Source of the DNA: an uncultured Bacteroidaceae bacterium
GTDB taxonomy: Bacteria > Bacteroidota > Bacteroidia > Bacteroidales > SM23-62
NCBI GenBank assembly: GCA_964574985.1
Contig: CAZNPH010000001.1
Location: 166,357-230,356 of the forward strand
DNA length: 64,000 bases
Direction: 5' to 3'
Shown piece by piece: positions 1 to 64,000 of the stretch; within the stretch, counting starts at the first letter, position 1, and each line of letters starts with the position of its first letter. The notes below the pieces were generated by a model that saw nothing but the letters and a program-made list of their open reading frames with translations, had not been told where the DNA came from and made no database searches. The translations under genes were made by a program, and so were the position numbers.

Positions 1-147
1 AGCGTACGCGGGACCATACTGCCTGATTTTGGAAAATTCATCTTTCATCAATTGGTCCATCAACCATGGCACGGCCATGGCCCCGAGCATCAGATGACCT
101 GAGCGGTTTATGAATCCGCGGCGGGAAAGAAAGTTCTTACTGTTCAT
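1..147 (-). CDS. N-terminal fragment of a Tat-signal protein (gene continues beyond the left edge of the window)
   Basis: Minus-strand ATG at 147..145. Translation MNSKNFLSRRGFINRSGHLMLGAMAVPWLMDQ... has a twin-arginine motif (SRRGFI) followed by a hydrophobic stretch. Too short for the ORF track. Confidence 0.4.
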   Translation of the reverse strand, partial: MNSKNFLSRRGFINRSGHLMLGAMAVPWLMDQLMKDEFSKIRQYGPAYA

Positions 148-290
148 TGGTTCTTGATTTTGTGTTCCCTGAATATATGCTTTAAACCATAAAAATAATT
201 AATAATTCCAAACCAGATATCATTGAGAGTCCGGAACCAGACCTTTAAATATTTGAATAGTTACTTTTTTTCTTCTTAAATACTTTTTAA

Positions 291-337
291 AGGGGGGGTA
301 TATAATTTTTTTATACTTTTTTGTTTTTTACCCCCCT
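291..337. promoter_or_regulatory. Inverted repeat AGGGGGGGTA / TACCCCCCT with a 28-nt AT-rich spacer, in the divergent region upstream of amtB
   Basis: Arms read directly at 291-300 and 329-337. It lies between two divergently transcribed genes, so it is not a terminator position. Candidate operator. Confidence 0.35.
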
Positions 338-343
338 ATTTTT

Positions 344-351
344 TATATTTG
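344..351 (+). promoter_or_regulatory. Bacteroidota-type -7 promoter box (TATATTTG, consensus TAnnTTTG) for amtB-glnK
   Basis: Exact match to TAnnTTTG, 37 nt upstream of the amtB ATG at 389. Confidence 0.45.
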
Positions 352-388
352 CTTCCAAAATATATTATTCATTCCAAAATTCGTTACA

Positions 389-1714
389 ATGAAAAGGTTT
401 TTATGTGTTTCTTTATTCCTGTTGATGCTTTCCGGTACCCGGGTTGCATTCGCATCGGCAGGCAACGAAATTGACTCGGGTGCCACGGCATGGATGCTCA
501 CATCCACCGCTCTGGTTCTTTTGATGGTACCCGGACTGGCCATGTTTTACGGCGGGCTTGTCAGGCAGAAAAGTGTGCTGGGCACCATCATGCATTCCTT
601 CGCCGCCATGGGGATCATGGCCGTGTTATGGATTGTGGTTGGCTACAGCATGTCTTTCGGCAGCAATGTACTGGGAGGCTGGTTCGGCTGGAATCCGGGA
701 TACATTTTCCTTGCGGGGATTGATGAAACCATCATGGAAGCCGGGATCCCGGAATATGTTTTTTCCATGTTCCAGGGGAAATTTGCCATCATCACCCCGG
801 CTCTGATCGCCGGAGCATTTGCCGAGCGTATCAGGTTCAAGGCATATGCTTTTTTCATTGCCCTCTGGGGAATACTGGTCTATAACCCTCTTTGTCACTG
901 GGTATGGGCTGAAGACGGGTTCCTGTTCAATATGGGTGCAGCCGGTGCAATTGATTTTGCGGGAGGAACGGTTGTGCATATTTCTGCGGGAGTAAGCGGA
1001 CTGGTGGCAGCGTTGTTTCTGGGAGCGAGAAGGGGTTATCCTGCCACCTCCATCCGTCCCAACAATCTGGTCATTACCATGCTGGGGGCCGGTCTCCTGT
1101 GGGTGGGATGGTTCGGTTTCAATGCAGGGAGCAGTGTGACAAGCGGACTCAGTACTGCACAGGCACTGACCGCCACACAAACTGCCGCTGCATCCGGTGC
1201 CCTCACCTGGATGATTGTGGAAGGGATCCATCAGGGAAAAGCCAGTGCTTTAGGTTTTGCCAGTGGAATCCTGGCCGGACTGGTAGCAGTGACACCTGCT
1301 GCAGGTGTGGTCCAGCCCGCCGGAGCACTTGCCATTGGAATCATCGCATCCATGATCTGTTATCTGGCCATTATCATGAAAAACAAACTCGGATACGACG
1401 ACAGTCTGGATGCTTTCGGGATCCATGGGATCGGTGGCATTGTCGGAGCCATTTCACTCACTTTCTTCATACGTAAAAGCTGGATGGCAGCTGCTGCTGA
1501 ATCCGCTGGTGGAAACTGGACGATATGGCAGCAATTGGGTGTTCAGTCTTTCGCCGTTCTGGTGGCCATTGTCTATGCGGCCATTGTCACCCTGATCATC
1601 CTTTTCATTCTGAATAAGATCATGCCCATACGGTCCGACAACGGCGACGAAATGAAAGGGCTCGACAGTGCCTACCACGGAGAAAGCGGCTATGGCATGC
1701 TGAATCCCAATTAG
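389..1714 (+). CDS. amtB: Ammonium transporter (Amt family)
   Basis: 441-aa ORF with an N-terminal signal peptide and many hydrophobic segments. Amt-typical stretches are present (AIDFAGGTVVHISAGVSGLVAALFLG, WFGFNAGS). A P-II gene follows directly. Confidence 0.93.
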   Translation: MKRFLCVSLFLLMLSGTRVAFASAGNEIDSGATAWMLTSTALVLLMVPGLAMFYGGLVRQKSVLGTIMHSFAAMGIMAVLWIVVGYSMSFGSNVLGGWFGWNPGYIFLAGIDETIMEAGIPEYVFSMFQGKFAIITPALIAGAFAERIRFKAYAFFIALWGILVYNPLCHWVWAEDGFLFNMGAAGAIDFAGGTVVHISAGVSGLVAALFLGARRGYPATSIRPNNLVITMLGAGLLWVGWFGFNAGSSVTSGLSTAQALTATQTAAASGALTWMIVEGIHQGKASALGFASGILAGLVAVTPAAGVVQPAGALAIGIIASMICYLAIIMKNKLGYDDSLDAFGIHGIGGIVGAISLTFFIRKSWMAAAAESAGGNWTIWQQLGVQSFAVLVAIVYAAIVTLIILFILNKIMPIRSDNGDEMKGLDSAYHGESGYGMLNPN

Positions 1715-1771
1715 TCATTCAGTTCAATACATGACGGATTGTAATCTTATATTTAACTAAAATATTCACCC

Positions 1772-2116
1772 ATGAAACTTATTACAGCAATCATAAGGGA
1801 AACCCAGCTGGATCAGGTACGCGAAGCGCTGATCAAAGCAGAGATCACCAGGATCACAGTAAGTTTTGTATCCGGACACGGACAGCAGGTCAGGGAAGAA
1901 ATTTACCGGGGTACCCGGGTGATCCCGAACCTGATACCCAAAATAAAACTGGAGATCGGTGTCAATGATGAATTTGTTGATATCACGGTCAATACAATCA
2001 TCAAAGCAGCAAAATCCCCCGGAGGAGGAGATGTTGGTGACGGAAAGATATTTATCATCCCGCTGGAAGAATGCATCCGGATCCGCACGGAAGAACGGGG
2101 AGGAAAAGCCATCTGA
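1772..2116 (+). CDS. glnK: Nitrogen regulatory protein P-II
   Basis: 114 aa with P-II layout: MKLITAIIR..., a T-loop region with EIYRG, and a C-terminal GDGKIFIIPLEE. Classic amtB-glnK pairing. Confidence 0.9.
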   Translation: MKLITAIIRETQLDQVREALIKAEITRITVSFVSGHGQQVREEIYRGTRVIPNLIPKIKLEIGVNDEFVDITVNTIIKAAKSPGGGDVGDGKIFIIPLEECIRIRTEERGGKAI

Positions 2117-2156
2117 TATTCGTATCTTTACCCGGTCATACCCCGAATGAACCATC

Positions 2157-3152
2157 ATGATGAGTGATTATTTAAACAGAAGAGAATTCCTGGGCACCAT
2201 CATGGCAGGATTTGCAATGGGCAGCGGGATCATTTCCTGCCAGAAGAAAAATACAGGGGGCATCCCCACCCGTCCGCTGGGAAAAACGGGTGAGGATCTT
2301 TCCATTATTGGTTTGGGAGGCTGGGACATTGCCGATGATCTTTCCGAAAAAGAATCCATATCCCTCATGCACAAGGCAATTGACGAAGGCATCAATTTCT
2401 TTGATAATTGCTGGGAGTACCACAATGGCTATGCCGAAGAGGTAATGGGCAAAGCACTGGCAGGAAACAGCCGGAGAGAAAAAGTTTTTCTGATGACCAA
2501 AGTATGCGGCCGGAGCCGGGAAACAGCCATGCAACATCTTGAAGACAGTTTATCCCGTCTGCGTACCGGCCACATCGATCTCTGGCAGTTCCATGCAATC
2601 CGGTGGGAAGATGATCCCGGCCTGATTTTCGATCCCGACAACGGTGCCATGAAAGCTGCCCTGGAAGCACAAAAGTCAGGAAAAATAAGGTATATAGGCT
2701 TCACTGGCCACCAGGATCCCGTATTTCACCTTGCCATGCTGGAAAAAGAATTCGAGTGGGACTCGGTTCAGATGCCGACCAATGTACTGGACCCGCATTA
2801 TCACAGCTTTCAGAAAAATGTTTTGCCTGTATGTGTTGAGAGAAATATCGGCGTTCTCGGAATGAAAGCCCTGGGAGCACAGAACGGGAGGTTTCCGCGT
2901 GAGCTGAATATCTCTGCCGAGCTTTGCAGAAGATATGCCCTTTCCCTCCCTGTTACTTCTTTGGTCTGCGGGATCAGCTCAAGGGAAAACCTCGAACAGG
3001 ATCTGGCTATCGGAAGAAACTTCCAGCCCCTCAATGAAGAAGAAATAGCAGGCATTCTGGAAAAAACCTTCGTTCCTGCCCAGGAAGGCAGGCTCGAAGT
3101 GTTCAAAACCGGTAACTGGGGCTGCGACTGGCATCACAACCATACCATGTGA
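2157..3152 (+). CDS. Aldo/keto reductase with a twin-arginine signal peptide
   Basis: 331 aa. The N-terminus NRREFLGTIMAGFAMGSGIISC looks like a Tat motif plus a lipobox-like Cys. AKR-like stretches are present (GINFFDNCWEYHNGYAEEVMGKAL, IDLWQFH). Confidence 0.82.
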   Translation: MMSDYLNRREFLGTIMAGFAMGSGIISCQKKNTGGIPTRPLGKTGEDLSIIGLGGWDIADDLSEKESISLMHKAIDEGINFFDNCWEYHNGYAEEVMGKALAGNSRREKVFLMTKVCGRSRETAMQHLEDSLSRLRTGHIDLWQFHAIRWEDDPGLIFDPDNGAMKAALEAQKSGKIRYIGFTGHQDPVFHLAMLEKEFEWDSVQMPTNVLDPHYHSFQKNVLPVCVERNIGVLGMKALGAQNGRFPRELNISAELCRRYALSLPVTSLVCGISSRENLEQDLAIGRNFQPLNEEEIAGILEKTFVPAQEGRLEVFKTGNWGCDWHHNHTM

Positions 3153-3158
3153 TTCCTT

Positions 3159-4835
3159 TTATTCCCGGGGCGGCCAACCGATGTCATCCCAGTCTTCGTC
3201 ATACCAGGGTATATAATCCGTGCCCAGCGCCTTCGTCACGCCAACCAGCCGTTTATACTCCCTTGTCTTCCTGAATCCGTGAACCCGGAAAGGATATGGA
3301 TGCCTGAAAGTGGCAAGAAAATGGTTCAGTATATTTTTCATGCTGTCCAGCCGTCCTGAATATCCCTGTTGGTATGCCAGATTTGTCAGCTCGTATGGGT
3401 CCTCATAGAGATCATACAGTTGATCAGCATCAAAATAATGGGGAAAGAACTCCATTGCAATGGAAGAATGGGACTGTTTAAACGAATTCAAATGGTTGGG
3501 CGCATAATCTATCTTTCCTGATATCATGTCATCCAGGGTCAGGGCGGGATAGTGAAATGCGATGTACTTGTAACGATCACTGATTATTGCCCGCGTGATC
3601 CCGGATTCAGCATACAGGTAATCCCTGATATTCATTGCCGGATCGGTCAACAGAGGAACCAGGCTTTTGCCGTCGAGAATAACATCCTCCGGTGGATCGA
3701 CCCTGGCCGCTTCCATGATGGTAGGAAGCACATCAACACTTTGGACCAGTTCAACACATGCCTGTCCCTCAACCGTTCTGCCCGGCCAGTAAATGATCAT
3801 GGGGACCTTCAGTCCCTTTTCATAACAGGTGGTCTTACCTGGTTCGGTGTTATGATCGGCCATAAAAATGATCAGCGTATTTTCATCCATGCCAAGTTCC
3901 CTGAGCTTATTCAATACAAGCCCTACATGATGGTCCAGGCTGGCCATTCCAGCGGCACGGTGTCGTTCGGATGGTGACAGCTCACTGGTTTTCGCCATGA
4001 AATCTTTCACCGGCAACTGATATTTTTCCAGTTCCGGCATTCTTCCTTCCATGGTATAGGTAATATCGCGGCTCAAAGATGCCGTATGGTTGGGGCCGTG
4101 GACCGATGTGGTGGCCGAATAAAGAAAAAAAGGTGTATCCCTTTGGGCCGCCTCTTCCAGAAAATCGATGGCTCCTTTGGTCATCCAGGGGAAATTGTGA
4201 AAATGCAGGCCCGGGACGCTTCCTCCGTAGTTGCCCCATAGAAGACTCCTTGCCCGGTCAAAACCGGTGATCCTTTTGAGTTGTTCAACCAGTATTCGCT
4301 GATGTTCTGCAAGCAACTGGTCTGCCTCCGGTGAATCAAGTCCAATGTTTTCATTAAGTTCAGGCAGATCAACATCACCCGGTAAATGTCCGGCATGGAA
4401 CTTCCCGTTCATTCCTGTAAAATACCCGTTTCCGGACAGGATACTGGCAATGGTCTGGCTTCCGGGCCTGATCCAGGTATTCCATTCAATTGAATACGGA
4501 CGTTCAGGCGGAAAAACATCCAAAAACACCGGATGGGAGCATCTCCCCGGGTATTTACCGGTCAACACCGCGTAACGGCTTGGAGTACACATGGGAGCAA
4601 CACTGTAAGCCCTGGAAAACCATACACCGTTCAGGGCCAGTGAATCAAGATTGGGTGTGGTCCATTTATCAGCTCCGTATACCCCCAGATACCCAGGATC
4701 CATCTCATCTGAATAAAAACAGATGATGTTGGGCAGCTCCCCCTTTTTGTCCCCGGCAGTACAACCTGCCAGGGAATATGCAACCAGCGAGGACAGAAAT
4801 ATCCGGCTTCCGGATTTACCAAATGATCTATGCAT
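3159..4835 (-). CDS. Sulfatase (Cys-type, formylglycine-dependent), lipoprotein
   Basis: 558 aa with signal plus lipobox (SLAGC). Active-site CxPxR in PMCTPSRYAVLTGKYPGR. N-terminal IICFYSDEMD metal-binding region. Confidence 0.9.
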   Translation of the reverse strand: MHRSFGKSGSRIFLSSLVAYSLAGCTAGDKKGELPNIICFYSDEMDPGYLGVYGADKWTTPNLDSLALNGVWFSRAYSVAPMCTPSRYAVLTGKYPGRCSHPVFLDVFPPERPYSIEWNTWIRPGSQTIASILSGNGYFTGMNGKFHAGHLPGDVDLPELNENIGLDSPEADQLLAEHQRILVEQLKRITGFDRARSLLWGNYGGSVPGLHFHNFPWMTKGAIDFLEEAAQRDTPFFLYSATTSVHGPNHTASLSRDITYTMEGRMPELEKYQLPVKDFMAKTSELSPSERHRAAGMASLDHHVGLVLNKLRELGMDENTLIIFMADHNTEPGKTTCYEKGLKVPMIIYWPGRTVEGQACVELVQSVDVLPTIMEAARVDPPEDVILDGKSLVPLLTDPAMNIRDYLYAESGITRAIISDRYKYIAFHYPALTLDDMISGKIDYAPNHLNSFKQSHSSIAMEFFPHYFDADQLYDLYEDPYELTNLAYQQGYSGRLDSMKNILNHFLATFRHPYPFRVHGFRKTREYKRLVGVTKALGTDYIPWYDEDWDDIGWPPRE

Positions 4836-5040
4836 GGATTATGTGTTTATGCAAATATACCAAAGATCCCGGAAGAACCTGCAATGTTCATGTTCAACAA
4901 TGGTGTTCAGTGCCGTACAACCAAATGTCCGTTTATGTACGTTTTTTACAGGGATAATATACATGTTTCTTTATGCTAACCATCTGTATCGCTACATTTT
5001 AAAAAATATGGTACGATCTGTGAGGTTTATATTATTTAAT

Positions 5041-5158
5041 GGGGGTTCGCCGGCCAGGACCATGGACAGCCCGTGGGAGGCCGGCAACAAAAGAGCATAA
5101 TGTTAGAACCATCATTGTAAAGTGCTGAATATTAAATGATTAATTCAAAATCATTCGG
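5041..5158 (+). repeat. Intergenic repeat family, copy A (GC-rich core plus AT-rich tail, ends at the start codon of the response regulator)
   Basis: Core GGGGGTTCGCCGGCCAGGACCATGGACAGCCCGTGGGAGGCCGGCAACAAAAG at 5041-5093. The tail aligns with copies C/E/F. GGCAAC (5083) lies 76 nt before ATG 5159. Confidence 0.85.
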
Positions 5159-5782
5159 ATGAGAAAACCGGAGGGCAAATTATTGATCGTGGACGATGAT
5201 CCTTACATCATATTAGCTTTGAATGCATTGCTTAAAAATTATTTCGACAAAATCATGTTATTGCAGGATCCGGCCCTTTTGTTGGAAAATATGAAAAAGC
5301 AACGCTATGATATGATCCTGCTGGATATGTATTTCAGACATAAGCAAAATCCGGAAAAAGAAGGTATTTACTGGCTGAGAAAAATAAATAAATTGGATGC
5401 CTCCGTTATTGTGATCATGATCGCCGATTATGTGGAAATGGAGAATGCCATGGAGGCAGTATACGCGGGAGCAACGGATTTCATAGTCAAACCATGGCAA
5501 AACGAAAAAACTTTGTCAACCATAATGGCCGGACTCAAACTGGGCCGTTATAAAAAGATCATGAAAAGAAGAAATACTGCATCCGGGTCAAAGCAACCGT
5601 TGCAAGGCTCTTTCAAAAAACTCAACCTTGCCCATATTGAAAAATGGGCCATCATCAGTTGTATCCGCAAACATCACGGAAACCTGAGCAGTGCGGCAAA
5701 AGAGCTGGGAATTACCAGGGGGTCATTGTATCGCAGACTGGATAAATATTCCCTTCAGGCCAGTGTGGAAGCGTCAAGATAA
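5159..5782 (+). CDS. Response regulator, REC domain plus Fis-type HTH (no AAA+ module)
   Basis: 207 aa. LLIVDDD..., acceptor context DMILLDM, VKPW. C-terminal HGNLSSAAKELGITRGSLYRRLDKY is a Fis-family HTH. Confidence 0.85.
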   Translation: MRKPEGKLLIVDDDPYIILALNALLKNYFDKIMLLQDPALLLENMKKQRYDMILLDMYFRHKQNPEKEGIYWLRKINKLDASVIVIMIADYVEMENAMEAVYAGATDFIVKPWQNEKTLSTIMAGLKLGRYKKIMKRRNTASGSKQPLQGSFKKLNLAHIEKWAIISCIRKHHGNLSSAAKELGITRGSLYRRLDKYSLQASVEASR

Positions 5783-5791
5783 GGGATAGTT

Positions 5792-6832
5792 CTACATCAG
5801 GAATATCTGGCTCTTCCGGCAATGCCGGATCATTTCGTCGGGCCAGATGCTTGCCTGCACCTCCCCTATATGGGCTTTGCGCAGGAAATACATGCATAGT
5901 CTTGATTGCCCGATTCCTCCCCCGATGGACTGGGGAAACTCCCCTGAAAGCAAACGGCGGTGAAACATCAGTTTCTTTCGTTCGGTAGCACCTGCGGCTT
6001 CGAGCTGCTGAAACATGCTATCCCTGCTGACCCGGATGCCCATGGAAGAAATTTCAAAAGCATTTTTCAATACGGGATTCCAGATGATCAGATCACCGTT
6101 AAGCCCTTTCCTGCCATCCCCGGTAGGCGTGATCCAGTCATCATAATCGGGAGCTCTACCATCATGGGGCTTCCCATCGGACAGAACAGCACCGATCCCG
6201 ATGATAAAAACCGCTCCGTGTTTTTCAGTAATCCGGTTCTCCCTTTCCCTGGGTTCCAAATTTGGATATGCTTCCACAAGATCTTCAGCATGGATGAACG
6301 TGATCTCCCCGGGCAATTGGGGTTTGATCTCCGGGTAGTTTTCATACACAAGAAATTCGGTACGTATCAGGACTTCATAAATTTTTCTGACCGTTTCCTT
6401 CAGATAATCCAGCGTCCTGTCTTTTTCGGACATATTTTTTTCCCAGTCCCACTGATCAACATATATGGAATGAATATTGTCAAGCTCTTCATCAGGCCTC
6501 ATGGCATTCATATCCGTATATATGCCGTATCCCGGACTGATCCCGTAATCGGCCAGGATCATCCTTTTCCATTTGGCCAGGGAATGAACCACCTCGGCAA
6601 CTTGATCTTTCATGTCTTTTATCATAAAGGAAACGGGTCGTTCGATACCGTTCAGGTCATCGTTGATCCCGGTTCCACGTAATACAAAAAGCGGTGCGGT
6701 CACACGACGGAGTTTCAGTTCGGTGGACAGACCCAGTTCAAAAAAATCCTTGATCAGTTTGATGGCCTTTTCTGTCTGTTTCAGGTTCAGCAAAGGCTTG
6801 TACTTATCCGGGATGATCAGTTTCATGAGCAT
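5792..6832 (-). CDS. asnA: Aspartate-ammonia ligase (asparagine synthetase A)
   Basis: AsnA-like throughout (LKQTEKAIKLIKDFF...LRRVTAPLFV, QSRLCMYFL). I moved the start to ATG 6832 (MLMKLIIPDKYKPLL); the ORF-track start at 6886 adds 18 unlikely residues. Confidence 0.9.
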   Translation of the reverse strand: MLMKLIIPDKYKPLLNLKQTEKAIKLIKDFFELGLSTELKLRRVTAPLFVLRGTGINDDLNGIERPVSFMIKDMKDQVAEVVHSLAKWKRMILADYGISPGYGIYTDMNAMRPDEELDNIHSIYVDQWDWEKNMSEKDRTLDYLKETVRKIYEVLIRTEFLVYENYPEIKPQLPGEITFIHAEDLVEAYPNLEPRERENRITEKHGAVFIIGIGAVLSDGKPHDGRAPDYDDWITPTGDGRKGLNGDLIIWNPVLKNAFEISSMGIRVSRDSMFQQLEAAGATERKKLMFHRRLLSGEFPQSIGGGIGQSRLCMYFLRKAHIGEVQASIWPDEMIRHCRKSQIFLM

Positions 6833-6975
6833 GAAGTTTGTCGTTTTCGGGCTAACAAAAATAGATGAATTTTCATAACAATCCATCTTTTCGGCAAATC
6901 TCCCACAAGATCCTTGACGGGAATTATTGCTTGAAAGCAGATTTTTACGATTATTTTTTAATTTAGTTGTTTAAG

Positions 6976-7091
6976 ATGCTTATCACCAATTTTACGGCAA
7001 GCCGCCTCATGAAGACAAAAGGGGGTTCGCGGGCCGGCATGTGGACACCATATAACTAAATTAATTACAAATTAATACAGGATTTTTTATC
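6976..7091 (+). repeat. Intergenic repeat family, copy B (5' box, GCCGCC..AGACAAAAG, truncated core; ends at the sulfatase start codon)
   Basis: ATGCTTATCACCAAT...AAGCCGCCTCATGAAGACAAAAGGGGGTTCGCGGGCCGGC aligns with copies C and F. The right half of the core is missing. Confidence 0.7.
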
Positions 7092-8687
7092 ATGAGTGCA
7101 GGCGGACTCCTGACGGTAGCCGGCTGCACCGTTGAAAGGAAAAAGCTTCCTCCTTTGCCCGAAAAGCCGAACATTTTGTTTATCATGACCGACGACCATG
7201 CCTACCAGGCCATCAGTGCCTATGAAGGATTCCTGGCCGAAGCCGCTCCCACCCCCAACATTGACCGGCTGGCCCATGAAGGCATACTGTTCAGAAATGC
7301 TTTTGTGACCAATTCGATCTGTGCTCCCTGCCGGGCTACAATTCTGACCGGGAAATACAGCCATCTCAACGGGATTCCCGACAATCTGACCCCCTTTGAC
7401 ACCAGTCAGCTTACTTTCCCGAAAATCCTGCAGGAGTCAGGTTACCAAACGGCCATGATAGGAAAATGGCACCTGAAAACCACCCCCTCTGGATTTGATT
7501 TCTGGAAGATTCTTCCCGGACAGGGGCAATATTATAATCCGGATTTCCTGACCCCGGAAGGACGCATCCGCATTCGCGGATATGTGACGGACATCATCAC
7601 CGGAGAAACTTTGAACTGGCTGAAAAACAAACGGGACCCTGAAAAACCTTTTATGATCATGTGCCATCACAAGGCACCTCACCGGACCTGGTGGCCGGGT
7701 CCGGATCATCTGCAAACATTCCGGGGTGAAACTTTCCCCAAACCTTCAACCCTTTACGATGACCACCGGAGGATGGGTACCGCCGCCAGGATCGCCAAAA
7801 TGAAGATCATGGATGACATGTCCCTTGTACATGACCTGAAGATCAAGCCCGAAGATCCCCTGACCATCGTGGAAGACGAACCCTGGAGCATCCGCTCGTA
7901 CAAGTTAGCTTACATCCGGATGAACCCCGAACAACGGCACGCATGGGACAAGGCCTATGATCCCATGATCAATGCCTTCAGAGAACAGGATCCTGCCGGC
8001 CGGGAGCTGCTCGACTGGAAATACCAGCGTTACATGGAGGATTACCTGCGCTGCATCCAGTCGGTCGATGACAATGTGGGCAGATTACTGGATTATCTGG
8101 ATTCAAGCGGGCTGTCTGAAAACACGGTTATAGTGTATACTTCGGATCAGGGATTCTATCTGGGTGAGCACGGATGGTTCGACAAACGTTTCATGTACAG
8201 GGAATCCTTCCATACCCCCCTGATTATCAAGTGGCCGGGGGTGATCGAACCTGGAAGCGTGAATCATGATTTTGTGATGAACCTTGATTTTGCCGAAACA
8301 TTTCTTGATATGGCCGGGTTGCCTGTTCCCGGGGATATGCAGGGGGTTAGCTTTTTGCCCCTGCTCAGGGGAAATACGCCGGAAAACTGGCGGAAGTCCG
8401 TTTACTACCACTACTATGAATACCTCGGCGGAGCCGGACACAATGCATTGCCTCATTATGGCATCCGGACCGGAAGATACAAGCTTATGCACTTCTACAC
8501 CATAGGTGAATGGGAATTGTACGATACCGAAGCGGATCCCCGTGAACAGAACAACCTGACGGGTTCGCCCGGAACCGGTGAAACAGTCGATATGCTCAAG
8601 CAACAGCTTAAAGCATTGAGAGAACAATATCAGGTCAGCGGGGATACTTCCCTGTTGCTGGATTATGAAAACAAAACCTTTTTTTGA
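7092..8687 (+). CDS. Sulfatase (Cys-type), putative lipoprotein
   Basis: 531 aa with CxPxR in NSICAPCRATILTGKYSH and NILFIMTDDH. The signal peptide is unusually short (MSAGGLLTVAGC). Confidence 0.9.
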   Translation: MSAGGLLTVAGCTVERKKLPPLPEKPNILFIMTDDHAYQAISAYEGFLAEAAPTPNIDRLAHEGILFRNAFVTNSICAPCRATILTGKYSHLNGIPDNLTPFDTSQLTFPKILQESGYQTAMIGKWHLKTTPSGFDFWKILPGQGQYYNPDFLTPEGRIRIRGYVTDIITGETLNWLKNKRDPEKPFMIMCHHKAPHRTWWPGPDHLQTFRGETFPKPSTLYDDHRRMGTAARIAKMKIMDDMSLVHDLKIKPEDPLTIVEDEPWSIRSYKLAYIRMNPEQRHAWDKAYDPMINAFREQDPAGRELLDWKYQRYMEDYLRCIQSVDDNVGRLLDYLDSSGLSENTVIVYTSDQGFYLGEHGWFDKRFMYRESFHTPLIIKWPGVIEPGSVNHDFVMNLDFAETFLDMAGLPVPGDMQGVSFLPLLRGNTPENWRKSVYYHYYEYLGGAGHNALPHYGIRTGRYKLMHFYTIGEWELYDTEADPREQNNLTGSPGTGETVDMLKQQLKALREQYQVSGDTSLLLDYENKTFF

Positions 8688-8691
8688 ACCA

Positions 8692-9882
8692 TCAGTCTTT
8701 TTTCCGCCTGCGAATCAGGCTCCGTATATAAAGCGATCCGGTAAGCATTCCGAAAAAGAGAAAAAACAAACCGCCGGAGAGAAGTGCCGTGGGTAATCCG
8801 GCACCGTCTGTAACAGCACCCATAACAGGACCGATCACTATGAACATGATCCGGATAATAAAATTTCTTACCGACAAAACGGTGGCCCTGTTTTCAGATG
8901 CGGTATCCCGGTTGATATAGTCCTTAAGAACAGGGGTGGCAATCCCACGAACCGCATAGAACATGAATAAAAACGCGATTCCCCACAGGGCTTCGGTAGC
9001 ACCGGTAAGCAGGTAGCCTGCTGATATGAACAAAGTGATAGCGGGGATCATGGCCCGGGGTGATACGCGTTTTTCGATCCTGAAAGCCAGAAAAGCCATT
9101 ACCCCAACCGTCGCATTCAGCAACATCCACATGATCCCGAACAAATCGAGCGGAAGTCCCACATATTCAAAATAGGGCTGGGCAAACCATGCCAGGGTCA
9201 GTGTAGATGTCCCGGTCAAAGAAGAATAAAATATATTTCTGCGTAAAGTCGGATGTTCAATCAGGGAGTGCCTGACCACCCGCATTATGCCCCTGAATCC
9301 CTGCAAAACAACAGATTTGTGACGGGACGGTTCAACCAGAAGCAATGCAGACGGAATGGCCAGAAAAGCAATGCCGGTCTGGAAATAATAGTTGGTGCGC
9401 AGACTGATGGCGGCGATAAGGCCTCCCAGAATGGCGGCGACAGCTTCCGATATGCTCCCCAGGCCAACCAGTCGACCTTCATATTTCACATAATCACTTT
9501 GCCGGTTGACCGACATAAGAGAGTCGTAAAGCATGGCTGAATCGGCTCCTGAGATCATGCTGTATCCTATTCCCAGTATAATCTCCGCGATCATAAAACT
9601 CCAGAAGGAATATGAAAATGCGTAGGTTCCCATTCCCGCAAAACCCAGCAAAGCACCTAGCAAAAGGGTTTTCCTGCGCCCAATGATATCGGCCAGATAG
9701 CCGGAAGGAATCTCCATCACCACTATGGCCACGGAATAGATGGCGCGCAGGGTCATGATATCCCGCATGCCCAACCCGTTCTGTTCATAAAAAGGAACGA
9801 TATAGGGCATGAACAGCATGAACCACTTGGTGAACTTGATCACATGGAGATAATAAATATTGGATACAGGGTCATGCCGCAT
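8692..9882 (-). CDS. MFS transporter
   Basis: 396 aa with about 12 hydrophobic segments and an MFS-like loop (GYLADIIGRRKTLL). Exact start uncertain. Confidence 0.78.
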   Translation of the reverse strand: MRHDPVSNIYYLHVIKFTKWFMLFMPYIVPFYEQNGLGMRDIMTLRAIYSVAIVVMEIPSGYLADIIGRRKTLLLGALLGFAGMGTYAFSYSFWSFMIAEIILGIGYSMISGADSAMLYDSLMSVNRQSDYVKYEGRLVGLGSISEAVAAILGGLIAAISLRTNYYFQTGIAFLAIPSALLLVEPSRHKSVVLQGFRGIMRVVRHSLIEHPTLRRNIFYSSLTGTSTLTLAWFAQPYFEYVGLPLDLFGIMWMLLNATVGVMAFLAFRIEKRVSPRAMIPAITLFISAGYLLTGATEALWGIAFLFMFYAVRGIATPVLKDYINRDTASENRATVLSVRNFIIRIMFIVIGPVMGAVTDGAGLPTALLSGGLFFLFFGMLTGSLYIRSLIRRRKKD

Positions 9883-9900
9883 ATTGCTGGAAATTTCCCG

Positions 9901-10665
9901 TCAGCCCAGCTCCAGCATGAGTCCGTCAAAGGCCGGCTGGATCCCGGGTGGCAATTCTTTCATAAGGGATTTATGGGTACCAAGCTGATGGCTGATGTGG
10001 GTAAGGTATGCTTTTCCGGGTTTAACTTCCTCAATCAGTCCGAGCGCCTCTCTGAGCGTCAGATGGGATATGTGTTCCTTCCTTCTCAGTGCAGTCAAAA
10101 CAAGCACCCGGGTCCCCAGTATCTTTTTTTTCTCCTCCGTTGAAATGTATTTTACATCCGTCAGATATGTGAAATCCCCTATCCGGAATCCCAGTACCGG
10201 CAGGCGGTAGTGCATGGCCCTGACCGGCATGATCCTGTTTCCATTGACATGGAAGGGAAGGTTATCAATAATGTGTACATCCACACTGGGGACGCCCGGA
10301 TACTTCTTCTCTGCAAAAATATAGGGAAACTGTGTTTTCAGAGCCCTGATCACTCTTTCCTCGGCATAGATGTCCATTGACTTTTTCATGATGAAATTGA
10401 AAGCCCGGATATCGTCGAGTCCGGCAATATGATCCCGGTGTGCGTGGGTATACAGAACGGCTTCCAGACGTTTGACATTCTCCCGGAGCATTTGCTGGCG
10501 AAAATCCGGACTTGTATCAATCACCAGATTGAGGCCGCCTGCCTCTATCAGCACGGATGACCGCAATCTTTTATCCCGCAAGTCCCCGGACCGGCACACT
10601 TCACAATCACAGGCAATGATGGGTACGCCCTGCGAAGTGCCGGTCCCCAGAAAGGTTATTTTCAT
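9901..10665 (-). CDS. MBL-fold metallo-hydrolase
   Basis: 254 aa. MKITFLGTGTSQGVP..., and the HxHxDH motif in LYTHAHRDHIAG. Confidence 0.82.
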   Translation of the reverse strand: MKITFLGTGTSQGVPIIACDCEVCRSGDLRDKRLRSSVLIEAGGLNLVIDTSPDFRQQMLRENVKRLEAVLYTHAHRDHIAGLDDIRAFNFIMKKSMDIYAEERVIRALKTQFPYIFAEKKYPGVPSVDVHIIDNLPFHVNGNRIMPVRAMHYRLPVLGFRIGDFTYLTDVKYISTEEKKKILGTRVLVLTALRRKEHISHLTLREALGLIEEVKPGKAYLTHISHQLGTHKSLMKELPPGIQPAFDGLMLELG

Positions 10666-10726
10666 TGCTCCCCAAAATTAACGATAATCATGAAAATATT
10701 TCTATTTTTACGTGACTGTTGAAAAA

Positions 10727-11107
10727 ATGACACGGATACGAAGATACAGGAAATACATCCTGCCGCTTATTTTTCCTGCCGTTATCTGGTTGCTGGTTAA
10801 TTTTGCCATCAACCGGCATACGCACCGGTTGAAATCAGGTCACACCATCACCCATGCCCATCCCTTCAACAAGCAAAACAGCGGGAACAAAACAACTCCG
10901 TTTCATTCACATACGGATATCGATATCCTCTTTCTGGAACTCATTACCGGGATTCTCCTGATTGTTAGCTGGGGCATATCCCTGGCCATCCGCAAACAGG
11001 CCGCATTTCATAAAATCATTCCTCAGAATTCAGTAAATACTCCTTCCCGTATACATTTAATTCCTGAAAAAAGAGGACCTCCTGTTCCTCCCCAGTTCAA
11101 ATTCTGA
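10727..11107 (+). CDS. Hypothetical His-rich small membrane protein
   Basis: ATG at 10727 inside the GTG-initiated ORF 10712..11107. Two hydrophobic segments flank HTHRLKSGHTITHAHPF...PFHSHTD. It lies directly upstream of the metal-uptake cluster. Confidence 0.45.
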   Translation: MTRIRRYRKYILPLIFPAVIWLLVNFAINRHTHRLKSGHTITHAHPFNKQNSGNKTTPFHSHTDIDILFLELITGILLIVSWGISLAIRKQAAFHKIIPQNSVNTPSRIHLIPEKRGPPVPPQFKF

Positions 11108-11141
11108 ATTTCCAATTCCCAAAATTTTCAAAAGAAATTAA

Positions 11142-11343
11142 ATGACCCCCATCACCGATCAGCCGGCAGGCCGCCGGATATAGACAAAAGGCTATGAATA
11201 TACGGATCAACATCATTTTTACATATGGGGGTTCGCCGGCCAGGACCACGGACAGCCTGTGGGTAGCCGGCAACAAAAGGACAAGCATTAGAGCTGACAT
11301 TATAACGTGCTAAATATTAACTGCTTAACTTAAATATATTCCA
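11142..11343 (+). repeat. Intergenic repeat family, copy C (full length)
   Basis: 5' box ATGACCCCCATCACCGATC (11142), GCCGCC..AGACAAAAG, and core at 11227-11279. The tail has 30/30 nt identical to copy E (11291-11320 vs 41871-41842). GGCAAC (11269) lies 75 nt before GTG 11344. Confidence 0.9.
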
Positions 11344-12621
11344 GTGGAACATAGTATCATATGCATGTTATGCCTGGGTTTGTTCTGGGGAACACTGGCC
11401 GGACAAACACCCCGGCCAGACTCTGTGAGCATCCGGAATCTTGAAAAAAGGATCCGGGAACTCGAATCCAAATGGCATACAAAACAACAGGAGGATGAAC
11501 TGAAGAATCTGCTGGAAGAAGCGAACCGCCTTTCGGCAAAAGAAAAAGCGGAAAAGGCGGATATATCAAAGAAATTCCATAGCGGATTGCGCAGGCAGCA
11601 GGGATTGAACCCGAACATCAGTGTCAGCGGGGATTTTTTCGGAGGCATCAGCAGTTCGAACCATGAACTGATCACCGAACCCGGGGATTTTTCCTATGGC
11701 AACAATGGCGCATATTTGCGGGGCGTCGATCTTTCTTTCATCTCCCCCCTGGATCCTTATTCCCGCGGGAAGGTTTTCCTTTGTGCCACACCCGGGGGTC
11801 TCGATGTCGAAGAAGCTTATATGGATATCCTGAACCTGCCTTTCAGATCGGGCATCAAAGTGGGTATTTTCCGTCCCGAATTCGGTCTGCTGAACCGCTA
11901 CCACGAACATGCCCTGCCTCAGTTCGACCGGCCCCTGGTACTCAGAAATTATTTCGGGCTGGATGGCCTCGCCGGAACCGGTCTGGCCACCAACACCCTG
12001 CTGCCCCGGCTTTTATTTGCCGATGCAAGTTCCATGGACCTTTCCCTGGTCAGCGGAGGAAATGATTTCAGCTTCACCGGGGAAAAAACATTCAATCCCC
12101 TGCTGGTCATCCATTTAAAAAATTATTACGATCTTTCGGAGAGCAGCTACTTTGAATATACCCTGAGTGGAGCAACCGGCAGGAATGATCCTGCAGCCAG
12201 GAACAATACCCGGACTGGCAGTGTGGGTATCCATTACAAATGGATGCCTCCGGAAAGATCCAAATACCGGACTTTCAACTGGAAGACCGAGTTCTTTTTG
12301 TGTTCATATGAAACTGCTGGTGAATCCGTTCATTCTCGCGGATTTTACAGTTCTGTGGAAAACAAGCTCAATGCGCGTTTATGGCTCAGCGGACGGATCG
12401 GTTATTCGGAATATCCTTTCGATAACACGTTGTCGGGATGGAGTTACACTGTATGCATGGATTACTGGCAAAGCGAATGGGTTTTCTTCAGGATCCAGTA
12501 CCAGTATAACGACCGGAGTATAACAGGATACCCGGGCACCACAGGCAGATTGCCGGATGATCATTCACTGATCCTGCAGATCAACTGGGCCATGGGTCCG
12601 CACAAACATGAAGCATACTGA
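11344..12621 (+). CDS. Putative outer-membrane beta-barrel (porin-like) protein with an N-terminal coiled coil
   Basis: 425 aa. Charged coiled-coil segment (RNLEKRIRELESKWHTKQQEDELKNLLEEANRL), then alternating strand-like sequence, with a C-terminal aromatic residue (..HEAY). First gene of the metal-uptake cluster. Start (GTG 11344 or a downstream ATG) uncertain. Confidence 0.6.
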   Translation: MEHSIICMLCLGLFWGTLAGQTPRPDSVSIRNLEKRIRELESKWHTKQQEDELKNLLEEANRLSAKEKAEKADISKKFHSGLRRQQGLNPNISVSGDFFGGISSSNHELITEPGDFSYGNNGAYLRGVDLSFISPLDPYSRGKVFLCATPGGLDVEEAYMDILNLPFRSGIKVGIFRPEFGLLNRYHEHALPQFDRPLVLRNYFGLDGLAGTGLATNTLLPRLLFADASSMDLSLVSGGNDFSFTGEKTFNPLLVIHLKNYYDLSESSYFEYTLSGATGRNDPAARNNTRTGSVGIHYKWMPPERSKYRTFNWKTEFFLCSYETAGESVHSRGFYSSVENKLNARLWLSGRIGYSEYPFDNTLSGWSYTVCMDYWQSEWVFFRIQYQYNDRSITGYPGTTGRLPDDHSLILQINWAMGPHKHEAY

Positions 12622-12629
12622 GTATTATT

Positions 12630-13766
12630 ATGAAACATGTTATTAACCTTATACAACATAAGCAAATAAAACGAAACAATATGAGAATCATGAAAACAAA
12701 CGGCTTGCGAAAAAGATTTTTCGCAAAACCGGCCATAACGGCCGTCTTGCTGGCAATATACAGCATGACAGGATATGCCATGGCAAACGCCGGATCACCC
12801 AACAAGCAAAAATTACAGATTGTCTGTTCATTTTCGGACTATGCGGCCATTGCCGAATCCATCGCCCGGGACAAAGCGAAGGTCCAGGCCATTTCACACG
12901 GGGACCAGGATCCTCATTTTGTTCCTCCGAAACCCAGTTACGCCATGATACTGCACAAAGCCGATATGTGGGTAACAACGGGCATGGACCTGGAACAATG
13001 GTCCACCACCCTGCTGGACAAATCACACAATAAAAGGATCATGGACGGAGCAGCCGGATTTGTAGCTGTTTCGGATGGAGTTGATATACTTCAAAAAATT
13101 GAGAAAGGCGACCGTACCGAAGGAGACGTCCACCTGATGGGTAATCCACACATCAATACGAGTCCGGTTAACTGGCCAGCCATCGCAAAAAACATCACCA
13201 TCGGACTGATCAAGGTGGATCCCGCCAATTCCTCATTCTATGAAGCAAACCGGGATGCATTCATCGATAAGACATGTAAGGCTCTTTTCGGGGAACAACT
13301 GGTCGGACTCTTTGGGGGGGAAACCCTGCTGCAATTGTTATCCAACAAAACACTTTTCACCTTCCTGGAAAAAGAATACGAGGGGAAAAAGCTCACTTCC
13401 ATGCTCGGGGGCTGGCTGAAGGAAGCCCTTCCGCTCAGGGGAATGAATGTCATCGCGTACCATAAGAACTGGACCTATTTTGGAGAAACATTCGGAATAA
13501 ACATCGCAGGATATATTGAACCCAAACCGGGCATCCCGCCGTCTGCAAAACATGTCCGGTATATGATCAATCTCATAAAAGAACAACAAATAAAACTGAT
13601 GCTTGTGGCCAGCTATTTCGAAAAAAAATCCCCGTCAATGATCGAAGCGAAAACCGGCATCAAGGCATTGTACCTGCCATTGTTTGTAAACCGGGAAAAA
13701 GGATTGGATGACAATTTCGAACTGATCGGATACTGGATTGACCGGATCAAAGCCAGCATTGACTGA
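12630..13766 (+). CDS. Metal (Zn/Mn-type) ABC transporter substrate-binding protein, ZnuA/TroA family
   Basis: 378-aa ORF; the likely true start is ATG 12681 (MRIMKTNGLRKRFF...). Family-like stretches include HGDQDPHFVPPKPS and EGDVHLMGNPHINTSP. Confidence 0.85.
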   Translation: MKHVINLIQHKQIKRNNMRIMKTNGLRKRFFAKPAITAVLLAIYSMTGYAMANAGSPNKQKLQIVCSFSDYAAIAESIARDKAKVQAISHGDQDPHFVPPKPSYAMILHKADMWVTTGMDLEQWSTTLLDKSHNKRIMDGAAGFVAVSDGVDILQKIEKGDRTEGDVHLMGNPHINTSPVNWPAIAKNITIGLIKVDPANSSFYEANRDAFIDKTCKALFGEQLVGLFGGETLLQLLSNKTLFTFLEKEYEGKKLTSMLGGWLKEALPLRGMNVIAYHKNWTYFGETFGINIAGYIEPKPGIPPSAKHVRYMINLIKEQQIKLMLVASYFEKKSPSMIEAKTGIKALYLPLFVNREKGLDDNFELIGYWIDRIKASID

Positions 13767-13796
13767 CCGAAAAAAACACAAAAACAATCCCCTGGT

Positions 13797-14624
13797 ATGG
13801 ATACACTTTTATTTCTTGCCCCTCCCATAACCATCAGCATTCTCCTGGCAGGTATTCTTGGATATTTTGGCAATCATATTCTTGCCCGGGGAATTATCTT
13901 TATTGACATTGCCATCGCCCAGATCGCAGCCCTCGGCACCATGACCGGGATCATTCTCGGATTCGCCGATGAATCGACACCCAACCAGCTCATTTCATAT
14001 GGTTTTACCATACTGGTGCTGACATTATTCCTTCTGATGAAACCCAAAAAAAATCTCTTGCCACAGGAGGCCCTGATCGGCATCTTTTATTGCATAGCCC
14101 TGGGGGCCGCGTTGCTGCTGGCGGAAAAAATACCGGGAGGATCCAATTTCATCACCAAAACCATAACGGGCAATGTGCTATGGGTCACCTGGAAAAAGAT
14201 CCTCCACTGCGTGATCCTGCTGTCGGCCGTGATCCTCATTCATCTCCTGCTGGGCAAAAAATTCAAAGAGATCAGTCTGAACAAAAACCATCCTGCCGCC
14301 CAGGGTTCGTTAAACTTGTGGATCGATTGGATCTTTTATGTTACTTTCGGGATTGTCATTGTCAAAGCCGTCCCTGTGCAGGGAATTTTTCTTGTGTTTA
14401 TCCTGTTAATAGCACCGGCAGCCGTGGTCGCCCTGTTTACCCATAACTGGAAGAAAAAGATCCTCTGGAGCTGGTTCATCGGAGCGGCCGGTTCGGTTGC
14501 CGGGATATTGATTTCTTACCGTTACAATATCTCCAACGGGCCGGCCATTGTTTGTATCCTGGGAACCATGGTTTTCCTGTTGAGTTTTTATAAACTGGCC
14601 ACCAAAAAATCAAAACCCATATGA
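13797..14624 (+). CDS. Metal ABC transporter permease (ABC-3 family)
   Basis: 275 aa and polytopic. IFIDIAIAQIAALG motif shared with the next gene. Confidence 0.85.
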   Translation: MDTLLFLAPPITISILLAGILGYFGNHILARGIIFIDIAIAQIAALGTMTGIILGFADESTPNQLISYGFTILVLTLFLLMKPKKNLLPQEALIGIFYCIALGAALLLAEKIPGGSNFITKTITGNVLWVTWKKILHCVILLSAVILIHLLLGKKFKEISLNKNHPAAQGSLNLWIDWIFYVTFGIVIVKAVPVQGIFLVFILLIAPAAVVALFTHNWKKKILWSWFIGAAGSVAGILISYRYNISNGPAIVCILGTMVFLLSFYKLATKKSKPI

Positions 14625-15472
14625 TCGCAATAGAATTTCTTTTAACGCCTTTGGTGGCATGCCTGATTTTGGTATTGATCAATGTATATTTTGGCATCCA
14701 TGTAATCAAGCGTGAAATCATATTTATCGACATTGCCATGGCCCAGATCGCAGCCATGGGAAGTGCGGTCGCCATGATCCTTTTTCAATCGGCACATCCC
14801 GGTCATATGGAAGGACACCGGGAACACAATGCTTTTGCCTACCTGTTTTCTCTTTTGTTCGTCACCCTGGCTTCCCTGGTCTTTAGCATCCTCCGTAACA
14901 AAAAAATCCCCGTCCCCATTGAAGCGATCATTGGGATTGCATATGCGGCAGCTACCACCGGAACGGTCATCATCCTTGATAAAGGAGCCGGCGGGGACGT
15001 ACATGTTCATGATATGCTGATAGGCGCAATCCTGTGGGTCAGCTGGCACCAGGTCACGCGGCTTTTTGTGATCGCCCTGCTGGTTGGGATATTCCATATC
15101 ATCTTCAGGAAAAAATTCACGGGGATATCAGATATTCAACAAAAACAGGAGCAGAATATACCCTATAAGGCATGGTGGGACTTTTTGTTTTATTTCAGTT
15201 TAGGTATCGTGATCATTGAAGCGGTCAATATTGCAGGGATCCTGACTGTTTTTGCAATGCTGATCATCCCCGCTTCCATAGGCTTTATCTTTACCGGGAA
15301 TTGGAGGGGCAGACTCTGTATCGGCTGGATATCCGGGGCGTTTGCTTCTTTGGCCGGACTCTGTCTTTCGTTTCTGATGGACGTACCCTGTTCCCCGGTG
15401 ATCATCATCCTTCTGGGAATCATCTTGTTAATGGGTAGCGCACTGAAATCAGTCCGGGGACAACACACCTGA
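14621..15472 (+). CDS. Metal ABC transporter permease (ABC-3 family), second copy
   Basis: 283 aa. 4-nt overlap with the previous gene. IFIDIAMAQIAAMG motif and a His-rich loop (HPGHMEGHREH). Confidence 0.85.
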   Translation: MIAIEFLLTPLVACLILVLINVYFGIHVIKREIIFIDIAMAQIAAMGSAVAMILFQSAHPGHMEGHREHNAFAYLFSLLFVTLASLVFSILRNKKIPVPIEAIIGIAYAAATTGTVIILDKGAGGDVHVHDMLIGAILWVSWHQVTRLFVIALLVGIFHIIFRKKFTGISDIQQKQEQNIPYKAWWDFLFYFSLGIVIIEAVNIAGILTVFAMLIIPASIGFIFTGNWRGRLCIGWISGAFASLAGLCLSFLMDVPCSPVIIILLGIILLMGSALKSVRGQHT

Positions 15473-15483
15473 TCCGAGCTTCA

Positions 15484-15987
15484 CTAACCGGATTCTCCGC
15501 TCATATCTTTCTGCAAACGGGCCATCCTGATGGCGGCAATGGCCGCTTCATCTCCTTTGTTCCCGTGTTTTCCCCCGGCACGGTCCCTGGCCTGCTGAAG
15601 ATTCTCAGTGGTCAGGACGCCAAAAATGATGGGGAGATTGTAGTGCAGATTTAATTCGGTGATCCCACGGGTCACACCCTGGCATATATAATCAAAATGG
15701 CTGGTTTCTCCCCGGATGACACACCCCAGGCAAATCACGGCATCCACATCCGTATACTCGGCCATGAATTGTGCAGCAAGGGGCAGTTCAAAACTTCCCG
15801 GCACAAAGCGGGTTATTATATCCCTTTTCAAAGCACCGTGTTTTACCAGGGTATCCATGGCACCTTTCATCAGCGCGTTGGTCACCTGTTCATTATACGC
15901 GGAAACAACGATGCCGAACGAAAATCCTTTCGCGGATGGAATATTGTCAGAATCGTAGCTGGAAAGATTCTTCAGGGAAGTAGCCAT
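15484..15987 (-). CDS. ribH: 6,7-dimethyl-8-ribityllumazine synthase
   Basis: 167 aa. FGIVVSAYNEQVTNALMKGA...VPGSFELP...GCVIRGETSHFDYI is the typical RibH pattern. Confidence 0.92.
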   Translation of the reverse strand: MATSLKNLSSYDSDNIPSAKGFSFGIVVSAYNEQVTNALMKGAMDTLVKHGALKRDIITRFVPGSFELPLAAQFMAEYTDVDAVICLGCVIRGETSHFDYICQGVTRGITELNLHYNLPIIFGVLTTENLQQARDRAGGKHGNKGDEAAIAAIRMARLQKDMSGESG

Positions 15988-15998
15988 GATTCAACCGG

Positions 15999-16691
15999 TT
16001 ACTTATTCTTCCATATCCCGGCCCTGGTCCTGTATTTTGCAATATTTTCCTGACCGGCGTAATCAGGGAATTCCTCTTCGATCATGCTGTAAAGTTCCTC
16101 GGCCCGGGCATAATTATCCAGGGCTTCATGAACAACGGCCGCTTTCCTGAGAAACATGGGTGTGGTAAAATCGTTTTCATTGTAATTGGCTGCTTTCATA
16201 TAATACTCTATGCCCTGTTCCGACTCGCCCAATTCCACATAAGCATCTCCCAATGCACCCAGTGCTACCGGGGCCACCATTTTGTCTTTCAGTTTAAAAT
16301 CACTCAGATATTCAATGGCATCCTGGTATTCTCCCAGCTTCAAACAGGATATTCCGGCATAATATTTTGCCAGATTCGCCTGTTTTGTCATCCGGTATTC
16401 ATCAATAATATCTATAAAGCCCAGATAATTGCCATCTCCATACAGGGCAAGGTTAAAGGAATCCATTTCAAAATACTTCTCAGCCATGAACATCTGGGAC
16501 AGGGCTTCTTTCTGCCTCGGCATAAAATAAAACCGCCTGGAACCCAAAATCACCGCGACAAGGATGAGCAATACAGTAACCACCCGCATGATGGCCTTTT
16601 GGTTGTCCTCAATAAATTGTTCGGTCCTGGATAATGCACTTTCAACTCCTTCAATCCCATCCTGCTGTTTCGGTCTTTTTGTATCTGTCAT
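15999..16691 (-). CDS. Membrane-anchored tetratricopeptide-repeat protein
   Basis: Start moved to ATG 16691 (MTDTKRPKQQ...). One TM segment followed by TPR-like helices. The ORF-track extension to 16835 overlaps the recF start. Confidence 0.72.
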   Translation of the reverse strand: MTDTKRPKQQDGIEGVESALSRTEQFIEDNQKAIMRVVTVLLILVAVILGSRRFYFMPRQKEALSQMFMAEKYFEMDSFNLALYGDGNYLGFIDIIDEYRMTKQANLAKYYAGISCLKLGEYQDAIEYLSDFKLKDKMVAPVALGALGDAYVELGESEQGIEYYMKAANYNENDFTTPMFLRKAAVVHEALDNYARAEELYSMIEEEFPDYAGQENIAKYRTRAGIWKNK

Positions 16692-16813
16692 ATTATCAAA
16701 ACAGTAAAGGTTATCCAAAAAACAAGGCAAATGTAATTCTTTTTCTTTCCATTTCACAGTGTATCTTATTAATTTTACGCAGCAATACTTGTGAGACGAT
16801 TCACCCATTGACC

Positions 16814-17920
16814 ATGCATCTGAAATCCTTATCACTGATCAATTTCAAGAACTACGACCAACTGGACCTGAAATTCGGACCCGGGATCAATTGCTTTGTC
16901 GGAGACAATGGTACCGGAAAAACCAATCTTTTGGACGCCATTTATTATCTGTCACTGACCAAAAGCTATTTCAATCCGATCGATACGCAAAATATCATGC
17001 ACGGCAACGACCATTTCCTGATCCAGGGAGAATACGAAAGAGACGGGGCTTCGGAAAAGATCCATTGCGGGATCCAAAAGAAAGGCAAAAAGAAATTCAA
17101 AAGAAACGGCAAGGAATACAGCAGGCTCTCCGAACATGTGGGACTGATCCCGGTGGTCATGATCTCTCCCGCGGACAGCAATTTGATCCTTGAGGGAAGC
17201 GGTGAAAGGAGAAAGTTCATCAATGGTGTTATCTCACAATATAACAAACAATATCTCGAAGATCTGCTGAGATACAACCGTGCCCTGCTGCAAAGGAATC
17301 AGTTGTTGAAGAACATCGCCAAAACGGGGAAACTTGATAAAGAAGTACTCAACATTTATTCCATGCAAATGATCCGGCACGGAAAATCCATACATCAGCA
17401 AAGGGTTGAGTTCAGCAACCGGCTGAAACCGGTTTTCCAGAAATACTATCAGGAGGTGTCCGGGGGACGGGAAAAAGTAAACCTCAGGTACCGTTCCCAG
17501 CTGAATGGGGGCGATTTCAAAAAAATGATGGATGAGGCATATTCCAAGGACAGCATACTGGAATACACCACAGTGGGCATCCATAAGGATGACCTCGACC
17601 TGGAACTGGGAAAACATCCCATAAAAAAAGTGGGCTCACAGGGACAGCAAAAAACATATCTGGTATCCCTGAAACTTGCCAAATTTGAATTTATAAGGGA
17701 GGTGTCCGGATTACACCCCATTCTTTTGCTGGATGACATATTTGACAAATTCGATGCCAGCCGCGTGGAACACATCATCAAACTGGTATCGGAAGAACAT
17801 TTCGGACAAATTTTCATTACCGACACCCACACGGAAAGGATACAGGATATACTGGACAGGATTTCAAATGATTACAAGCTTTTCCTGCTTAAAGAGGGAA
17901 CGGTCGAAATCCCCCAATGA
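16814..17920 (+). CDS. recF: DNA replication and repair protein RecF
   Basis: Start at ATG 16814 (MHLKSLSLINFKNY...). Walker A GDNGTGKTNLLDAIYYL, and C-terminal LLLDDIFDKFD. Confidence 0.92.
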   Translation: MHLKSLSLINFKNYDQLDLKFGPGINCFVGDNGTGKTNLLDAIYYLSLTKSYFNPIDTQNIMHGNDHFLIQGEYERDGASEKIHCGIQKKGKKKFKRNGKEYSRLSEHVGLIPVVMISPADSNLILEGSGERRKFINGVISQYNKQYLEDLLRYNRALLQRNQLLKNIAKTGKLDKEVLNIYSMQMIRHGKSIHQQRVEFSNRLKPVFQKYYQEVSGGREKVNLRYRSQLNGGDFKKMMDEAYSKDSILEYTTVGIHKDDLDLELGKHPIKKVGSQGQQKTYLVSLKLAKFEFIREVSGLHPILLLDDIFDKFDASRVEHIIKLVSEEHFGQIFITDTHTERIQDILDRISNDYKLFLLKEGTVEIPQ

Positions 17921-18216
17921 CCAAAATGAGAAAAAGCGAAACACAAAAAATCGCTGTGATCCTTGGTGAATTTCTTCAGGATACCAGGATCGGCACAAAA
18001 ATGAAGGAAATCCGGGCCCTCGGCAACTGGGAAGAACTGCTGGGCCGTTCTGTGGCAAGATCCACCAAAAAATTATTCATCAGGGACGGGAAATTATACG
18101 TTTACCTGTCTTCTCCGGTGGTCAGAAACGAACTGTTCATGATCCGGGACGATATTTTAAAAAAGTTCAACGACCGTGCCGGCGAGAAACTGGTTCGGGA
18201 AATCGTGCTGAAGTGA
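17917..18216 (+). CDS. DUF721 domain protein (recF-associated)
   Basis: 99 aa. 4-nt overlap with recF. Conserved position downstream of recF in Bacteroidota. Confidence 0.72.
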   Translation: MTKMRKSETQKIAVILGEFLQDTRIGTKMKEIRALGNWEELLGRSVARSTKKLFIRDGKLYVYLSSPVVRNELFMIRDDILKKFNDRAGEKLVREIVLK

Positions 18217-18239
18217 TTTCTTCATCCTGCAAGAATCAA

Positions 18240-18662
18240 TTACAGGAACCTTTCACATCCCGAAAAAAAGAAATCCGTTTCAAATTCTGCATTTTTGTCG
18301 CTGTCTGATCCATGAACAGCGTTTCGCTGTAACGACTCAGCAAATTTTCTGCGTATGGTCCCTTCATCTGCGTCATCAGGATTGGTCGCACCGATCAGCT
18401 TCCGGTAACCTTCAACGGCATTGTCTTTTTTGAGCATGGCCACCACCACAGGACCCGAGGTAATAAAATCGACCAGCCCCTCAAAAAAAGGTTTGCTCCT
18501 GTGGACCGCATAAAATGCTTCAGCCTGCTCCCGGCTTATTCTGATCATTTTCATGGCGGCGATCTGGAATCCGGATTCGTTGACCATGGCCAGAATGGGG
18601 CCGGTATGTTGCTTTCTGACAGCCCCGGGTTTGATAATGGTGAGCGTTACATTCCCCTTCAT
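18240..18662 (-). CDS. ndk: Nucleoside-diphosphate kinase
   Basis: 140 aa. TLTIIKPGAV..., and active-site context NAVHGSDS. Confidence 0.92.
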   Translation of the reverse strand: MKGNVTLTIIKPGAVRKQHTGPILAMVNESGFQIAAMKMIRISREQAEAFYAVHRSKPFFEGLVDFITSGPVVVAMLKKDNAVEGYRKLIGATNPDDADEGTIRRKFAESLQRNAVHGSDSDKNAEFETDFFFSGCERFL

Positions 18663-18713
18663 GTGGTTGTATTTTGAAAAACAATCGTCGAAGATAGTAA
18701 ATTATTTATTTTT

Positions 18714-18721
18714 TATCTTTG
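18714..18721 (+). promoter_or_regulatory. -7 promoter box TATCTTTG (TAnnTTTG)
   Basis: Exact consensus match 41 nt upstream of ATG 18763. Confidence 0.4.
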
Positions 18722-18762
18722 CAGGTTCCGGAAATCCAAAATGTGCATAATTATCGACTGCA

Positions 18763-19773
18763 ATGCGTGACAACCAGATCAAAAAAATCGGCAAAATCCT
18801 GAAAAGCTCCAAAAAAGCATTCATCGTATCCCATACCAATCCGGACGGTGATGCAGCGGGCTCTTCACTGGGACTCTACTGGTATCTGGTAAAAAAAGGC
18901 ATTGCGCCAATGCTTGCCATGCCCAATGCCCTTCCCCATTTTCTGAAATGGCTTCCGGGAACGGAAAATATTCTCAATTTTTACAAGTATAAGACGAAAA
19001 TCGCGGAGGAAATATCATCTGCGGATATTATCTTCTGCCTGGATTTCAATGAGCTGAACCGCGCAGGCAATATGGAACACCTGATCAGGCAATCCAAAGC
19101 AAAAAAAGTGTTGATCGATCATCATCCGGGTCCCGAGGACTGTACCGATTTTGTTCTTTCCGATCCGAAGGCAAGTTCGACCGCAGAGCTGATTTTTTCT
19201 ATGATCAGCCATCTGAACGACCTTGATCTGATCGACCAGCAAATCGCGGTTTGTCTGTTTACAGGGATTATGACGGATACCGGTTGTTTCAATTACGGAA
19301 GTTCCCAGCCCGGCACTTACAGGGTGGTTGCAGAATTACTAAAACGCGGAATTGACAAGGATGCCATCTACCAGAAAGTTTATAATAATTTTTCCCCGGA
19401 CAGAATGCGGCTGCTGGGATACTGCCTGCACAGGAAATTGGTTGTCTTGCCCGAGTACAATACGGCATACATTACACTCACCCAGGAAGAAATCAAGCAA
19501 TTCGGGCATGTGAAAGGAGACACCGAAGGATTTGTAAATTATCCTTTTGCCATTAAAAATATTAAAGTGACTGCTTTTTTCGTTGAAAAAGAAAACCACA
19601 TCAATATCTCTTTTCGTTCACGTGGAAATTTCAGGATCAATGAATTTTCCAGGAAACATTTCAACGGAGGAGGACATGACAATGCTGCAGGGGGTGAATC
19701 ATTCAGCAGCCTCGATGAAACAGTTAAAAAATTTGTCAAACTTCTCCCGGAGTATTCAGAAGAAATAAAATGA
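18763..19773 (+). CDS. nrnA: DHH-family phosphoesterase (NrnA-like oligoribonuclease / pAp phosphatase)
   Basis: 336 aa. Motifs HTNPDGDAAGS, LIDHHPG and GGGHDNAAGG. Confidence 0.85.
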   Translation: MRDNQIKKIGKILKSSKKAFIVSHTNPDGDAAGSSLGLYWYLVKKGIAPMLAMPNALPHFLKWLPGTENILNFYKYKTKIAEEISSADIIFCLDFNELNRAGNMEHLIRQSKAKKVLIDHHPGPEDCTDFVLSDPKASSTAELIFSMISHLNDLDLIDQQIAVCLFTGIMTDTGCFNYGSSQPGTYRVVAELLKRGIDKDAIYQKVYNNFSPDRMRLLGYCLHRKLVVLPEYNTAYITLTQEEIKQFGHVKGDTEGFVNYPFAIKNIKVTAFFVEKENHINISFRSRGNFRINEFSRKHFNGGGHDNAAGGESFSSLDETVKKFVKLLPEYSEEIK

Positions 19774-20321
19774 GAACAAGCCCCGGAATATTGATTTGCT
19801 TATTTCTTCTTGTTTCCTTTTATTTTTGGCAGGGCTGCAAACAGGAACAACCTGCCAACCCCGGGTCCGGCACGGAAAACATAAAGGAACAAAAGAAGAA
19901 CCTTTTGAAAGCCAACCGTTTCCTCGTCCGCAAGGATACCGAGCTCATCAACAGCTATGCAGAAAGAAGGGGTTGGAAACTATCAAGAACAGAAAACGGC
20001 TTGTATTACATGATCATGGAAACGGGCCATGGTCCGAAACCGGAAGAAGGAACCCGCGTTACCATGCATTATTCGATCAGTTTGCTGGACGGTACTTTAT
20101 GCTACCGGTCCGATTCATCAAATCCGAAAAAATTTGTGGTGGGAAAAAGCAAGGTAGAATCCGGTCTGGACACAGGGATCAGAATGCTGAAAGAAGGAGC
20201 AAGGGCAAGATTCATTCTGCCGCCCCATCTGGCGTACGGATTGCTGGGAGACGAGGGGAAGATCCCTCCCCGGTCGGTCATCGTATATGAAATTGAACTG
20301 ATAAAAGTCAGCGATCATTGA
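19770..20321 (+). CDS. FKBP-type peptidyl-prolyl cis-trans isomerase, lipoprotein
   Basis: 183 aa. Lipobox WQGC. FKBP core (VTMHYSISLLDGT...RFILPPHLAYG). ATGA overlap with the upstream gene. Confidence 0.85.
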   Translation: MRTSPGILICLFLLVSFYFWQGCKQEQPANPGSGTENIKEQKKNLLKANRFLVRKDTELINSYAERRGWKLSRTENGLYYMIMETGHGPKPEEGTRVTMHYSISLLDGTLCYRSDSSNPKKFVVGKSKVESGLDTGIRMLKEGARARFILPPHLAYGLLGDEGKIPPRSVIVYEIELIKVSDH

Positions 20322-21187
20322 ATATGCCGGCAAGATACACCCTGTTGATTTTGTTGTTTTTAACCGGTTCATGCAGGTATATCGGCAGATACCCCGGTTT
20401 TTCAAAAACCGGCTCCGGCTGTTATTTCAAACTGCATAAAATAGGAGAACCGGAAAAAACGGCCGGTAACAGTGACCTGCTGACCCTGAGGCTGTCTTTC
20501 AGGACCATGAATGACAGCCTGTTTTTCGAAGGAAAAAAAAGGATCATGATGCCGGAAAAAATTCTTCCGGGAACATTTCATGAATGCCTGGGTTTTCTGC
20601 ATCAGGGCGACAGCGCAAGTTTTATTGTTCCATATTCTTTCCTGCAGCGCCCCGGTTCCCTTTCTTCCCATCCCCATCCGGCCGGGGAAGATGATCCCGT
20701 AAGAATCGACGTGTCAGTGGTCCGTACACAATCCCGTAAAGAATATGAAAACGAAATCCACGCCTTGCTGAAATGGGCAGAAGACATGGAATTATTTGAA
20801 AAAGAAATCCTTGAACAATATGTAAACCAAAAGCTTCCTGCACTCAAACTGAATGATTCCGGATTTTATCTGCTTACACTGAAAAAAGGAAACGGCCACA
20901 AAATCCATCATGGAGATACCATCACCATACATTATGAAGGGCGGTTCCTCAACGGCAAATTTTTTGATTCGACCGTAAAAAGAAAAAAGCCGTTCACATT
21001 TGTTTACGGAGTGGAATGGCAGGTGGTTGACGGACTCGAAGGGGCCATTGGAATGATGGAAGAAAAACAGAAATGCCTCTGCATATTTCCTTCGGATATG
21101 GCTTTTGGATCGGAGGGTTCGGAAACGGGCATCGTTCCGCCCTATACATCCCTGATGTATGAAATTGAAATATTGGAAGTAAATTGA
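20318..21187 (+). CDS. FKBP-type peptidyl-prolyl isomerase, lipoprotein
   Basis: 289 aa. Lipobox LTGSC. C-terminal FKBP domain (ITIHYEGRFLNGKFFDS...IFPSDMAFG). Confidence 0.8.
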   Translation: MNMPARYTLLILLFLTGSCRYIGRYPGFSKTGSGCYFKLHKIGEPEKTAGNSDLLTLRLSFRTMNDSLFFEGKKRIMMPEKILPGTFHECLGFLHQGDSASFIVPYSFLQRPGSLSSHPHPAGEDDPVRIDVSVVRTQSRKEYENEIHALLKWAEDMELFEKEILEQYVNQKLPALKLNDSGFYLLTLKKGNGHKIHHGDTITIHYEGRFLNGKFFDSTVKRKKPFTFVYGVEWQVVDGLEGAIGMMEEKQKCLCIFPSDMAFGSEGSETGIVPPYTSLMYEIEILEVN

Positions 21188-21216
21188 TTAACTTTGCCAA
21201 ACAAACAACAAACATC

Positions 21217-22152
21217 ATGAGAAAGAAGAATTGGACAGGTTATTTGTTTTATGCCGGGTTGTTTACAATGCTTTTGTTCGCTGCATGCAATGAAGAACCC
21301 AGTAACGAGGAACAGGAGGAGGAACTCAGGAAACTGAAAGCCTATCTTGAAGAGAACAACATAACCCAGGACCCCACGGAGTCCGGAATGTATTATCTTG
21401 AGATCGAACCGGGTAACGGGTCCACCTACCCGGCAGATGACGATTACGTGGAATTCGAGTTCGTTGCACAACTCATCGACGGGACGATATTTGCCACCAG
21501 CAATGAGACCATTGCCGAAAATGCAGGTATATATGACCCGGACAATATATACGGTCCCATAAGGTACCAATTGGGGCAGATGATGCCCGGACTCGCAGAA
21601 GGGATCTCATATATGAGCGAAGGGGGCCTGGCCCGTCTGATCATCCCTTCGGACCTGGCACTGGGTTCCAGTTACACGATCACCGTACCTCCATATTCGA
21701 CACTGATCTATGACATTGAGCTGACAGAGGTGATCTCTGATCCTGATCAGTACGAAAGGCAACAAATCCAGGCTTACCTGGATTCCAACAATATTGATGT
21801 GGATTCCACTTCAACCGGACTCTACTATATTGAGAACGAATTGGGAACGGGTGAACAGGTTGAAAACGGCACTACCGTCACCATATGGTATACGGGCTAC
21901 TATCTGGATGGGAGGGTTTTTGATTCCAATATCGACGGGTCGGCGTTCATTGTCTCGCTGCCCGCTGAAAACCTGATCGATGGTTGGTCAGAAGGATTAA
22001 AGCTGATGAAAGAAGGAGGAAAAGCCACATTGATCGTTCCCTACTATCTTGCCTATGGTCAGGAAGGATACCTTGACAACAAGGGAAGAACCATCGTCCC
22101 CCCCTACATGACCCTCCTGTTTGATGTATGGGTTGCGGATGTGAGCAAATAA
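21217..22152 (+). CDS. FKBP-type peptidyl-prolyl isomerase with two FKBP domains, lipoprotein
   Basis: Start at ATG 21217 (MRKKNWTG...LFAAC lipobox). Two FKBP-like segments (VEFEFVAQLIDGTIF...; VTIWYTGYYLDGRVFDS...). Confidence 0.85.
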   Translation: MRKKNWTGYLFYAGLFTMLLFAACNEEPSNEEQEEELRKLKAYLEENNITQDPTESGMYYLEIEPGNGSTYPADDDYVEFEFVAQLIDGTIFATSNETIAENAGIYDPDNIYGPIRYQLGQMMPGLAEGISYMSEGGLARLIIPSDLALGSSYTITVPPYSTLIYDIELTEVISDPDQYERQQIQAYLDSNNIDVDSTSTGLYYIENELGTGEQVENGTTVTIWYTGYYLDGRVFDSNIDGSAFIVSLPAENLIDGWSEGLKLMKEGGKATLIVPYYLAYGQEGYLDNKGRTIVPPYMTLLFDVWVADVSK

Positions 22153-22156
22153 TCCC

Positions 22157-22861
22157 TTACGAGTGCATCAAAAAAACAGAAGGGCGCCTGTCAATGTCCG
22201 GACTTTCCTTTTTCCATTCGCCAATGGTCATGGTGTGAATGGATTCGGTTTCCAGACTTATGTCGGTTGCGATGCAAAGCATGGTTGCGGATTTGCATAC
22301 TTCTGTTATTATATCAAACAACCGCATATTCCTGTAGGGAGTTTCCATGAAGATCTGGGTTTGCTTTTCTCTGGCAGAAATGATTTCCAGCTTCTTCAAT
22401 TTGGGAATGAGAAGATGCTTTTTAACCGGCAGGTACCCTTGAAAAGCAAAATACTGCCCGTTGAGTCCGGATGCCATAAGTGCCAGCAAAACAGAAGAAG
22501 GTCCCACCAGGGGCACCACAGGGTAATTCATTTGATGTGCTTTCATGATGACCCCAGAACCCGGATCGGCCACTGCAGGTACACCCGCCTCGGACAACAA
22601 ACCCACGCTCTCACCCCTGGAGAGGGGATTCAGAAATGTTTCATATTCTTCTTCCTGTGTATACTTATCCAGCACGCAGAAGTGGAGTTCATCCACGGAC
22701 TTGCCGATGCCTGTCCTGATCAGGAACCTGCGGGCTGAACGAACTTTCTCAACAATAAAATGATCGACGCCTTGTATGATCTTCTTATGATAAGGAGGAA
22801 AATTTTTTTCGGGCGGACTGTCACCCAGGGTGACCGGGATCAGGTAAAGCGATGGTTTCAT
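22157..22861 (-). CDS. SAM-dependent methyltransferase, tetrapyrrole-methylase (RsmI-like) superfamily
   Basis: 234 aa. LYLIPVTLGD..., SEAGVPAVADPG and GPSSVLLALMASG are typical of the TP-methylase fold. TATCTTTG -7 box on the minus strand at 22887..22880. Confidence 0.78.
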   Translation of the reverse strand: MKPSLYLIPVTLGDSPPEKNFPPYHKKIIQGVDHFIVEKVRSARRFLIRTGIGKSVDELHFCVLDKYTQEEEYETFLNPLSRGESVGLLSEAGVPAVADPGSGVIMKAHQMNYPVVPLVGPSSVLLALMASGLNGQYFAFQGYLPVKKHLLIPKLKKLEIISAREKQTQIFMETPYRNMRLFDIITEVCKSATMLCIATDISLETESIHTMTIGEWKKESPDIDRRPSVFLMHS

Positions 22862-23158
22862 CTCCGGTTTGATTTACTGCAAAGATAAACAAGGAAGCCC
22901 AAAACTTTCAGATTACTGACCTTTTCAATATTTTTATTCATTTCAACCTGTATCACATTGCTTATTGCCCGGACAATAGAAGGGCCCGGTTTGACATGGT
23001 GAATTGTTGGGGAATATTCCCGTGGCCCACCGCCGTGCGCCGGGCAGGTGGTCATGAACCGCTTTCAATAGGTCTGAAAGGTCCCCTGACTTTGTACAGG
23101 ATCAAAAAACCGGGAATAAACAAATCCGCCGGCACCGGGAAAGGAAATCCGCAAAGAC

Positions 23159-24025
23159 CTATTCAGGGGGTACCCAGAAATCCTCCGGGCGGAGTCCGCA
23201 TACATCGATCATATCCAGTCCGTACTCCAGATACCCCAGGTCCGGACCTCCGTTGTTGGTGCCGAAGGTGAACTTTACACCCGCTTCTTTTGCCATTTTG
23301 ATGATCCCGGGCGAGGGCAGCTTCAACCGTACACCAATCTCCAGGGCTACATCGTTCTCTTTCAATGCAGCGATGACCGGCCGGATCCGTTCTTCGGTCC
23401 ATAATTCATTATACCGGTCAGTAATTACTTTGGGAAGATAGGTTGCATTTACATATATATCGATGGGTTCAGTATTGACTATGTTCACGATCTGATCCAC
23501 CAGATAATCCATAAAAGCCTGGGGATCCCCGATATGCACCTCATCTTCAACCCAAAGCCGCGTCCTCCGGCCTTCGGCATCATGAAAGGTCATTGCGTCG
23601 GTAAAAACATAATCATACAATTCCACGGTATCCATAGACACGATTGAAATCCATTCCCGGCCTTCCGCCTGCACAGCATGATAAACCGGATAATGCTTGT
23701 GAGCATGATAATAGGCGCTCAATGCAGAATCGGAATGTACCGGGAATCCTTTGCCGCAATTGATGGCAACGCCATATTCAATGCCGGTTCGTTCGGAATG
23801 TTCGAGCAATTGCTCCATGGTGAGTCCGCCCTTCAGATGCGCGTGCAGATCCATGACCGGATACCCCTGCTTCTTCAATGAGTCGATCCGCTGAATCAGC
23901 AAGCCGGCACCGGACCCGTTTTTAACCGGACTTTTGCATGCAATGGATACAAAGACGTATAATCCCGCGATAAGCCATATTGCTGCCGGGATCCTCTTTG
24001 TGTGTGTCTTTTTTTTGCTTCTCAT
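23159..24025 (-). CDS. Hypothetical membrane-anchored metal-dependent hydrolase (PHP/amidohydrolase-like)
   Basis: Start moved to ATG 24025 (MRSKKKTHTKRIPAAIWLIAGL...). VMDLHAHLKGG resembles the PHP-type DLHxH motif. Functional assignment is weak. Confidence 0.5.
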   Translation of the reverse strand: MRSKKKTHTKRIPAAIWLIAGLYVFVSIACKSPVKNGSGAGLLIQRIDSLKKQGYPVMDLHAHLKGGLTMEQLLEHSERTGIEYGVAINCGKGFPVHSDSALSAYYHAHKHYPVYHAVQAEGREWISIVSMDTVELYDYVFTDAMTFHDAEGRRTRLWVEDEVHIGDPQAFMDYLVDQIVNIVNTEPIDIYVNATYLPKVITDRYNELWTEERIRPVIAALKENDVALEIGVRLKLPSPGIIKMAKEAGVKFTFGTNNGGPDLGYLEYGLDMIDVCGLRPEDFWVPPE

Positions 24026-24074
24026 AAATGAAAGGAATTTATTATGGTCCGTTATCAACTCAATGGATGAAAGC

Positions 24075-25970
24075 TTATTTTTTGGGAACCTGTACCCCGC
24101 GCTGCCTGGCCATTTCTTCAAGCCTTTTTTGGAATTTGGATTGCTTTTTCGGCTTCTTCTGGTTTGTCTTCATTTTTTTTCGCAGTTCATCCTCATCAAT
24201 GTATTGTTTGAACAGGGCATTTTGACCGAAGGTGATCAGATTGGCAAGAAAATAATAATAGGTCAGCGCTGCTGAAAAATTGTTGAGGATGAACATGAAC
24301 ATAACGGGCATAATATACATCATGCTTTTCATTCCCGGCATCTGGCTGCTGGAAGGCGTGGACTGATTGCTGATCCGCATGCTGATAATGGTGGAAGCAG
24401 TCATCAGTATGGTAAACAAACTGACATGGTCACCATAAAACGGGATGTTGAAAGGCAGATCCAGGATGCTGTCGTAAGTGGACAGATCCTGTGCCCATAA
24501 AAAGCTTTCCTGCCTGAGTTCAATGGAAGTTGGGAAAAACCTGAACATGGCAAAAAGGATGGGAAACTGCAAAAGCATGGGCAGGCATCCTCCGAGCGGA
24601 CTCACACCGGCTTTTTTATACAGGGCCATGGTGGCCTGTTGCCTTTGCATGGCTTTGTCCTTGGGAATCTTCTTGTTGATCTCATCAATCTCGGGCTTCA
24701 ACACCCGCATCTTTGCCTGTGACAAATAAGAACGGTATGTCAGCGGGAACAGCAATACCTTGATCATGATGGTCAGCAAAAGGATGATGATCCCGTAACT
24801 GTCAATAAACCCACTCAGAAAATTAAAAACCGGGATGATCAGGTAACGGTTAATGGCTGTACTGATAAAACCACCCAGGGAAACCAGTTCCTGCAATTCC
24901 ATACCGTGTTTCTTCAGGGTCTGAAAATGATTGGGACCGAAATAAAAATGCAGGGGGGTCTTTGTTTCCGATCCGGCAGAATATGGCACACCCAGCTTTG
25001 TGGCAAACCGCTTGAGGTATTGCTGTGAATCTTCAAGGTCCACCGATTGAACCGTTCCGTTCAAAAAATGCTCTCCTGCTATCAATACGGAAGAGAAAAA
25101 TTGTTGTTTGAAGGCAACCCATTTCAGGCCGGTAGGAATGTCCTCCTCCTGGATCTCCTTGTTGCTCCTGCCCCTGAAATGATCTACCTCATCCTTATGA
25201 TGCTTGTAATATATGGTCGTATAATTGTTCTCATTCTGCCGCCCTTTTTCAAGGCCGGGTACAAAAACCTCCCAGTTCAGATCAATGTAATTGATATTGG
25301 AAGATATGACCTCCTGCATGTTTTTCATCCGGATGCTGCAATCCAGCATGTATTTGCCGGGGTACATGGTATAAACATACTCGAGGAACCTCCCTTCCCC
25401 GGCATTCAGTCTCATCACCAGGCTGCGGGGATCATTTTCCACCCGGATCTTCCGCTCATCCGTACGGGGGGCGAAAAACAGCTCATTGGTTGCAATGCTA
25501 CGGTTCTGGGCAAAGAAATTCATTCCGAATACCGTGGAATCCCCGTCAAAAAGGATCAGGGGCAATGAATCGTGTGTTTTGTATTTTTTCAGTTCGACCG
25601 ACCAGATACGCCCCCCTTTGCTGGCCACCTCCACTTTCATCAGGTCATTCTCCATGGTGATGAATTCCTGATCACCGGTGGCCGATTCGGCAAATACACC
25701 CCAGAGGCTTTTTAACCGATCCCTGTCCACGCTGTCCTTTTTAACACCCGCCTCCTGTTCTTTCTGCACAACCGGTTCCTTCCGGGGCTTTTCCTTCTGC
25801 ACGCCGGTTGCACCGGGCATAGTGTCCGTTTGCTCCTGCCGGACCAGTTCGAGTGAATCAGCCCGGCGTCTTGCTTCCTTCAGTTCTTCTCTTGAAGGTC
25901 TGGTCAGGAGACTATAGCCAATCAGTATGACGGCGATAAGTATGATCCCTATAATCGAATTTCTGTCCAT
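24075..25970 (-). CDS. yidC: Membrane protein insertase YidC
   Basis: 631 aa. N-terminal TM, large periplasmic domain, a conserved C-terminal core (PLGGCLPMLLQFPILFAMF) and a basic tail. yidC-pyrG adjacency. Confidence 0.92.
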   Translation of the reverse strand: MDRNSIIGIILIAVILIGYSLLTRPSREELKEARRRADSLELVRQEQTDTMPGATGVQKEKPRKEPVVQKEQEAGVKKDSVDRDRLKSLWGVFAESATGDQEFITMENDLMKVEVASKGGRIWSVELKKYKTHDSLPLILFDGDSTVFGMNFFAQNRSIATNELFFAPRTDERKIRVENDPRSLVMRLNAGEGRFLEYVYTMYPGKYMLDCSIRMKNMQEVISSNINYIDLNWEVFVPGLEKGRQNENNYTTIYYKHHKDEVDHFRGRSNKEIQEEDIPTGLKWVAFKQQFFSSVLIAGEHFLNGTVQSVDLEDSQQYLKRFATKLGVPYSAGSETKTPLHFYFGPNHFQTLKKHGMELQELVSLGGFISTAINRYLIIPVFNFLSGFIDSYGIIILLLTIMIKVLLFPLTYRSYLSQAKMRVLKPEIDEINKKIPKDKAMQRQQATMALYKKAGVSPLGGCLPMLLQFPILFAMFRFFPTSIELRQESFLWAQDLSTYDSILDLPFNIPFYGDHVSLFTILMTASTIISMRISNQSTPSSSQMPGMKSMMYIMPVMFMFILNNFSAALTYYYFLANLITFGQNALFKQYIDEDELRKKMKTNQKKPKKQSKFQKRLEEMARQRGVQVPKK

Positions 25971-26009
25971 TGTCTTTCTGTGAAGATAAAAATAGATTTA
26001 AATGATGTG

Positions 26010-27686
<1,677 letters not shown>

Positions 27687-27696
27687 TCAAACTTAA

Positions 27697-29556
27697 TTAT
27701 CGATGGTCTGAATTCATGGAATCGATCATTTCAATTTTCGATTCCAGCAGTTCAATATCATTTCTTGCCTTGCTGATCTTTTTCTTAACTTCCGCAATTA
27801 AGGATTCGGCCTTTTTTGTATCTGCAAAAAACCCCACGTTGTTTTCCCATACGACCATATCGTTTTTCAATTGCTGCAATCTGCTGGCATGTTTTTCCCT
27901 TTCCTGCTGAAGCTTCAATCCTGCTTTCGGCTTCTGGACAATGCTGTGAAGTTTTGTACGGTATTTAAGGCGGTCCTTCTTCTGATCCTCGATGTCGAGA
28001 TTATCATACTGACGATTCAGCGCATCCCGGTACTTTTTCTGTATTTCATTTTTCTTTTCCCGCGGCACGTATCCGATTTCCTTCCAGTTTTTCTGTAACT
28101 CGTTCAGTTTCCTGAAATCCTTATCGGCGTCATCGCCAAGCTCAAGTGCATCCATTTCCCTGATCAGTTCTTCTTTCTTTTTCATATTTTCTTCATAAGA
28201 CTGGTCAATGGTTTTGTAATGATCTGATTTCCTGTTAAAAAAGTAATCACAGGCTGCCCTGAAACGTTTCCATATCTTTTCCGAATCCTTTTTGGGGACC
28301 GGACCGGTCTCTTTCCATTTGCGCTGAAGGTTGATCAGATCCGTGGTGGTTTTTTTCCAGTCAGTACTGTCCATAATGGATTCTGCCTTTTCACATATAA
28401 TCTTTTTCTCCTCAAGGTTCTGCAATTGCAATTCCTTGTTCTGTGCGTAGAACTCGCGTTTCCTGTTGAAGAAATCATCACAGGCCTTCCGGAAACGTTC
28501 ATAGATCTCATTGTTGTATTTCCTGGGTGTAAAACCAATGGTCCTCCATCCCTTTTGTAAACCGATCACCTTTTTTGAATATTGATCCCATTCCTTGTGA
28601 GTGGCCGGTTCTTTCCCGTTGATGGCTTCAACCTCTTCACACAAGGCGGTTTTCTTTTCAAGGTTGTTCTCCTGTTTCAGTCTGAGCTCTTCGTAGAATT
28701 TCTGATGTTTCTTATTGATTTGTGAAGTGGAATTTTTGAACCGTTGCCACATCTCCTCCCGCAATTTTCTGGGTACAGGTCCGGTTTCCCTCCATTTTTC
28801 GTGATATTTCTGAAGGGTCTTAAAGGCATTGACGACGTTGGGTTCCTCCAGAAGTCTTTCCGCCTTCCCGCAGAGCTTTTCCTTGATTTCAAGATTCTTC
28901 TTGAAATCAAGGTCCCTCAGCTCCTTGTTGATCTTAATGTAATCGTAAAACTTTTCAACATGGTGGTTATAGGTTCCCCATATGTTCCTGACATTCTTTT
29001 GCGGTATGGGACCGGCTTCTCTCCATTGCCTCTGCAGTTCATGAAACTCCTGAAAGGTCTTATTGATGGATTCCTTGGTATTAACCAGGGCCTTGATGTC
29101 TTCGATGATCCGGAGCCTTTCCTGAAGGTTCTCTTTTTTTTCTTTTTCAATGCTCCGGTTGTATTCGGACTTGAGTTCCTTGTATTTTTTAAACAATTCC
29201 TGAAACTGTTCTTCCAGGGGATCAGGAAGTGGTTGAAAATCCTCAAGATCATTTCCGTCCTCAACAAATGCCTTCCGTTTTTTTTCCGTTTCAGCCTTCA
29301 GCTTCTTGTAAAAATTGATCTTGATGACGTCGGCATGGTCGATAAATTCCCTGACCGGCTTGCCATTGATCAGGTCCTTTAGTGATTTGACCAGTTCTTC
29401 CCTTGTCATTGAGCTGTAATCCGCTTTCTGATCATCCCTTTGATCCGTAACACTCCCCCCGGGCAAGGACACATTCACGTCGTTTTCAGGAATCTCTTCC
29501 TGCTTCCCGGATTGTTTATCATGAACCCTGTTTTGCAGGTCAGTCATGTCGATCAT
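27697..29556 (-). CDS. DUF349 repeat protein
   Basis: 619 aa. Five repeats of the W(R/K)ExGP(V/I)P(R/K)K-type motif in a highly charged helical protein. Confidence 0.8.
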   Translation of the reverse strand: MIDMTDLQNRVHDKQSGKQEEIPENDVNVSLPGGSVTDQRDDQKADYSSMTREELVKSLKDLINGKPVREFIDHADVIKINFYKKLKAETEKKRKAFVEDGNDLEDFQPLPDPLEEQFQELFKKYKELKSEYNRSIEKEKKENLQERLRIIEDIKALVNTKESINKTFQEFHELQRQWREAGPIPQKNVRNIWGTYNHHVEKFYDYIKINKELRDLDFKKNLEIKEKLCGKAERLLEEPNVVNAFKTLQKYHEKWRETGPVPRKLREEMWQRFKNSTSQINKKHQKFYEELRLKQENNLEKKTALCEEVEAINGKEPATHKEWDQYSKKVIGLQKGWRTIGFTPRKYNNEIYERFRKACDDFFNRKREFYAQNKELQLQNLEEKKIICEKAESIMDSTDWKKTTTDLINLQRKWKETGPVPKKDSEKIWKRFRAACDYFFNRKSDHYKTIDQSYEENMKKKEELIREMDALELGDDADKDFRKLNELQKNWKEIGYVPREKKNEIQKKYRDALNRQYDNLDIEDQKKDRLKYRTKLHSIVQKPKAGLKLQQEREKHASRLQQLKNDMVVWENNVGFFADTKKAESLIAEVKKKISKARNDIELLESKIEMIDSMNSDHR

Positions 29557-29653
29557 TTATAATCCAGTATTCCGGTCTGAACTATGCGAAAATAGACAAT
29601 TAACCAGTTTAGTCAAAATTTTTTGATGTTTTCGCCCTGCCGGTTGAATTTGC

Positions 29654-29661
29654 TACTTTTG
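29654..29661 (+). promoter_or_regulatory. -7 promoter box TACTTTTG (TAnnTTTG) for trmD
   Basis: Exact consensus match 17 nt upstream of ATG 29679. Confidence 0.4.
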
Positions 29662-29678
29662 TATAAACCAGAACAAAA

Positions 29679-30356
29679 ATGCGAATCGATATCATTACGG
29701 TCCTTCCCGGAATTCTGGAAGGCCCCCTGAATCTTTCCATACTTGAACGGGCCCGGAAAAAGGGACTTGCAGAAATACATGTTCATGATCTGCGAAATTA
29801 TGCACAAAACAAACACCGTAAGGTGGATGACTATCCTTTTGGCGGTGAAGCAGGCATGGTCATGGGTATCGGCCCCATCGACCGGGCCATTTCCGATCTG
29901 AAAAACCAGCGGGATTATGATGAAATCATTTATCCAACACCAGACGGTATCCGGTTTGATCAGAAAGTTGCCAACCGGATTTCCACACAGGAGAACATCA
30001 TGATCATCTGCGGACATTACAAAGGAATTGATCAGCGCGCCAGGGATCACCTGATCACCCTGGAATTGTCGGTGGGTGATTTTGTGGTTACGGGAGGTGA
30101 AATACCGGCTGCACTCATTACAGATGCCGTGGTCCGGTTAATTCCCGGGGTTATCTCAGATGAAACTTCCGCCCTGACCGACTCCTTTCAGGACAATCTC
30201 CTTGCCCCTCCGGTATATACCCGTCCTGCAGAATACAAGGGCTGGAAAGTACCTGCAATCCTGCTGTCAGGAAATAAACAGGCCATTGACCACTGGAAAC
30301 TGGAAGAGGCAGAAAAAAAGACCAGGGAACTCCGCCCCGACCTTCCGGATGAATAG
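29679..30356 (+). CDS. trmD: tRNA (guanine37-N1)-methyltransferase
   Basis: 225 aa. [18 protein letters not shown]..., [13 protein letters not shown] and [11 protein letters not shown] are typical TrmD. Confidence 0.93.
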
Positions 30357-30360
30357 AAAC

Positions 30361-31122
30361 CTACCGCAATATTTTCCGTACGAAGGCCACAGTAAAATAG
30401 GACATCAGGAAAAGCCCTATAAAACCCTCGATCCCAGATATCCAGCGGATGGCACCGGAAGGGTAAAAATCCCCGTAACCAATGGTCAGGAAAGTAATGG
30501 CACTGTGGTAAAATGACCGTGCAAAAACACTCAGCTTATCCGGATCCCCGACGGAGGAAACAATGTCGGTAGAGGTGAAATATATCAGAAAAATAAAAAC
30601 CAGGCTGAAGAAAGAATATGATGTAAGCATGGATATGATGACCCGGACAGGATTGGTTGCATAGAGTCCGCCCCTGGCAAAACAGGCATGTTCAAAACTG
30701 ATTCCTTCACCTTCAAATTCAGCGAATGACAGATCAACGGGAGCCAGTGAATTGAAAAAGGAATTCCTTGCAGAAAAATTGCGGATCTTTATAAACTCAC
30801 GTTTGGGGATATCGTGCTGCCGGCGGTAATCCGAAAGCGAAAGGTTATCGATGCAACAATGATCCAGGTTCAGATCTCCCCCCCGTTCGATCTTTTCATA
30901 GATCTGATCCGCTTCCATATACCCCATAAGTTCGACAATGGATTGAAAGCCGTCCTTTGACTGAAAAGTTATGATCGCTGTCTGTGGAAATCTGACACCT
31001 TCTTCCGTGGTATATTTCAGCTTCTTGGTCTCAACCTGGAAAGATGAGAAATCAGGGAACATTTCTTTGTGCCGTTGTTTGCGCCCTACAAATATAGTAA
31101 ATTCGCCTGCTCGTGAAAACAC
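30361..31122 (-). CDS. Two-TM potassium channel with an N-terminal cytoplasmic domain
   Basis: 253 aa. Selectivity filter TIGYGD between two hydrophobic helices at the C-terminus. Confidence 0.8.
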   Translation of the reverse strand: MFSRAGEFTIFVGRKQRHKEMFPDFSSFQVETKKLKYTTEEGVRFPQTAIITFQSKDGFQSIVELMGYMEADQIYEKIERGGDLNLDHCCIDNLSLSDYRRQHDIPKREFIKIRNFSARNSFFNSLAPVDLSFAEFEGEGISFEHACFARGGLYATNPVRVIISMLTSYSFFSLVFIFLIYFTSTDIVSSVGDPDKLSVFARSFYHSAITFLTIGYGDFYPSGAIRWISGIEGFIGLFLMSYFTVAFVRKILR

Positions 31123-31129
31123 CGGTTAC

Positions 31130-34003
31130 TCATTCCCGGTGACAAATCATCCGGTAAGGACAATAACTGCACATATCCCGGTCCTCAACCTGCCGGAAAG
31201 GTATTTCCGGATCCATTAATTCGGAAACTGCCCCACAAAGCAGTTTCTCATAATCCTTCCTTATGGGAGCAAAATCATGTACCCGGAACTTCCTGTTATG
31301 CATGGTCAGATACAGTCTGTATTCATATCCTTTGTCATGGAGTCCCCGGAGATAGTACAGAGCGGGGACAACGGGAGTTTGCACCAAGTCATGGCCAAAG
31401 ATATATGCATAGAAAAAAGCCTGGAACGATGCGGCATCACGCTTTGGATCACCTCTTGTAAAAAGATCTTCCAGTGACCGGCTGGCCGGAGGAGGCTTTC
31501 CGGTCTTGTAATCAACGATTCTGGATCCTTCCTTTGTATGGTCTATCCGGTCGATCCTGCCTCCAATGAGCAGTTTTTTCCTGATCCCTTCAGATACAAC
31601 CGGAATGGAAGCGGTGCATTTTCTTTCCAGGGATTCAATCTCAAAAGGTGCCAGACCTGCATCGAAGTTAAAGATCATCTGCAGGTAATATTGCAGGATA
31701 TCTGCGATCAACAGGTTATTTCCCCGGATGTCATTCCGGCTGATCGTGGATGAATGAAAATATTCCCTCGAAAAAGCCTGGTTCAGCGCCTCGGTAATCC
31801 GGTTTTTATTCTTTATCAACTGATGAAAAATCAGTTCTTTTGTCAGTGTTTTCCCGACAAAGGGCTTATAGCTGTGCTCCAGGGCAGCATGCATCAGTTT
31901 TCCAAAAAGCCCCTGGTCAATATTTTCCGTGACTTTGTCCGGTTCGGTGAGATTCGCGATCTTTCTGAAATAGAAACGTAACGGGCAATCCAGGTAATCA
32001 TTCATGGCACTCGGAGAAATGTATTCACCACGCTCCGGATCCGTATACTTCTCCAGTTCCTGCATGACCGCCTGGCTCTTTTCTATGACAATCTCTTTTG
32101 TTTCAGATGTATTAATGGTAAAATCATACACTGATTCGGTTGTATTGAACCGGGGATCAAACTGCAACTGATATATAAACCGGGATTTTTCTCCGGTATG
32201 CAAGCCTTCTGTCCGGTTGTCATAAATAAATACTGCTTCCCGGGCACGCTGCAAGAGGCGGTAAAAGTAATAGGCGTAAACGGAATCCTGATGTTCGATG
32301 GTTGGCATTCCAAAGCCCCGGCGAAGTGAATAAGGAACGAAGGATGGATTGGATGTTGTCCTGGGAAAATTGCCCTCATTCATGGACAATACAATGATAT
32401 TCTGAAAATCAAGTGCCCGGGTTTCAAGGACCCCCATGATCTGTATACCTGCAAGCGGTTCGCCGGTAAAGGGGATACGCATATTCCGGACAACCTTTCT
32501 GAAAATCCTCAGAAAAGTAAATACATTCAATGCAATATCCTTTTGATTAATGATTTCCAGCAAACGCCGTGTGACCGTGTATAACTGATAAATGTATTCG
32601 CGGTCAAGCCTGGAAAGGATCACCTTTTGATCATCCTCCTCCGGGATCAAACCCCGGATGATGCCCAGAAAATAATCAGGCATTTCATCCAGGGAATTAA
32701 TCTTGCGGAAAATGACCGGAAGGACTTTTCCTTTCTCCATCATGGTTTGCGGAACATACATCCGGTTGGTTCTGAGAATATCTTCATTCAGACTACTGAC
32801 AATTTCCTCATCACGGCTTTGTATATACTGATGGTTGAGTATTGCCAGAACTTCGCGGTAATGGAACAGCGTTCCCTCCTGACTGCCCCGGAGGTTTCCC
32901 TGCAATTCAATGATGTGTTCAAAAAGACCGTATACCGGCGTATTCCGGAAAGGATACCCCATGGTAACATTGATCTGCCGTTGTTCGCCAGGCAATGCGT
33001 GCAGCAGAGGCATCAAAAGATTTTCATCTGCAAGTACGATACAGGTCCTGTTCATGATATCCTGCTCTTCACCGGATCCCTGAAGACCCGGGATGATCTC
33101 GGTAACCATACGGGCCTGTGCTACGCCGGAAGGTACCGAAATGACCCTGATCTTTGTATTTCCGCTGGAAAGATGATCGGTTTTTATTTTCTTCATTTCC
33201 GACGGAAACTCCCGGGAATACCGGCTGATGAAAAATCCTGCCTTGTGTTCCCTTTTCAGATAATATTCATCATAATCCCAGTAAAATTCAGCCCGGCCAA
33301 GATTCTTCAGTATCCTGAAAATTTTCTCCTCGCACGCATTCAATGCATTGAATCCGATGAAAATATGTCTTGTATACGGCAGATTTTTTTTGTTTGGATT
33401 TTCCAGGTCCCCGGCCAGTTTCCGGTAGATCATTCCTTCATATCCAATTGATTTCCTTTCCAGTATTTTCTTGAATTCGGTATAGATCCGGTAGAGAATT
33501 TCCCATACCGATATGAAGGCGCTTTTTTGTCTTGAAAACTGTTCAATGTCGAAATGTCTCCAGAACTCACGAATGACTTCTATTTGTTCAGGTTCCAGAT
33601 AATCAAAGCGATCTTCGATGGATTTTAATTCTGCCAGATTTCTGAAAAGATCCCGGGGATCTACCAGGTATTTATCCACATCATCAAAATCATTCAGGAG
33701 CATATCGCCCCACATATAAAACTCATCAAAGGGTTCACGGGTTTTCCCGGTACGCGTAAACACTTCATACAGATCAAACAACATCTCCAATCGGTCCCCA
33801 TTCCTGAGATTGGAAAGCTTCTCGATATATTCCGTAATAGTTAAAAAATCGGGAGACCACATGGGACGGGTGATAATCCCCGACAGATAGTTTTTCAGAA
33901 AAACAGACGGCCGGCGGTTCGGACAAATAACCACACAACCGGATAGACCCTCTCCGTGGGTCCTGTACAGGTGTTCGGCTACTTCGTATAAGAATGGTTT
34001 CAT
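31130..34003 (-). CDS. PD-(D/E)XK nuclease family protein, AddB-like
   Basis: 957 aa. C-terminal nuclease motif (GGRIDRID...RIVDYKTGK) and a terminal Cys cluster (CSYCPYRMIC). Operonic with the UvrD-type helicase. Confidence 0.8.
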   Translation of the reverse strand: MKPFLYEVAEHLYRTHGEGLSGCVVICPNRRPSVFLKNYLSGIITRPMWSPDFLTITEYIEKLSNLRNGDRLEMLFDLYEVFTRTGKTREPFDEFYMWGDMLLNDFDDVDKYLVDPRDLFRNLAELKSIEDRFDYLEPEQIEVIREFWRHFDIEQFSRQKSAFISVWEILYRIYTEFKKILERKSIGYEGMIYRKLAGDLENPNKKNLPYTRHIFIGFNALNACEEKIFRILKNLGRAEFYWDYDEYYLKREHKAGFFISRYSREFPSEMKKIKTDHLSSGNTKIRVISVPSGVAQARMVTEIIPGLQGSGEEQDIMNRTCIVLADENLLMPLLHALPGEQRQINVTMGYPFRNTPVYGLFEHIIELQGNLRGSQEGTLFHYREVLAILNHQYIQSRDEEIVSSLNEDILRTNRMYVPQTMMEKGKVLPVIFRKINSLDEMPDYFLGIIRGLIPEEDDQKVILSRLDREYIYQLYTVTRRLLEIINQKDIALNVFTFLRIFRKVVRNMRIPFTGEPLAGIQIMGVLETRALDFQNIIVLSMNEGNFPRTTSNPSFVPYSLRRGFGMPTIEHQDSVYAYYFYRLLQRAREAVFIYDNRTEGLHTGEKSRFIYQLQFDPRFNTTESVYDFTINTSETKEIVIEKSQAVMQELEKYTDPERGEYISPSAMNDYLDCPLRFYFRKIANLTEPDKVTENIDQGLFGKLMHAALEHSYKPFVGKTLTKELIFHQLIKNKNRITEALNQAFSREYFHSSTISRNDIRGNNLLIADILQYYLQMIFNFDAGLAPFEIESLERKCTASIPVVSEGIRKKLLIGGRIDRIDHTKEGSRIVDYKTGKPPPASRSLEDLFTRGDPKRDAASFQAFFYAYIFGHDLVQTPVVPALYYLRGLHDKGYEYRLYLTMHNRKFRVHDFAPIRKDYEKLLCGAVSELMDPEIPFRQVEDRDMCSYCPYRMICHRE

Positions 34004-34959
34004 CGACCGGTCTCCTTTTCATACTTTTTTCCCTGCCAGGTGTCTTTTTCTTCCAATTTCTTTTCAAACCTTTCAAGCACCTGATCATATCTCAATCCCC
34101 AGTCCGGAGCAATAAGAAAATCGCGGTGGGCTTCTCCGGCAATCCTTTCGACAATGATATCAGGCCTCAGCCGTTCCAGCAATTCCGCCATCAACCCGAG
34201 ATATTCATCCAAGCCGAACAGACTGAATTTTCCCGGATTCTGTGCATATTCAGCAGCCATCTGCGTATTTTTGACAATCTGCAGCTGATGGAACTTGACA
34301 CCTGAAAGGGGTAGTCCGGACAACAATTCTATTTCATGAATCAGATCTTTTCTGCTTTCTCCCGGCAGTCCGACGATCATATGGCCTGCAACATGAATCC
34401 CTTTAGCGGCGGTTTTCCTGATTGCCTCTGCAGATTCCTCCCACGTATGCCCACGGTTGATCAAGGCAAGTGTGTCATTGAAACAGGACTCGATCCCGTA
34501 TTCAAGGACAATATGGTAACGGTCCGAAAGCTTACGGAAATATTCAAGTTTTTCGTCATCCACACAATCCGGCCGGGTCCCGATGACCAGTCCGATCAAC
34601 CCCGGTATTTCAAGAGCTTGTTCATACAAGTTTTTTACATGTTCCAACCGTCCATAAGTATTTGTATACGGCTGAAAATAAGCCAAATACTGATGAGTCT
34701 TCCGGTATCTTTTCTTATAATACTCCATTCCTTCCTGTAATTGCTGCCCGATGGGCTTATGCGGACTGCAATATTTCGGATTGAATGCGTTGTTGTTGCA
34801 GTACGTGCACCCCCCTGTTCCTTTGGTGCCATCCCGGTTGGGGCAAGTAAATCCTGCATCAACGGCCAGTTTCTGGACCCTTCCTCTGAATTTTTTCCTG
34901 AAAAATCCGATATAGGCATTGAATCTTCTTTTTGTTCCCCAGGGATATGTCCTTGTCAT
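34000..34959 (-). CDS. Radical SAM protein, TIGR01212 (YhcC-like) family
   Basis: 319 aa. FTCPNRDGTKGTGGCTYCNN cluster region. ATGA overlaps at both ends with the flanking genes. Confidence 0.82.
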   Translation of the reverse strand: MTRTYPWGTKRRFNAYIGFFRKKFRGRVQKLAVDAGFTCPNRDGTKGTGGCTYCNNNAFNPKYCSPHKPIGQQLQEGMEYYKKRYRKTHQYLAYFQPYTNTYGRLEHVKNLYEQALEIPGLIGLVIGTRPDCVDDEKLEYFRKLSDRYHIVLEYGIESCFNDTLALINRGHTWEESAEAIRKTAAKGIHVAGHMIVGLPGESRKDLIHEIELLSGLPLSGVKFHQLQIVKNTQMAAEYAQNPGKFSLFGLDEYLGLMAELLERLRPDIIVERIAGEAHRDFLIAPDWGLRYDQVLERFEKKLEEKDTWQGKKYEKETGR

Positions 34960-37900
34960 TCCCGTGTTATTTTCTGCAGTTCATCCAGCATTACATACCA
35001 TACATAGCCTTCAATCTCCTGAAAACCCATTGCGGATAAATGGGACATATACTCCCGTACCTGCGAGGCATATATGTTTTCTTTCCGGCGGCCAAACTTA
35101 TAGTCCAGTACCACAACCTTCCGTGACTGGATCATCACCCTGTCGGGACGCCTGATCTTTCCCGCTCCCGTGATCATCTCACGCTCATTGATCACTTTCC
35201 ATTTGTCCGAAAACCAGTATGACCAAGGCTTCCGGGATATGATCCCTTCAATATGGCTACGCATTTTCATGCATTCGTTCCTGCCCATCTTTCCCTGTCT
35301 GAATATTTCCTCCATTGCCCTGTCCAGGTCATCACGGGTCTCTATCATCTCAAATACTTCGTGCATTATCCGGCCGTAACTGACCTTGTCTTTCCCCGCC
35401 GGATCAAAAAAATCATCTCCCCGGAACCTCAGTTTGAGTCTGTCCCCCAGCGGAACACTTCGAAAAGCACTCATTTTGCAGGTTTTTCCCCTCTTTTCTT
35501 CCGTCAGGACTTTCGCGGGCAATCCGAATTCCAGACGGCTCTTGTAGTTTTTCCCCTTCCCCGGAGCCACCGGTCTGTCCTTCGTAAATTCTTTCCTGGC
35601 AACGGACAGAACCAGATCGGCGATATCTGTCATTCCTTTATCCGACGGCTTGTCAGGCATAAACAGATAAAGCTCATCACAGGCTCTGGTCATGGACACG
35701 TACAGCAAATTAAAATGATCGACGAAGATTTTCAGTTTTTCCCTGTAGTATTCACCGGAAAAAAAGCTGTTCTCCAGCCTGCCGCTGTAAAGAACCGGGA
35801 CAAGCGGCAAACCGTCGAACGGCCGGATTTCCGGTTTGCACCACAATATGGTCTGATTGGCATGATGATCAAGTTTCCAGTCACAAAAAGGAAGGATCAC
35901 AACCGGGAATTCCAGACCTTTTGCTTTGTGTATGGTCATGATCCTGATGGCATCCTGCTGTTCTGAAATACTCAGATTCTTTTGCTTCCCTTCTTCTTCC
36001 CACCATTCAAGAAATGACACATTATCTGAAGGTTCTTTAGCTGCATACTCAGTTACCAGATCCTGAAATGCGTTGATAAAAGGCAAATCCCTGGATTTTC
36101 CCGACAGGGAAAAAATGCGTACGATCTCTTCGGTAAGTTCATAAAGAGGAAGATTCTTCAACCATTGACGGGTTTTCACAAATTCATCAGGAAGATATTC
36201 CAGCAAGATACTTTCATCTTCATGATTTCCTGCAGACATGAAAAGCTTCCCGGGATTTCTCCCGGAAGCGGACAGGATTGTCTGGGATTCATGCAACAAA
36301 AATGCTTTATTGATCCGGTCTCCGGGTTGATTAAGAAATTTCATGATACTGATGATCAGTTGTACAGCTGACGAACTGCCCACAAAAAGAGACTCCTGGG
36401 AAATGGTATCATAACTGTATTGTTCAGAGGCCATGGATGAGTCTTTGTAGTCCAGAATGGCATCGGTCATTTTCCTTACTTCTTCTCCCGTTCTGGCCAG
36501 TATGGCTATATCGCCCGGATGGTAGCCTCTTTCCTGCAGTTGTTCAATAACAGAAATGGTATTTCGAACCGCATCTTCCTGCCACTGTTTATTTGACGAT
36601 TCAAGGAACTCGAACCGCACATATCCGCCCGCTTTCTTTTTCTTCTGGTGACCAGGAACCTCCTGTCTTACATCCTGGTATACTTTTTTCAGCCGGCCGT
36701 CCATCCATCTTTGCAAGTCCTGATCCGAACCACCGGAAAGAATCAACTGATCAAGATGTGACTGAAGAATATCTGCCGCTGTGGAAAAGAACCGGTTGTT
36801 GCATTCCACGATTACTTCCCTGCTCCTCCAGTTGAAAACCAAGGGTTTGTATGCAATTCCGAAATGTCGGAAATCGTCGCCGATCATATCGGAAAGTATC
36901 TCCCAGTCCCCGTTCCGCCAGCGGTAAATGCTTTGTTTTATGTCCCCCACCAGCATGCTTTTATAATTCCGGGCAAGACTGTCGGCAATCAACGGCTTAA
37001 AATTGTCATACTGCAGAATGGAAGTATCCTGAAATTCATCGATCATGAAATGATGGAAATATTCACCGGTTTTTTCATAAATGAAAGGCGCTTCGTTTTC
37101 ACCGATGATGTCTTTGAGAAACCGGTTGGCGTCGGAAAGAAGAAAAAAGTTCATTTCTGACGCGTATGCATAAACGCGTTCCGAAACATCCGACAGAATC
37201 CCCAGGATATAAATGTTGCGAACGACCAGACGTGCTGTTTCATATTTTGCAAATTCATCTTCAAATTTTCTTACGGCCTTTGCAAGCAATTCGCCCAAAC
37301 CATTTTTCACCAGGTATGATATCTGTTTTTTCTTCTCACTTCCTGCGGAATACCAGCCCTCTGCATCATCAAGTGCATTACATACCCGGGTGCCCGGGAC
37401 TTTGCCGGTCCTGCCCGCTGACAAAGCTTCCAGATACCCCACAGGACCCGTTTTCCCGTATTTGAAATCCTCCACCTGCAGTCCGTTCCGGTTTACCAGC
37501 TCCATGGCTGCCCGCCCGGTGGCCATGAGATTTTCCTCATAGGATTTAATGATCCGGTATAAATCTTTTTTATAAGCCCGGAGAAATTTCCTGTCTGTAA
37601 ATTTTCTCTTCAATTCAGACCGGTGCATCTGGAACCTCTCATTGAATATTTCACGGGAAAGCTCCCTGATCAGGTATTTCAGGTTCCAGCTTCCGCCCTC
37701 TATGATCCGTTCCCTGGCAAATCCGGCCAACCATTGCAGCAGGAGGGGATCTTCTGAAAGCCCTGAAAACAATTCATCAATGGCATGATCCAGAACTTTG
37801 TGATGATCAAGTTCAACAGTATATCCTGCCTGTATTCCGATATCCCGGGCAAATCCCCGGATTATCTTTTGAAAAAAACGATCAATGGTCATAACATGAA

Positions 37901-38210
37901 ACCTGGAATAATTATGCAGGATCATACCAAGCATATAACCTGCACGCCGGCGGATCTGATCCTGATCGAATACTGTCATTTCCATCAGATATGCAAGGTT
38001 GCTGTTTCCCTGATCTTTTTGGTGATTGAGCAGATAAAGCTCGGAGAGAATCTTCACTTTCATTTCCCAGGCCGCCTTATTGGTAAAAGTTACAGCCAGG
38101 ATATGCCGGTAGCTTTCCGGATCCCTGAATAAAAGCTCAAGGTATTCACGGGCCAGTGTATATGTTTTACCGGAACCTGCAGATGACTTGTAAACAACAA
38201 GATTTGACAT
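34956..38210 (-). CDS. UvrD/REP-type helicase with C-terminal PD-(D/E)XK nuclease, AddA-like
   Basis: 1084 aa. Walker A SAGSGKTYTL, FMIDEFQDTS, and C-terminal RPDRV...VVLDYKFG. Confidence 0.85.
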   Translation of the reverse strand: MSNLVVYKSSAGSGKTYTLAREYLELLFRDPESYRHILAVTFTNKAAWEMKVKILSELYLLNHQKDQGNSNLAYLMEMTVFDQDQIRRRAGYMLGMILHNYSRFHVMTIDRFFQKIIRGFARDIGIQAGYTVELDHHKVLDHAIDELFSGLSEDPLLLQWLAGFARERIIEGGSWNLKYLIRELSREIFNERFQMHRSELKRKFTDRKFLRAYKKDLYRIIKSYEENLMATGRAAMELVNRNGLQVEDFKYGKTGPVGYLEALSAGRTGKVPGTRVCNALDDAEGWYSAGSEKKKQISYLVKNGLGELLAKAVRKFEDEFAKYETARLVVRNIYILGILSDVSERVYAYASEMNFFLLSDANRFLKDIIGENEAPFIYEKTGEYFHHFMIDEFQDTSILQYDNFKPLIADSLARNYKSMLVGDIKQSIYRWRNGDWEILSDMIGDDFRHFGIAYKPLVFNWRSREVIVECNNRFFSTAADILQSHLDQLILSGGSDQDLQRWMDGRLKKVYQDVRQEVPGHQKKKKAGGYVRFEFLESSNKQWQEDAVRNTISVIEQLQERGYHPGDIAILARTGEEVRKMTDAILDYKDSSMASEQYSYDTISQESLFVGSSSAVQLIISIMKFLNQPGDRINKAFLLHESQTILSASGRNPGKLFMSAGNHEDESILLEYLPDEFVKTRQWLKNLPLYELTEEIVRIFSLSGKSRDLPFINAFQDLVTEYAAKEPSDNVSFLEWWEEEGKQKNLSISEQQDAIRIMTIHKAKGLEFPVVILPFCDWKLDHHANQTILWCKPEIRPFDGLPLVPVLYSGRLENSFFSGEYYREKLKIFVDHFNLLYVSMTRACDELYLFMPDKPSDKGMTDIADLVLSVARKEFTKDRPVAPGKGKNYKSRLEFGLPAKVLTEEKRGKTCKMSAFRSVPLGDRLKLRFRGDDFFDPAGKDKVSYGRIMHEVFEMIETRDDLDRAMEEIFRQGKMGRNECMKMRSHIEGIISRKPWSYWFSDKWKVINEREMITGAGKIRRPDRVMIQSRKVVVLDYKFGRRKENIYASQVREYMSHLSAMGFQEIEGYVWYVMLDELQKITRE

Positions 38211-38336
38211 AATCTACCAGATCGGTCTAAGGTATGGAAATTCGAAAAAATATCAATGCCCGGGTATCCGGTTTCTGCATGGTAATTATTTTTATTTTTC
38301 GTATATTTTCCTCTGAAATCATCAATCGGCTGAATC

Positions 38337-38480
38337 ATGATCAGCAATCAATATACTTTTGCAGGTGCCATGCTTTTACTCATGGCGATAATTTTCGGAT
38401 GCAGCAGGGATCATGCTCCCCCACAGACCGTTAAATTTGATGTTTCACGCCTGGTAAAAACCGTTCAGGATTGTCCATGA
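38337..38480 (+). CDS. Small lipoprotein-like ORF or 5' remnant of a lipoprotein gene
   Basis: 47 aa: MISNQYTFAGAMLLLMAIIFGCSRDHAPP...DCP. It has a lipobox (IFGC). Its TGA (38478-38480) overlaps the first bases of repeat copy D. Below the ORF-track size cutoff. Confidence 0.25.
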   Translation: MISNQYTFAGAMLLLMAIIFGCSRDHAPPQTVKFDVSRLVKTVQDCP

Positions 38481-38599
38481 AACCCTCATCACCGATCCTG
38501 GATGTGGACAGTACGCGGGTGGCCGGCAACAAAAAATCATAATCCTTGAAATGAATATACACCGTATCAATTGCTAAACGATCAAATAAATATTTTCGA
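38477..38599 (+). repeat. Intergenic repeat family, copy D (5' box joined directly to the right half of the core, plus tail)
   Basis: ATGAAACCCTCATCACCGATC...GTGGACAGTACGCGGGTGGCCGGCAACAAAAAATCATAATC aligns with copy F apart from an internal deletion. GGCAAC (38525) lies 75 nt before ATG 38600. Confidence 0.8.
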
Positions 38600-39115
38600 A
38601 TGCAAACAGAAGATTCCATACGTATACTAAAGGCGCAGACGGAGAAACTCAATGAAAAAAAATTCGATCTGAATGCCTGGAAAAACTCCACCATCATTCT
38701 GCTGGAAAGGATTTTCGGTGGAGATAATAAAAAGATCGCCGCCCTCCGGAATATTAAATATGACCAGGGAAGCTGGGTACTGAGGGATGAAACAGGATAT
38801 ACAAATTCAATGGATGCCTGCCGGAAGATGGGCAGGGACGTGCTGGAAACGGCCATAGTCGAACTGGAAAATTTTGGAATGCCTGAAGTTACTGTTGACC
38901 AAATTGACTTCCGGATCATCCTCCATGCCCTTGAAGATGAGCTTTCGGGAAGTGAATTCAGGGAAATAAAAAGACTGCTTTCCAGGGAATCCAGTACCGG
39001 AGAAAAAAAGAAACTGATCATGACCAGACTGAAGTCCTTCGGACAGGATACGGCCGGGGCCATAATCGCTCATATTCTGACCAACAAACAGGTTTCCTCA
39101 AGGCTGAAGGATTAG
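38600..39115 (+). CDS. Hypothetical protein
   Basis: 171 aa with protein-like, helical composition. I recognise no motif. Preferred over the antisense ORF 38431..39063. Confidence 0.55.
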   Translation: MQTEDSIRILKAQTEKLNEKKFDLNAWKNSTIILLERIFGGDNKKIAALRNIKYDQGSWVLRDETGYTNSMDACRKMGRDVLETAIVELENFGMPEVTVDQIDFRIILHALEDELSGSEFREIKRLLSRESSTGEKKKLIMTRLKSFGQDTAGAIIAHILTNKQVSSRLKD

Positions 39116-39148
39116 ATTTTACTACCTTTGCCATCCAAAGGGAATACG

Positions 39149-40315
39149 ATGAAAAAGGTTGTTGTCGGACTATCCGGCGGTGTCGATTCAAGCATTGCGG
39201 CCTATCTTTTGAAAAAGCAGGGACACGAGGTAACCGGATTGTACATGATCAACTGGCACGATAAAACCGGCACCATTGAAGGAGCTTGCCCCTGGAAAGA
39301 TGATCTGATCTTTGCACAATTGGTGGCCCGCAAACTGGACATTGATTTCCACAGCATTGATCTGAGCCGGGAATATAAAAGCCGGGTTGTGGATTACATG
39401 TTCAGTGAATACCGGAAAGGCCGCACGCCAAATCCCGATGTATTGTGCAACCGGGAGATTAAATTCGATGTTTTTGCACGGACCGCGGAAAAATTCGGAG
39501 CGGAAATGATCGCCACCGGCCATTATTGCAGGAAAAGGACAACCGGAAAGATAAACAGACTCCTGGCCGGAGTCGACCGGAACAAAGAACAAAGTTATTT
39601 CCTTTGTCAGCTTTCCCAGGATCAGCTGGAAAACGTCCTGTTCCCCGTGGGAGAAATGACCAAGGAACAAGTCAGAAAACTTGCCGCAGACCTTGATCTG
39701 CCAACAGCACGAAGAAAAGATTCCCAGGGTATCTGTTTCATCGGCAGGATCGATCTTCCGGAATTCCTCAGGCAAAGAATGGAACCTGTAAAAGGTCAGG
39801 TTATTGAAATACCCCGGAGATTCGCCGGTTATCTGGAATATTGTGCAGACAGCAACGATCCGGAAAAACTCTCAAAGCCTTTCTTCTATCACCCCGGTGA
39901 CGGGGTGGTGATCGGAACCCACAACGGAGCCCATTTCTATACCATCGGTCAAAGAAAGGGTCTGAACATCGGGGGCAAGGAAAATCCATTGTTCGTGATA
40001 CATACCGACACGCAGAAGAACATCGTGTATACGGGACAGGGAAAGGATCATCCGGGACTTTTCAGAAAAGGCCTGTTCATAAGAAACGAAGACATCCACT
40101 GGCTGCGGAAAGACCTTGAACCGGCTCCCGGCGACCGGTTTGCCTGCCAGGCCAGGATCCGTTACCGGCAGCCACTTCAGAATGCCTCCCTGGTCAAAAA
40201 GAAAAACGGTTCGTATATTGTATTTGACCGGTTCCAACGCGGCATCACCCCCGGACAATTTGCGGCATGGTACCGGGACGATGAACTTCTGGGCTCCGGG
40301 GTCATTGCCCAATGA
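39149..40315 (+). CDS. mnmA: tRNA 2-thiouridine(34) synthase
   Basis: Start at ATG 39149 (MKKVVVGLSGGVDSS, PP-loop). CNREIKFD and ATGHY motifs. Confidence 0.93.
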   Translation: MKKVVVGLSGGVDSSIAAYLLKKQGHEVTGLYMINWHDKTGTIEGACPWKDDLIFAQLVARKLDIDFHSIDLSREYKSRVVDYMFSEYRKGRTPNPDVLCNREIKFDVFARTAEKFGAEMIATGHYCRKRTTGKINRLLAGVDRNKEQSYFLCQLSQDQLENVLFPVGEMTKEQVRKLAADLDLPTARRKDSQGICFIGRIDLPEFLRQRMEPVKGQVIEIPRRFAGYLEYCADSNDPEKLSKPFFYHPGDGVVIGTHNGAHFYTIGQRKGLNIGGKENPLFVIHTDTQKNIVYTGQGKDHPGLFRKGLFIRNEDIHWLRKDLEPAPGDRFACQARIRYRQPLQNASLVKKKNGSYIVFDRFQRGITPGQFAAWYRDDELLGSGVIAQ

Positions 40316-41044
40316 TCAGTCTCCCCCGTCGTGCAGGCCACATTCCCTCTTTTCCTGTTCTTCCCACCACCATCTGCCCGAACGAAACTCTTCACCGGAT
40401 TTTACCGGTCGCGTACATGGCCGGCATCCGATGCTTTTATATCCTTTTTCGTGCAATCTGTTGAAAGGCACATGATGTGACCGTATATAATCCCAGACTT
40501 CCGATTCGCACCAGTCAATCAGCGGATTGACCTTGATCAGGCCGTTCTGATCATCCCATTCCACCCGTTTGTTGTAAAACCGGGTCAGACTCTGATCCTT
40601 CCTGAGTCCGCATACCCAGACATCCATTCCCCGCAGGGCCCGTTTGAGGGGTTCCTTCTTACGGATATGGCAGCATAATTTCCGGTTTTCAACGCTCTCG
40701 TAAAACAAATTGATCCCCTTGCTGTTCACCATTTTCTCAACCGCCTTGTAATCGGGGAAATAAACCCGTATCTGAATGCCGTAATGCCTGGCGGTCTCCT
40801 CAATCAACCGGTAGGTTTCCGGGAAAAGCCTTCCCGTATCAAGTGTAATAACAGGGATCTCTTTCCCGGCAGCAACAATCATGTCGGTGATCACCTGGTC
40901 TTCGGCACCCATACTGCTGGACTGCAAAACTTTACCGGGGTATTTCCCGGAGAAGTAATTCAATAATTCCAGCGGTGAATACCCTTTCAGCTCCGCATTC
41001 AGTGAATCGATCACTGCACTTTTGTCATTCTGATGAGATGTCAT
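40316..41044 (-). CDS. cysH: Assimilatory adenylyl-sulfate (APS)/PAPS reductase, Fe-S type
   Basis: CysH family (..ECGLH near the C-terminus). The CC...CxxC cluster motif (RKLCCHIRK; GCRPCT) indicates the APS-utilising type. The start is ATG 41044 or 41068. Confidence 0.86.
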   Translation of the reverse strand: MTSHQNDKSAVIDSLNAELKGYSPLELLNYFSGKYPGKVLQSSSMGAEDQVITDMIVAAGKEIPVITLDTGRLFPETYRLIEETARHYGIQIRVYFPDYKAVEKMVNSKGINLFYESVENRKLCCHIRKKEPLKRALRGMDVWVCGLRKDQSLTRFYNKRVEWDDQNGLIKVNPLIDWCESEVWDYIRSHHVPFNRLHEKGYKSIGCRPCTRPVKSGEEFRSGRWWWEEQEKRECGLHDGGD

Positions 41045-41089
41045 GTTCTCCTCCTCCCTGTAAAACATAAAATTGATGGAATTTTAAAT

Positions 41090-41818
41090 TCATGTTTCTT
41101 TTCCCCGAAACAGTTTTTCGGCTTTCCTGAAATTTTCATACCTGCCCAGATCGTACCAGTAATCGCTGTCATGACGGTATGCCCGGATGGGGTATTGTGC
41201 AGCAAGACGCAAATAAAGACCGGTCAGTGAAAAAGCGCCTTCTTCGGTGATCAGACTGAATATCCGGGGATCAACGACCTGAATGCAACTGTTTCCCAAT
41301 GGGATCAGTTTCTCTTTATCATTTCTTATGATTCTTTCTTCTCCGCTGACCAGGTTTCTCCATCCGGCGAGGTATCCTGACCGGGTGAAAAGAAAAGGCC
41401 GGGTCGTGGATCTCTTTTTTACCGCCAGGGTAACCAGTGAATTACCGGATAAATGGGCACGATATAGCGAAATCAGGTCCAGACCGGTCAGAACATCCAC
41501 ATTGTGCAATAAAAAAGGTTCATTTCCAAAGAACCATGACGCTTTCTTCAAGCCTCCCCCGGTATTCAGCAAACGCTCTGTTTCATCGGACGGCTCTACC
41601 CGTATATCAAAGTGGTTCCGTTCATCCAGAAAATCCCTGATCTGTTCCGCAAAATGAAAAACATTCACGATTATTTCATCAAACCCTGCAGTCCGGAGAT
41701 TCAAAATAACCCTTTCCAATAGTTTTTTCCCGTTGAAATCGACCAGCGCTTTCGGGGTATGGTCGGTCAATGGTGCCAGTCTGGTCCCTTTTCCGGCTGC
41801 AAGAATCATTGCCTTCAT
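41090..41818 (-). CDS. Sugar-1-phosphate nucleotidyltransferase (MurU-like)
   Basis: 242 aa. MKAMILAAGKGTRLAPLTDHTPKALV is the nucleotidyltransferase G-loop. Adjacent to the AmgK-like kinase. Confidence 0.78.
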   Translation of the reverse strand: MKAMILAAGKGTRLAPLTDHTPKALVDFNGKKLLERVILNLRTAGFDEIIVNVFHFAEQIRDFLDERNHFDIRVEPSDETERLLNTGGGLKKASWFFGNEPFLLHNVDVLTGLDLISLYRAHLSGNSLVTLAVKKRSTTRPFLFTRSGYLAGWRNLVSGEERIIRNDKEKLIPLGNSCIQVVDPRIFSLITEEGAFSLTGLYLRLAAQYPIRAYRHDSDYWYDLGRYENFRKAEKLFRGKET

Positions 41819-41913
41819 CCGAATATATTTGCGTTACCCATTTAATATTTAGCACGTTATAATGTCAGCTCAAAAGATTTGTGTTTTTGTTGCCGGCCTC
41901 CCGCAGGATCATA
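41819..41913 (-). repeat. Intergenic repeat family, copy E (reverse orientation; right half of the core plus tail)
   Basis: The reverse complement reads CCTGCGGGAGGCCGGCAACAAAAACAC...GAGCTGACATTATAACGTGCTAAATATTAAATGGGTAACGCAAATATATTCGG followed by ATG 41818. GGCAAC lies 76 nt before the start codon. Confidence 0.85.
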
Positions 41914-43347
41914 TTATTTTTCAAGCTCGCGGTGGAATATCACAGATTCCAGCCGGTAAACAGATTTTATGTACTGTGCCAGTTTTTCTGCACAATAAAC
42001 CGACCGGTGTTGTCCTCCTGTACAACCAAAAAACACGGATAAATGTTCAAACTGCCTTGCCTGGTATTTTTTCACCGACTGATCGATGATCCCAAAAACA
42101 TGGTTTAAAAATTCACTGACTTCAGGTTTCGATGACATATACCGGATCACTTTTTCGTCCATACCGGTAAAGGATTTATATTCTTCGAGACGGCCCGGAT
42201 TGGGCAGCAATCTGCAGTCAAACACGAATCCGCCGCCATGACCGCTGTAATCTCCGGGCATACCGTGTTTGTATGAAAAACTGGTGATTCTGATCTTCAT
42301 TGGCTGACCATACCCCTTCCCGTACTCCATCAAATCCTGCCGTGCAGACAGTTTTTCAAAACAACGGACCATTTCCGGAACATCTGAAGGAATATGCTTA
42401 TTCTCCAGCAACCAACGGATATTGTTCAGGGCATACGGAATGCTCTCCATAAAAAGCGGTTTGTTCTCGACCATACCGCGCAACCCGTATGTACCCATAA
42501 CCTGCATGATCCTCAGCCAGACCAGGGGATAATAATAACGCATGAAATCCGGTCTGCCGGTCCCGGTTCTTTTCTCCAATTCCTTCAGATAATGTTCCTG
42601 TAATTCCTGTCTCAGTGCAGGCGGCAAATCTGTTTTTGACTCATACAGAAGAGAAGCCACATCATATTGCAGGGGTCCTTTCCTCCCCCCCTGATAATCT
42701 ATAAAATAAACATCATCATGGATCAGCATGATGTTTCTGCTCTGGAAATCCCGGTACATGAAAAATTCTTTTTCTGCCCTGTCAATGAAGCGTGCGAAAC
42801 GCACGAAATCATCTTCCAGACTGTCCTCGTCAAATGATATACCGTGGATCCTGAGTCCAAAGTATTTGAAATAATTCAGATCCCACATGACCGAACGGCT
42901 GTCGAAACTTTCCCTGTGCGTACAAAGAGAATAATCAAGACCTGCATGTCCCTCGGTCTGAAAACAGATCAGCATGGACAAAACCCTTTTGTATATTTCT
43001 GTCAAATTCTCTGAAAAACCTGAAATTTTTTTTTCGTCCGCCACTTTTGCATGCAAAGTTACATCGCCCAGATCCTGAATAAGGTAAACGGATTTTTCCG
43101 GTTTCCGGGCGTAGATCTCCGGCACGGGTAAACCTTTCTTTCTGAAATGATCGGAAAAAGCAAGAAAAGCCCGGGTTTCTTTCCGGTCTTCATGGAATAC
43201 ACCCAGTGCACTCCGTTTCTTTCCCGAAATTCTGCAGTATTTTCGGGCTGATCCTGAACGCGGATCCAGTGACTGCATGTTCCCTGCACTTTCACCCGAC
43301 CATTCCCGGAATAACTCTGCAAGGATATCCTGTAATTCTTTCTGCAT
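41914..43347 (-). CDS. Fusion protein: aminoglycoside-phosphotransferase-fold kinase (AmgK-like) plus RapZ C-terminal-like domain
   Basis: Likely start at ATG 43347 (MQKELQDIL...). Kinase motifs DFQSRNIML and FIDYQGG. The C-terminal ~150 aa aligns to the RapZ CTD (SFSYKHGMP...FVFDCRLLPNP...TGMD...FGCTGGQHRSVYCAEKLAQY). Confidence 0.75.
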   Translation of the reverse strand: MQKELQDILAELFREWSGESAGNMQSLDPRSGSARKYCRISGKKRSALGVFHEDRKETRAFLAFSDHFRKKGLPVPEIYARKPEKSVYLIQDLGDVTLHAKVADEKKISGFSENLTEIYKRVLSMLICFQTEGHAGLDYSLCTHRESFDSRSVMWDLNYFKYFGLRIHGISFDEDSLEDDFVRFARFIDRAEKEFFMYRDFQSRNIMLIHDDVYFIDYQGGRKGPLQYDVASLLYESKTDLPPALRQELQEHYLKELEKRTGTGRPDFMRYYYPLVWLRIMQVMGTYGLRGMVENKPLFMESIPYALNNIRWLLENKHIPSDVPEMVRCFEKLSARQDLMEYGKGYGQPMKIRITSFSYKHGMPGDYSGHGGGFVFDCRLLPNPGRLEEYKSFTGMDEKVIRYMSSKPEVSEFLNHVFGIIDQSVKKYQARQFEHLSVFFGCTGGQHRSVYCAEKLAQYIKSVYRLESVIFHRELEK

Positions 43348-43436
43348 GAAAAAAGTTTCGGTCAGTTCAAATTTAATTATTTCCCCTGCCCCTGCAAAAA
43401 TCAGACACCCCGGCAACAGCATTGTATTAATTTGGT

Positions 43437-43444
43437 TATGTTTG
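43437..43444 (+). promoter_or_regulatory. -7 promoter box TATGTTTG (TAnnTTTG) upstream of aprB
   Basis: Exact consensus match 21 nt upstream of ATG 43466. Confidence 0.4.
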
Positions 43445-43465
43445 TATGTTTTCAATCATTTCGTC

Positions 43466-43903
43466 ATGCCAAGCTTCGTGATCACGGAAAAATGCGACGG
43501 CTGCAAATCCCTTGACAAAACAGCCTGCCAGTACGTATGCCCGAACGACCTGATGGTACTCGACATGGCAAAGAACAAAGCCATGAACAGGGCCCCCGAA
43601 ATGTGCTGGGAATGTTACAATTGCGTTAAGATATGCCCCACACAGGCCATCGAAGTCAGGGGTTATGCCGATTTTATGCCGTTGGGTGCGGTTGTCCGGC
43701 CCATGAAAAGTTCCGATGCCATATTGTGGTCGGTAAAATTCAGGGACGGCCAAATCAAAAGATTCAAATTTCCCACCCGCACCATCCCGGAAGGAAACAT
43801 TTCACCGGACGCCGGATATGAAACAGGATCAGATGACATGAAAAGTCCGCTCCTCAGAACAGAACCCGGTTCTCTCGGCATCTCAGAATTAAGCAAAATA
43901 TAA
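43466..43903 (+). CDS. aprB: Adenylylsulfate reductase, beta subunit (dissimilatory type)
   Basis: Start at ATG 43466. MPSFVITEKCDGCKSLDKTACQYVCPNDLMVLD...MCWECYNCVKICPTQAIEVRGY is the canonical AprB N-terminus with two ferredoxin-type Cys clusters. The ORF-track extension from 43277 is spurious. Confidence 0.9.
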   Translation: MPSFVITEKCDGCKSLDKTACQYVCPNDLMVLDMAKNKAMNRAPEMCWECYNCVKICPTQAIEVRGYADFMPLGAVVRPMKSSDAILWSVKFRDGQIKRFKFPTRTIPEGNISPDAGYETGSDDMKSPLLRTEPGSLGISELSKI

Positions 43904-43908
43904 AATTT

Positions 43909-45798
43909 ATGAACATCGGGGATCGATACGAAACCATCACCATGGACACCGACATTCTGATCCTGGGAGGAGGGATGGCTGCATGTGGCGCAGCATGGGA
44001 AGCCGCCCACTGGGCAAAAAAAAACAAACTGAAAATCACCCTGGTGGATAAAGCATCCATGGAACGTTCGGGAGCTGTAGCCATGGGACTGTCCGCCATC
44101 AATCTTTATATGGGCCTCGGCAAAGATGAAAATACAATCGAGGATTATGTCCGTTATGTCAGAAATGATCTGATGGGAGTGGCACGTGACGATCTGGTGG
44201 CCAATATTGCCCGTCATGTGGACTCTTCGGTCCATCTATTTGAAAAATGGGGACTTCCCATATGGAAAAATGATCAGGGTGGCTATGTCCGTGAAGGCCG
44301 GTGGCAAATCATGATCAACGGCGAATCCTACAAGCCGGTCGTCTCAGAAGCCGCAAAAAAAGCACTGGCAGAGCTCGGAGAAGACGGAAAATATCTGGAA
44401 AGAATATTCATTACCGCTCCTCTGGTGAAAGAGGGGAAGATTGCCGGAGCAACCGGTTTCAGTGTAAGGGAAAACAAGTTTTATGTCTTCAGGGCCAAAA
44501 GCGTGATCGTCGCTATGGGCGGTGCTGTTCATATTTTCAAACCCAGGTCTGTGGGGGAAGGACTGGGCAGATCATGGTATCCACCGTTCAATTCAGGAGC
44601 CAGTGCCTATTTCACCATCCGTGCAGGAGCAGAAATGACTTGTCAGGAAGTTCGTTTTGTTCCGGTACGTTTCAAGGATGCATATGGCCCGGTCGGGGCG
44701 TGGTTCCTGCTTTTTCAAGCCAAAACCACCAATGCCCGGGGAGAGGACTATATGCAAAAAAGAGCCGGCGAACTGAAAAAATGGGCGCCTTACGGAACAG
44801 CCAAACCCACTCCTGCCAACCTGAGGAACTACCTGATGATGCAGGAAATCGAAGAGGGAAACCATCCCATCTACATGCGAACCGACGAAGCCATAAAAAG
44901 AATCGCGGCCGGACAACAGGATGAAAAATCCGCAGCCATCCTCCTGAAAAAACTGGAATCGGAAGCCTGGGAAGATTTCCTTGACATGACCATCAGCCAG
45001 GCATTGTTGTGGGCATCGACCAATATCCGTCCTGATAACCAACCCTCCGAGATCGCTGCTTGTGAGCCGTATTTTATCAGTTCTCATTCGGGAGCATCCG
45101 GTGCATGGGTGAGCGGGCCCGTAGACTTTGCTCCTGATCCCTATAAATGGGGGTATCCCAATATGACTACGGTAAACGGACTCTTCGCGGCGGGTGATGC
45201 ATCCGGCGCATCCAGCCATAAATTTTCATCAGGTTCTTTTACCGAGGGAAGGATTGCCGGCAAATCCGCCGCTGCATATGCACTGGATCACCCTGAGTCC
45301 GTTCAAACGGATCAAACGGAAATTACAGGATTGAAGGAACAGGTATTCAAACCCCTTTCCCTATACCATGAGCACTGTGATTATGCAAATGACAAGAATG
45401 TAAATCCGTATTTCATCAAACCGCAGATGTTCATGTTCAGACTGCAAAAAATCATGGATGAATATGCGGGAGGAGTATCCGGTGGTTTCAGAACATCCGG
45501 GCCTCTTTTGAAAAAAGGACTGGAATATCTGGATTTCCTGGAAGAGGATGCCGGAAAGCTGGCAGCAGAAAACACCCACGAATTGATGCGCTGCTGGGAA
45601 AATATCCACCGGCTATGGCAGGCAAGATCCCATATCCTGAGCATGCTGTACCGCGAAGAAACCAGGTGGCCGGGATATTATTTCCGAACCGATTTCCCTC
45701 AATTATCGGAGGATTGGAAAGTGTTTGTCAATTGCAGACGGGAACCCGGAACCGGTCAATGGAGCAATTTCAAGCGGGACATCATTGAAATGGTCTGA
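43909..45798 (+). CDS. aprA: Adenylylsulfate reductase, alpha subunit (FAD flavoprotein)
   Basis: 629 aa. DILILGGGMAACGAAWEA dinucleotide fold and fumarate-reductase-family architecture. Sits immediately after aprB. Confidence 0.92.
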   Translation: MNIGDRYETITMDTDILILGGGMAACGAAWEAAHWAKKNKLKITLVDKASMERSGAVAMGLSAINLYMGLGKDENTIEDYVRYVRNDLMGVARDDLVANIARHVDSSVHLFEKWGLPIWKNDQGGYVREGRWQIMINGESYKPVVSEAAKKALAELGEDGKYLERIFITAPLVKEGKIAGATGFSVRENKFYVFRAKSVIVAMGGAVHIFKPRSVGEGLGRSWYPPFNSGASAYFTIRAGAEMTCQEVRFVPVRFKDAYGPVGAWFLLFQAKTTNARGEDYMQKRAGELKKWAPYGTAKPTPANLRNYLMMQEIEEGNHPIYMRTDEAIKRIAAGQQDEKSAAILLKKLESEAWEDFLDMTISQALLWASTNIRPDNQPSEIAACEPYFISSHSGASGAWVSGPVDFAPDPYKWGYPNMTTVNGLFAAGDASGASSHKFSSGSFTEGRIAGKSAAAYALDHPESVQTDQTEITGLKEQVFKPLSLYHEHCDYANDKNVNPYFIKPQMFMFRLQKIMDEYAGGVSGGFRTSGPLLKKGLEYLDFLEEDAGKLAAENTHELMRCWENIHRLWQARSHILSMLYREETRWPGYYFRTDFPQLSEDWKVFVNCRREPGTGQWSNFKRDIIEMV

Positions 45799-45808
45799 GA
45801 AAAAGCAA

Positions 45809-47068
45809 GTGAATAATAATGCGAATTCATCAAGAATAGTTGTAGCCGGGGGAGGAATCAGCGGAATCACCACCGCCATCGAGATCGCTGAAACAGGTTA
45901 TGAAGTCCTGCTGATCGAAAAGAATCCCGGTCTGGGCGGACGAGTGGCCAGAATGAACAAATATTTCCCGAAGCTTTGTCCCCCGGCATGTGGCCTGGAG
46001 ATCAATTTCCGGAGAATCCGCAACAATTCCAGGATATATCTGCTTACCTCCACGGAAATAATTGCGATTAAAGGGAAAGAAGGGAACTTCAGGGTCCGGC
46101 TCCGTACCGGACCGGACCGGATCAATGAGAATTGCACGGCCTGCGGGTTATGCGCCGAAGTCTGTCCCGTGGAAACAAAGGACGAATTCAATTACGGGAT
46201 GTCTGTACACAAAGCCGTCTACCTGTCTCATGAAATGACCTATCCTTACCGGTATACCATTGATGCATCCGTCTGCCCGGGAGAAACATGCGGACGCTGT
46301 GAGGCGGTTTGCCCGTACGGTGCCGTCGACCTGAAAGCCCGGGCCATGGAAAGGGAAATCCATGTTGCGGCTGTCGTATTTGCCACAGGATGGGAACCCT
46401 TTGATCCAAAAGCCATTCCTGACTATCAGTTTGGAAAACATCCCGACGTAATTACCAATGTCATGATGGAAAGACTTATTGCACCGGAAGGTCCTACCGG
46501 CGGCAAGGTACTTTGTCCGTCCGACAGGGGAAAACCCGGTTTCATTGCTTTTGTCCAGTGTACGGGTTCCAGGGATGAACAATATCTCCCCTATTGTTCG
46601 GGAGTATGTTGTTCCTCCTCCCTGAAAGAAGCCATGATTTTCCTGGAACAAAATCCTGAGGGAAAAGCAGTCATATATTATATTGATCTCAGGGTAACCG
46701 GCCGGGGGGAAGATTTCCTGAAAAAGGCGGTCATTCACCCCAACATTGAATTGAAAAAAGGCAGGGTCGGCAGGATTCTAACCAATGAAAAAACGGGAAA
46801 ACCTGTGATCGAGACAGAAAATATCCTTTCCGGCAAAAAGATCAGAAAACAGGCGGACCTGGTTGTGCTGGCCACCGGAATGGTCCCGGCTGAAATCAAA
46901 CTGGAAGGCATACAATCCGGCCCCAAAGGATTTCAGACTTCTTCAATCGAAGGAATTTATATCGCCGGATGTGCCGGGAAACCCATGGATGTATCATCCT
47001 CACTGAAAGATGCAACAGGCACTGCCCTGAAAGCCATACAGTCACTGAGTACAATGAAACGTTCATGA
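45809..47068 (+). CDS. qmoA: Quinone-modifying oxidoreductase subunit QmoA (HdrA-like flavoprotein)
   Basis: RIVVAGGGISGITTAIEIAETGYEVLLIEK FAD fold and CxxCxxCxxxCP motifs. I favour GTG 45809 as the start; the alternative ATG 45725 would overlap aprA by 74 nt. Confidence 0.83.
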   Translation: MNNNANSSRIVVAGGGISGITTAIEIAETGYEVLLIEKNPGLGGRVARMNKYFPKLCPPACGLEINFRRIRNNSRIYLLTSTEIIAIKGKEGNFRVRLRTGPDRINENCTACGLCAEVCPVETKDEFNYGMSVHKAVYLSHEMTYPYRYTIDASVCPGETCGRCEAVCPYGAVDLKARAMEREIHVAAVVFATGWEPFDPKAIPDYQFGKHPDVITNVMMERLIAPEGPTGGKVLCPSDRGKPGFIAFVQCTGSRDEQYLPYCSGVCCSSSLKEAMIFLEQNPEGKAVIYYIDLRVTGRGEDFLKKAVIHPNIELKKGRVGRILTNEKTGKPVIETENILSGKKIRKQADLVVLATGMVPAEIKLEGIQSGPKGFQTSSIEGIYIAGCAGKPMDVSSSLKDATGTALKAIQSLSTMKRS

Positions 47069-49209
47069 TGTCTCTTTCCAAAAAGACAGCGGTTTATATC
47101 TGTACGGGTTGTCGTATCGGGGATGCCCTGGATACCAGTAAAATTCTCAATGAACTGCCGGAGGAATTTTCCCTTTCTGTATGCAAATCGCATAACCATT
47201 TATGCAGCCTGGATGGAGTACGTATGATTGAAAAAGATATTCAGGATGACGGAATCCAGTCTTTGGTTCTGGCGGCCTGTTCGGCCAGATACAAAACCGG
47301 GATTTTCAGCTTTGACCCTGAAATACCGGTTGAACGGGTCAACCTGAGGGAACAAGTTGCATGGACTCAGAACCCGGACAACGAAGATACCCGGATGATG
47401 GCCATGGATTATCTCCGTATGGGTATCAACCGTGCGGATACCACCTCCGTGCCCGGGGGATATGTTCCAGGGGAACTGAACGCAGATATTCTGGTTATCG
47501 GCGCAGGAATTTCCGGATTAACCGCTGCCATTGAAATATCCAAAACAGGATACAGGGTCATACTCATTGAAAAAGAAAGATCTCCGGGTGGTTTCGCGGC
47601 CAGACTCCACAGGCAGCTTCCTGCAGACCCTCCGTGGAATAAGCCGGTTTTGCCGGAGATCCATTCCCTCATAGAAAAAGTGGTTAACAGCGATAGAATT
47701 GAATTGCATTGCTCCTCAGAGGTCAGAAGCATAGGGGGTGAACCCGGAAATTTCATTATCGAATACCTGGATACAGGAAATACATGTACCATACGGGCAG
47801 GGGCGATCATTCAGGCCACAGGATGGAAACCATATGATCCTCTAAAAATAAAGGAATACAATTACGGCAGCAGTCCGGATATCATCACCAACATTCAATT
47901 CGAGGAAATGGCCCGGGAAGGAGCCATTAAACGGCCTTCCGACGGCATGAAGATCAGAAGCATCCTTTTTGTTCAATGCGCCGGTTCACGGAATAAGGAC
48001 CACCTGCCCTATTGTTCAACGTACTGTTGTAATGTTACCCTCAAACAGGCACTGTACGTAAGGGAAACCAATGCCGATGCACAAATATTCATTGTATACA
48101 AGGACATCCGGACACCCGGTGCAGGAGAATTCTTTTACCATGAAGTTCAGAAAGAAGACAATATTTTTATGACCAAAGGGGAAGTCAAAAGGATTTACGC
48201 GGGGGATGGAGTTCTGCACACAGAAACAATGGATGCCCTGATGGGTAAAGACATATGCCTGAAAACCGATCTGGTGGTGCTGGCCATGGGTATGGTCCCC
48301 GAAGCTTCAGGAAGCCTTCATCTGAATTACAGGCAGGGACCGGAATTGCCGGATCTGAAATACGGGTTTCCTGACTCACATTACATTTGTTTCCCCTATG
48401 AGACCAGACGTACGGGGATTTATTCAACGGGTACGGTAAGGGCTCCGATGGATATTGTCTCCTCAAAGGAGGATGCTGCCGGTGCCGCCCTGAAAGCAAT
48501 CCAGTGCTTTGAATCCACAAAGCGGGGAGAATCAGTTCATCCCAGATCCGGAGACAGGAGTTTTCCCGAACTGTACATGCCCAGGTGCACCGACTGCAAG
48601 CGTTGTACCGAAGAATGCCCTTTCGGTGTGTATGACGAAACCGAAAATGGCACTCCCATTCTGAATCCTTCCCGGTGCCGCCGCTGCGGCATTTGTATGG
48701 GATCATGCCCTGAGCGGATCATTAATTTTGCCGATTTTTCGATCCAATCCGTATCGGCCATGATCAAATCAATTGAGATCCCACCCGAAACGGAAGAAAA
48801 ATTCCGGATCCTGGTTTTTGCATGCGAAAACGACGCCATACCGGCATTCGACATGGCCGGACATAAAAAACTCCGGTACAGTCCGTTTATCAGGATCATC
48901 CCGGTCCGCTGCATTGGAAACGTCAATGCGGTTTGGATATCCGATGCTTTTTCCCAGGGATTCGACGGAGTACTGCAGATCGGATGTAAACCCGGGGAAG
49001 ATTATCAGTGTCATTTCATTCTGGGCAGTGAACTGACCCAAATACGGAACAAAAATATACAGGATACCCTGAACACGATGATGCTTGAACCTGAACGTGT
49101 ACAGACCGAATTCATTGAGATCACCGAGTATTACCGCATTCCGGAAATCATAAACGGATTTGCCGAACAGATCAGAATAATCGGGGCGAATCCTTTCAAA
49201 GGCATGTGA
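47065..49209 (+). CDS. qmoB: QmoB (HdrA-like flavoprotein with ferredoxin and MvhD-like C-terminal domains)
   Basis: Start at ATG 47065 (ATGA overlap with the qmoA stop). DILVIGAGISGLTAAIEISKTGYRVILIEK, two 4Fe-4S motifs (CKRCTEECP, CGICMGSCP), and an MvhD-like tail (ILVFACENDA...IPVRCIGNV). Confidence 0.87.
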   Translation: MMSLSKKTAVYICTGCRIGDALDTSKILNELPEEFSLSVCKSHNHLCSLDGVRMIEKDIQDDGIQSLVLAACSARYKTGIFSFDPEIPVERVNLREQVAWTQNPDNEDTRMMAMDYLRMGINRADTTSVPGGYVPGELNADILVIGAGISGLTAAIEISKTGYRVILIEKERSPGGFAARLHRQLPADPPWNKPVLPEIHSLIEKVVNSDRIELHCSSEVRSIGGEPGNFIIEYLDTGNTCTIRAGAIIQATGWKPYDPLKIKEYNYGSSPDIITNIQFEEMAREGAIKRPSDGMKIRSILFVQCAGSRNKDHLPYCSTYCCNVTLKQALYVRETNADAQIFIVYKDIRTPGAGEFFYHEVQKEDNIFMTKGEVKRIYAGDGVLHTETMDALMGKDICLKTDLVVLAMGMVPEASGSLHLNYRQGPELPDLKYGFPDSHYICFPYETRRTGIYSTGTVRAPMDIVSSKEDAAGAALKAIQCFESTKRGESVHPRSGDRSFPELYMPRCTDCKRCTEECPFGVYDETENGTPILNPSRCRRCGICMGSCPERIINFADFSIQSVSAMIKSIEIPPETEEKFRILVFACENDAIPAFDMAGHKKLRYSPFIRIIPVRCIGNVNAVWISDAFSQGFDGVLQIGCKPGEDYQCHFILGSELTQIRNKNIQDTLNTMMLEPERVQTEFIEITEYYRIPEIINGFAEQIRIIGANPFKGM

Positions 49210-49213
49210 TACA

Positions 49214-50305
49214 ATGCAAACGGCCATCCCAGATACCGATTTCATCAAACAGCTGAAACAACGTTCCGGTTCCGGTTTAAGTACCTGTATGCAATGTGGT
49301 GCATGTACCGCTGTTTGCGAATTGTCGCCGGCAGACAATCCCTTTCCGAGAAAAGAAATGATCTGGGCATCATGGGGACTGAAAAACAAACTGATGGGCG
49401 ACCCGGACGTCTGGCTGTGCCATCATTGCGGAGATTGTACGGCCACCTGTCCCAGGGAGGTAAAACCCGGGGAAGTATTATCGGCAGTCAGGCATATTAC
49501 CTATGCCTCTTATTCCCGGCCGGGGTTTCTGGCCAGAATGCTGTCAAATCCCCTATACCTTCCATTGGTGGTTGGCGTACCCGCACTGATCATCCTAACG
49601 ATCATTGCCATGGCCGGGACCTTTGGTATTCCTGAAGGAAAGATCAACTATTCCGCTTTTTTCCCCCATGGCTGGTTGAATATTTCCTTTACGGCCATCA
49701 CCCTGCTGTCTTTTTCCGGTTTGGCATGGAGCATCAGGGATTTCCGCAGAGATATCCTCCGGCATCTTCCCGGCCCAACTTCACAGAAGGGGCAGATCAG
49801 AAACTTCATGGTCACCATCCGGGATATCGTACTGCACACCCGGTTCAAAAAATGCAGATACGGCAAATACCAGTACTATGCTCATTTCATGGTATTTGCA
49901 GGTTTTATCCTTTTACTGCTTGTCACCTTATTCGCCATCCTCAGCACCTTGTTCTTCGAATACCCGCTGCCCTTTCTGCATCCCGCGAAAATTGCCGGAA
50001 ACGCAGCTGCACTTCTTTTACTTTCCGGAGGAGGTATTCTGATTGCAAAACGCATCACCGGTGGGGGGAAAATCAATAATGACTACACCGATTGGTTCTT
50101 TCTGATCATTTTGTACCTGCTGGTCATTACGGGCGTACTGGTGGAAATGGCCCGGTTCCTGGATTGGGCACCGGCCTATCACATCTATTTCATCCATCTG
50201 GAATTGGTATGGCTGTTGATCATCTACGCCCCCTATACAAAATTTGCCCACGTGGTTTACCGTACAATGGCCATGGCCGAAGCCCGGAGATGTGGAAGGA
50301 TTTGA
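49214..50305 (+). CDS. qmoC: QmoC (HdrC-like Fe-S domain fused to a membrane cytochrome-b-like domain)
   Basis: 363 aa. CMQCGACTAVCE and CHHCGDCTATCP clusters, followed by about 6 hydrophobic helices. Confidence 0.85.
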   Translation: MQTAIPDTDFIKQLKQRSGSGLSTCMQCGACTAVCELSPADNPFPRKEMIWASWGLKNKLMGDPDVWLCHHCGDCTATCPREVKPGEVLSAVRHITYASYSRPGFLARMLSNPLYLPLVVGVPALIILTIIAMAGTFGIPEGKINYSAFFPHGWLNISFTAITLLSFSGLAWSIRDFRRDILRHLPGPTSQKGQIRNFMVTIRDIVLHTRFKKCRYGKYQYYAHFMVFAGFILLLLVTLFAILSTLFFEYPLPFLHPAKIAGNAAALLLLSGGGILIAKRITGGGKINNDYTDWFFLIILYLLVITGVLVEMARFLDWAPAYHIYFIHLELVWLLIIYAPYTKFAHVVYRTMAMAEARRCGRI

Positions 50306-50316
50306 TTCCCGCGGTC

Positions 50317-50691
50317 TCAGGTCGCAATCATGGTTACAGGGAGGCCGGTAATTTCCTGAAACAATTCGCCGGCTTCCATTAATTCTTCGTCATCTTCTTC
50401 GTAGTACCAATTGATGAGGACCTCCTTTTCTGAACGGTGAATGAGCTCAAGATTTTTCAAAAAATTAATCAAGCATTTGGAAGAACTCGTATTGAAATGC
50501 TCCAATTCAATATTGATGGTGGTTTTTTGCTGAGGATTTCTTGCATATTCCAGGGACCAATCAATCAGTGATCTGTAAAATTCAACCGCATTCTCAGGAT
50601 TTGATCTTCCGCGGATTTCGACAAAACCCTGTCCAGGATCTGATTTTATGGCCGGTGTTTTATCTGTGGCTTTAATGTCAATGGATTCCAT
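50317..50691 (-). CDS. DUF1987 (SiaC-like) protein
   Basis: Start at ATG 50691 (MESIDIKATDKTPAI...GFVEIRGRSNPENAVEFY...INWYYEEDDEE), the typical DUF1987 pattern. Confidence 0.72.
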   Translation of the reverse strand: MESIDIKATDKTPAIKSDPGQGFVEIRGRSNPENAVEFYRSLIDWSLEYARNPQQKTTINIELEHFNTSSSKCLINFLKNLELIHRSEKEVLINWYYEEDDEELMEAGELFQEITGLPVTMIAT

Positions 50692-50799
50692 AACAATATT
50701 TTTATTACTCAATAAATTTATAAAATATGGCATGAATTACCATGACATTGTAAAAAAATGATGTAAAAAAAACCGGATGGCAAGAAAATAATTTGGTTG

Positions 50800-50888
50800 T
50801 GGTGCCCAGGACAAGAATCGAACTTGCACTCCCGATTGCGGGAACATGGCCCTCAACCATGCGCGTCTACCTGTTCCGCCACCTGGGC
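50800..50888 (-). tRNA. tRNA-Leu (anticodon GAG), CCA encoded
   Basis: The reverse complement folds as a type-II cloverleaf. Acceptor GCCCAGG/CCTGGGC, anticodon stem CATGG/CCATG with loop TTGAGGG, long variable arm (CCCG/CGGG), T-loop TTCGATT, 3' ACCA. Confidence 0.9.
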
Positions 50889-50910
50889 GTCAGGGGGAAT
50901 ATACACTCAG

Positions 50911-50994
50911 TGCCCAGAACAGGACTCGAACCTGCACGATGTTGCCATCACTGGTCCCTGAAACCAGCGCGTCTACCAATTCCGCCATCTGGGC
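50911..50994 (-). tRNA. tRNA-Leu (anticodon CAG), CCA not encoded
   Basis: Acceptor GCCCAGA/TCTGGGC, anticodon stem CTGGT/ACCAG with loop TTCAGGG, variable arm GATG/CATC, T-loop TTCGAGT. Confidence 0.9.
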
Positions 50995-51129
50995 ATCGGG
51001 ATGCAAATTTACAAAAAATCACAAACCGGGGGATTTTAAATAAAAAAAAGTCCCTCTCCAAACTGGAAGTCCGTTTATCTTTACGTTAGAAAATCTTAAG
51101 GTGCCGTTTTAATCAATTCTGGTAATGGG

Positions 51130-51166
51130 AAAAAAGAAGGGACTGCCTGCTTGAGACAGCCCCTTC
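51130..51166 (-). terminator. Rho-independent terminator downstream of the PKD lipoprotein gene
   Basis: The minus strand reads GAAGGGGCTGTCTCAAGCAGGCAGTCCCTTC followed by TTTTTT. The stem is GAAGGG/CCCTTC plus CTG/CAG. Confidence 0.6.
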
Positions 51167-51285
51167 GCTAACCTAAACCTAAAACCACTAACCCTATGAA
51201 AAAAACTGACTAACCATTATTTTAAACGTAATTTTTTGCGTTTTGTTCCTTTATTGTGTCCTTATTTGACATTTTTTAACAAAAA

Positions 51286-52038
51286 TCATTCATTTTTCTC
51301 TCTTTCCAGCATACGTTTTTCAACAAGTGACCTGTACTTTTCAATTTTCTCCTTATATTCCCTCTTTCCTGTTTTTTCAATCCTTGAAATCCTGACTTCC
51401 CGGTCCCTTCTGCCTGTGTTTTTTTTGGTCCCGGATACATAATCCACCCAGGCGATAAAATAGTTCATTTCATTGGGTGTCAGACGGGGCGTTTCTATGA
51501 AAGCGACATCCTCCTCTGCCAGAATATAGTTGTTGTGCTTGTATTCCCATACATCCAGATAATACCGTTTGGGGAACAAACCGCTGAACACCGCCCTTCC
51601 ATCCCGGTCGGTGAATGCTTCCACGATGGGATCCACTTCATCAATCCAGTCTTCCAGACTCCCGTAAAAAAGTATACTGGCATCTTCCACAGGATATTCG
51701 TCATAATATTCCAGTACGGTTATTTCCATACTGGTGGGGAATAGCACTTCGATGCGCATACTCGCGTGGTCCACGCGGTCTTCGCCATGCCAGGCGGCCA
51801 GACTCACCCGGTAGATCCCGCTTGCCGTATAGGCATGATCTGCATGAAATGTATTCGACCATGTTCCGTCACCGAAACCCCATTCGAAATAGTCGGCATC
51901 CATGGATGTATTGGTAAAATGTATGACCTCGCCTACCTCAACCATATCCGATGAGGCGAAAAAATCCGCCCGGGGCTCTCTTTCACATGCAGAAAAAACC
52001 ATGGCGGCAACGAAAAGGATTGGGGTTATTTTTTTCAT
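51286..52038 (-). CDS. PKD-domain lipoprotein
   Basis: 250 aa. Lipobox VFSAC. PKD-like segment (VIHFTNTSMDADYFEWGFGDGTW...YTASGIYRVSL). Lys/Glu-rich C-terminal tail. Confidence 0.72.
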   Translation of the reverse strand: MKKITPILFVAAMVFSACEREPRADFFASSDMVEVGEVIHFTNTSMDADYFEWGFGDGTWSNTFHADHAYTASGIYRVSLAAWHGEDRVDHASMRIEVLFPTSMEITVLEYYDEYPVEDASILFYGSLEDWIDEVDPIVEAFTDRDGRAVFSGLFPKRYYLDVWEYKHNNYILAEEDVAFIETPRLTPNEMNYFIAWVDYVSGTKKNTGRRDREVRISRIEKTGKREYKEKIEKYRSLVEKRMLEREKNE

Positions 52039-52157
52039 GGTTTCCGGACTTTTTTTCCTTTCAATTTATGAAATCCAAAATCTATGCCAAATCAATGATT
52101 GTAATTGAAATTTCAATTATTTCTATATTTGGCACAGTTAGAACCAAAATCCGGATC

Positions 52158-54338
52158 ATGAGATTTTTTTTGAGCATTCTTTTATACTTTATCATCAGCC
52201 TTTCCTTCTCCCTTTCGGCACAGCAAAAAAGCCGGAATATCACCCTGGAAAAAATATTTGTTCAGAGGGAATTTTCACCCGAAACCATACGCGGTATCAG
52301 GTCCATGAATGACGGGGAACACTATACCACGCTTACCGGAGGGTCAGCCATCGTCAGACATCTGTACCGGAGCGGCGAACGGGTGGACACAGTATTTTCA
52401 CTGGATATGACTTCCTCCGCAAGCATAAAAAGCATCGATGACTACACTTTCAGTCCGGATGAAAAACGGATCATGCTGACCTCCAATACCAAAAGCATTT
52501 ACAGGTATTCATATACCGCTGATCATTATATCTGGAATATCGACCAGAAAGAAATTTCGCCTTTATCAGAAAACGGATCACAACAGGTTCCCTCTTTTTG
52601 CAACCACGGCTCCAGAATCGCCTTCGTCAGGGACAACAACATTTTCATCAAATGCCTTGACAACGGGGCGGAAATACAGGTAACCCGCGACGGGGACAAA
52701 AACAGGATCATCAACGGGATCCCCGACTGGGTGTATGAGGAAGAATTTGCTTTTTCAAAAGCATATGAATGGTCACCCGACGGAAAACGGATCGCTTATT
52801 ACCGTTTTGACGAAAGCAGGGTCCGGCAATTTAAAATAACATATTACGGAGATCTTTATCCCCGGCTGTACCAATACAAATATCCCAAAGCCGGTGAACA
52901 GAATTCCAGGGTCAGCATTCACATATATGATATAGACACCGGGGAAACCATTGAAGTGGACACAGGTGATGAAACCGACCAGTACATACCCCGGATCAAA
53001 TGGACCCGTGATCCCGGAGTGCTGAGTGTTTTCAGACTAAACAGACAGCAAAATCATCTTGAGCTTCTGTTGGCAGATGCTGCTACAGGATCCTCCCGGG
53101 TAATCCAGGAGGAAAGAGATAAATGCTACATTTCTGAAGTTGACAACGACAAAATACATTTTCTGAAAGACGGAAAGCACTATATCTACATGAGCGAGGA
53201 ATCGGGATACATGCATTTCTATCTTCACTCCATGGACGGAAAAAGGATGCGCCAGATCACCCGGGGTCATTTTGATATTGAAGAACTGCTGGGAATTGAC
53301 CATGCCGGGGAAAAGCTGTATTATACTTCCAATGAAAACTCCACGGTTCAAACGGATGTATTCTCCATCAGCTTCAACGGAAAAAGGAAAAAACAATTAT
53401 CAGACCGGCCCGGATGTAATCACGCCGCATTCAGCAAGGGTTTTAAGTATTATATCAATGTTCATTCCGATGCAAATACCCCTCCTTTCCTCACCCTGAA
53501 CGAACAATCCGGCGAACAGATCAGGGTACTCGAAGACAATGCGGAACTGAAAAGCAAAATGGAGGATTACGGATTCGGGAAAAAAGAACTGTTCACCATT
53601 ACCACAACTGAAGATGTAAAACTCAATGCCTACATGATCAAACCACAAAATTTTGATCCGGACCGGATCTATCCCCTTTTCATGTTCGTTTACGGCGGAC
53701 CGGAATCTCAGTCGGTTCGCGACCGGTACGGTCACCGCATGCCATGGTACCAATTGCTTCTGCAGGAGGGCTACATCGTGGCTTGTGTGGACAACCGGGG
53801 AACGGACGGAAAAGGAGAAGCATTCAGGAAAAGCACCTACATGCAACTGGGAAAACTGGAAACCACAGACCAGGTCGGAGCGGCTGTTTATTTCGGGGGG
53901 CTTCCCTTTATTGACAGGGACAGGATAGGGATCTTCGGGTGGAGTTATGGCGGCTTCCTGACTGCATTGTGCATGACCAAAGGAGCCGGAACCTTCAGGA
54001 TGGGGATCGCTGTGGCACCGGTAACCAACTGGCGTTACTACGACACCATATACACAGAAAGGTTCATGCGGACACCCGGTGAAAATCCGGAAGGATATGA
54101 CAACAACTCCCCCATAAACCATGCAGGAAAACTGGAAGGCAGGTTTCTCCTGATCCATGGCATGGCCGACGACAATGTCCATCTCCAGCATTCCGCAGAA
54201 TTTTCGGAAGCACTTATCCAGTCAGGCAAATCATTTGACATGCAGTTCTATCCAAACAAAAACCACGGGATTTACGGAGGAAATACAACCCTTCACCTCT
54301 ATTCGGCAATAACACGTTTCATCAAAGAAAATCTCTGA
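52158..54338 (+). CDS. Dipeptidyl-peptidase IV (S9B serine peptidase)
   Basis: Start at ATG 52158 (MRFFLSILLYFIISLSFSLSAQQ signal). Beta-propeller region plus the catalytic GWSYGG motif. Confidence 0.9.
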   Translation: MRFFLSILLYFIISLSFSLSAQQKSRNITLEKIFVQREFSPETIRGIRSMNDGEHYTTLTGGSAIVRHLYRSGERVDTVFSLDMTSSASIKSIDDYTFSPDEKRIMLTSNTKSIYRYSYTADHYIWNIDQKEISPLSENGSQQVPSFCNHGSRIAFVRDNNIFIKCLDNGAEIQVTRDGDKNRIINGIPDWVYEEEFAFSKAYEWSPDGKRIAYYRFDESRVRQFKITYYGDLYPRLYQYKYPKAGEQNSRVSIHIYDIDTGETIEVDTGDETDQYIPRIKWTRDPGVLSVFRLNRQQNHLELLLADAATGSSRVIQEERDKCYISEVDNDKIHFLKDGKHYIYMSEESGYMHFYLHSMDGKRMRQITRGHFDIEELLGIDHAGEKLYYTSNENSTVQTDVFSISFNGKRKKQLSDRPGCNHAAFSKGFKYYINVHSDANTPPFLTLNEQSGEQIRVLEDNAELKSKMEDYGFGKKELFTITTTEDVKLNAYMIKPQNFDPDRIYPLFMFVYGGPESQSVRDRYGHRMPWYQLLLQEGYIVACVDNRGTDGKGEAFRKSTYMQLGKLETTDQVGAAVYFGGLPFIDRDRIGIFGWSYGGFLTALCMTKGAGTFRMGIAVAPVTNWRYYDTIYTERFMRTPGENPEGYDNNSPINHAGKLEGRFLLIHGMADDNVHLQHSAEFSEALIQSGKSFDMQFYPNKNHGIYGGNTTLHLYSAITRFIKENL

Positions 54339-54394
54339 ATTCTGAAGGCATTAAGGTTGTATGGCAAATGAACAGGTTCTCTTATAATTTGTTG

Positions 54395-54402
54395 TACCTT
54401 TG
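54395..54402 (+). promoter_or_regulatory. -7 promoter box TACCTTTG (TAnnTTTG) for thrS
   Basis: Exact consensus match 27 nt upstream of ATG 54430. Confidence 0.4.
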
Positions 54403-54429
54403 CAATATTTTTCGGTAAACAAGCAACAA

Positions 54430-56373
54430 ATGATTCAAATCAGATTTCCGGATCATTCGGTGAAAGAATACCAGGATGGAATAACTGCCGGTGAGATTGC
54501 CAAAGACATCAGTCCGGCCCTCGCCAAACAGGTCTACGCTGCATCGGTCAATCAGGAAGTTATGGATTTGAACCGCCCAATCCATGAGAACGCCGACCTG
54601 TTACTGCACAAATGGGAAGATCCGGAGGCCAGACACGCTTTCTGGCATTCATCGGCCCACCTGATGGCAGAGGCTTTGCAAACCCTCTATCCGGGGATCA
54701 GGTTTGGCATTGGTCCGGCCATTGAAAACGGTTTCTATTATGATGTGGATCCTCCCGAAGGGAAAACCATCAACGATGCGGATCTTCCGGTTATTGAGAA
54801 AAAAATGAAAGAACTTGCCGGTAAAAAGGAGGTTTTCCACCGGAAAGAGGTAAGTAAACAGGAAGCCCTCGATTTTTTCATCAGGAAAAAAGAAAATTAC
54901 AAGGTCGAACTGATCAATGACTTGCAGGAAGGGACCATCAGCTTCTACACCCAGGGATCTTTCACTGACCTGTGCAAGGGACCGCACCTGCCGGATACTT
55001 CACCCATCAAGACCATCAAGTTGCTGAATGTTGCAGGGGCCTATTGGCGGGGGGATGAAAACCGGAAACAACTTACCCGGATATACGGCATCAGCTTCCC
55101 CGAAAAAAAGATGCTGGATGATTATCTCGAAATGCTCGAAAAAGCCAGGGAGCGGGATCACAGAAAGATCGGCCGTGAACTGGAATTGTTCACTTTTTCA
55201 AACATGGCCGGCCAGGGTCTTCCGCTATGGCTTCCGAAAGGTGCAGCACTAAGGGAAAGGCTTGAAAATTTCCTGAAAAAAATACAAGCCGGGCATGGAT
55301 ATGAACCCATCATCACCCCTCATATTGGCCGTAAGGAATTATATATGATTTCGGGCCACTATGAAAAATACGGCAGGGATTCATTCCAGCCAATGAAAAC
55401 ACCGGTGGAAGGGGAAGAATTCATGCTGAAACCCATGAATTGTCCCCATCATTGTGAAATCTACAAAGACAAGCCACATTCCTACAGGGAACTGCCCATT
55501 CGCTACGCTGAATTCGGTACGGTTTACCGTTATGAACAGAGTGGTGAGCTGCACGGACTTACACGGGTGCGGGGATTTACCCAGGACGATGCCCACATTT
55601 TTTGTACTCCCGACCAGTTGAAGGATGAATTCATCAAAGTGATTGATATCATCCTGCATATTTTCAATGCACTGGAGTTTGAGGATTTCGCATCCCAGGT
55701 ATCCCTCCGGGATCCAGGGCAAAAATCGGGATATATCGGCACGGATGAGAGCTGGGACAAAGCGGAAAAAGCCATCATCGAAGCAGTCAATGAGAAGGGG
55801 CTGGATGCCCGGATTGAATACGGAGAAGCTGCTTTTTACGGCCCCAAACTGGATTTTATGGTTCGTGACGTGCTGGGAAGAAGCTGGCAACTGGGGACCA
55901 TTCAGGTGGATTATAATCTTCCGGAACGTTTTGAACTGGAATATATCGGTGCGGACAATGAACGGCACAGGCCGGTCATGATCCACAGGGCACCTTTCGG
56001 TTCCATGGAAAGATTTGTTGCCCTGCTGATTGAACACACCGGTGGAAAATTTCCCCTGTGGCTCACTCCTGATCAGGTGGTGGTTATTCCGGTCAGTGAA
56101 AAATTTGATGATTATGCCGAAAAAGTTTCAAATTTTCTAAATAATTGCGATATTCGCACTCTGATTGACCTGAGGAACGAGAAGGTGGGTAAAAAGATCA
56201 GGGACAATGAATTAAAGAAGATCCCATACCTGCTGATCGTGGGCGGAAAAGAAGTTGATGGCCAAACCGTATCGGTCAGGAAACAGGGAGAAGGAGATCA
56301 GGGAATCATGAAACCCGAAGAATTTGCGGCGTTCCTGAAAGAAAAGGAAACCGAACAACTGAAAGAATTCTGA
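54430..56373 (+). CDS. thrS: Threonine-tRNA ligase
   Basis: Start at ATG 54430 ([17 protein letters not shown] domain). [10 protein letters not shown] editing-domain motif. Class II core ([22 protein letters not shown]). Confidence 0.95.
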
Positions 56374-56402
56374 AACGAAACCTAAAGGAAAGGAGGTAAA
56401 CC

Positions 56403-56975
56403 ATAGCGGGGCCCAAACCAAACCGGAGATTCAGCAGATCCAGAAGGAATCTACCAAAACACAGGATCAACCATAACATACGATCGAAAACCGTGAGGGT
56501 GGTCGGGGAAAATGTTTCCAATCCCGGGATATACTCCATCCAGGAAGCCATGAAAATGGCCGATTCCCAGGAGCTTGACCTGGTGGAAATATCTCCCAAG
56601 GCAGATCCGCCGGTTTGCAAGATCATTGATTATAAAAAATTTCTATATCACCAAAAAAAGAAACAGAAAGAGCTCAAGGCCAAAACGGTCAAGGTAGTTG
56701 TCAAGGAAATCAGGTTCGGACCACACACCGAAGAACATGATTACAACTTCAAACTGAAACATGCCCGGAAGTTCCTGGAAGACGGTGCAAAAGTCAAGGC
56801 ATATGTATTCTTTAAAGGGAGGTCCATCATATATTCCGAAAAAGGAGAGATCCTGCTGCTCAAACTTGCGCAGGACCTTGAAGATTGCGGAAAAGTAGAA
56901 CAATTGCCGAAGCTGGAAGGCAAGCGGATGACCATGATCATTGCACCCAAGTCCATAAAAAAGAAAAAACAATAA
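56403..56975 (+). CDS. infC: Translation initiation factor IF-3, probable AUA start codon
   Basis: The conserved IF-3 N-terminus [17 protein letters not shown] lies upstream of the first GTG/ATG. The frame opens after TAA 56397-56399 and contains no ATG. ATA at 56403 sits 6 nt after AGGAGG (56391-56396). Confidence 0.85.
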
Positions 56976-56990
56976 GAAAAAGCATACAGA

Positions 56991-57188
56991 ATGCCAAAAA
57001 TGAAGACCAACGCGGGAGCCAAAAAAAGGTTTAAATTATCGGCCACCGGCAAGATAAGAAGAAAACATGCATACAAGAGCCACATCCTGACCAAGAAATC
57101 CAAGAAAAGAAAACGGAATCTCGGATATTTCGGAGAGGTGAGTGGGGCCGATAAAGAACGAATCAGGCGATTGCTGGCCATGAAATAA
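56991..57188 (+). CDS. rpmI: 50S ribosomal protein L35
   Basis: 65 aa. [36 protein letters not shown]. Confidence 0.93.
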
Positions 57189-57202
57189 AAAATTGAATAA
57201 AA

Positions 57203-57553
57203 ATGCCCAGATCAACCAATAAAGTAGCATCAAGGAGCAGAAAGAAAAAAATACTCAAACAAACCCGGGGTAACTTCGGAGGAAGAAAGAATCTGTACTC
57301 GGTTGCCGTAAATACACTTGAAAAAGGCATGCAATATGCCTACCGGGACCGAAGGAAGAAAAAAGGGAATTTTCGCGCATTGTGGATCCAGAGGATCAAT
57401 GCCGCAGCCAGGAATTATGACATGTCTTACTCTGAATTCATGGGCAGGGTCAGTAAAAAAGGCATCAAGCTCAACAGGAAAGTACTTGCCGACCTGGCCA
57501 TGAATCATCCGGATGCATTTAAGGCAGTGGTTGATACCGTAAAGAAAGACTGA
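57203..57553 (+). CDS. rplT: 50S ribosomal protein L20
   Basis: 116 aa. [19 protein letters not shown]...[24 protein letters not shown]. Confidence 0.93.
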
Positions 57554-57606
57554 ACACAGGACAGTCTGGCTGCCTCCTGAGTCACCCCCCCGTTAATCCT
57601 CTTATT

Positions 57607-58323
57607 ATGATTGTTGGAATCATAGGGTATGGCCGCATGGGACATGAAATCGAAAAGGTTGCATCCGAGCGAGGCCATCAAACCGGACTCATCATCGACC
57701 TGGACAATTTGCAGGATCTCAATCAGGCCAATCTAGACAAGATCGATGTCGCTCTGGAATTCAGCACTCCGGAAACCGCCTTTGACAATATCGTTAAATG
57801 CTTTGAGGGAAAAACGCCGGTTGTATCAGGAACAACCGGATGGCTGGATAAATACGAACTGATTAAAAGCAAATGCCTGGAAGAAAAACAAACCCTTCTG
57901 GTAGCATCCAATTTCAACATAGGCGTCAACATCCTGTTTGCACTCAACAAAAAACTGGCCCGGTTCATGAACGGATTTCCCCAGTATGAACCTTCCATCG
58001 AAGAGATCCATCATACCCGGAAACTTGACGCACCCAGCGGGACGGCTATTCATCTGGGAGAAGACATCATAAGTCTTTTGGACAGAAAAAAAGACTGGAA
58101 ACTTGACCGCCGGGGAGAAAAAGATATATTGAACATTCATGCGGTCAGGAAAGGGGATGTGCCGGGCATACATCAGATCAAATATGAATCGGAATTTGAT
58201 GAGATCATATTGAAACATACCGCAGCAAGCAGAAAGGGTTTTGCACTCGGAGCCATTCTGGCAGCTGAATTTATCCGGGATAAAACGGGGGTATTCACCA
58301 TGAATGATCTGCTCGGATTCTGA
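57607..58323 (+). CDS. dapB: 4-hydroxy-tetrahydrodipicolinate reductase
   Basis: 238 aa. GIIGYGRMG NAD fold, and the EIHHTRKLDAPSGTA signature. Confidence 0.9.
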   Translation: MIVGIIGYGRMGHEIEKVASERGHQTGLIIDLDNLQDLNQANLDKIDVALEFSTPETAFDNIVKCFEGKTPVVSGTTGWLDKYELIKSKCLEEKQTLLVASNFNIGVNILFALNKKLARFMNGFPQYEPSIEEIHHTRKLDAPSGTAIHLGEDIISLLDRKKDWKLDRRGEKDILNIHAVRKGDVPGIHQIKYESEFDEIILKHTAASRKGFALGAILAAEFIRDKTGVFTMNDLLGF

Positions 58324-58338
58324 CATCCTGCCCCGTTC

Positions 58339-59664
58339 ATGAAGATACTCAGGCATAAATATTTCAGGTTTGCATACATTTCTTTGATCTATATCCTTTT
58401 TGTCTTGTGGTTGGAGTGCTATTGGTTGCTGGCCGGACTCCCCATCATTGCGGATATTTTTCTTACCGGATTTATCAACTGGGAACAGCTGAAAATAAGC
58501 AAAAGAGGGAAGAATCATCCCGGACTGGAATGGTTGAAAGCCATCCTGTTTGCACTGATTACCGTTCTGTTGATCCGGGGGCTTCTGCTGGAGGCATATA
58601 CCATACCCACTCCTTCCATGGAAAAAACCCTGATGGTGGGAGATTACATTTTTTTGAGCAAAATCAGTTACGGACCCAGGATGCCCATGACCCCCCTTTC
58701 AGTTCCTTTTGTCCACAACCGGCTGTCTTTTGCCAACAACATCCGGTCCTTCCTGACAAATCCGCAACTCTCCTACAAGCGGCTGGCGGGATTGTCGGAG
58801 ATCGAACCCAACGATGTGGTCATATTCAATTTTCCGGAGGGTGATACCGTCGTACTCCAGTTTCCCAATCAAAGCTATTACGTCCTGATCAGAAAATACG
58901 GAAGAAAAAGCATTCATGATCAATATGATATAATCTACCGGCCCGTAGATAAAAGGGATCATTTTGTCAAGCGTTGTGTGGGCCTTCCTGGAAACCGGTT
59001 TGAAATACGGCACGGAAATGTATATGTAAATGGAAAAAGGACCGAAGATCCTCCCTTGCTGCAGTTCAGTCATTATGTCAAAACCCGGGGCAGACAGATC
59101 GATCCGGAAATATTGGGGGAATTGCATATTGACAACGCACACCGGTATTTCGATCCGGAGAAATCCAGTTATATCATGCCCCTCACCATGAAGACCGCTG
59201 GGATTCTCAGAACACTGCCGGAGGTACAGACGGTTACCAAACTCGAGAACACCAACAGAAAAGTCTCCTACCGGTCGGTATTCCCTTACAGCCCATATTA
59301 CAAATGGACCGAGGACAATTATGGTCCCCTGGAGATCCCGGCCCGGGGAAAAACAGTACGACTGACCCTGGAAAATCTCCCCTTGTACAAACGGATCATT
59401 GCCGTATATGAGCATAATGAACTATCGGTAAACGATGGAGTCATACACATCAATGGCATTCCTTCCAACAGGTACACTTTCAAGATGAATTATTTTTTCA
59501 TGCTTGGCGACAACCGGCACAATTCAGCCGATTCAAGATTCTGGGGATTTGTGCCTGAAGACCATATTGAAGGAAAGGCCGTATTCGTATGGCTGTCCCT
59601 GAAGACGGGGGCCAAACTCCCCAATAGATTCCGCTGGAAAAAAATGTTTAAAATTATTGAGTAA
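58339..59664 (+). CDS. lepB: Signal peptidase I
   Basis: 441 aa. Catalytic Ser context IPTPSMEKTLMVGD, KRCVGLPG and GDNRHNSADSRFWGFVP. Confidence 0.88.
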   Translation: MKILRHKYFRFAYISLIYILFVLWLECYWLLAGLPIIADIFLTGFINWEQLKISKRGKNHPGLEWLKAILFALITVLLIRGLLLEAYTIPTPSMEKTLMVGDYIFLSKISYGPRMPMTPLSVPFVHNRLSFANNIRSFLTNPQLSYKRLAGLSEIEPNDVVIFNFPEGDTVVLQFPNQSYYVLIRKYGRKSIHDQYDIIYRPVDKRDHFVKRCVGLPGNRFEIRHGNVYVNGKRTEDPPLLQFSHYVKTRGRQIDPEILGELHIDNAHRYFDPEKSSYIMPLTMKTAGILRTLPEVQTVTKLENTNRKVSYRSVFPYSPYYKWTEDNYGPLEIPARGKTVRLTLENLPLYKRIIAVYEHNELSVNDGVIHINGIPSNRYTFKMNYFFMLGDNRHNSADSRFWGFVPEDHIEGKAVFVWLSLKTGAKLPNRFRWKKMFKIIE

Positions 59665-59688
59665 CTTTAAAAAAATCATTTCAATCAG

Positions 59689-61089
59689 ATGAATTGGCTC
59701 AACGTATTCAGAAATAAATATTTCAAATTTTCGGCCGCCGCAATCCTTTATATCTTCTGGGTTATCTGGCTGGACAATTACTGGTTTCTGGCCGGACTCG
59801 CCGTGATCTTTGACATATACGTGACCCGGAAGGTGAACTGGTCTTTCTGGAAAAAGAGGGGTCAGAAAAACAGTGCTTTTATTGAATGGCTGGATGCATT
59901 GATATTTGCGGTTATTGCCGTGACCCTCATCAATATTTTCATTTTCCAGAACTACCGCATCCCCAGTCCGTCCATGGAAAAAACCCTCCTTGTAGGAGAT
60001 CATCTGGCGGTAAGTAAGGTAGCCTATGGGCCCAGACTCCCCATAACGCCCCTTACCATACCATTTACCCAGAACACGCTTCCATTGCTGGGAAGAACAT
60101 ATCTTGACTGGGTCCAGTGGCCCTACAAGCGGCTGGCCGGATTCGACCGGGTAAAGAATGACGATATTGTGGTATTTAACTTCCCTGCGGGAGATACGGT
60201 TATCCTGCAGAACACAGCAGCCAGCTACTATTCGATCCTCAGGGATCATGCATTTGAATTCAGGAACCGGGATATGATGGAAAAAAAACGCATCAGGAGC
60301 TGGAATGAATATCTGGATATTGCGCGGGACTATGCCTGGCATACATACGATATTGTCACCCGCCCGGTGGACCGCAGGGACAATTATATCAAAAGGTGTA
60401 TCGGGATCCCCGGAGATTCCATTGAGGTCGTGCACGGACAGGTATTTGTCAACGGCCGGAAACAAAAAGAGATCCCCGGACTGCAGCATCACTACGAGGT
60501 GATCACCAGCGGAACCCCGATCAATCCCAGGGCCCTTGAAAGGCTCGGCATATCACGTGACGAATGGAGGATGGGACAAAACTACACATATTCACTGCCC
60601 CTGACCGATGAAAATCGCAGGAAGATCGAAAAATTCTCCAATGTGGTGGCCATCAAAAAAAACGAAACACCGGACAATGTCTACAATTTTCAGATTTTTC
60701 CGCACGATCCCCGTTTTCCCTGGACACTGGATAACTTTGGACCGCTCTGGGTACCGGCAAAAGGGGTGACTATCGGACTGAACGTTGAAAACCTCCCTCT
60801 ATATGAAAGGATCATCGATGTCTGTGAAAACAATGATCTCACATTGGAAAATGACCGGATAAAAATCAACGGGGAATACGTCACCAGCTATACCTTCAAA
60901 ATGAACTATTATTTCATGATGGGGGACAACCGTCATTCATCGGCCGATTCAAGATACTGGGGATTTGTTCCCGAAGATCATATCGTCGGGGAACCCCTGC
61001 TGATATGGCTTTCTATTGACAAAAACAAAAGATTTCCGGAAAAGGTCCGCTGGAAAAGGATCTTACGGTCTGCCTATCATGAAAATTAA
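59689..61089 (+). CDS. lepB: Signal peptidase I (tandem paralog)
   Basis: 466 aa. IPSPSMEKTLLVGD, KRCIGIPG and GDNRHSSADSRYWGFVP. Confidence 0.88.
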   Translation: MNWLNVFRNKYFKFSAAAILYIFWVIWLDNYWFLAGLAVIFDIYVTRKVNWSFWKKRGQKNSAFIEWLDALIFAVIAVTLINIFIFQNYRIPSPSMEKTLLVGDHLAVSKVAYGPRLPITPLTIPFTQNTLPLLGRTYLDWVQWPYKRLAGFDRVKNDDIVVFNFPAGDTVILQNTAASYYSILRDHAFEFRNRDMMEKKRIRSWNEYLDIARDYAWHTYDIVTRPVDRRDNYIKRCIGIPGDSIEVVHGQVFVNGRKQKEIPGLQHHYEVITSGTPINPRALERLGISRDEWRMGQNYTYSLPLTDENRRKIEKFSNVVAIKKNETPDNVYNFQIFPHDPRFPWTLDNFGPLWVPAKGVTIGLNVENLPLYERIIDVCENNDLTLENDRIKINGEYVTSYTFKMNYYFMMGDNRHSSADSRYWGFVPEDHIVGEPLLIWLSIDKNKRFPEKVRWKRILRSAYHEN

Positions 61090-62657
61090 AAAGGGAAATC
61101 TTCCTCTACATCGGGCTGTTCAAGTTCTTGGTCCTCTGGCCTTTCAGCAATCTGGTGCACGGGGTTTCCATCCACATAGATGGCCTTGAATGGTATGGTG
61201 GGGCATGCATACTCACAGGCCCCGCAACCCACACAAATATCGGGATCCACTTCGGGAATGGTCAACGTACCTTTATACGGGATCATTCTGACCGCTTGTG
61301 TGGGACAATGTTCCGAACAAGATCCACATGCCGTGTTCTCGGTATACACCACACAGTTTTCCTTCACAAAATGTACTTGTCCAATCTGGGTGATTTTCTT
61401 GTCTTCCACCGACAGACTCATAATGGCACCGGTGGGGCATACCTCACTGCATGCGGTACATTCGAAATTGCAGTAGTTGGTGGAATAGTCCATGTGGGGC
61501 TGCATGAATCCGGCCAGTCCGAATTCAGTTACCGAGGGCCTCAAAACATTGGTCGGACAAATACTTACGCATAAATGACATGCCGTGCAGGTACCGGTAT
61601 AATGCTCAATACCCAGAGATCCCGGCGGGGAAACCGGAAATTCCTTGTGGATCTCAACAGTTGTGGGTTTTTCGTTCAGGGATTCCGTTCCTTTCGTACC
61701 GGCAATGCAGGAGGCCGTTCCGATCCCCATCAAACCGGCGAATCCGGCCAGAAAACCCCGCTTTTCCATATCCGGACCATCTCCCTGTTCTTTTCCGGAC
61801 GGGAAAGCAGGAGCATATCCGATGCTGTTGAAAGGACAAACGGTAATGCAATTATAACAGGAGACACATCTGGAAAAATCAACTTCCTTCCGTTTGAAAT
61901 TGATGCATTCCGCCTTGCACACAAAAGCACATTTGCCGCATGCCGTACAACTTTGCTCATCAATCCGGATCCTGAAAGGGGCAATCCTGGAAATGAGTCC
62001 GAGCAAAGCACCCACCGGGCAAACGGTATTGCAGAACAGGCGCCCGCGGACCGAAGCCATCCAGATCAGCATTCCAAGGAACAAAAAGGGAAATACAAGA
62101 CTTGCCAGCGGAACAGGATCCAGATTGTGGGGGTACAACCAGAAAACATTGACAGACTCCATCGCCGAGGCGGCCAGGTTATTTACCGAAACGACCAGGG
62201 GCCTGAACAGATCGGAAAAAATGCGTCCGAAATTGCTATAGGGATCCAGAAAGCCGATGACCGTGACAGTACCGCTCAGAAAGACCAGAACGGACAGAGC
62301 CAGAAATCCGTATCGCCATGCATTGGCAGGTTTTGAAAACCTGAAACGGAACTTTTTCCTGGCCCATATGGAAATCCTTGTGATCACATCCTGAAAAATC
62401 CCCAGGGGACAGATGGCGGAACAGTACACCCGTCCGAACAAAGCCGTCAGGAGCATGATGACCATAAAGCCAACGGATGCCAGTGAAAGCAACGAGATAA
62501 ATTTTAACAGGGAAGGAACAAACTGAAGATATAGTATGCCCCCCGAATAATCTTCGGCCAGGAGATTCCTGAAATCCAGAAAGACCAGGGAAGAAGCCAG
62601 TATAAAAAGAACCGCGATGAATACCCTGATCTTTTTCAGAAAGGCCTGTTTCCTCAT
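61086..62657 (-). CDS. Membrane-bound polyferredoxin (NapH/MauN-like TM domain plus multiple 4Fe-4S domains)
   Basis: 523 aa. N-terminal TM helices with CxxxCP motifs (CSAICPLG, CNTVCPVG). Several CxxCxxCxxxCP ferredoxin motifs follow. Confidence 0.8.
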   Translation of the reverse strand: MRKQAFLKKIRVFIAVLFILASSLVFLDFRNLLAEDYSGGILYLQFVPSLLKFISLLSLASVGFMVIMLLTALFGRVYCSAICPLGIFQDVITRISIWARKKFRFRFSKPANAWRYGFLALSVLVFLSGTVTVIGFLDPYSNFGRIFSDLFRPLVVSVNNLAASAMESVNVFWLYPHNLDPVPLASLVFPFLFLGMLIWMASVRGRLFCNTVCPVGALLGLISRIAPFRIRIDEQSCTACGKCAFVCKAECINFKRKEVDFSRCVSCYNCITVCPFNSIGYAPAFPSGKEQGDGPDMEKRGFLAGFAGLMGIGTASCIAGTKGTESLNEKPTTVEIHKEFPVSPPGSLGIEHYTGTCTACHLCVSICPTNVLRPSVTEFGLAGFMQPHMDYSTNYCNFECTACSEVCPTGAIMSLSVEDKKITQIGQVHFVKENCVVYTENTACGSCSEHCPTQAVRMIPYKGTLTIPEVDPDICVGCGACEYACPTIPFKAIYVDGNPVHQIAERPEDQELEQPDVEEDFPF

Positions 62658-62659
62658 GC

Positions 62660-63580
62660 TTATACTTTGATTCGCTTGATGTTCAGTTTGGTGAGATCGG
62701 ATTCTCCCACACCCATTTCACTGGCCATCCGGATATGCCCGACATCCATGGGGTCTATGCCCCATATCTTCGAAGCTGCCACATCCGAAGCCACCATATC
62801 CTCACTGATGATCTGTGATTTCATGAGCACCGAATCGGAAACGGAAACTCCCCGGGGTCCGTTCCGTTTCATAACCCGGTATGCATCCACCACATTCAGG
62901 TCCGGCTGCCTGAAAGAAGCAAATTCGGCGATGCACTCGTGAAGGCCGTTGGAATGCCAGAAACGCCTGTCCCATACAATGCCCATGAGGTTCTTCATGG
63001 TGATGGTCATGGTGGCACCCCCATGGTTCTTGAGCACGGGAACATTGATGAATACATCCGAATCCAGCACAAGCTCGTGCATCATGACCTTTTTGAGTAT
63101 TTTGGCATTTTCCAACTCAACTTCATGAAAATAGTTTTTGCTGTTCCCGGGCACGATCTTGCCACCCGCATCCTTGACCGCTTTCTCAATGCCGCTGTTC
63201 TTGTAACATTTGGTCCAGGCATTGCATGTGTGATCGAAGACATATACCTCTTTGGCTCCTGCTGTCAGACAATGTTCAACAATCCGGCCCACCAGTCGCG
63301 GATTGGTATCTGCTGCTTTTTCCGGACTCGAATCCCATCCTATGTTGGGTTTGACCACCACCTTCTGGTTCGGTTTCACATATTTTTTGATTCCCCCCAT
63401 TGCCTGGATGGCCTGATCGAACATGGTATGCGGTTCCCCCCCCTTGATGGCAACCAGATCGAAATTGCCGTCCTGACCGGCCGGTTTTCCTGCGATCCTG
63501 TGATAAGGCACCATGGAAAGTGCGGAACCGGCCAGCACTCCTGCTCCTATTCCTTTTCTTAAAAAATCCCTTCTTTTCAT
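62660..63580 (-). CDS. DUF362 domain protein with a twin-arginine signal
   Basis: 306 aa. The MKRRDFLRKGIGAGVLAGSAL Tat signal is followed by a body I recognise as DUF362-like. Confidence 0.75.
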   Translation of the reverse strand: MKRRDFLRKGIGAGVLAGSALSMVPYHRIAGKPAGQDGNFDLVAIKGGEPHTMFDQAIQAMGGIKKYVKPNQKVVVKPNIGWDSSPEKAADTNPRLVGRIVEHCLTAGAKEVYVFDHTCNAWTKCYKNSGIEKAVKDAGGKIVPGNSKNYFHEVELENAKILKKVMMHELVLDSDVFINVPVLKNHGGATMTITMKNLMGIVWDRRFWHSNGLHECIAEFASFRQPDLNVVDAYRVMKRNGPRGVSVSDSVLMKSQIISEDMVASDVAASKIWGIDPMDVGHIRMASEMGVGESDLTKLNIKRIKV

Positions 63581-63750
63581 AATCCTTTTTTTTCAAATTT
63601 TTTACAACAACCAATAAACGTTTTGCAACATCAAATGTTTATTAGCTAACAAAGTTCGTGGTTATCTCATCAAATTCAATTCCAAAAGAAAAAAAAATCG
63701 TTTAATTTTAACAATTCTAAATAATGTTGCCTTTTAAAAAACAAGAATTC

Positions 63751-63956
63751 ATGAAACCCCTATCACCGATCTGTCAACTTGCCGCCTTTCCAAGACAAAA
63801 AACAATGAAAATAATAGCCAGCAAAGGATTTGCAGATGGGGGATCGCCGGCCCGGCAGGTGGACAGCATGCGGGTGGCCGGCAGCAAAAAATCATAATCT
63901 CTGAACCGATAATGTAACAGTTTTATAATTTGATGTTTAACTAAAATATATTACTC
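63751..63956 (+). repeat. Intergenic repeat family, copy F (full length)
   Basis: 5' box ATGAAACCCCTATCACCGATC, GCCGCC..AGACAAAAA, core GGGGGATCGCCGGCC...GGGTGGCCGGCAGCAAAAA (63838-), and a tail ending AAAATATATTACTC. GGCAGC (63880) lies 77 nt before GTG 63957. Confidence 0.85.
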
Positions 63957-64000
63957 GTGAAGATCCTTTATTACGAATGTTTTTCCGGAATCAGCGGCGA
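63957..64000 (+). CDS. larC: LarC-like (DUF111) nickel-insertion protein, N-terminal fragment
   Basis: GTG start, then KILYYECFSGISG, which matches the conserved DUF111/LarC N-terminus (..ILY.DCFSGISGDM). Only 14 codons lie in the window. Confidence 0.45.
   Translation, partial: MKILYYECFSGISG

Follow-up and report, generated by a model that had tools for sequence, protein, structure and literature searches.

Why should stretches of closely related DNA lie directly in front of the start codons of genes that have nothing to do with one another? We encountered this arrangement in a 64,000-nt stretch of DNA from an uncultured Bacteroidaceae bacterium (Bacteroidales lineage SM23-62; assembly GCA_964574985.1, contig CAZNPH010000001.1, positions 166,357 to 230,356), referred to here as the window. 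An initial annotation, made from the sequence alone, had listed six intergenic copies, each ending on a start codon, and had proposed a spreading promoter/5'-UTR cassette, a MITE-like element or a multi-copy cis-regulatory RNA. We asked whether the family is real, what its unit looks like, and which of these readings the evidence favors.

Results

Six copies of a repeat are co-oriented with the genes that follow

The observation was confirmed: all six copies are present at or near the positions first given. The core pattern GYGGGWRGCCGGCARCAAAA matched the window without mismatches at 5073, 11259, 38515, 41885(-) and 63870, compared to 0.09 hits expected by chance. GGGGGWTCGCSGGCC was found in copies A, B, C and F, and ATCACCGATC in copies C, D and F. 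A general repeat search and a profile search with nhmmer recovered these same six loci and no others. The distance from GGCARC to the start codon is 76, 75, 75, 76 and 77 nt, as originally claimed (66, 65, 65, 66 and 67 nt after the 20-mer, plus 10). All six copies are co-oriented with a gene, and the unit ends 2-3 nt before the start codon, with this tail-start junction being kept in five of the six. The claimed 30/30 identity between copies C and E is also present and lies within an inverted repeat of the window.

We then examined the downstream genes with Pfam, which supported the response regulator, the sulfatase and the NTP-transferase assignments, and placed ZnuA one gene further on from copy C. 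The "porin-like" protein and the 171-aa protein have no Pfam hit, and the "larC-like" assignment rests on 14 residues only. Several details of the initial annotation required correction. Copy B is a remnant whose last 40 nt are not clearly homologous to the family tail, and copy A may extend in degenerate form. The "5' box" and the left edge of the "GC-rich core" are the two strands of one predicted helix, and the whole unit reads as an open reading frame in the family consensus. This helix, the 64-codon frame that starts at the left-end ATG, the ATGAAA junction and the presence of the family in other genomes had all been missed.

Table 1. Copies of the repeat in the window and structural features of copy C. 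P1 and P2 are predicted helices.
Feature	Position (strand)	Description	Support
Copy C	11142..11343 (+)	Full-length unit (202 nt); frame broken by a 2-nt and a 1-nt deletion; precedes GTG 11344 of a 425-aa protein without Pfam hit, followed by ZnuA and ABC-3 genes	nhmmer E=1.9e-51 over the whole model; multiple alignments; frame analysis
Copy C, P1 5' strand	11144..11152 (+)	GACCCCCAT, the "5' box"; left-end ATG at 11142-11144	Pairs with 11225-11233 in the MFE fold and in alignment folds; compensatory variants CCCTC/GAGGG, CCCCC/GGGGG and CCTTC/GAAGG
Copy C, unpaired motif	11182..11191 (+)	AGACAAAAGG, inside the P1-closed loop; follows the local hairpin CCGGC/GCCGG at 11163-11177	Nearly invariant columns 44-50 of the multiple alignment; hairpin seen in folds
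Copy C, P1 3' strand	11225..11233 (+)	ATGGGGGTT, left edge of the "GC-rich core"	MFE and alignment folds; pairing statistics
Copy C, hairpin P2	11235..11271 (+)	Outer stem GCCGGC/GCCGGC (11235-11240 with 11266-11271); inner stem CCACGG/CTGTGG (11246-11251 with 11257-11262)	Outer stem invariant except for one G-C to A-U double change in L074; inner stem G.U-rich in most copies, converted to Watson-Crick pairs in copy C and L047
Copy C, linker and tail	11272..11343 (+)	A-rich linker (AACAAAAG) and AT-rich tail ending in CTTAACTTAAATATATTC (11324-11341) plus CA; host start GTG at 11344-11346	Multiple alignment; 30/30 identity with copy E
Copy F	63751..63956 (+)	Full-length unit; P1 63755-63763 with 63836-63844; P2 outer stem 63846-63852 with 63876-63882; frame open for 48 codons (63751-63897); precedes GTG 63957 (MKILYYECFSGISG..., cut by the window end)	nhmmer E=5.7e-57; frame analysis
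Copy A	5037..5158 (+)	Keeps P1 3' strand (5039-5047), complete P2 (5049-5085) and tail; 5' third lost or degenerate, possibly reaching back to about 4973; precedes ATG 5159 of a response regulator	nhmmer model positions 84-203; multiple alignment; Pfam
Copy B	6976..7053 (+)	Remnant: left ATG, 5' box remnant, GCCGCC..AGACAAAAG and left half of P2; P1b, right half of P2 and recognisable tail deleted; sulfatase ATG at 7092	Pattern search; multiple alignment; nhmmer only E=0.016 for 7014-7051
Copy D	38477..38599 (+)	Internal deletion fusing the 5' box to the right half of P2, in frame (21-codon ORF, 38477-38542); tail intact; left ATG overlaps the TGA stop of a 36-aa lipoprotein-like ORF (38370-38480); precedes ATG 38600 of a 171-aa protein	nhmmer; sequence and frame inspection
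Copy E	41819..41907 (-)	Lacks the 5' part; keeps right half of P2 plus tail; inside an operon, between an AmgK-like kinase gene (stop codon at 41914-41916) and the MurU-like gene (ATG 41818)	Repeat search; nhmmer; Pfam; two Logan contigs of the same organism end inside this tail

The family occurs before unrelated genes in other Bacteroidales

We next searched other assemblies and found about 25 further distinct copies in Bacteroidales MAGs and metagenomes, designated here by L numbers. These copies also precede unrelated genes, and across the family the downstream genes include ribosomal-protein genes, arginine genes, sulfatases and sigma factors. Of the 27 copies that retain a tail, 23 have a real ORF starting exactly at the canonical position, whereas L013, L083 and L005 have no long ORF there. 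Many copies lie inside operons, directly after an upstream stop codon: at rplC-rplD, rplN-rplX, infA-rpmJ, nqrA-nqrB and argE-argH, and at the amgK-murU junction that is copy E. One copy lies between an ECF sigma factor gene and its downstream gene with an ATGA overlap, and in L076 and L077 the upstream genes overlap by 4 nt. In five independent sites, the left ATGA supplies the stop codon of an upstream gene that overlaps it. Searches of viral contigs, plasmids and phages gave no match, exact look-ups of two window proteins returned no record, and literature searches for MITE, REP or start-codon repeats in Bacteroidetes found no description of such an element.

The unit carries two predicted helices and a conserved tail

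The complete unit is roughly 208 nt long and begins ATGAAA|CCCTCAT. The 9-bp helix P1 closes a loop of about 100 nt and is directly followed by the GC-rich hairpin P2 and then by AACAAAAAA. The unit ends in an AT-rich tail, ..GCTGATAAC..TGTTTAACTTAAATATTTTC-NNN, directly followed by the (A/G/T)TG of the host gene; the tail-start junction can be summarized as TTTAACTTAAATATTTTC-NNN-start. P1 and P2 are 97-98% paired over 16 copies, and four pairs carry double changes, compared to 0.9 expected in shuffles (1 of 500 shuffles reaches four). Sliding the partner columns dropped pairing to 34-45%. This covariation rests on few independent lineages. The divergent copy L082 keeps an extended P1 and rebuilds P2 as GCCAGC/GCTGGC, and L017 keeps P1 as a bare triloop hairpin. 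Additional helices (P1a, P1b and P3) are present in many copies, but in shifting registers and with mostly weak z-scores; we claim only P1 and P2. Pairing of an internal GAAAATAT with the tail ATATTTTC, which could sequester the tail, is compensated in copy C but broken in L076 and copy F by our inspection of the alignment, and we did not adopt it. A hammerhead-like CUGAUGA occurs in L018, but that stretch is not conserved in the other copies and we treat it as coincidence.

The consensus contains an open frame, but individual copies decay neutrally

The family consensus is a single open frame of 64 codons, which runs from the left ATG to a TAA 10 nt before the host start. The consensus has no stops in frame 0, compared to 8 and 5 in the other frames, a difference that we estimate at about 0.001 per frame. 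Two insertions in the frame are of 27 nt and 3 nt and thus preserve it. Individual copies, in contrast, accumulate stops, frameshifts, internal deletions between short direct repeats and losses of the 5' part, yet nearly all keep the tail-start junction. Variation shows no codon periodicity (entropy 0.62/0.61/0.69 by codon position, p=0.2), and new stops are not depleted in frame 0 (14, against 21 and 9 in the other frames). L028, which lies in a ribosomal operon, has three stops. AlphaFold gave a pLDDT of 59 for the product and predicted the most conserved residues to be disordered.

Sequences at the ends of the element

To examine how copies are joined to their surroundings, we compared their flanks. 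The motif (A/T)TGAAA lies immediately 5' of CCCTCAT in about 21 of 23 copies that retain a left end. In the argE-argH locus, comparison of filled and unfilled sites shows a second copy inserted right after (A/G)TGAAA; this tandem insertion lies exactly after GTGAAA. The second codon of host genes is AAR in 15 of 25 cases, compared to 10 of 44 in the window background (p=0.002). One copy sits at an internal in-frame ATGAAA, five codons before the end of a HicB-like ORF. The flanking repeat is ambiguous: it is 5-6 nt (TGAAA) in the one event seen by comparing L065 with L078, a perfect 21 nt in L028, and elsewhere the left and right hexamers differ. The left ATGAAA is more conserved than the right one, so it may simply be part of the element. 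For the window copies no true empty site was found, the nearest MurU homologue outside the source organism being 59% identical.

The left end ATGAAACCCTCATCA and the right end ..TTAAATATTTTCNNNATG are not reverse complements of each other. The only long inverted repeat, P1, is internal, with its 3' strand about 110 nt before the right end. A variable hairpin (P1a) lies near the left end in many copies, but we saw no convincing hairpin near the right end. No transposase, reverse transcriptase or recombinase was found in the window or next to any copy, and in roughly 0.5 Mb of fetched loci there was neither a partner gene nor a longer element in which the 5' box and the tail are separated by a gene.

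The copies lack promoter, terminator and known RNA signatures

No Bacteroidetes -7 box (TAnnTTTG, with a -33 TTTG) lies inside any of the six window copies, although the window contains 35 such boxes, several of them at native promoters 10-45 nt before the start. There is no excess of sigma-70-like sites. In L027, a perfect -7 box (TATTTTTG) lies upstream of the left ATG of the element, where the native leader would be. A terminator scan of the copies found none; P2 is followed by AACAAAAAA on the sense strand, and on the antisense strand the T-run precedes the hairpin. At Rfam 15 gathering thresholds the window yielded only two tRNAs, and searches of copy C and L018 at E-values up to 10 gave only chance hits, with no match to known transposon-associated RNAs.

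Discussion

Our results partly support the interpretation given in the initial annotation. The repeat is a genuine dispersed, orientation-locked family that abuts the start codons of unrelated genes, is not a simple operator and matches no Rfam family; of the three readings proposed, the MITE-like element comes closest, the promoter cassette is not supported and the cis-regulatory RNA is disfavored. We consider it somewhat more likely than not that the six loci are two complete (C and F) and four decayed (A, B, D and E) copies of a non-autonomous insertion element, restricted to a group of uncultured Bacteroidales and tolerated at gene starts. The analysis itself establishes the architecture of the unit, its constant orientation with the host gene, its occurrence at unrelated genes and operon junctions, the ATGA overlaps, the open consensus frame and the decay of individual copies. 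The rest of the model is inference, and mobility in particular is inferred from distribution only. In this view, the element integrates at an NTGAAR hexamer in one orientation, leaving ATGAAA on its left and NTGAAR on its right. Insertions elsewhere would destroy genes and be purged, such that survivors pile up at gene starts whose second codon is Lys. The element would be co-transcribed with the host gene, and the old initiation site, or coupling from the upstream gene, would now start the element's own frame. Ribosomes translating that frame would melt P1 and P2 and terminate 10 nt before the regenerated start, allowing re-initiation. The AU-rich, unstructured tail would also allow direct initiation in a phylum that does not use Shine-Dalgarno pairing. 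This translated "relay" is not backed by selection within copies, and the -3 position before the host start is C rather than the A favored in Bacteroidetes. The mobilizing enzyme is not encoded in the window, and the candidates are a single-strand (IS200/IS605-like) route or a copy-choice/template-switch route.

One alternative is a multi-copy cis-regulatory RNA leader (riboswitch-like, a thermosensor, or the target of an RNA-binding protein or sRNA) that places many genes under one post-transcriptional control, with P1 and P2 as the sensor and the tail as the regulated initiation region. The sense-strand orientation, the fixed distance to the start codon, the conserved unpaired motifs (AGACAAAAGG, AACAAAAAA and GCTGATAAC), the compensatory changes and the G.U-rich inner stem, which can pair only on the sense strand, are consistent with this possibility, as is an alternative local hairpin in some copies (CCTCATC/GATGAGG) that would compete with P1. 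However, four of the six window copies lack P1 and/or half of P2, the downstream genes share no function, no Rfam family matches, the proposed tail pairing is not kept consistently, and the high density, the tandem copy and the breaking of assemblies at the element also speak against it, so we regard this reading as unlikely. A portable promoter/5'-UTR cassette, which would supply transcription start signals to whatever gene it lands in front of, is less likely still: copies A, B and F, and probably C and D, do lie in divergent intergenic regions where the downstream gene needs a promoter, but the missing -7 boxes and the many operon-internal copies argue against it.

We find it similarly improbable that the repeat is a small-protein gene family (64 aa, MKPSSL..EGSPARIVDSMWEAGNKK..LITYCLT) whose DNA similarity merely follows from recent duplication. 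The consensus frame is open, the 27-nt and 3-nt indels are in frame, and 93 ORFs have been called in public data, many of exactly 64 aa despite 50-60% identity. Yet almost every cluster is a singleton, only 39 representatives exist among 1.84 billion proteins, there is no Pfam hit, and neither third-position variation nor stop-codon depletion indicates purifying selection. Moreover, the most conserved segment, predicted to be unstructured, coincides exactly with P1 and P2, and conservation continues past the stop codon up to the host start. A further possibility, which differs from our model only in how the element moves, is an IS200/IS605-type derivative (PATE) moved as single-stranded DNA by a Y1 transposase encoded elsewhere, inserting 3' of TGAAA without target duplication and with a right end that also finishes in TGAAA; the folded part might double as a TnpB guide-RNA scaffold, with the first bases of the host gene as the guide. 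The absence of terminal inverted repeats, the strand-specific insertion next to a fixed left motif, the tandem insertion and the hairpins maintained on one strand would fit. Nevertheless, no tnpA or tnpB was found near any copy or in the window, there is no clear subterminal hairpin at the right end, and the 21-nt duplication in L028 does not fit this chemistry, leaving this route doubtful.

More speculatively, and in our estimate unlikely on present evidence, the family could represent a previously undescribed class of bacterial mobile element that colonizes translation start sites, regenerates the start codon and carries a relay frame running from the displaced start through its own folded RNA. 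Host genes would then stay translated, even translationally coupled ribosomal-protein genes. In that case, copies lacking the 5' part, deletions between short direct repeats and flanking duplications of 5 to 21 nt at microhomologies would point to a copy-choice or RNA-templated (SINE-like) mode of spread instead of a classical transposase.

Comparison with known repeats shows where this element differs. Like Rickettsia palindromic elements (PMC10969869), it is a short non-autonomous repeat with a stable predicted fold, an open consensus frame through which insertion into expressed regions is tolerated, and sites at unrelated genes. Those elements insert inside coding regions and are translated as part of the host protein, whereas here, in intact copies, the frame ends in TAA or TAG and would hand over to a separate start codon 10 nt later; only one in-frame fusion to an upstream ORF was seen, in L013. 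There is no sequence relation, and the phylum differs. Correia elements (CREE/NEMIS) of Neisseria and ERIC/BOX-type repeats are dispersed 100-200-nt sequences that are co-transcribed with neighboring genes, fold in the mRNA and can change expression of the adjacent gene (PMC2649163, PMC2229807). Correia elements have terminal inverted repeats, a TA target duplication, either orientation and promoter-creating ends, in contrast to the single orientation, the fixed position at the start codon and the lack of inverted ends and promoter boxes described here. Classical MITEs, derived from DDE transposases, share the small size, multiple copies and absence of an internal transposase gene, but have terminal inverted repeats. 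PATEs also lack such repeats, insert strand-specifically next to a short motif and rely on hairpins formed on one strand, but here no partner transposase was seen, the end hairpins are not demonstrated and one copy has a 21-nt duplication, and a whole-element open frame and start-codon adjacency are not known features of PATEs. REP/BIME/REPIN elements are likewise high-copy, extragenic and contain a GC-rich hairpin, but REPs are 20-40 bp, carry GTAG/CGTC heads, typically lie downstream of genes and occur in both orientations (PMC3733652). The GTTTAAC in the tail resembles an attC core, but the copies are scattered among housekeeping genes and ribosomal operons with no integrase in the window, which excludes an integron. 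Finally, the spacing of the stop codon from the next start and the ATGA overlaps correspond to the geometry of translational coupling in upstream ORFs and leader peptides, although here coupling is only inferred and the frame, which many copies have lost, belongs to a dispersed repeat rather than to a gene-specific leader.

If our reading holds, the family shows how selfish DNA can live in gene-dense bacterial genomes at the one place thought least tolerant of 200 nt of structured insert, by rebuilding the start codon and possibly relaying ribosomes. It would provide a natural test bed for re-initiation and leader requirements in Bacteroidota, and could yield a portable translational coupler for engineering. 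The repeats also have practical consequences. They break short-read assemblies, as seen for the Logan contigs that end inside copy E, and they create chimeric contigs, as in L071, which is a chimera of two copies. They can mislead start-codon annotation, and they seed dozens of spurious hypothetical-protein calls, nearly all of the 93 called small ORFs being singletons.

Copies of the repeat within the window

The initial annotation described six related intergenic copies, each directed at and ending on a start codon, and this observation held: all six loci are real and they are the only copies in the window. We designate them copies A to F, which precede genes for a response regulator (A), a sulfatase (B), a porin-like protein (C), a hypothetical protein (D), a MurU-like nucleotidyltransferase (E) and a LarC-like protein (F). 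The right-half core pattern GYGGGWRGCCGGCARCAAAA occurs five times without mismatch, against 0.09 occurrences expected by chance. A pattern for the left half of the core detected copies A, B, C and F, and a pattern for the 5' box detected copies C, D and F. Repeat finding and an nhmmer profile search recovered the same six loci. The distances from GGCA(A/G)C to the start codon (76, 75, 75, 76 and 77 nt in copies A, C, D, E and F) agreed with those in the initial annotation, and the claimed 30-nt identity between copies C and E is also present. Pfam searches confirmed the response regulator, the sulfatase, the NTP-transferase and the neighboring ZnuA/ABC-3 genes. However, copy B is only a remnant whose last 40 nt are not clearly homologous to the family, and copy A may continue in degenerate form to about position 4973. 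The surrounding DNA is ordinary chromosome of an anaerobic Bacteroidota-type organism, which holds CTP synthase, YidC, TrmD, ThrRS, MnmA, signal peptidases and Hdr-like genes, and no mobile-element gene was found within the window.

Distribution of the family

We next asked whether the repeat occurs in other genomes. Single scans of GTDB genomes and of JGI metagenomes found true relatives only in uncultured Bacteroidales-type MAGs and in sediment or marsh metagenomes. Neither collection contained the source genome, although its MurU protein is on record from an NCBI contig and Logan assemblies. Treating the unit as a peptide gave 14 and then 93 called small ORFs among 5.8 billion clusters, nearly all of them singletons, and an exhaustive profile search found 39 representatives among 1.84 billion proteins. 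In the latter search, two very long proteins (P0214, 1273 aa, and P0223, 3943 aa) matched short parts of the 64-aa profile 12-14 times each, which is probably a repetitive or low-complexity coincidence. Retrieval of twelve contigs added further loci, giving about 30 distinct copies in total (copies outside the window carry L numbers). In 23 of the 27 copies with a tail, a substantial ORF starts exactly at the canonical position. The downstream genes are unrelated and include argR, argH, nqrB, rpmJ, rplX, rplD, the gene that follows an ECF sigma-factor gene, a gene for a MORN-repeat protein, a putative peptidase gene (judged from its sequence only) and others. Several of the sites lie inside operons. 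At loci L009 and L013, a contig binned as "Candidatus Bathyarchaeia" is identical over the element and its flanks to a contig binned as "Rikenellaceae", which is likely due to mis-binning of the same Bacteroidales sequence.

Anatomy of the repeat unit

To define the architecture of the unit, we aligned the copies and examined the pairing between columns. The left end is ATGAAA|CCCTCAT. A 9-bp helix (P1) joins the "5' box" of the initial annotation to the left edge of its "core" and closes a loop of about 100 nt. This loop holds a variable hairpin, the invariant AGACAAAAGG and a second hairpin, and one subfamily carries an extra 27-nt hairpin there. Hairpin P2 follows directly after P1, with an outer stem GCCGGCC/GGCCGGC and an inner stem. 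The unit then continues with AACAAAAAA, a variable hairpin, TAATGTGCTGATAAC, TGTTTAACTTAAATATTTTC, three variable bases and the (A/G/T)TG of the host gene.

P1 and P2 are 97-98% paired, and four pairs carry changes on both sides, against 0.9 expected in shuffles (1 of 500 shuffles reached four). Sliding the partner columns collapsed pairing to 34-45%. The variants are informative. P1 occurs as CCCTC/GAGGG, as CCCCC/GGGGG in the window and as CCTTC/GAAGG in copies L074 and L075, and L074 also changes the first P2 pair from G-C to A-U. The most divergent copy, L082, lengthens P1 and rebuilds P2 as GCCAGC/GCTGGC, whereas copy L017 retains P1 as a bare triloop hairpin with the interior deleted. 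The inner P2 stem is made of G.U pairs in most copies and is converted to Watson-Crick pairs in copy C and copy L047. This can only work on the sense strand, which leans towards RNA, or at least a sense-strand fold. The other helices shift register and are not claimed.

The reading frame

From the left ATG, the family consensus is open for 64 codons and ends at the TAA inside ..AACTTAAATAT.., 10 nt before the host start. The other two frames contain 8 and 5 stops. At about 0.1 stops per codon, we estimate the chance of an open 64-codon frame to be about 0.001. Several copies keep exactly 64 codons at 50-60% identity, with two different tail subtypes, and the 27-nt and 3-nt insertions are in frame.

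We then tested whether the frame shows signs of encoding a functional peptide, and three results argue against this possibility. Variation shows no codon periodicity (entropy 0.62/0.61/0.69 by codon position, p = 0.2). In copies found by DNA pattern, which is unbiased with respect to ORFs, new stops are no rarer in frame 0 than in the other frames (14 against 21 and 9). AlphaFold gave a pLDDT of 59 and the most conserved residues, which are exactly the P1 3' strand and P2, are predicted to be unstructured. Thus, the frame is a property of the founding or master sequence, the peptide is probably not a functional protein, and resident copies decay neutrally.

Junctions with host genes

The left junction is (A/T)TGAAA in about 21 of 23 copies. 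At five independent sites the upstream gene ends in the TGA of that ATGA; these are the ECF sigma gene in L073, the upstream gene in L076/L077, argE in L065/L078/L027 and the small lipoprotein-like ORF before copy D. In L079, the upstream gene stops 5 nt before the ATG. The right-hand hexamer is more variable, but its second codon is AAR in 15 of 25 host genes, against 10 of 44 in the window background (p = 0.002).

A natural comparison of filled and unfilled sites was provided by L078, which has one copy before argH, and L065, which has the same copy followed by a second, internally deleted copy inserted immediately after (A/G)TGAAA and ending in ..CTCTTATGAAA. In L013, the element sits at an internal in-frame ATGAAA, five codons before the stop of a weakly HicB/UPF0150-like ORF. 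That ORF overlaps (TTGA) an ORF that looks HicA-like by eye but has no Pfam hit, and the insertion replaces the last five residues of the HicB/UPF0150-like ORF with the 64-residue frame of the element. This site suggests that the target is the hexamer and not start-codon function as such. The copy at L028 (the same locus as L052), between rplN and rplX, is flanked by a perfect 21-nt direct repeat, AATAAACAGAGAATGAAGAAA, composed of the native spacer plus ATGAAGAAA (the native spacer plus the first three rplX codons). No other copy shows this repeat, which does not fit a fixed-stagger transposase.

Internal deletions join short direct repeats, namely ATCACCGATC with TTCGCCGGCC in copy D and TCATCAT in the second L065 copy. 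Several copies (A, E and L012) lack the 5' part but keep the 3' end. Independent Logan assemblies of the source organism (L080 from SRR7048220 and L081 from SRR7048224) both end 58 nt upstream of the murU-like gene, inside the tail of copy E, and the repeat therefore breaks short-read assemblies. The metagenome contig L071 joins the left part of the L027 (argR) copy to the right part of the L042 copy, and is either the result of recombination between copies or an assembly chimera caused by the repeat.

Comparison with known elements and interpretation

We considered whether the repeat could be a recognized RNA family, a regulatory signal or a previously described element. No Rfam family matched, and there was no phage, plasmid or viral match. 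No Bacteroidetes -7 box lies in any copy, although native promoters in the window show it clearly, and in L027 a perfect box lies upstream of the left ATG of the element. There is no terminator, because the A-run follows P2 on the sense strand, and the repeat does not lie in cassette arrays. Reviews of prokaryotic MITEs and small repeats mention ORF-bearing and in-frame elements (RPE, ERIC, BOX), but describe none tied to start codons and none in Bacteroidetes, and other literature searches were empty. Small non-autonomous dispersed repeats are already known, but we could not find a description of one with this architecture at the start codon.

The high local density, the unrelated host genes (including ribosomal operons), the neutral decay of everything except the tail-start junction, the tandem and chimeric copies and the sequence-defined junction together point to selfish inserted DNA and not to a regulon signal. 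The initial annotation had proposed a spreading promoter/5'-UTR cassette, a MITE-like element or a multi-copy cis-regulatory RNA in preference to a simple shared operator, and this interpretation is partly supported. Our analysis establishes the family, its orientation and position, helices P1 and P2, the consensus frame and the ATGAAA junction. By contrast, integration at NTGAAR with subsequent purging of disruptive insertions, co-transcription with the host gene, and the idea that the frame relays ribosomes through the fold to the regenerated start, either from the displaced start or from an upstream coupled gene, are inferences. The relay idea would explain why the founder is open from the very first base to 10 nt before the host start, and how coupled junctions tolerate the insert, but it is not supported by selection within resident copies. 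With respect to mobilization, an IS200/IS605-like single-strand route would fit the fixed left motif and the strand specificity, whereas a copy-choice or RNA-templated route would better fit the 21-nt duplication, the copies lacking the 5' part and the microhomology junctions. We hold the core reading, a selfish insertion element at gene starts, with moderate confidence; the fuller proposal, which adds the relay function of the frame and a non-classical way of spreading, remains doubtful.

Neighboring genes and additional loci

Several genes in the window carry features of their own. The small lipoprotein-type ORF whose TGA stop overlaps the left ATG of copy D appears to be unannotated (MLLLMAIIFGC...) and is preceded by a canonical Bacteroidetes -7 box, TACTTTTG. 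The gene directly upstream of the MurU-like nucleotidyltransferase encodes a protein that combines an APH/AmgK-like kinase domain with a C-terminal RapZ_C (PF22740) domain, an unusual fusion in a MurNAc-recycling pair. The His-rich ORF immediately upstream of copy C and the porin-like/ZnuA/ABC-3 metal-uptake genes has no Pfam hit and is possibly a metal-related small membrane protein. Direct repeats D8 and D16 are spaced about 1420-1460 nt apart and indicate an internal duplication across two ORFs, one of them HdrA/FlpD-like. The two tandem signal peptidase I genes are paralogous and account for repeat families D2, D9 and D20, and the two tandem tRNA-Leu genes are 21 nt apart and about 80% identical over 45 nt.

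Positions of features in the window and of individual copies at other loci
Sequence	Position	Strand	Feature
Window	10712-11107	+	His-rich ORF, 131 aa
Window	38354		-7 box before the small lipoprotein-type ORF
Window	38370-38480	+	Small lipoprotein-type ORF, 36 aa
Window	41914-43455	-	APH/AmgK-like and RapZ_C domain protein, 513 aa
Window	45725-47068		ORF in the internal duplication indicated by direct repeats D8 and D16
Window	46549-48505	+	Direct repeats D8 and D16
Window	46969-49209		HdrA/FlpD-like ORF in the internal duplication indicated by direct repeats D8 and D16
Window	50800-50994	-	Two tRNA-Leu genes (anticodons GAG and CAG)
Window	58339-61089	+	Two signal peptidase I genes (441 and 466 aa)
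L009	4260-4476		Element and flanks shared with L013
L013	3684-3900		Element and flanks shared with L009
L013	3825-4260	reverse	Element at the internal ATGAAA of the HicB/UPF0150-like ORF
L028	5592-5830	reverse	Element with flanking 21-nt direct repeat
L071	517-730		Chimera of the L027 and L042 copies
L080 and L081	1		Assembly end inside the tail of copy E

Follow-up and report, generated by a model that had tools for sequence, protein, structure and literature searches.

A widespread AmgK-like kinase fused to a RapZ-type C-terminal domain and commonly paired with a MurU-like nucleotidyltransferase

What a RapZ-type C-terminal domain does on an AmgK-like kinase, next to a MurU-like gene, is the question raised by one gene in the 64,000-nucleotide stretch of DNA analyzed here (the window). 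The gene occupies 41914–43347 on the reverse strand, as do all features described below, and codes for a 477-aa two-domain protein delimited with the ORF list, domain searches, and an alignment of homologues. Its stop codon is at 41914–41916, and the N-termini of homologues support the ATG at 43347 as the start (alignment, n = 24). Alternative starts are possible, either a TTG at 43455 or that of a 502-aa NCBI call (P0001). An initial annotation of this DNA had proposed that an APH-fold kinase replaces the P-loop half of RapZ in this protein, and that the remaining RapZ half is a sugar-phosphate- or RNA-binding module.

The RapZ-type domain spans aa 343–477 (41917–42321) and was identified using Pfam, phmmer, BLASTP, and an AF2 model. 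The Pfam family PF22740 matches aa 350–475 (41923–42300) at E = 1.3e-35 over model positions 1–120 of 121. Structures of Escherichia coli RapZ were matched by phmmer at E ~1e-17 and with a family profile at E = 1.5e-27, and BLASTP gives 38% identity to RapZ (E = 3e-26). The AF2 model of aa 343–477 (pLDDT 92) superimposes on structure 5O5S with a TM score of 0.92 and an rmsd of 1.7 Å, and the best Foldseek matches of this model beyond RapZ (SRP54, PFK) have E > 0.1. The domain is a true, full-length RapZ C-terminal domain, a small type of domain not otherwise known outside RapZ, with similarity far above chance, and the homology first proposed from motifs holds in both profile searches and the AlphaFold comparison. 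The P-loop half of RapZ (PF03668) has no Pfam match in the window protein, and the NCBIfam RapZ model covers only positions 157–277 of 278, scoring 107.6 bits against a cut-off of 244. The P-loop half has thus been replaced, as had been suspected.

The kinase half (aa 1–342, 42322–43347; an all-helical linker of ~aa 316–349 is counted within it) has an APH/eukaryotic-like kinase fold of the COG3178/AmgK type, assigned from Pfam APH, NCBIfam, structure 3CSV, and an AF2 model (pLDDT 89). Pfam APH matches it at E = 5.5e-10. Two AmgK models are the sole NCBIfam kinase matches of the window protein, and the equivalog cut-offs of both are missed (50.0 vs 500 and 44.5 vs 550 bits; NCBIfam NF045698, NF045759). 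A profile search matched 3CSV to aa 23–315 (E = 5e-21), and the same structure is the top Foldseek match of the kinase half (TM 0.77, identity ~18%). 3CSV itself belongs to the AmgK family, with 228 bits on an AmgK model for a 268-aa fragment, and has the motifs RDFxxxN, IDxQ, and YDxxSLL in common with the window kinase. The translation places the catalytic loop, a Brenner-type DxxxxN, at D200-F-Q-S-R-N205 (42733–42750), aligned to HRDFHAQN of 3CSV, and the metal-binding Asp motif at I216-D217-Y-Q-G-G221 (42685–42702), aligned to VIDFQDA. In an alignment of 190 family members, which is the source of all conservation figures given here, D200 and N205 are conserved in at least 97% of sequences, as are D217, Y218, Q219, G220, and G221. 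The APH fold and AmgK-like motifs claimed for this half are therefore present, with Pfam APH, AmgK-only NCBIfam matches, DFQSRN, and IDYQGG all in agreement.

An architecture search showed how far the fusion extends. Proteins with the kinase–RapZ_C architecture form 777 clusters (50% identity) at E ≤ 1e-30 and come from at least 597 species, in phyla that include Bacteroidota, Ignavibacteriota, Calditrichota, Acidobacteriota, Elusimicrobiota, and others. Cultured organisms that have it include Caldithrix abyssi, Mariniphaga anaerophila DSM 26910, and Labilibaculum filiforme. The fusion is real, occurs very commonly, and can already be seen in domain databases. Names given to its relatives include "RNase adapter RapZ" in several MAG records and, at JGI, the generic "aminoglycoside/choline kinase family". 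The kinase and C-domain halves co-evolve (pairwise identities, r = 0.79), and the identity of fusion proteins is higher within phyla than between phyla. Together these two patterns point to a single old fusion that has apparently been retained since. A few lineages of Bacteroidales are without the C-domain and have the kinase alone (340–358 aa), and these forms represent domain loss.

The partner gene immediately downstream (41090–41818) codes for a 242-aa MurU-like sugar-1-phosphate nucleotidyltransferase, identified by Pfam NTP_transferase, NCBIfam, and PDB searches. MurU is its best NCBIfam match (130.8 bits; runner-up, 76.8), below the equivalog cut-off of 250 bits (NF045761). The best PDB match is the Pseudomonas putida MurU structure 4Y7T (E = 2.1e-26), and 8HHD follows at E = 1.1e-25, both over the full length. 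LicC, mannose-1-P, and glucose-1-P transferases also match at weaker E-values, and LicC aligns with only the first 67 residues. The two genes are separated by a 95-bp spacer (41819–41913); because it holds no terminator-like site, they are probably co-transcribed. A putative promoter element, TAAATTTG, was read from the sequence 20 nt 5' of the ATG (43368–43375). It fits TAnnTTTG, the -7 promoter consensus of Bacteroidota. Promoter and terminator scans at the locus gave signal no higher than background.

The same arrangement was found elsewhere. Of 80 loci, 55, drawn from at least six phyla, have a MurU-like gene as the next gene downstream in the same orientation, at a median distance of 27 nt; in the other 25, four of which are truncated, no such gene is adjacent. 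Clustering of 662 neighboring ORFs identified no conserved neighbor except the MurU-like gene, with AnmK, MupP, transporters, and others among those looked for. Prolixibacteraceae loci carry genes for YebC and an ElyC/DUF218-like protein instead. Among the 150 best 50%-cluster representatives, seven are triple fusions (kinase–RapZ_C–NTP_transferase), and these turn up again, with unchanged length, in assemblies produced independently (NCBI, JGI, ENA, and Logan). Their last domain is orthologous to the window MurU-like protein, with 38%–47% identity. With this synteny and these natural three-domain fusions, the functional link between the kinase–RapZ_C and MurU-like genes is stronger than the window alone could show, and the AmgK/MurU-style pairing proposed earlier is borne out by the NCBIfam and PDB matches as well as by the 55 loci.

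The substrate of this pair may be something other than MurNAc, for example another N-acetylhexosamine or a sugar of surface glycans; a non-sugar such as choline is less probable. Consistent with a different substrate are scores far under the equivalog cut-offs, the ~18% identity of the kinase to 3CSV, the JGI family name, and the additional matches of the transferase to LicC, mannose-1-P, and glucose-1-P enzymes. We consider such a substrate unlikely, given that both partners have AmgK and MurU, respectively, as their best and sole full-length curated matches, that the LicC match is confined to the first 67 residues, and that the gene pair mirrors amgK-murU. AmgK/MurU homologs have moreover been reported in Bacteroides and are functional in Tannerella (PMC8054146, PMC13046382). 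A choline kinase/LicC reading was considered and rejected on the N-terminal coverage of LicC.

Residues of the C-domain were compared with the RapZ sulphate/malonate pocket (H190, T248, G249, H252, and R253), for which mutagenesis has been described (PMC5737377, PMC9841335). In RapZ alignments, the anion-binding strand-loop-helix C442-T-G-G-Q-H-R-S449 (42001–42024) corresponds to RapZ C247–S254 and holds four of the five pocket residues plus the essential Cys. G441, C442, T443, G444, G445, H447, R448, and S449 do not vary in any of the 190 sequences, and the counterparts of RapZ C247, T248, G249, H252, and R253 are thus all fixed. The H190 counterpart is instead an invariant Gly, followed by Arg, in P382-N-P-G385-R386 (42190–42204; RapZ alignments). 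Residues that are invariant around the pocket and new relative to RapZ are R386, Y428, and R431, and D377, D397, and H472 are also invariant. A Gly-rich loop, D366-Y-S-G-H-G-G-G373 (42229–42252), is a five-residue insertion compared with E. coli RapZ; D366, G369, and G371–G373 are invariant in it, and model confidence is lower there. The RapZ C-terminal domain (CTD) dimerizes via strand 179–182 (PMC5737377), and the dimer residues F181/D182 are kept as invariant F376/D377. Overall, conservation reaches at least 97% at 110 positions, among them the catalytic residues of the kinase, GCTGGxHRS, and F376/D377.

These comparisons bear on whether the fusion protein could be a RapZ-like adaptor that hands an sRNA over to an RNase while its kinase half acts as a sensor. 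Clear CTD homology and the RapZ name on several MAG records would fit this role, as would the retention of K360, R379, and K391 (equivalents of RapZ K170, R184, and R196). However, other basic residues of RapZ are lost (K194 to Glu, R238 to Phe, and K251 to Gln), and His190, a pocket residue that is essential for GlmZ handling, is the invariant Gly; in RapZ, H190A abolishes GlmZ processing (PMC9841335). Half of the RapZ RNA-contact residues are absent from the C-domain family, the basic C-terminal tail is missing (family tails are short and unconserved), and the family median CTD pI is 7.9 with a net charge of ~+1, vs +3 to +5 in E. coli (PMC9841335, PMC7073468). RNA binding is disfavored on account of these missing contacts, the missing tail, and the low charge. 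The RapZ N-domain is also absent, the RapZ model is matched at 107.6 vs 244 bits, Rfam found no GlmY or GlmZ within the 64-kb window, and a triple fusion with a metabolic enzyme is a poor fit. The adaptor role was rejected from residue mapping and charge and is in our view highly improbable. Of the two binding activities first suggested for this domain, sugar-phosphate binding is favored and RNA binding is not.

The CTD of RapZ alone binds GlcN6P with a KD of 10 nM (PMC7073468), and an amino-sugar-phosphate ligand would therefore be naturally expected for the C-domain. This ligand need not be GlcN6P, because the pocket has been remodeled (H190 to Gly, K251 to Gln, R386/R431/Y428, and the Gly-rich loop). 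The domain could also be essentially structural, a dimerization or scaffold element that itself binds no ligand, which would agree with the retained dimer residues F376 and D377, with its position between kinase and transferase in triple fusions, and with its being dispensed with in some lineages. This is quite improbable, as it leaves unexplained the absolute invariance of the anion pocket (C, T, G, G, H, R, S) and of the family-specific Arg, Tyr, and Gly-rich loop across phyla at ~50% overall identity. The C-domain keeps most of the anion pocket and the dimer strand and loses the features that hold GlmZ, and we therefore read it as a putative sugar-phosphate module and not as an RNase adaptor.

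Catalysis by this domain was also considered. Its C-x5-R-S loop resembles the loops of PTP and ArsC in motif and could make the domain a cysteine-dependent phospho-sugar phosphatase or phosphotransferase acting, for example, on MurNAc-6-phosphate (the MupP step before AmgK). The fused protein would then catalyze two steps in a row, removing the 6-phosphate and adding the 1-phosphate. Such an activity would suit the invariance of C442-T-G-G-Q-H-R-S449 in 190 of 190 sequences and likewise of D366, D377, D397, H472, and R431, and consecutive steps are often joined by fusions. RapZ C247S is inactive, its authors propose a catalytic thiol, and crystal density in the RapZ pocket has been read as a chemically transformed GlcN6P product (PMC9841335). 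The Pseudomonas route requires MupP as an enzyme in its own right (PMC5371407), and the kinase folds with which the RapZ-type domain is paired, the P-loop fold of RapZ and the APH fold of the fusion, are unrelated. The invariant Cys and the published remarks on thiol and product leave room for catalysis over sensing. Nevertheless, no phosphatase-like fold was found by Foldseek, where matches after RapZ are SRP54 and PFK at E > 0.1; phosphatase activity in the RapZ family is absent from the RapZ literature consulted on this domain; and the conservation of F376/D377 may serve dimerization. A PTP/ArsC-like fold was rejected, and because Foldseek gave no such match, the phosphatase idea is kept only as a low-probability rival. 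It is similarly doubtful that the RapZ-type domain still is, or descends as a relic from, a cysteine-dependent enzyme on amino-sugar phosphates, whether a MurNAc-6-P phosphatase or a phosphate shuttle.

The favored reading is that the locus probably encodes a two-step UDP-amino-sugar salvage unit in which the C-domain serves as a phospho-sugar-binding and dimerizing module and not as an RNA adaptor. As a member of the AmgK lineage (COG3178, APH fold), the kinase would be an anomeric amino-sugar 1-kinase, and together with the MurU-like transferase it would convert a sugar to the sugar-1-phosphate and then to the UDP-sugar. The product would most probably be UDP-MurNAc, with MurNAc itself coming from recycling or scavenging. 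A phospho-(amino)sugar may bind to the C-domain, which would dimerize and either tune the kinase or couple it with the transferase, and the signal that it receives could be an amino-sugar phosphate or the nucleotide-sugar pool. We infer MurNAc specificity and do not assign it, because the equivalog cut-offs are missed for both AmgK (50 vs 500 bits) and MurU (131 vs 250 bits). What the C-domain would bind, and any regulation of the kinase by that binding, are likewise predictions from sequence.

The role of the RapZ C-domain is unsettled, given its nanomolar affinity for GlcN6P, an essential Cys, and a transformed ligand in crystals (PMC7073468, PMC9841335). Here a RapZ-type domain, its pocket invariant and largely that of RapZ, is found inside what appears to be a plain metabolic enzyme of a two-step pathway, in at least 597 species and at least six phyla. 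The fusion offers a simple in vitro system for binding or activity of the C-domain without RNA or RNase, and it backs the published idea that RapZ was built from sugar-metabolism parts. It also corrects the label "RNase adapter RapZ" on fusion proteins and is relevant to peptidoglycan recycling and fosfomycin tolerance beyond Proteobacteria. Should the C-domain prove to be an enzyme, kinase-CTD(-MurU) would amount to a salvage machine with two or three activities, and enterobacterial RapZ would have put a kinase-partnered metabolic module to a late new use as an RNA adaptor.

Among the full texts searched, no paper joins an AmgK/APH kinase to a RapZ C-domain and none reports experimental work on any kinase–RapZ_C member. 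According to accounts of Hottmann et al. 2021 in PMC13046382 and PMC11957156, AmgK/MurU of Tannerella forsythia is a Bacteroidota MurNAc salvage pair, and it is thus the most likely characterized relative of the fusion clade, although its kinase may be of the fused form, a kinase-only derivative, or a member of another AmgK branch; the name Tannerella does not occur among the matches of fusion-cluster look-ups and homolog searches. AmgK (EC 2.7.1.221; P. putida/aeruginosa, Legionella, and Caulobacter; NF045698, NF045759) is the N-acetylmuramate/N-acetylglucosamine 1-kinase of the Pseudomonas route, in which it acts after the MupP step (PMC5371407). It resembles the window kinase in its APH-type fold and in the MurU-type gene immediately downstream. 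The window kinase carries an extra 135-residue RapZ-type domain, whereas proteobacterial AmgK has ~340 aa without it, and that of Legionella is ~38 kDa (PMC11957156).

MurU (4Y7T, 8HHD; NF045761), like the neighboring transferase, is a minimal sugar-1-P nucleotidyltransferase of 230–240 aa encoded downstream of the kinase. The neighbor differs in scoring 130.8 vs 250 bits and in being fused, in some relatives, to kinase–RapZ_C as a third domain. RapZ of E. coli (5O5O, 5O5S, 8B0I; homolog YvcJ) shares the C-domain over its full length, with C247/T248/G249/H252/R253 and F181/D182 kept. It has a P-loop N-domain where the window protein has an unrelated kinase fold, and the window C-domain is without H190, K251, the basic tail, and several of the basic residues that contact RNA, and has gained the Gly-rich loop, R386, Y428, and R431. 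Genes for RapZ and YvcJ are found in rpoN or yvcJ-glmR operons, whereas the kinase–RapZ_C gene lies in a metabolic operon.

The kinase gene lies on the minus strand, with its stop end at 41914 and possible starts at TTG 43455, ATG 43422 and ATG 43347. The TTG start would give a protein of 513 aa and ATG 43347 one of 477 aa. In the deposited NCBI call (database record P0001), a start 25 codons further upstream than ATG 43347 lengthens the protein to 502 aa, and relatives lack anything matching the added N-terminal stretch (MLLPGCLIFAGAGEIIKFELTETFF). In an alignment, 23 homologues spanning several phyla have their N-termini close to ATG 43347, each at most a few residues away, and a TAAATTTG element matching the Bacteroidota -7 promoter consensus TAnnTTTG is located 20 nt upstream of this codon. 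The initial coordinates (41914–43347) were retained because homologue starts and this element both point to ATG 43347.

The initial annotation described an APH-fold, AmgK-like kinase that replaces the P-loop half of RapZ, and domain searches agree. Pfam identified an APH-type kinase core (E = 5.5e-10) and a RapZ C-terminal domain (CTD; PF22740, E = 1.3e-35, aa 350–475, model positions 1–120 of 121), which is the only RapZ_C copy in the window. Three NCBIfam models match the protein: RapZ and two for AmgK, the sole kinase models. The RapZ match covers model positions 157–277 only (107.6 bits, cut-off 244), the RapZ N-domain being absent, and the AmgK models score 50.0 bits (cut-off 500) and 44.5 bits (cut-off 550). 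Sequence searches of the PDB matched aa 352–477 to E. coli RapZ (E~1e-17) and aa 32–307 to a single kinase, 3CSV (E = 1e-13); with a family profile, the values were 1.5e-27 for RapZ and 5e-21 for 3CSV. 3CSV is also the top PDB match (TM 0.77 on target) of the full-length AlphaFold2 model (pLDDT 89, pTM 0.71), ahead of methylthioribose, corramycin, choline and aminoglycoside kinases, and RapZ chains match the C-terminal part of this model. AmgK model NF045698 matches a 3CSV fragment of 268 residues with 228 bits, so the nearest solved kinase is itself of the AmgK family; RDFxxxN, IDxQ and YDxxSLL motifs are common to both proteins. Homology to the RapZ CTD, considered at first the likeliest point of failure, is solid. 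A separate model of the last 135 residues (pLDDT 92) fits the RapZ CTD crystal structure 5O5S with a TM of 0.92, an rmsd of 1.7 Å and 35% identity, and structures other than RapZ (SRP54, phosphofructokinase) were matched only at E > 0.1.

Precomputed Pfam results already show the fusion, as do protein names like 'RapZ C-terminal domain-containing protein'; its bare existence is therefore no discovery. No paper mentioning a kinase–RapZ_C fusion was found; the one characterised Bacteroidota AmgK is that of T. forsythia. Fused proteins in MAG records P0091, P0118, P0308, P0325, P0337, P0380, P0392 and P0407 are named 'RNase adapter RapZ'. Judged by sequence, this name is unjustified given the absent RapZ N-domain and a score of 107.6 against 244, and it is likely annotation carry-over.

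The proposed architecture search revealed that the fusion is widespread. HMMER over 1.84 billion 50%-identity representatives returned 777 proteins at E ≤ 1e-30, and relatives occur in at least 597 species (one genome per species). A word-indexed search returned at least 8000 clusters (90% identity), the best 120 matches all having 450–505 aa and both domains. The best 80 loci include Bacteroidota (Bacteroidales, Prolixibacteraceae, Saprospiraceae), Ignavibacteriota, Calditrichota, Acidobacteriota, Elusimicrobiota, one Methylomirabilis MAG and one Baltobacteraceae MAG; a further homologue search added matches with Chitinophagales and Limnocylindrales names. The window protein has no close sequenced relative: its identity to every group is only 47–49%, and its best match among GTDB species-representative genomes is 50% identical. 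Identities within phyla (Acidobacteriota 76%, Calditrichota 69%, Elusimicrobiota 63%, Bacteroidota 58%) exceed those between phyla (49–56%), and pairwise identities of the kinase and CTD halves are correlated (r = 0.79). This is the pattern that one old fusion would leave if retained and inherited mostly vertically.

A gene for a MurU-like nucleotidyltransferase (41090–41818, minus strand, 242 aa) is located 95 bp downstream of the kinase gene, with no terminator-like site between them (scans at background level). The MurU-like assignment made initially stands: MurU is the top match in NCBIfam (130.8 bits, below the cut-off of 250; runner-up 76.8) and in the PDB, where the P. putida and P. aeruginosa enzymes match over their full length (E = 2e-26 and 1e-25). 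Similarity to LicC is limited to the first 67 residues. In 55 of the 80 best loci, the kinase gene is followed immediately by a MurU-like gene in the same orientation (median gap 27 nt), and clustering of 662 neighbouring ORFs identified the MurU-like gene as the only conserved neighbour. Four of the 25 loci without it end <1 kb from the kinase gene. Nine loci from Prolixibacteraceae and relatives (L013, L018, L019, L031, L036, L043, L048, L050, L061) have a fused kinase without an adjacent MurU-like gene; these carry an ElyC/DUF218-like envelope-biogenesis gene upstream on the opposite strand and, in most, a YebC/PmpR regulator gene downstream.

In the window, a CysH-type assimilatory APS/PAPS reductase gene (40316–41068, minus strand; NF002537, 277 bits) begins 21 bp beyond the MurU-like gene, an adjacency seen at no other locus compared; the two genes may share a transcript. 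Divergent from the kinase gene is an aprBA-qmoABC-like cluster (43448–50305, plus strand), which is unexpected in an otherwise Bacteroidota-like genome. It encodes a dissimilatory-type adenylylsulfate reductase pair, AprB (43448–43903; APS-reductase_C, E = 1.6e-30) and an AprA-like FAD protein (43909–45798), followed by three Qmo/heterodisulfide-reductase-like proteins (45725–47068, 46969–49209, 49214–50305), so assimilatory and dissimilatory APS reductases flank the kinase gene. An FCB-group bacterium is indicated by the gene content (pyrG-yidC, sulfatases, DUF349 and this cluster). The 64-kb window holds no other peptidoglycan-related genes; its only Rfam matches are two tandem tRNA genes (50803–50994, minus strand), with no GlmY/GlmZ. 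PD-(D/E)XK nuclease (957 aa) and helicase-like (1084 aa, N-terminal SAGSGKT) genes occupy 31130–38210 (minus strand), with a 319-aa radical-SAM gene between them that overlaps each by 4 nt and is unusual inside an AddAB-like pair. At 19770–22152 (plus strand), three FKBP-type peptidyl-prolyl isomerase genes (183, 289 and 322 aa) follow one another with overlapping ends. Pfam gave no match at E ≤ 1e-6 for the ORFs at 11344–12621 (plus strand, 425 aa), 22157–22861 (minus strand, 234 aa) and 23159–24121 (minus strand, 320 aa).

Triple fusions of 714–816 aa in the order APH, RapZ_C, NTP_transferase account for seven of the 150 best representatives (P0153, P0214, P0218, P0232, P0253, P0263, P0196). 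Within their clusters, several equally long members come from independent NCBI, JGI, ENA and Logan assemblies, which rules out an assembly artefact. The last domain is 38–47% identical to the window MurU-like protein. At locus L082, the triple-fusion gene (4001–6145) is between pgk and the contig end, with exbB/exbD beyond pgk. These natural fusions are strong evidence that the kinase–CTD protein and the transferase share one pathway. A few Bacteroidales lineages have kinase-only versions (340–358 aa) nested among fused relatives, their next-best matches being fused proteins (50–56% identity), so the RapZ-type domain can be lost. In the one clade whose context was read (some Bacteroidales; L083–L085, 5001–6053, 350 aa), the gene overlaps the end of ksgA (RrnaAD) by 11 nt, with no transferase nearby. 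In Pseudomonas too, ksgA is found near amgK-murU.

Conservation was scored on a 190-sequence alignment, in which 110 positions are ≥97% conserved, including kinase D200, N205 and D217. (Near-)invariant CTD residues are S356, F357, S358, P364, D366, G369, G371–G373, F376, D377, R379, N383, P384, G385, G395, D397, Y428, R431, G441–G445, H447–V450 and H472. We mapped CTD residues onto E. coli RapZ alignments using published site definitions: a pocket of H190, T248, G249, H252 and R253 with essential C247, dimer-strand residues F181 and D182, and RNA-path basics K170, R184, K194, R196, R211, R238 and K251 together with a basic tail (PMC5737377, PMC9841335, PMC7073468). Retained are C247, T248, G249, H252, R253 and S254 (within C442–S449), the dimer residues (F376, D377) and equivalents of K170, R184 and R196. 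In contrast, H190 is replaced by an invariant Gly, R238 by an invariant Phe, K194 by Glu and K251 by Gln, and the basic tail has no conserved counterpart. Gained features are a five-residue insertion forming an invariant D-x-x-G-x-G-G-G loop, which falls in the RapZ loop holding I175, placed near the pocket by the RapZ authors, as well as R386 (at W191), Y428 and R431 (at N236, also near the pocket). The CTD has a median pI of 7.9 and a net charge of ~+1, where E. coli RapZ has +3 to +5. In our reading, the anion pocket is the working part that conservation has preserved, with a shape altered perhaps to suit a ligand carrying more than one negative group. By the same residues and charge, RNA presentation, as by a true RNA adaptor, is unlikely.

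The best-supported reading, by analogy, is a two-gene amino-sugar salvage unit. The kinase would phosphorylate an amino sugar at C1, as AmgK does, and the transferase would turn the sugar-1-phosphate into a UDP-sugar, as MurU does (PMC5371407); alternatively, the pair may act on another substrate. The C-domain would dimerise the enzyme and bind a phospho-sugar or nucleotide sugar, tuning flux, given that the isolated RapZ CTD has 10 nM affinity for GlcN6P (PMC7073468), that the family is tied to amino-sugar pools (YvcJ binds UDP-GlcNAc, as cited in PMC9841335), and that the domain is here again placed within amino-sugar-nucleotide metabolism. It could instead be a pure scaffold. The main rival to a sensing role is catalysis by the C-domain, whose invariant C-x5-R-S strand-loop-helix is similar, in motif only, to the phosphate loop found in cysteine phosphatases; however, the structure search with the CTD model yielded no phosphatase-like fold. 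The RapZ authors have raised the possibility of a catalytic thiol and of GlcN6P being converted to a product (PMC9841335), and the Pseudomonas route requires a separate MurNAc-6-P phosphatase, MupP (PMC5371407).

Sequence comparison places the window protein as a full member of neither curated family, AmgK or RapZ. It carries part of RapZ, of which the N-domain, His190 and RNA-binding features are absent. By analogy it would work as AmgK does, but it falls below both AmgK equivalog cut-offs and has an extra domain.

Follow-up and report, generated by a model that had tools for sequence, protein, structure and literature searches.

A very probably native aprBA-qmoABC operon in an uncultured member of the Bacteroidales and the direction in which it may run

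Why do Bacteroidales retain a menaquinone-linked APS reductase module without sulfate-activation or sulfite-reductase genes nearby? The puzzle is raised here by a stretch of 64,000 nucleotides (hereafter the window) from a deep-branching uncultured member of this order. The enzyme system itself is textbook and is already known from other Bacteroidales genome bins. The questions considered here are what the genes encode, in which direction their products might work, and whether the operon belongs to its host.

The complete set aprB-aprA-qmoA-qmoB-qmoC was found among the ORFs of the window at 43466-50305, with all five genes co-directional on the + strand. The intergenic spacings are, in order, 5 nt, 10 nt, -4 nt and 4 nt, the negative value marking an ATGA in which the start of qmoB overlaps the stop codon of qmoA. 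The qmoABC genes lie directly 3' of aprBA on the same strand, and the gene order is the same in all complete Bacteroidales loci. Judging from spacing, strand and order, the five genes are probably co-transcribed as one unit. An earlier note on this DNA had described a five-gene module with gaps of 4-10 nt, the ATGA overlap and an MvhD-like tail on QmoB, and each of these points was borne out by the models, motifs and ORFs presented below. The start of qmoA was set at a GTG (45809), giving a 419-aa product that matches the gene-caller product on identical contigs; a longer ORF from a TTG at 45725 overlaps aprA. Directly downstream of the module are two tRNA-Leu genes (50800-50994), the sole island-like feature in the island test, and the adjoining gene siaC has an atypically low GC of 0.379.

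The iron-sulfur subunit AprB (43466..43903, + strand, 145 aa) scored 188 bits against TIGR02060 (cut-off 135.65), and its C-terminal tail domain, PF12139, was complete (105.7 bits, profile positions 1-80 of 82). Its eight cluster cysteines are at positions 10, 13, 21, 25, 47, 50, 53 and 57, with Trp48 within the CWEC motif. The FAD catalytic subunit AprA (43909..45798, + strand, 629 aa) scored 867 bits against TIGR02061 (cut-off 641.75), with positions 1-615 of 616 covered, and aligned end to end with AprA of A. fulgidus (PDB 1jnr/2fja; 747 bits, residues 5-622). All ten residues of the active site and FAD environment are kept (N74, Y95, E141, W234, R265, V273, G274, L278, R317 and H398 in A. 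fulgidus numbering), and these residues were near-invariant over 79 aligned sequences. On the evidence of its sequence, the window AprBA is a bona fide dissimilatory APS reductase whose diagnostic cofactor and active-site residues are intact.

The AprAB-like paralogues described in the DiSCo paper, as well as the archaeal PAPS reductase 8a8o, have a flavoprotein and ferredoxin fold family in common with the window AprBA and are likewise sited near assimilatory sulfur genes. In those paralogues, however, AprB is without the C-terminal tail and AprA is gapped in the capping and helical domains, whereas the window AprB retains the tail and the window AprA is full length and above the equivalog cut-off. 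Because the tail is complete and AprA could be aligned end to end, the window AprBA falls outside the AprAB-like family. The window AprA also scored only 331 bits to the AprA-like 8a8o, as compared with 747 bits to A. fulgidus AprA.

Two HdrA-like flavoproteins and a membrane subunit make up the rest of the module. QmoA (45809..47068, + strand, 419 aa) and QmoB (47065..49209, + strand, 714 aa) scored 348 and 376 bits, respectively, against the HdrA-like model NF040770, the cut-off of which is 1100. In QmoA the FAD motif reads GGGISG, and a CxxCxxCxxxC motif at residue 109 is followed by another cysteine group at 156-168. In QmoB the FAD motif reads GAGISG, CxxCxxCxxxC occurs twice (residues 508 and 538), and the C-terminal part is an MvhD/FlpD domain (PF02662, 128 bits, residues 582-707) that QmoA is without. 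QmoC (49214..50305, + strand, 363 aa) scored 360 bits against the qmoC equivalog NF038018 (cut-off 300). Its two CxxCxxCxxxC motifs (residues 25-35 and 69-79) and at least five hydrophobic segments with conserved-type histidines indicate an HdrC-like Fe-S domain fused to a predicted cytochrome-b-type membrane domain.

The genes expected to complete a sulfate-reducing or sulfur-oxidizing pathway were searched for around the module. Pfam or NCBIfam scans of every ORF of 200 aa or longer, and of ORFs lying between the annotated genes, detected no sat, dsr, sox or soe gene in the 64-kb window. The ATP-sulfurylase (Sat) motif was not found in any frame of the window; dsrAB, dsrC and dsrMK(JOP) were missing from the window and from about 15 kb of extra flank, and no related locus carried dsr genes. 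The lack of sat, dsr and sox in the window that had been reported before was thus confirmed, and the accompanying caution about the direction and the completeness of the pathway still stands. Within 10 kb of the module, sat was found in none of 12 Bacteroidales loci but in 33 of 46 loci elsewhere. Published dsrAB surveys include no Bacteroidia among 950 dsrAB genomes, so that the canonical sulfite step, the one that conserves energy, is apparently missing as well.

What does lie near the module is cysH (40316..41068, - strand; TIGR02055, 263 bits, cut-off 235), encoding an assimilatory, thioredoxin-dependent APS reductase of the Fe-S type with the motifs CC(132-133), CxxC(215-218) and ECGLH. 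It is a neighbour of the operon rather than a member of it, and it occurs near aprB in four loci, namely the window, L010, L011 and L012. An APS/sulfate theme had been suggested from cysH together with two sulfatases. All three genes are real, but the sulfatases (3159-4835, - strand, and 7092-8687, + strand, both identified in the Pfam/NCBIfam scan) are 35-40 kb away and add nothing to this theme, cysH being the only recurrent neighbour.

The module is not peculiar to this genome. In the AprA tree, built from retrieved loci that contained no Chlorobia sequence, the window fell within a Bacteroidales clade in 100 of 100 bootstraps, and the Bacteroidales grouping was recovered in 50 of 50 resamplings in each of the QmoB and QmoC trees. 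The AprA and QmoB phylogenies, which the earlier note had proposed as a check, and that of QmoC thus agree in assigning the window to a fully supported Bacteroidales clade, which nests among sequences of the sulfate-reducer type from lineages such as Gemmatimonadota, Acidobacteriota and Desulfobacterota. The species-level Bacteroidales MAGs in GTDB that carry the module number at least 20, and the protein clusters more than 120, every one of them derived from a MAG; one carrier, Zod_Metabat.810 of the family UBA5072, was tabulated in 2022 (Hahn et al. 2022, mBio; PMC9040765). The rarity implied by the earlier note was therefore overstated. Its view that the find would lose its point in a lineage where apr-qmo is routine, such as Chlorobi or Desulfobacterota, holds in one half only: the module is widespread in Bacteroidales MAGs, but the lineage is neither Chlorobia nor Desulfobacterota. 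What is seen is a Bacteroidales-specific Apr-Qmo clade with sat unlinked, of which the window is one member, situated on its own deep branch with no GTDB species representative closer than 75%. The names of the MAGs in the clade suggest that they come from anoxic, sulfidic places (SMTZ estuary sediment, a cold seep, Zodletone spring and a meromictic lake).

As for the direction, APS reduction driven by quinol, with the sulfite passed on to a non-Dsr sink, is favoured over sulfite oxidation, but only tentatively and with a little less than even confidence. The electron path is taken from established knowledge of QmoABC and AprBA in Desulfovibrio. QmoC, with its predicted heme b domain and two [4Fe-4S] clusters, would exchange electrons with the menaquinone pool, the HdrA-like QmoB and QmoA would relay them to the two [4Fe-4S] clusters of AprB, and the FAD of AprA would interconvert APS and sulfite plus AMP. 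The APS would come from Sat or CysDN encoded at another site in the genome, and its reduction with menaquinol-derived electrons could act as an accessory electron sink for respiration, much as fumarate respiration does in Bacteroidales. The resulting sulfite would pass to a non-Dsr sulfite reductase of the Asr type or the assimilatory type.

This preference for reduction rests on several lines of evidence. The clade nests among lineages that for the most part carry sat-apr-qmo, and the MAG names suggest anoxic, sulfidic habitats. The recurrence of cysH, an assimilatory APS reductase, implies that the cell produces APS, and genes working in the same direction tend to cluster. In addition, Zod_Metabat.810 was listed with sat, aprAB, qmoABC, asr and hdr and without dsr (PMC9040765).

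However, on the other hand, there are several points against the reductive direction. No sat gene is present in the window or within 10 kb of the module in any Bacteroidales locus, and the canonical sulfite step is apparently missing, as judged from the dsrAB surveys. By a back-of-envelope estimate, sulfate reduction through a cytoplasmic enzyme of the Asr type would hardly recover the activation cost of 2 ATP. The sequences of AprBA and QmoABC cannot tell the direction, and in Chlorobia a similar SRB-type module is run oxidatively. The support from Zod_Metabat.810 is also soft, because 'sat' was defined in that study as EC 2.7.7.4 plus 2.7.1.25, and may therefore be CysNC or PAPSS, and because only two asr genes were listed; other UBA5072 MAGs in the same table are without apr, and the trait is thus patchy (PMC9040765).

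The strongest alternative, doubtful but a serious possibility, is that the same native operon is oxidative. AprBA would then turn sulfite from organosulfonate breakdown, thiosulfate cleavage or the environment into APS, and the electrons would enter menaquinone via QmoABC, to be re-oxidized by fumarate reductase or cytochrome bd. An unlinked Sat could free sulfate and ATP, combining substrate-level ATP formation with sulfite detoxification. Apr and Sat without Dsr are usually read as a sign of sulfite oxidation, as in SAR11 and the roseobacters, and the oxidative use of Qmo in Chlorobia is in line with such a reading. The lack of dsr in the window and in the related loci and the lack of Bacteroidia among the surveyed dsrAB genomes would agree with it, and by a similar estimate the oxidative direction would yield energy, whereas sulfate reduction without Dsr is marginal. 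One Bacteroidales genome from the Zodletone water column was indeed scored as sulfite-oxidizing through reverse AprAB and QmoABC by the authors of that study (PMC9040765). However, no sulfite-producing or sulfite-transport gene linked to the module was found in about 186 kb of Bacteroidales flanks, and a futile cycle with the neighbouring assimilatory APS reductase could arise if both were expressed together. The clade is also derived from reducer-type lineages of strongly reducing habitats, and the oxidative scheme depends on a true reversible Sat, which is putative in these genomes.

A role in sulfur assimilation or low-flux housekeeping, either as a quinol-driven alternative to the thioredoxin-dependent CysH or as an 'AprAB-like' assimilatory paralogue, is improbable. 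The recurrence of cysH as a neighbour would suit it, as would the finding that the paralogues of the DiSCo paper, for which an assimilatory role was proposed there, adjoin assimilatory sat/cysD/cysC and asr genes. Against this, the complete PF12139 tail, the ungapped AprA above its equivalog cut-off and the low score to 8a8o all set the window AprBA apart from such enzymes. A dedicated membrane complex of three subunits would also be costly, and sulfide is plentiful in these habitats, as judged from the MAG sources.

There remains the question whether the operon belongs to its host. All named close homologs of the ThrRS encoded in the window are from Bacteroidales or Bacteroidota MAGs, and the nearest non-self ThrRS relative is 76% identical, the nearest AprA relative 75%. 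The upstream flank (mnmA / cysH / murU-like / amgK-RapZC, the last being amgK-like) is common to the Bacteroidales MAG loci L011 and L012; the downstream flank is not, and flanks vary between sub-lineages. The Bacteroidota context that had been proposed from the genes around the module is upheld by these relatives and this synteny. The identical arrangement is present in a 347-kb NCBI contig and in two independent Logan assemblies; one Logan contig repeats the junctions on both sides of the module, and another has part of the module. GC3 of the module (0.542) is within 0.2 sd of that of the other window genes (0.534 +/- 0.044), the RSCU correlation between the module and the rest of the window (r = 0.934) equals the control mean, and the annotated window genes included no integrase or transposase and showed no repeat-flanked structure.

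Expression signals point the same way. A Bacteroidota-type -7 box fitting TAnnTTTG, TATGTTTG, is located at 43437..43444 on the + strand, 22 nt upstream of the aprB start codon. Over the whole window the motif is not enriched (35 matches versus 39.5 expected), but it occurs within 80 nt upstream of eight gene starts, where about one would be expected. Among related Bacteroidales loci, 12 of 20 have such a box 30-40 nt upstream of aprB, and in 10 of those it is TATGTTTG; in locus L010 a further box lies some 140 nt upstream of aprB. The box had been pointed out before as a native signal, and the positional counts and related loci support the prediction that the operon carries its own Bacteroidota-type promoter. 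It is thus almost certain that the locus is a menaquinone-linked APS reductase operon and native, that is, vertically inherited with its own promoter. An assembly or binning chimera, a possibility raised in the earlier note, or a recent island from a sulfate reducer with the tRNA-Leu pair as integration site might account for those tRNA genes, the low GC of siaC and the differing downstream flank, but it is highly improbable and effectively refuted by the recurring junctions, the indistinguishable composition, the synteny kept in two other species, the promoter box conserved across the clade, the lack of mobile elements and the divergence of AprA in step with that of ThrRS.

Returning to the favoured reductive reading and its oxidative counterpart, a widespread set of Bacteroidales lineages of anoxic sediments, all of them uncultured, could possibly employ AprBA-QmoABC on its own and independently of Dsr, as a menaquinone-linked module for APS/sulfite redox chemistry, a proposal put forward with some reserve. 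Such a module may serve polysaccharide fermenters as an electron sink for APS respiration, or it may be an ATP-yielding branch of sulfite oxidation. If this is true, a guild in the sedimentary sulfur cycle has been overlooked, and marker-gene surveys based on aprA would misassign part of their signal.

In comparison with known systems, the canonical sat-aprBA-qmoABC of Desulfovibrio and other Desulfobacterota, and of Gemmatimonadota and Acidobacteriota MAGs, has the same five proteins, gene order and cofactor motifs, and its AprA is 62-68% identical to that of the window. It differs in that sat is adjacent in 33/46 such loci as compared with 0/12 Bacteroidales loci; the window, moreover, has a promoter of the Bacteroidota -7 type, and its host belongs to the Bacteroidales, from a class without reported dsrAB. 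Chlorobiaceae also possess sat-aprBA-qmoABC, with an SRB-type AprBA and menaquinone-linked QmoABC used for sulfite oxidation, and the class Chlorobia is in the same GTDB phylum as the window host (Bacteroidota sensu GTDB). In contrast, the host is assigned to the Bacteroidales by its ThrRS relatives and syntenic flanks, and the window is without linked dsr or sox, with sat unlinked. Kapabacteria UBA2268 ('Ca. Thermonerobacter thiotrophicus'), described as Dsr-containing sulfate reducers, are non-phototrophic Bacteroidota with dissimilatory sulfur genes like the window host, but they belong to another class and carry reductive DsrAB, DsrD and DsrL-2. Three loci labelled 'Bacteroidetes' (L066, L068 and L079) clustered with Ignavibacteria-type AprA, outside the window clade, and have a different gene arrangement. 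Further counterparts are Zod_Metabat.810 and other Bacteroidales MAG loci (L003-L022, with 'Bacteroides sp.' SM23_62 among them), which are in the same AprA, QmoB and QmoC clade, have the same operon order, are 72-75% identical to the window in AprA and mostly carry the same -7 box.

Five co-directional open reading frames fill positions 43466-50305 (+) of the window: aprB (43466-43903), aprA (43909-45798), qmoA (45809-47068, with a GTG start), qmoB (47065-49209) and qmoC (49214-50305). aprB and aprA are 5 nt apart and aprA and qmoA 10 nt; qmoA and qmoB share a 4-nt overlap (ATGA), and 4 nt separate qmoB from qmoC. The qmoA start, giving a product of 419 aa, is that chosen by the gene caller on identical contigs; the mechanically called ORF, which begins at a TTG (45725), would overlap aprA. 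Three of the five proteins passed NCBIfam equivalog models, each with its own cut-off (AprB, TIGR02060, 188 bits vs. 135.65; AprA, TIGR02061, 867 bits vs. 641.75; QmoC, NF038018, 360 bits vs. 300). QmoA and QmoB are HdrA-like, both below the HdrA cut-offs, and of the two only QmoB carries a C-terminal MvhD/FlpD domain. AprA aligned end to end with the solved enzyme of A. fulgidus (747 bits), with all ten of the active-site and FAD-pocket residues checked being conserved. The eight cluster cysteines, Trp48 and the full C-terminal tail are present in AprB, and two CxxCxxCxxxC motifs and a hydrophobic membrane domain in QmoC. The five-gene aprBA-qmoABC module described in the earlier note is thus borne out in every detail. 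The DiSCo paper described 'AprAB-like' assimilatory paralogues, which have no AprB tail and a gapped AprA; since the AprB tail is complete and AprA is full length and ungapped here, the window proteins do not belong to that family. A second, divergent apr pair was observed in two of the retrieved loci, L063 (Bacillota) and L070 (a deltaproteobacterium), with AprA/AprB identities to the window proteins of 35%/41% and 50%/63%, respectively; the extra pair of L063 is a possible 'AprAB-like' paralogue of the DiSCo kind.

The host belongs to Bacteroidales, as judged from synteny with Bacteroidales loci and from the threonyl-tRNA synthetase (ThrRS) encoded 4 kb downstream of the module, whose named close homologs are only from Bacteroidales or Bacteroidota MAGs. 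The nearest non-self match of ThrRS is 76% identical and that of AprA 75%, which points to a deep-branching member of the order without a close sequenced relative and to an AprA whose divergence has kept pace with that of a housekeeping gene. In GC3 and codon usage, the five module genes are indistinguishable from the other 29 window genes (RSCU correlation r = 0.934; control mean 0.934). The upstream block of mnmA, cysH, a MurU-like gene and an AmgK-RapZC fusion is common to L011 (the 'Bacteroides sp.' MAG SM23_62) and L012 (another MAG), and cysH precedes aprB in L010 as well.

The earlier note had taken a TAnnTTTG box at 43437-43444 (+) as suggestive of native expression signals. Over the whole window this motif is not enriched (35 matches vs. 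39.5 expected), and the evidence from it is informative only by position and comparison, not by the whole-window count. It occurs within 80 nt upstream of eight gene starts in the window, where about one would be expected, and 12 of 20 related loci have such a box 30-40 nt ahead of aprB, in ten of them as TATGTTTG; both observations support the reading. In L010, a further box lies about 140 nt upstream of aprB. The scan for sigma-70 promoters and terminators gave nothing above chance, an expected outcome in Bacteroidota. In one Bacteroidales sub-lineage (L014, L018, L020, L022 and L029), a gene for a CBS-domain ClC-type channel of about 590-600 aa directly precedes aprB in the same orientation, and the -7 box lies in the interval that separates them; a tie of this channel to anion handling is speculative.

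Chimerism or misassembly, which the earlier note had named as a possible flaw, is contradicted by the junctions at both ends of the module, which recur in Logan contigs that were assembled independently and in an NCBI contig of 347 kb. As taxonomy, assemblies, composition, synteny and promoter concur, both an assembly chimera and a recent island acquisition were rejected. Adjacent tRNA genes are a classic landmark of island integration, and two tRNA-Leu genes (50800-50994 (-), anticodons GAG and CAG) follow the module and a siaC-like gene; that pair aside, nothing near the module looks island-like. The module is vertically inherited in a coherent Bacteroidales clade, kept under purifying selection and with its own Bacteroidota promoter.

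The window has the gene content of an ordinary chromosomal region, including genes for nucleotide, tRNA and translation functions (pyrG, trmD, mnmA, thrS-infC-rpmI-rplT), replication and repair (recF, dciA, an addAB-like pair), protein handling and membrane insertion (three FKBP genes, yidC, two lepB), nitrogen, metal and salvage functions (amtB, glnB-like, asnA, znuABC-like, ribH, ndk) and dapB. The FKBP-type isomerase genes are in tandem (19770-22152 (+)), as are the two signal peptidase I genes (58339-61089 (+)), which are unusually long (441 and 466 aa). Five sizeable ORFs, at 10712-11107 (+), 11344-12621 (+), 22157-22861 (-), 23159-24121 (-) and 38431-39063 (-), had no Pfam match, nor an NCBIfam match where also scanned. 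A SiaC-family phosphoprotein gene (50317-50733 (-)) converges on qmoC at a distance of 12 nt; its GC is low (0.379; GC3 0.40 vs. about 0.53 for the window), and it is kept 3' of qmoC in L009, L017 and L019 at 35-39% identity. Divergent from aprB, at 41090-43455 (-), are the MurU-like nucleotidyltransferase gene and the adjoining gene for an AmgK-like sugar kinase fused to a RapZ C-terminal domain (513 aa as an ORF, 502 aa in the gene calls of identical contigs), both conserved in L011 and L012; the fusion looks unusual.

Apart from the module, the sulfur-related genes of the window are only cysH and two sulfatases. The former, 2.4 kb upstream of the module on the opposite strand, encodes a thioredoxin-dependent assimilatory APS reductase of the Fe-S type (TIGR02055, 263 bits vs. 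235) with CC...CxxC and ECGLH motifs. The sulfatases had been linked in the earlier note to an APS/sulfate theme; this was rejected, as they are 35-40 kb away and non-syntenic with the module in all related loci, and both are typical glycan-utilisation genes. The absence of sat, dsr and sox from the window was confirmed, and soe and hppA are likewise absent from it. An exact-protein walk outward reached GH116, PLP decarboxylase and TPR protein genes on the left (L084) and DUF362 and LarC/E/B-type genes on the right (L083); no sulfur genes were found in these flanks, where sat, asr and dsr were sought. Near the right edge of the window, at 61086-63580 (-), a 523-aa NapH/NapF-like membrane polyferredoxin adjoins a DUF362 protein, and the LarC, LarE and LarB-type genes (nickel-pincer cofactor synthesis) beyond the edge are accompanied by WbqC.

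A scan of GTDB species representatives for AprA recovered about 20 MAGs, labelled Bacteroidales, Bacteroidota, 'Bacteroides sp.', Rikenellaceae or Porphyromonadaceae, with AprA 71-75% identical to that of the window. The order aprB-aprA-qmoA-qmoB-qmoC was found in every related locus long enough to show it. In neighbour-joining analyses, the window and these loci formed one clade for AprA (100/100 bootstraps), QmoB (50/50) and QmoC (50/50). Near-complete members of the clade are CAWAHF01 (with a 6.2-Mb contig), OY762280 (a 4.6-Mb chromosome) and CAVVVN01. Among the 80 retrieved loci, which include neither Chlorobia nor SOB Apr lineages I and II, the clade is nested in bacterial sulfate-reducer-type sequences, most often beside a Gemmatimonadota-dominated group. 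Another 'Bacteroidetes' group (L066, L068, L079) clustered with Ignavibacteria and differs in how its genes are arranged. L015 (DAOVJU010000110.1), labelled 'Chlorobiota bacterium', has an AprA inside the Bacteroidales clade beside L009, L017 and L019 and a TAAGTTTG box upstream of aprB, and its label may be wrong. The best 120 protein-database matches were all at least 72% identical, some being clusters of 58-133 member sequences, and their named members were all MAG or metagenome proteins with no cultured isolate.

The trait has also been recorded in the literature. Hahn et al. (2022; PMC9040765) assigned Zod_Metabat.810, a Zodletone spring MAG whose contig is locus L021, to the Bacteroidales family UBA5072 and listed it with sat, aprAB, qmoABC, asr and hdr, the dsr columns being empty; they counted Bacteroidota among sulfate-reduction lineages and scored one Bacteroidales genome as oxidising sulfite by reverse Apr. 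The sat and asr calls for this MAG are soft, because 'sat' was set by EC numbers that fit CysNC or PAPSS too and just two asr genes were given. Within Bacteroidota, dsrAB was found only in Chlorobia and Kapabacteria (Diao et al. 2023). Beyond these two studies and the DiSCo paper, literature searches on Bacteroidales with aprAB, qmoABC or asr gave generic mentions only. The rarity implied in the earlier note is therefore reduced: the trait is recurrent in some uncultured Bacteroidales families and already on record, although still rare for the order and patchy even within UBA5072.

The electron path of AprBA-QmoABC is established from the Desulfovibrio and Archaeoglobus systems, and all cofactor-binding elements that it requires appear intact in the window proteins as read from sequence. 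Electrons would be exchanged between the menaquinone pool and QmoC, relayed between QmoC and QmoB and QmoA, and passed between these and the AprA FAD by way of the AprB clusters, with APS and sulfite plus AMP interconverted at the FAD. Direction is not readable from the sequence, and the cautious stance of the earlier note on this point stands. Reduction is tentatively favoured, on the clade's reducer-type ancestry, the anoxic, sulfidic source habitats (among them Zodletone, White Oak River and cold seeps), the asr-type genes reported in one clade member and the cysH-type assimilatory APS reductase recurrent beside the module, a neighbour which shows that the cell makes APS and which brings enzymes of the same direction together. 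Sulfite oxidation via Apr-Qmo is a possible and serious rival: its estimated energetics are better, no Dsr is known in the host's class, and Apr without Dsr usually runs oxidatively. An assimilatory role is improbable, since the proteins are bona fide AprBA and are accompanied by a dedicated membrane complex.

The sat gene, detected by ATP-sulfurylase signature motifs within 10 kb of aprA, was present in 40 of the 60 non-Bacteroidales loci (L023-L082). In many of these it precedes aprB, and in the Gemmatimonadota and Acidobacteriota types it follows qmoC. When the count is confined to loci with 8 kb of flank or more, linkage was found in 33/46 non-Bacteroidales and in 0/12 Bacteroidales loci (about 186 kb of flank inspected; Fisher p = 6e-6). 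The Bacteroidales flanks are housekeeping as judged from their sequences (ClC channel, purA, relA/spoT, fur, nhaA, murQ fusion), and the module thus persists as a stand-alone unit.

Few enzyme systems of the sulfur cycle are understood as well as AprBA-QmoABC; the operon as such therefore adds nothing to what is known, and more weight falls on its host and context. Bacteroidales are regarded as fermentative polymer degraders, and a clade of them that keeps Apr-Qmo without linked sat and apparently without Dsr could reveal what the module does in the absence of Dsr. Environmental surveys based on aprA probably hold a Bacteroidales fraction of unexplained physiology, and automated calls of 'sulfate reduction' or 'sulfite oxidation' probably take it in likewise. 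The finding is modest, since many public MAGs already have these genes annotated and at least one paper tabulates them; the earlier description and its cautious interpretation are upheld overall, save for the sulfatase link and the implied rarity. The window module is a deep-branching member of a known system whose presence in this lineage is documented. Most other lineages with aprBA-qmo carry sat linked to it, whereas the Bacteroidales clade (L003-L022 and L029) never does.
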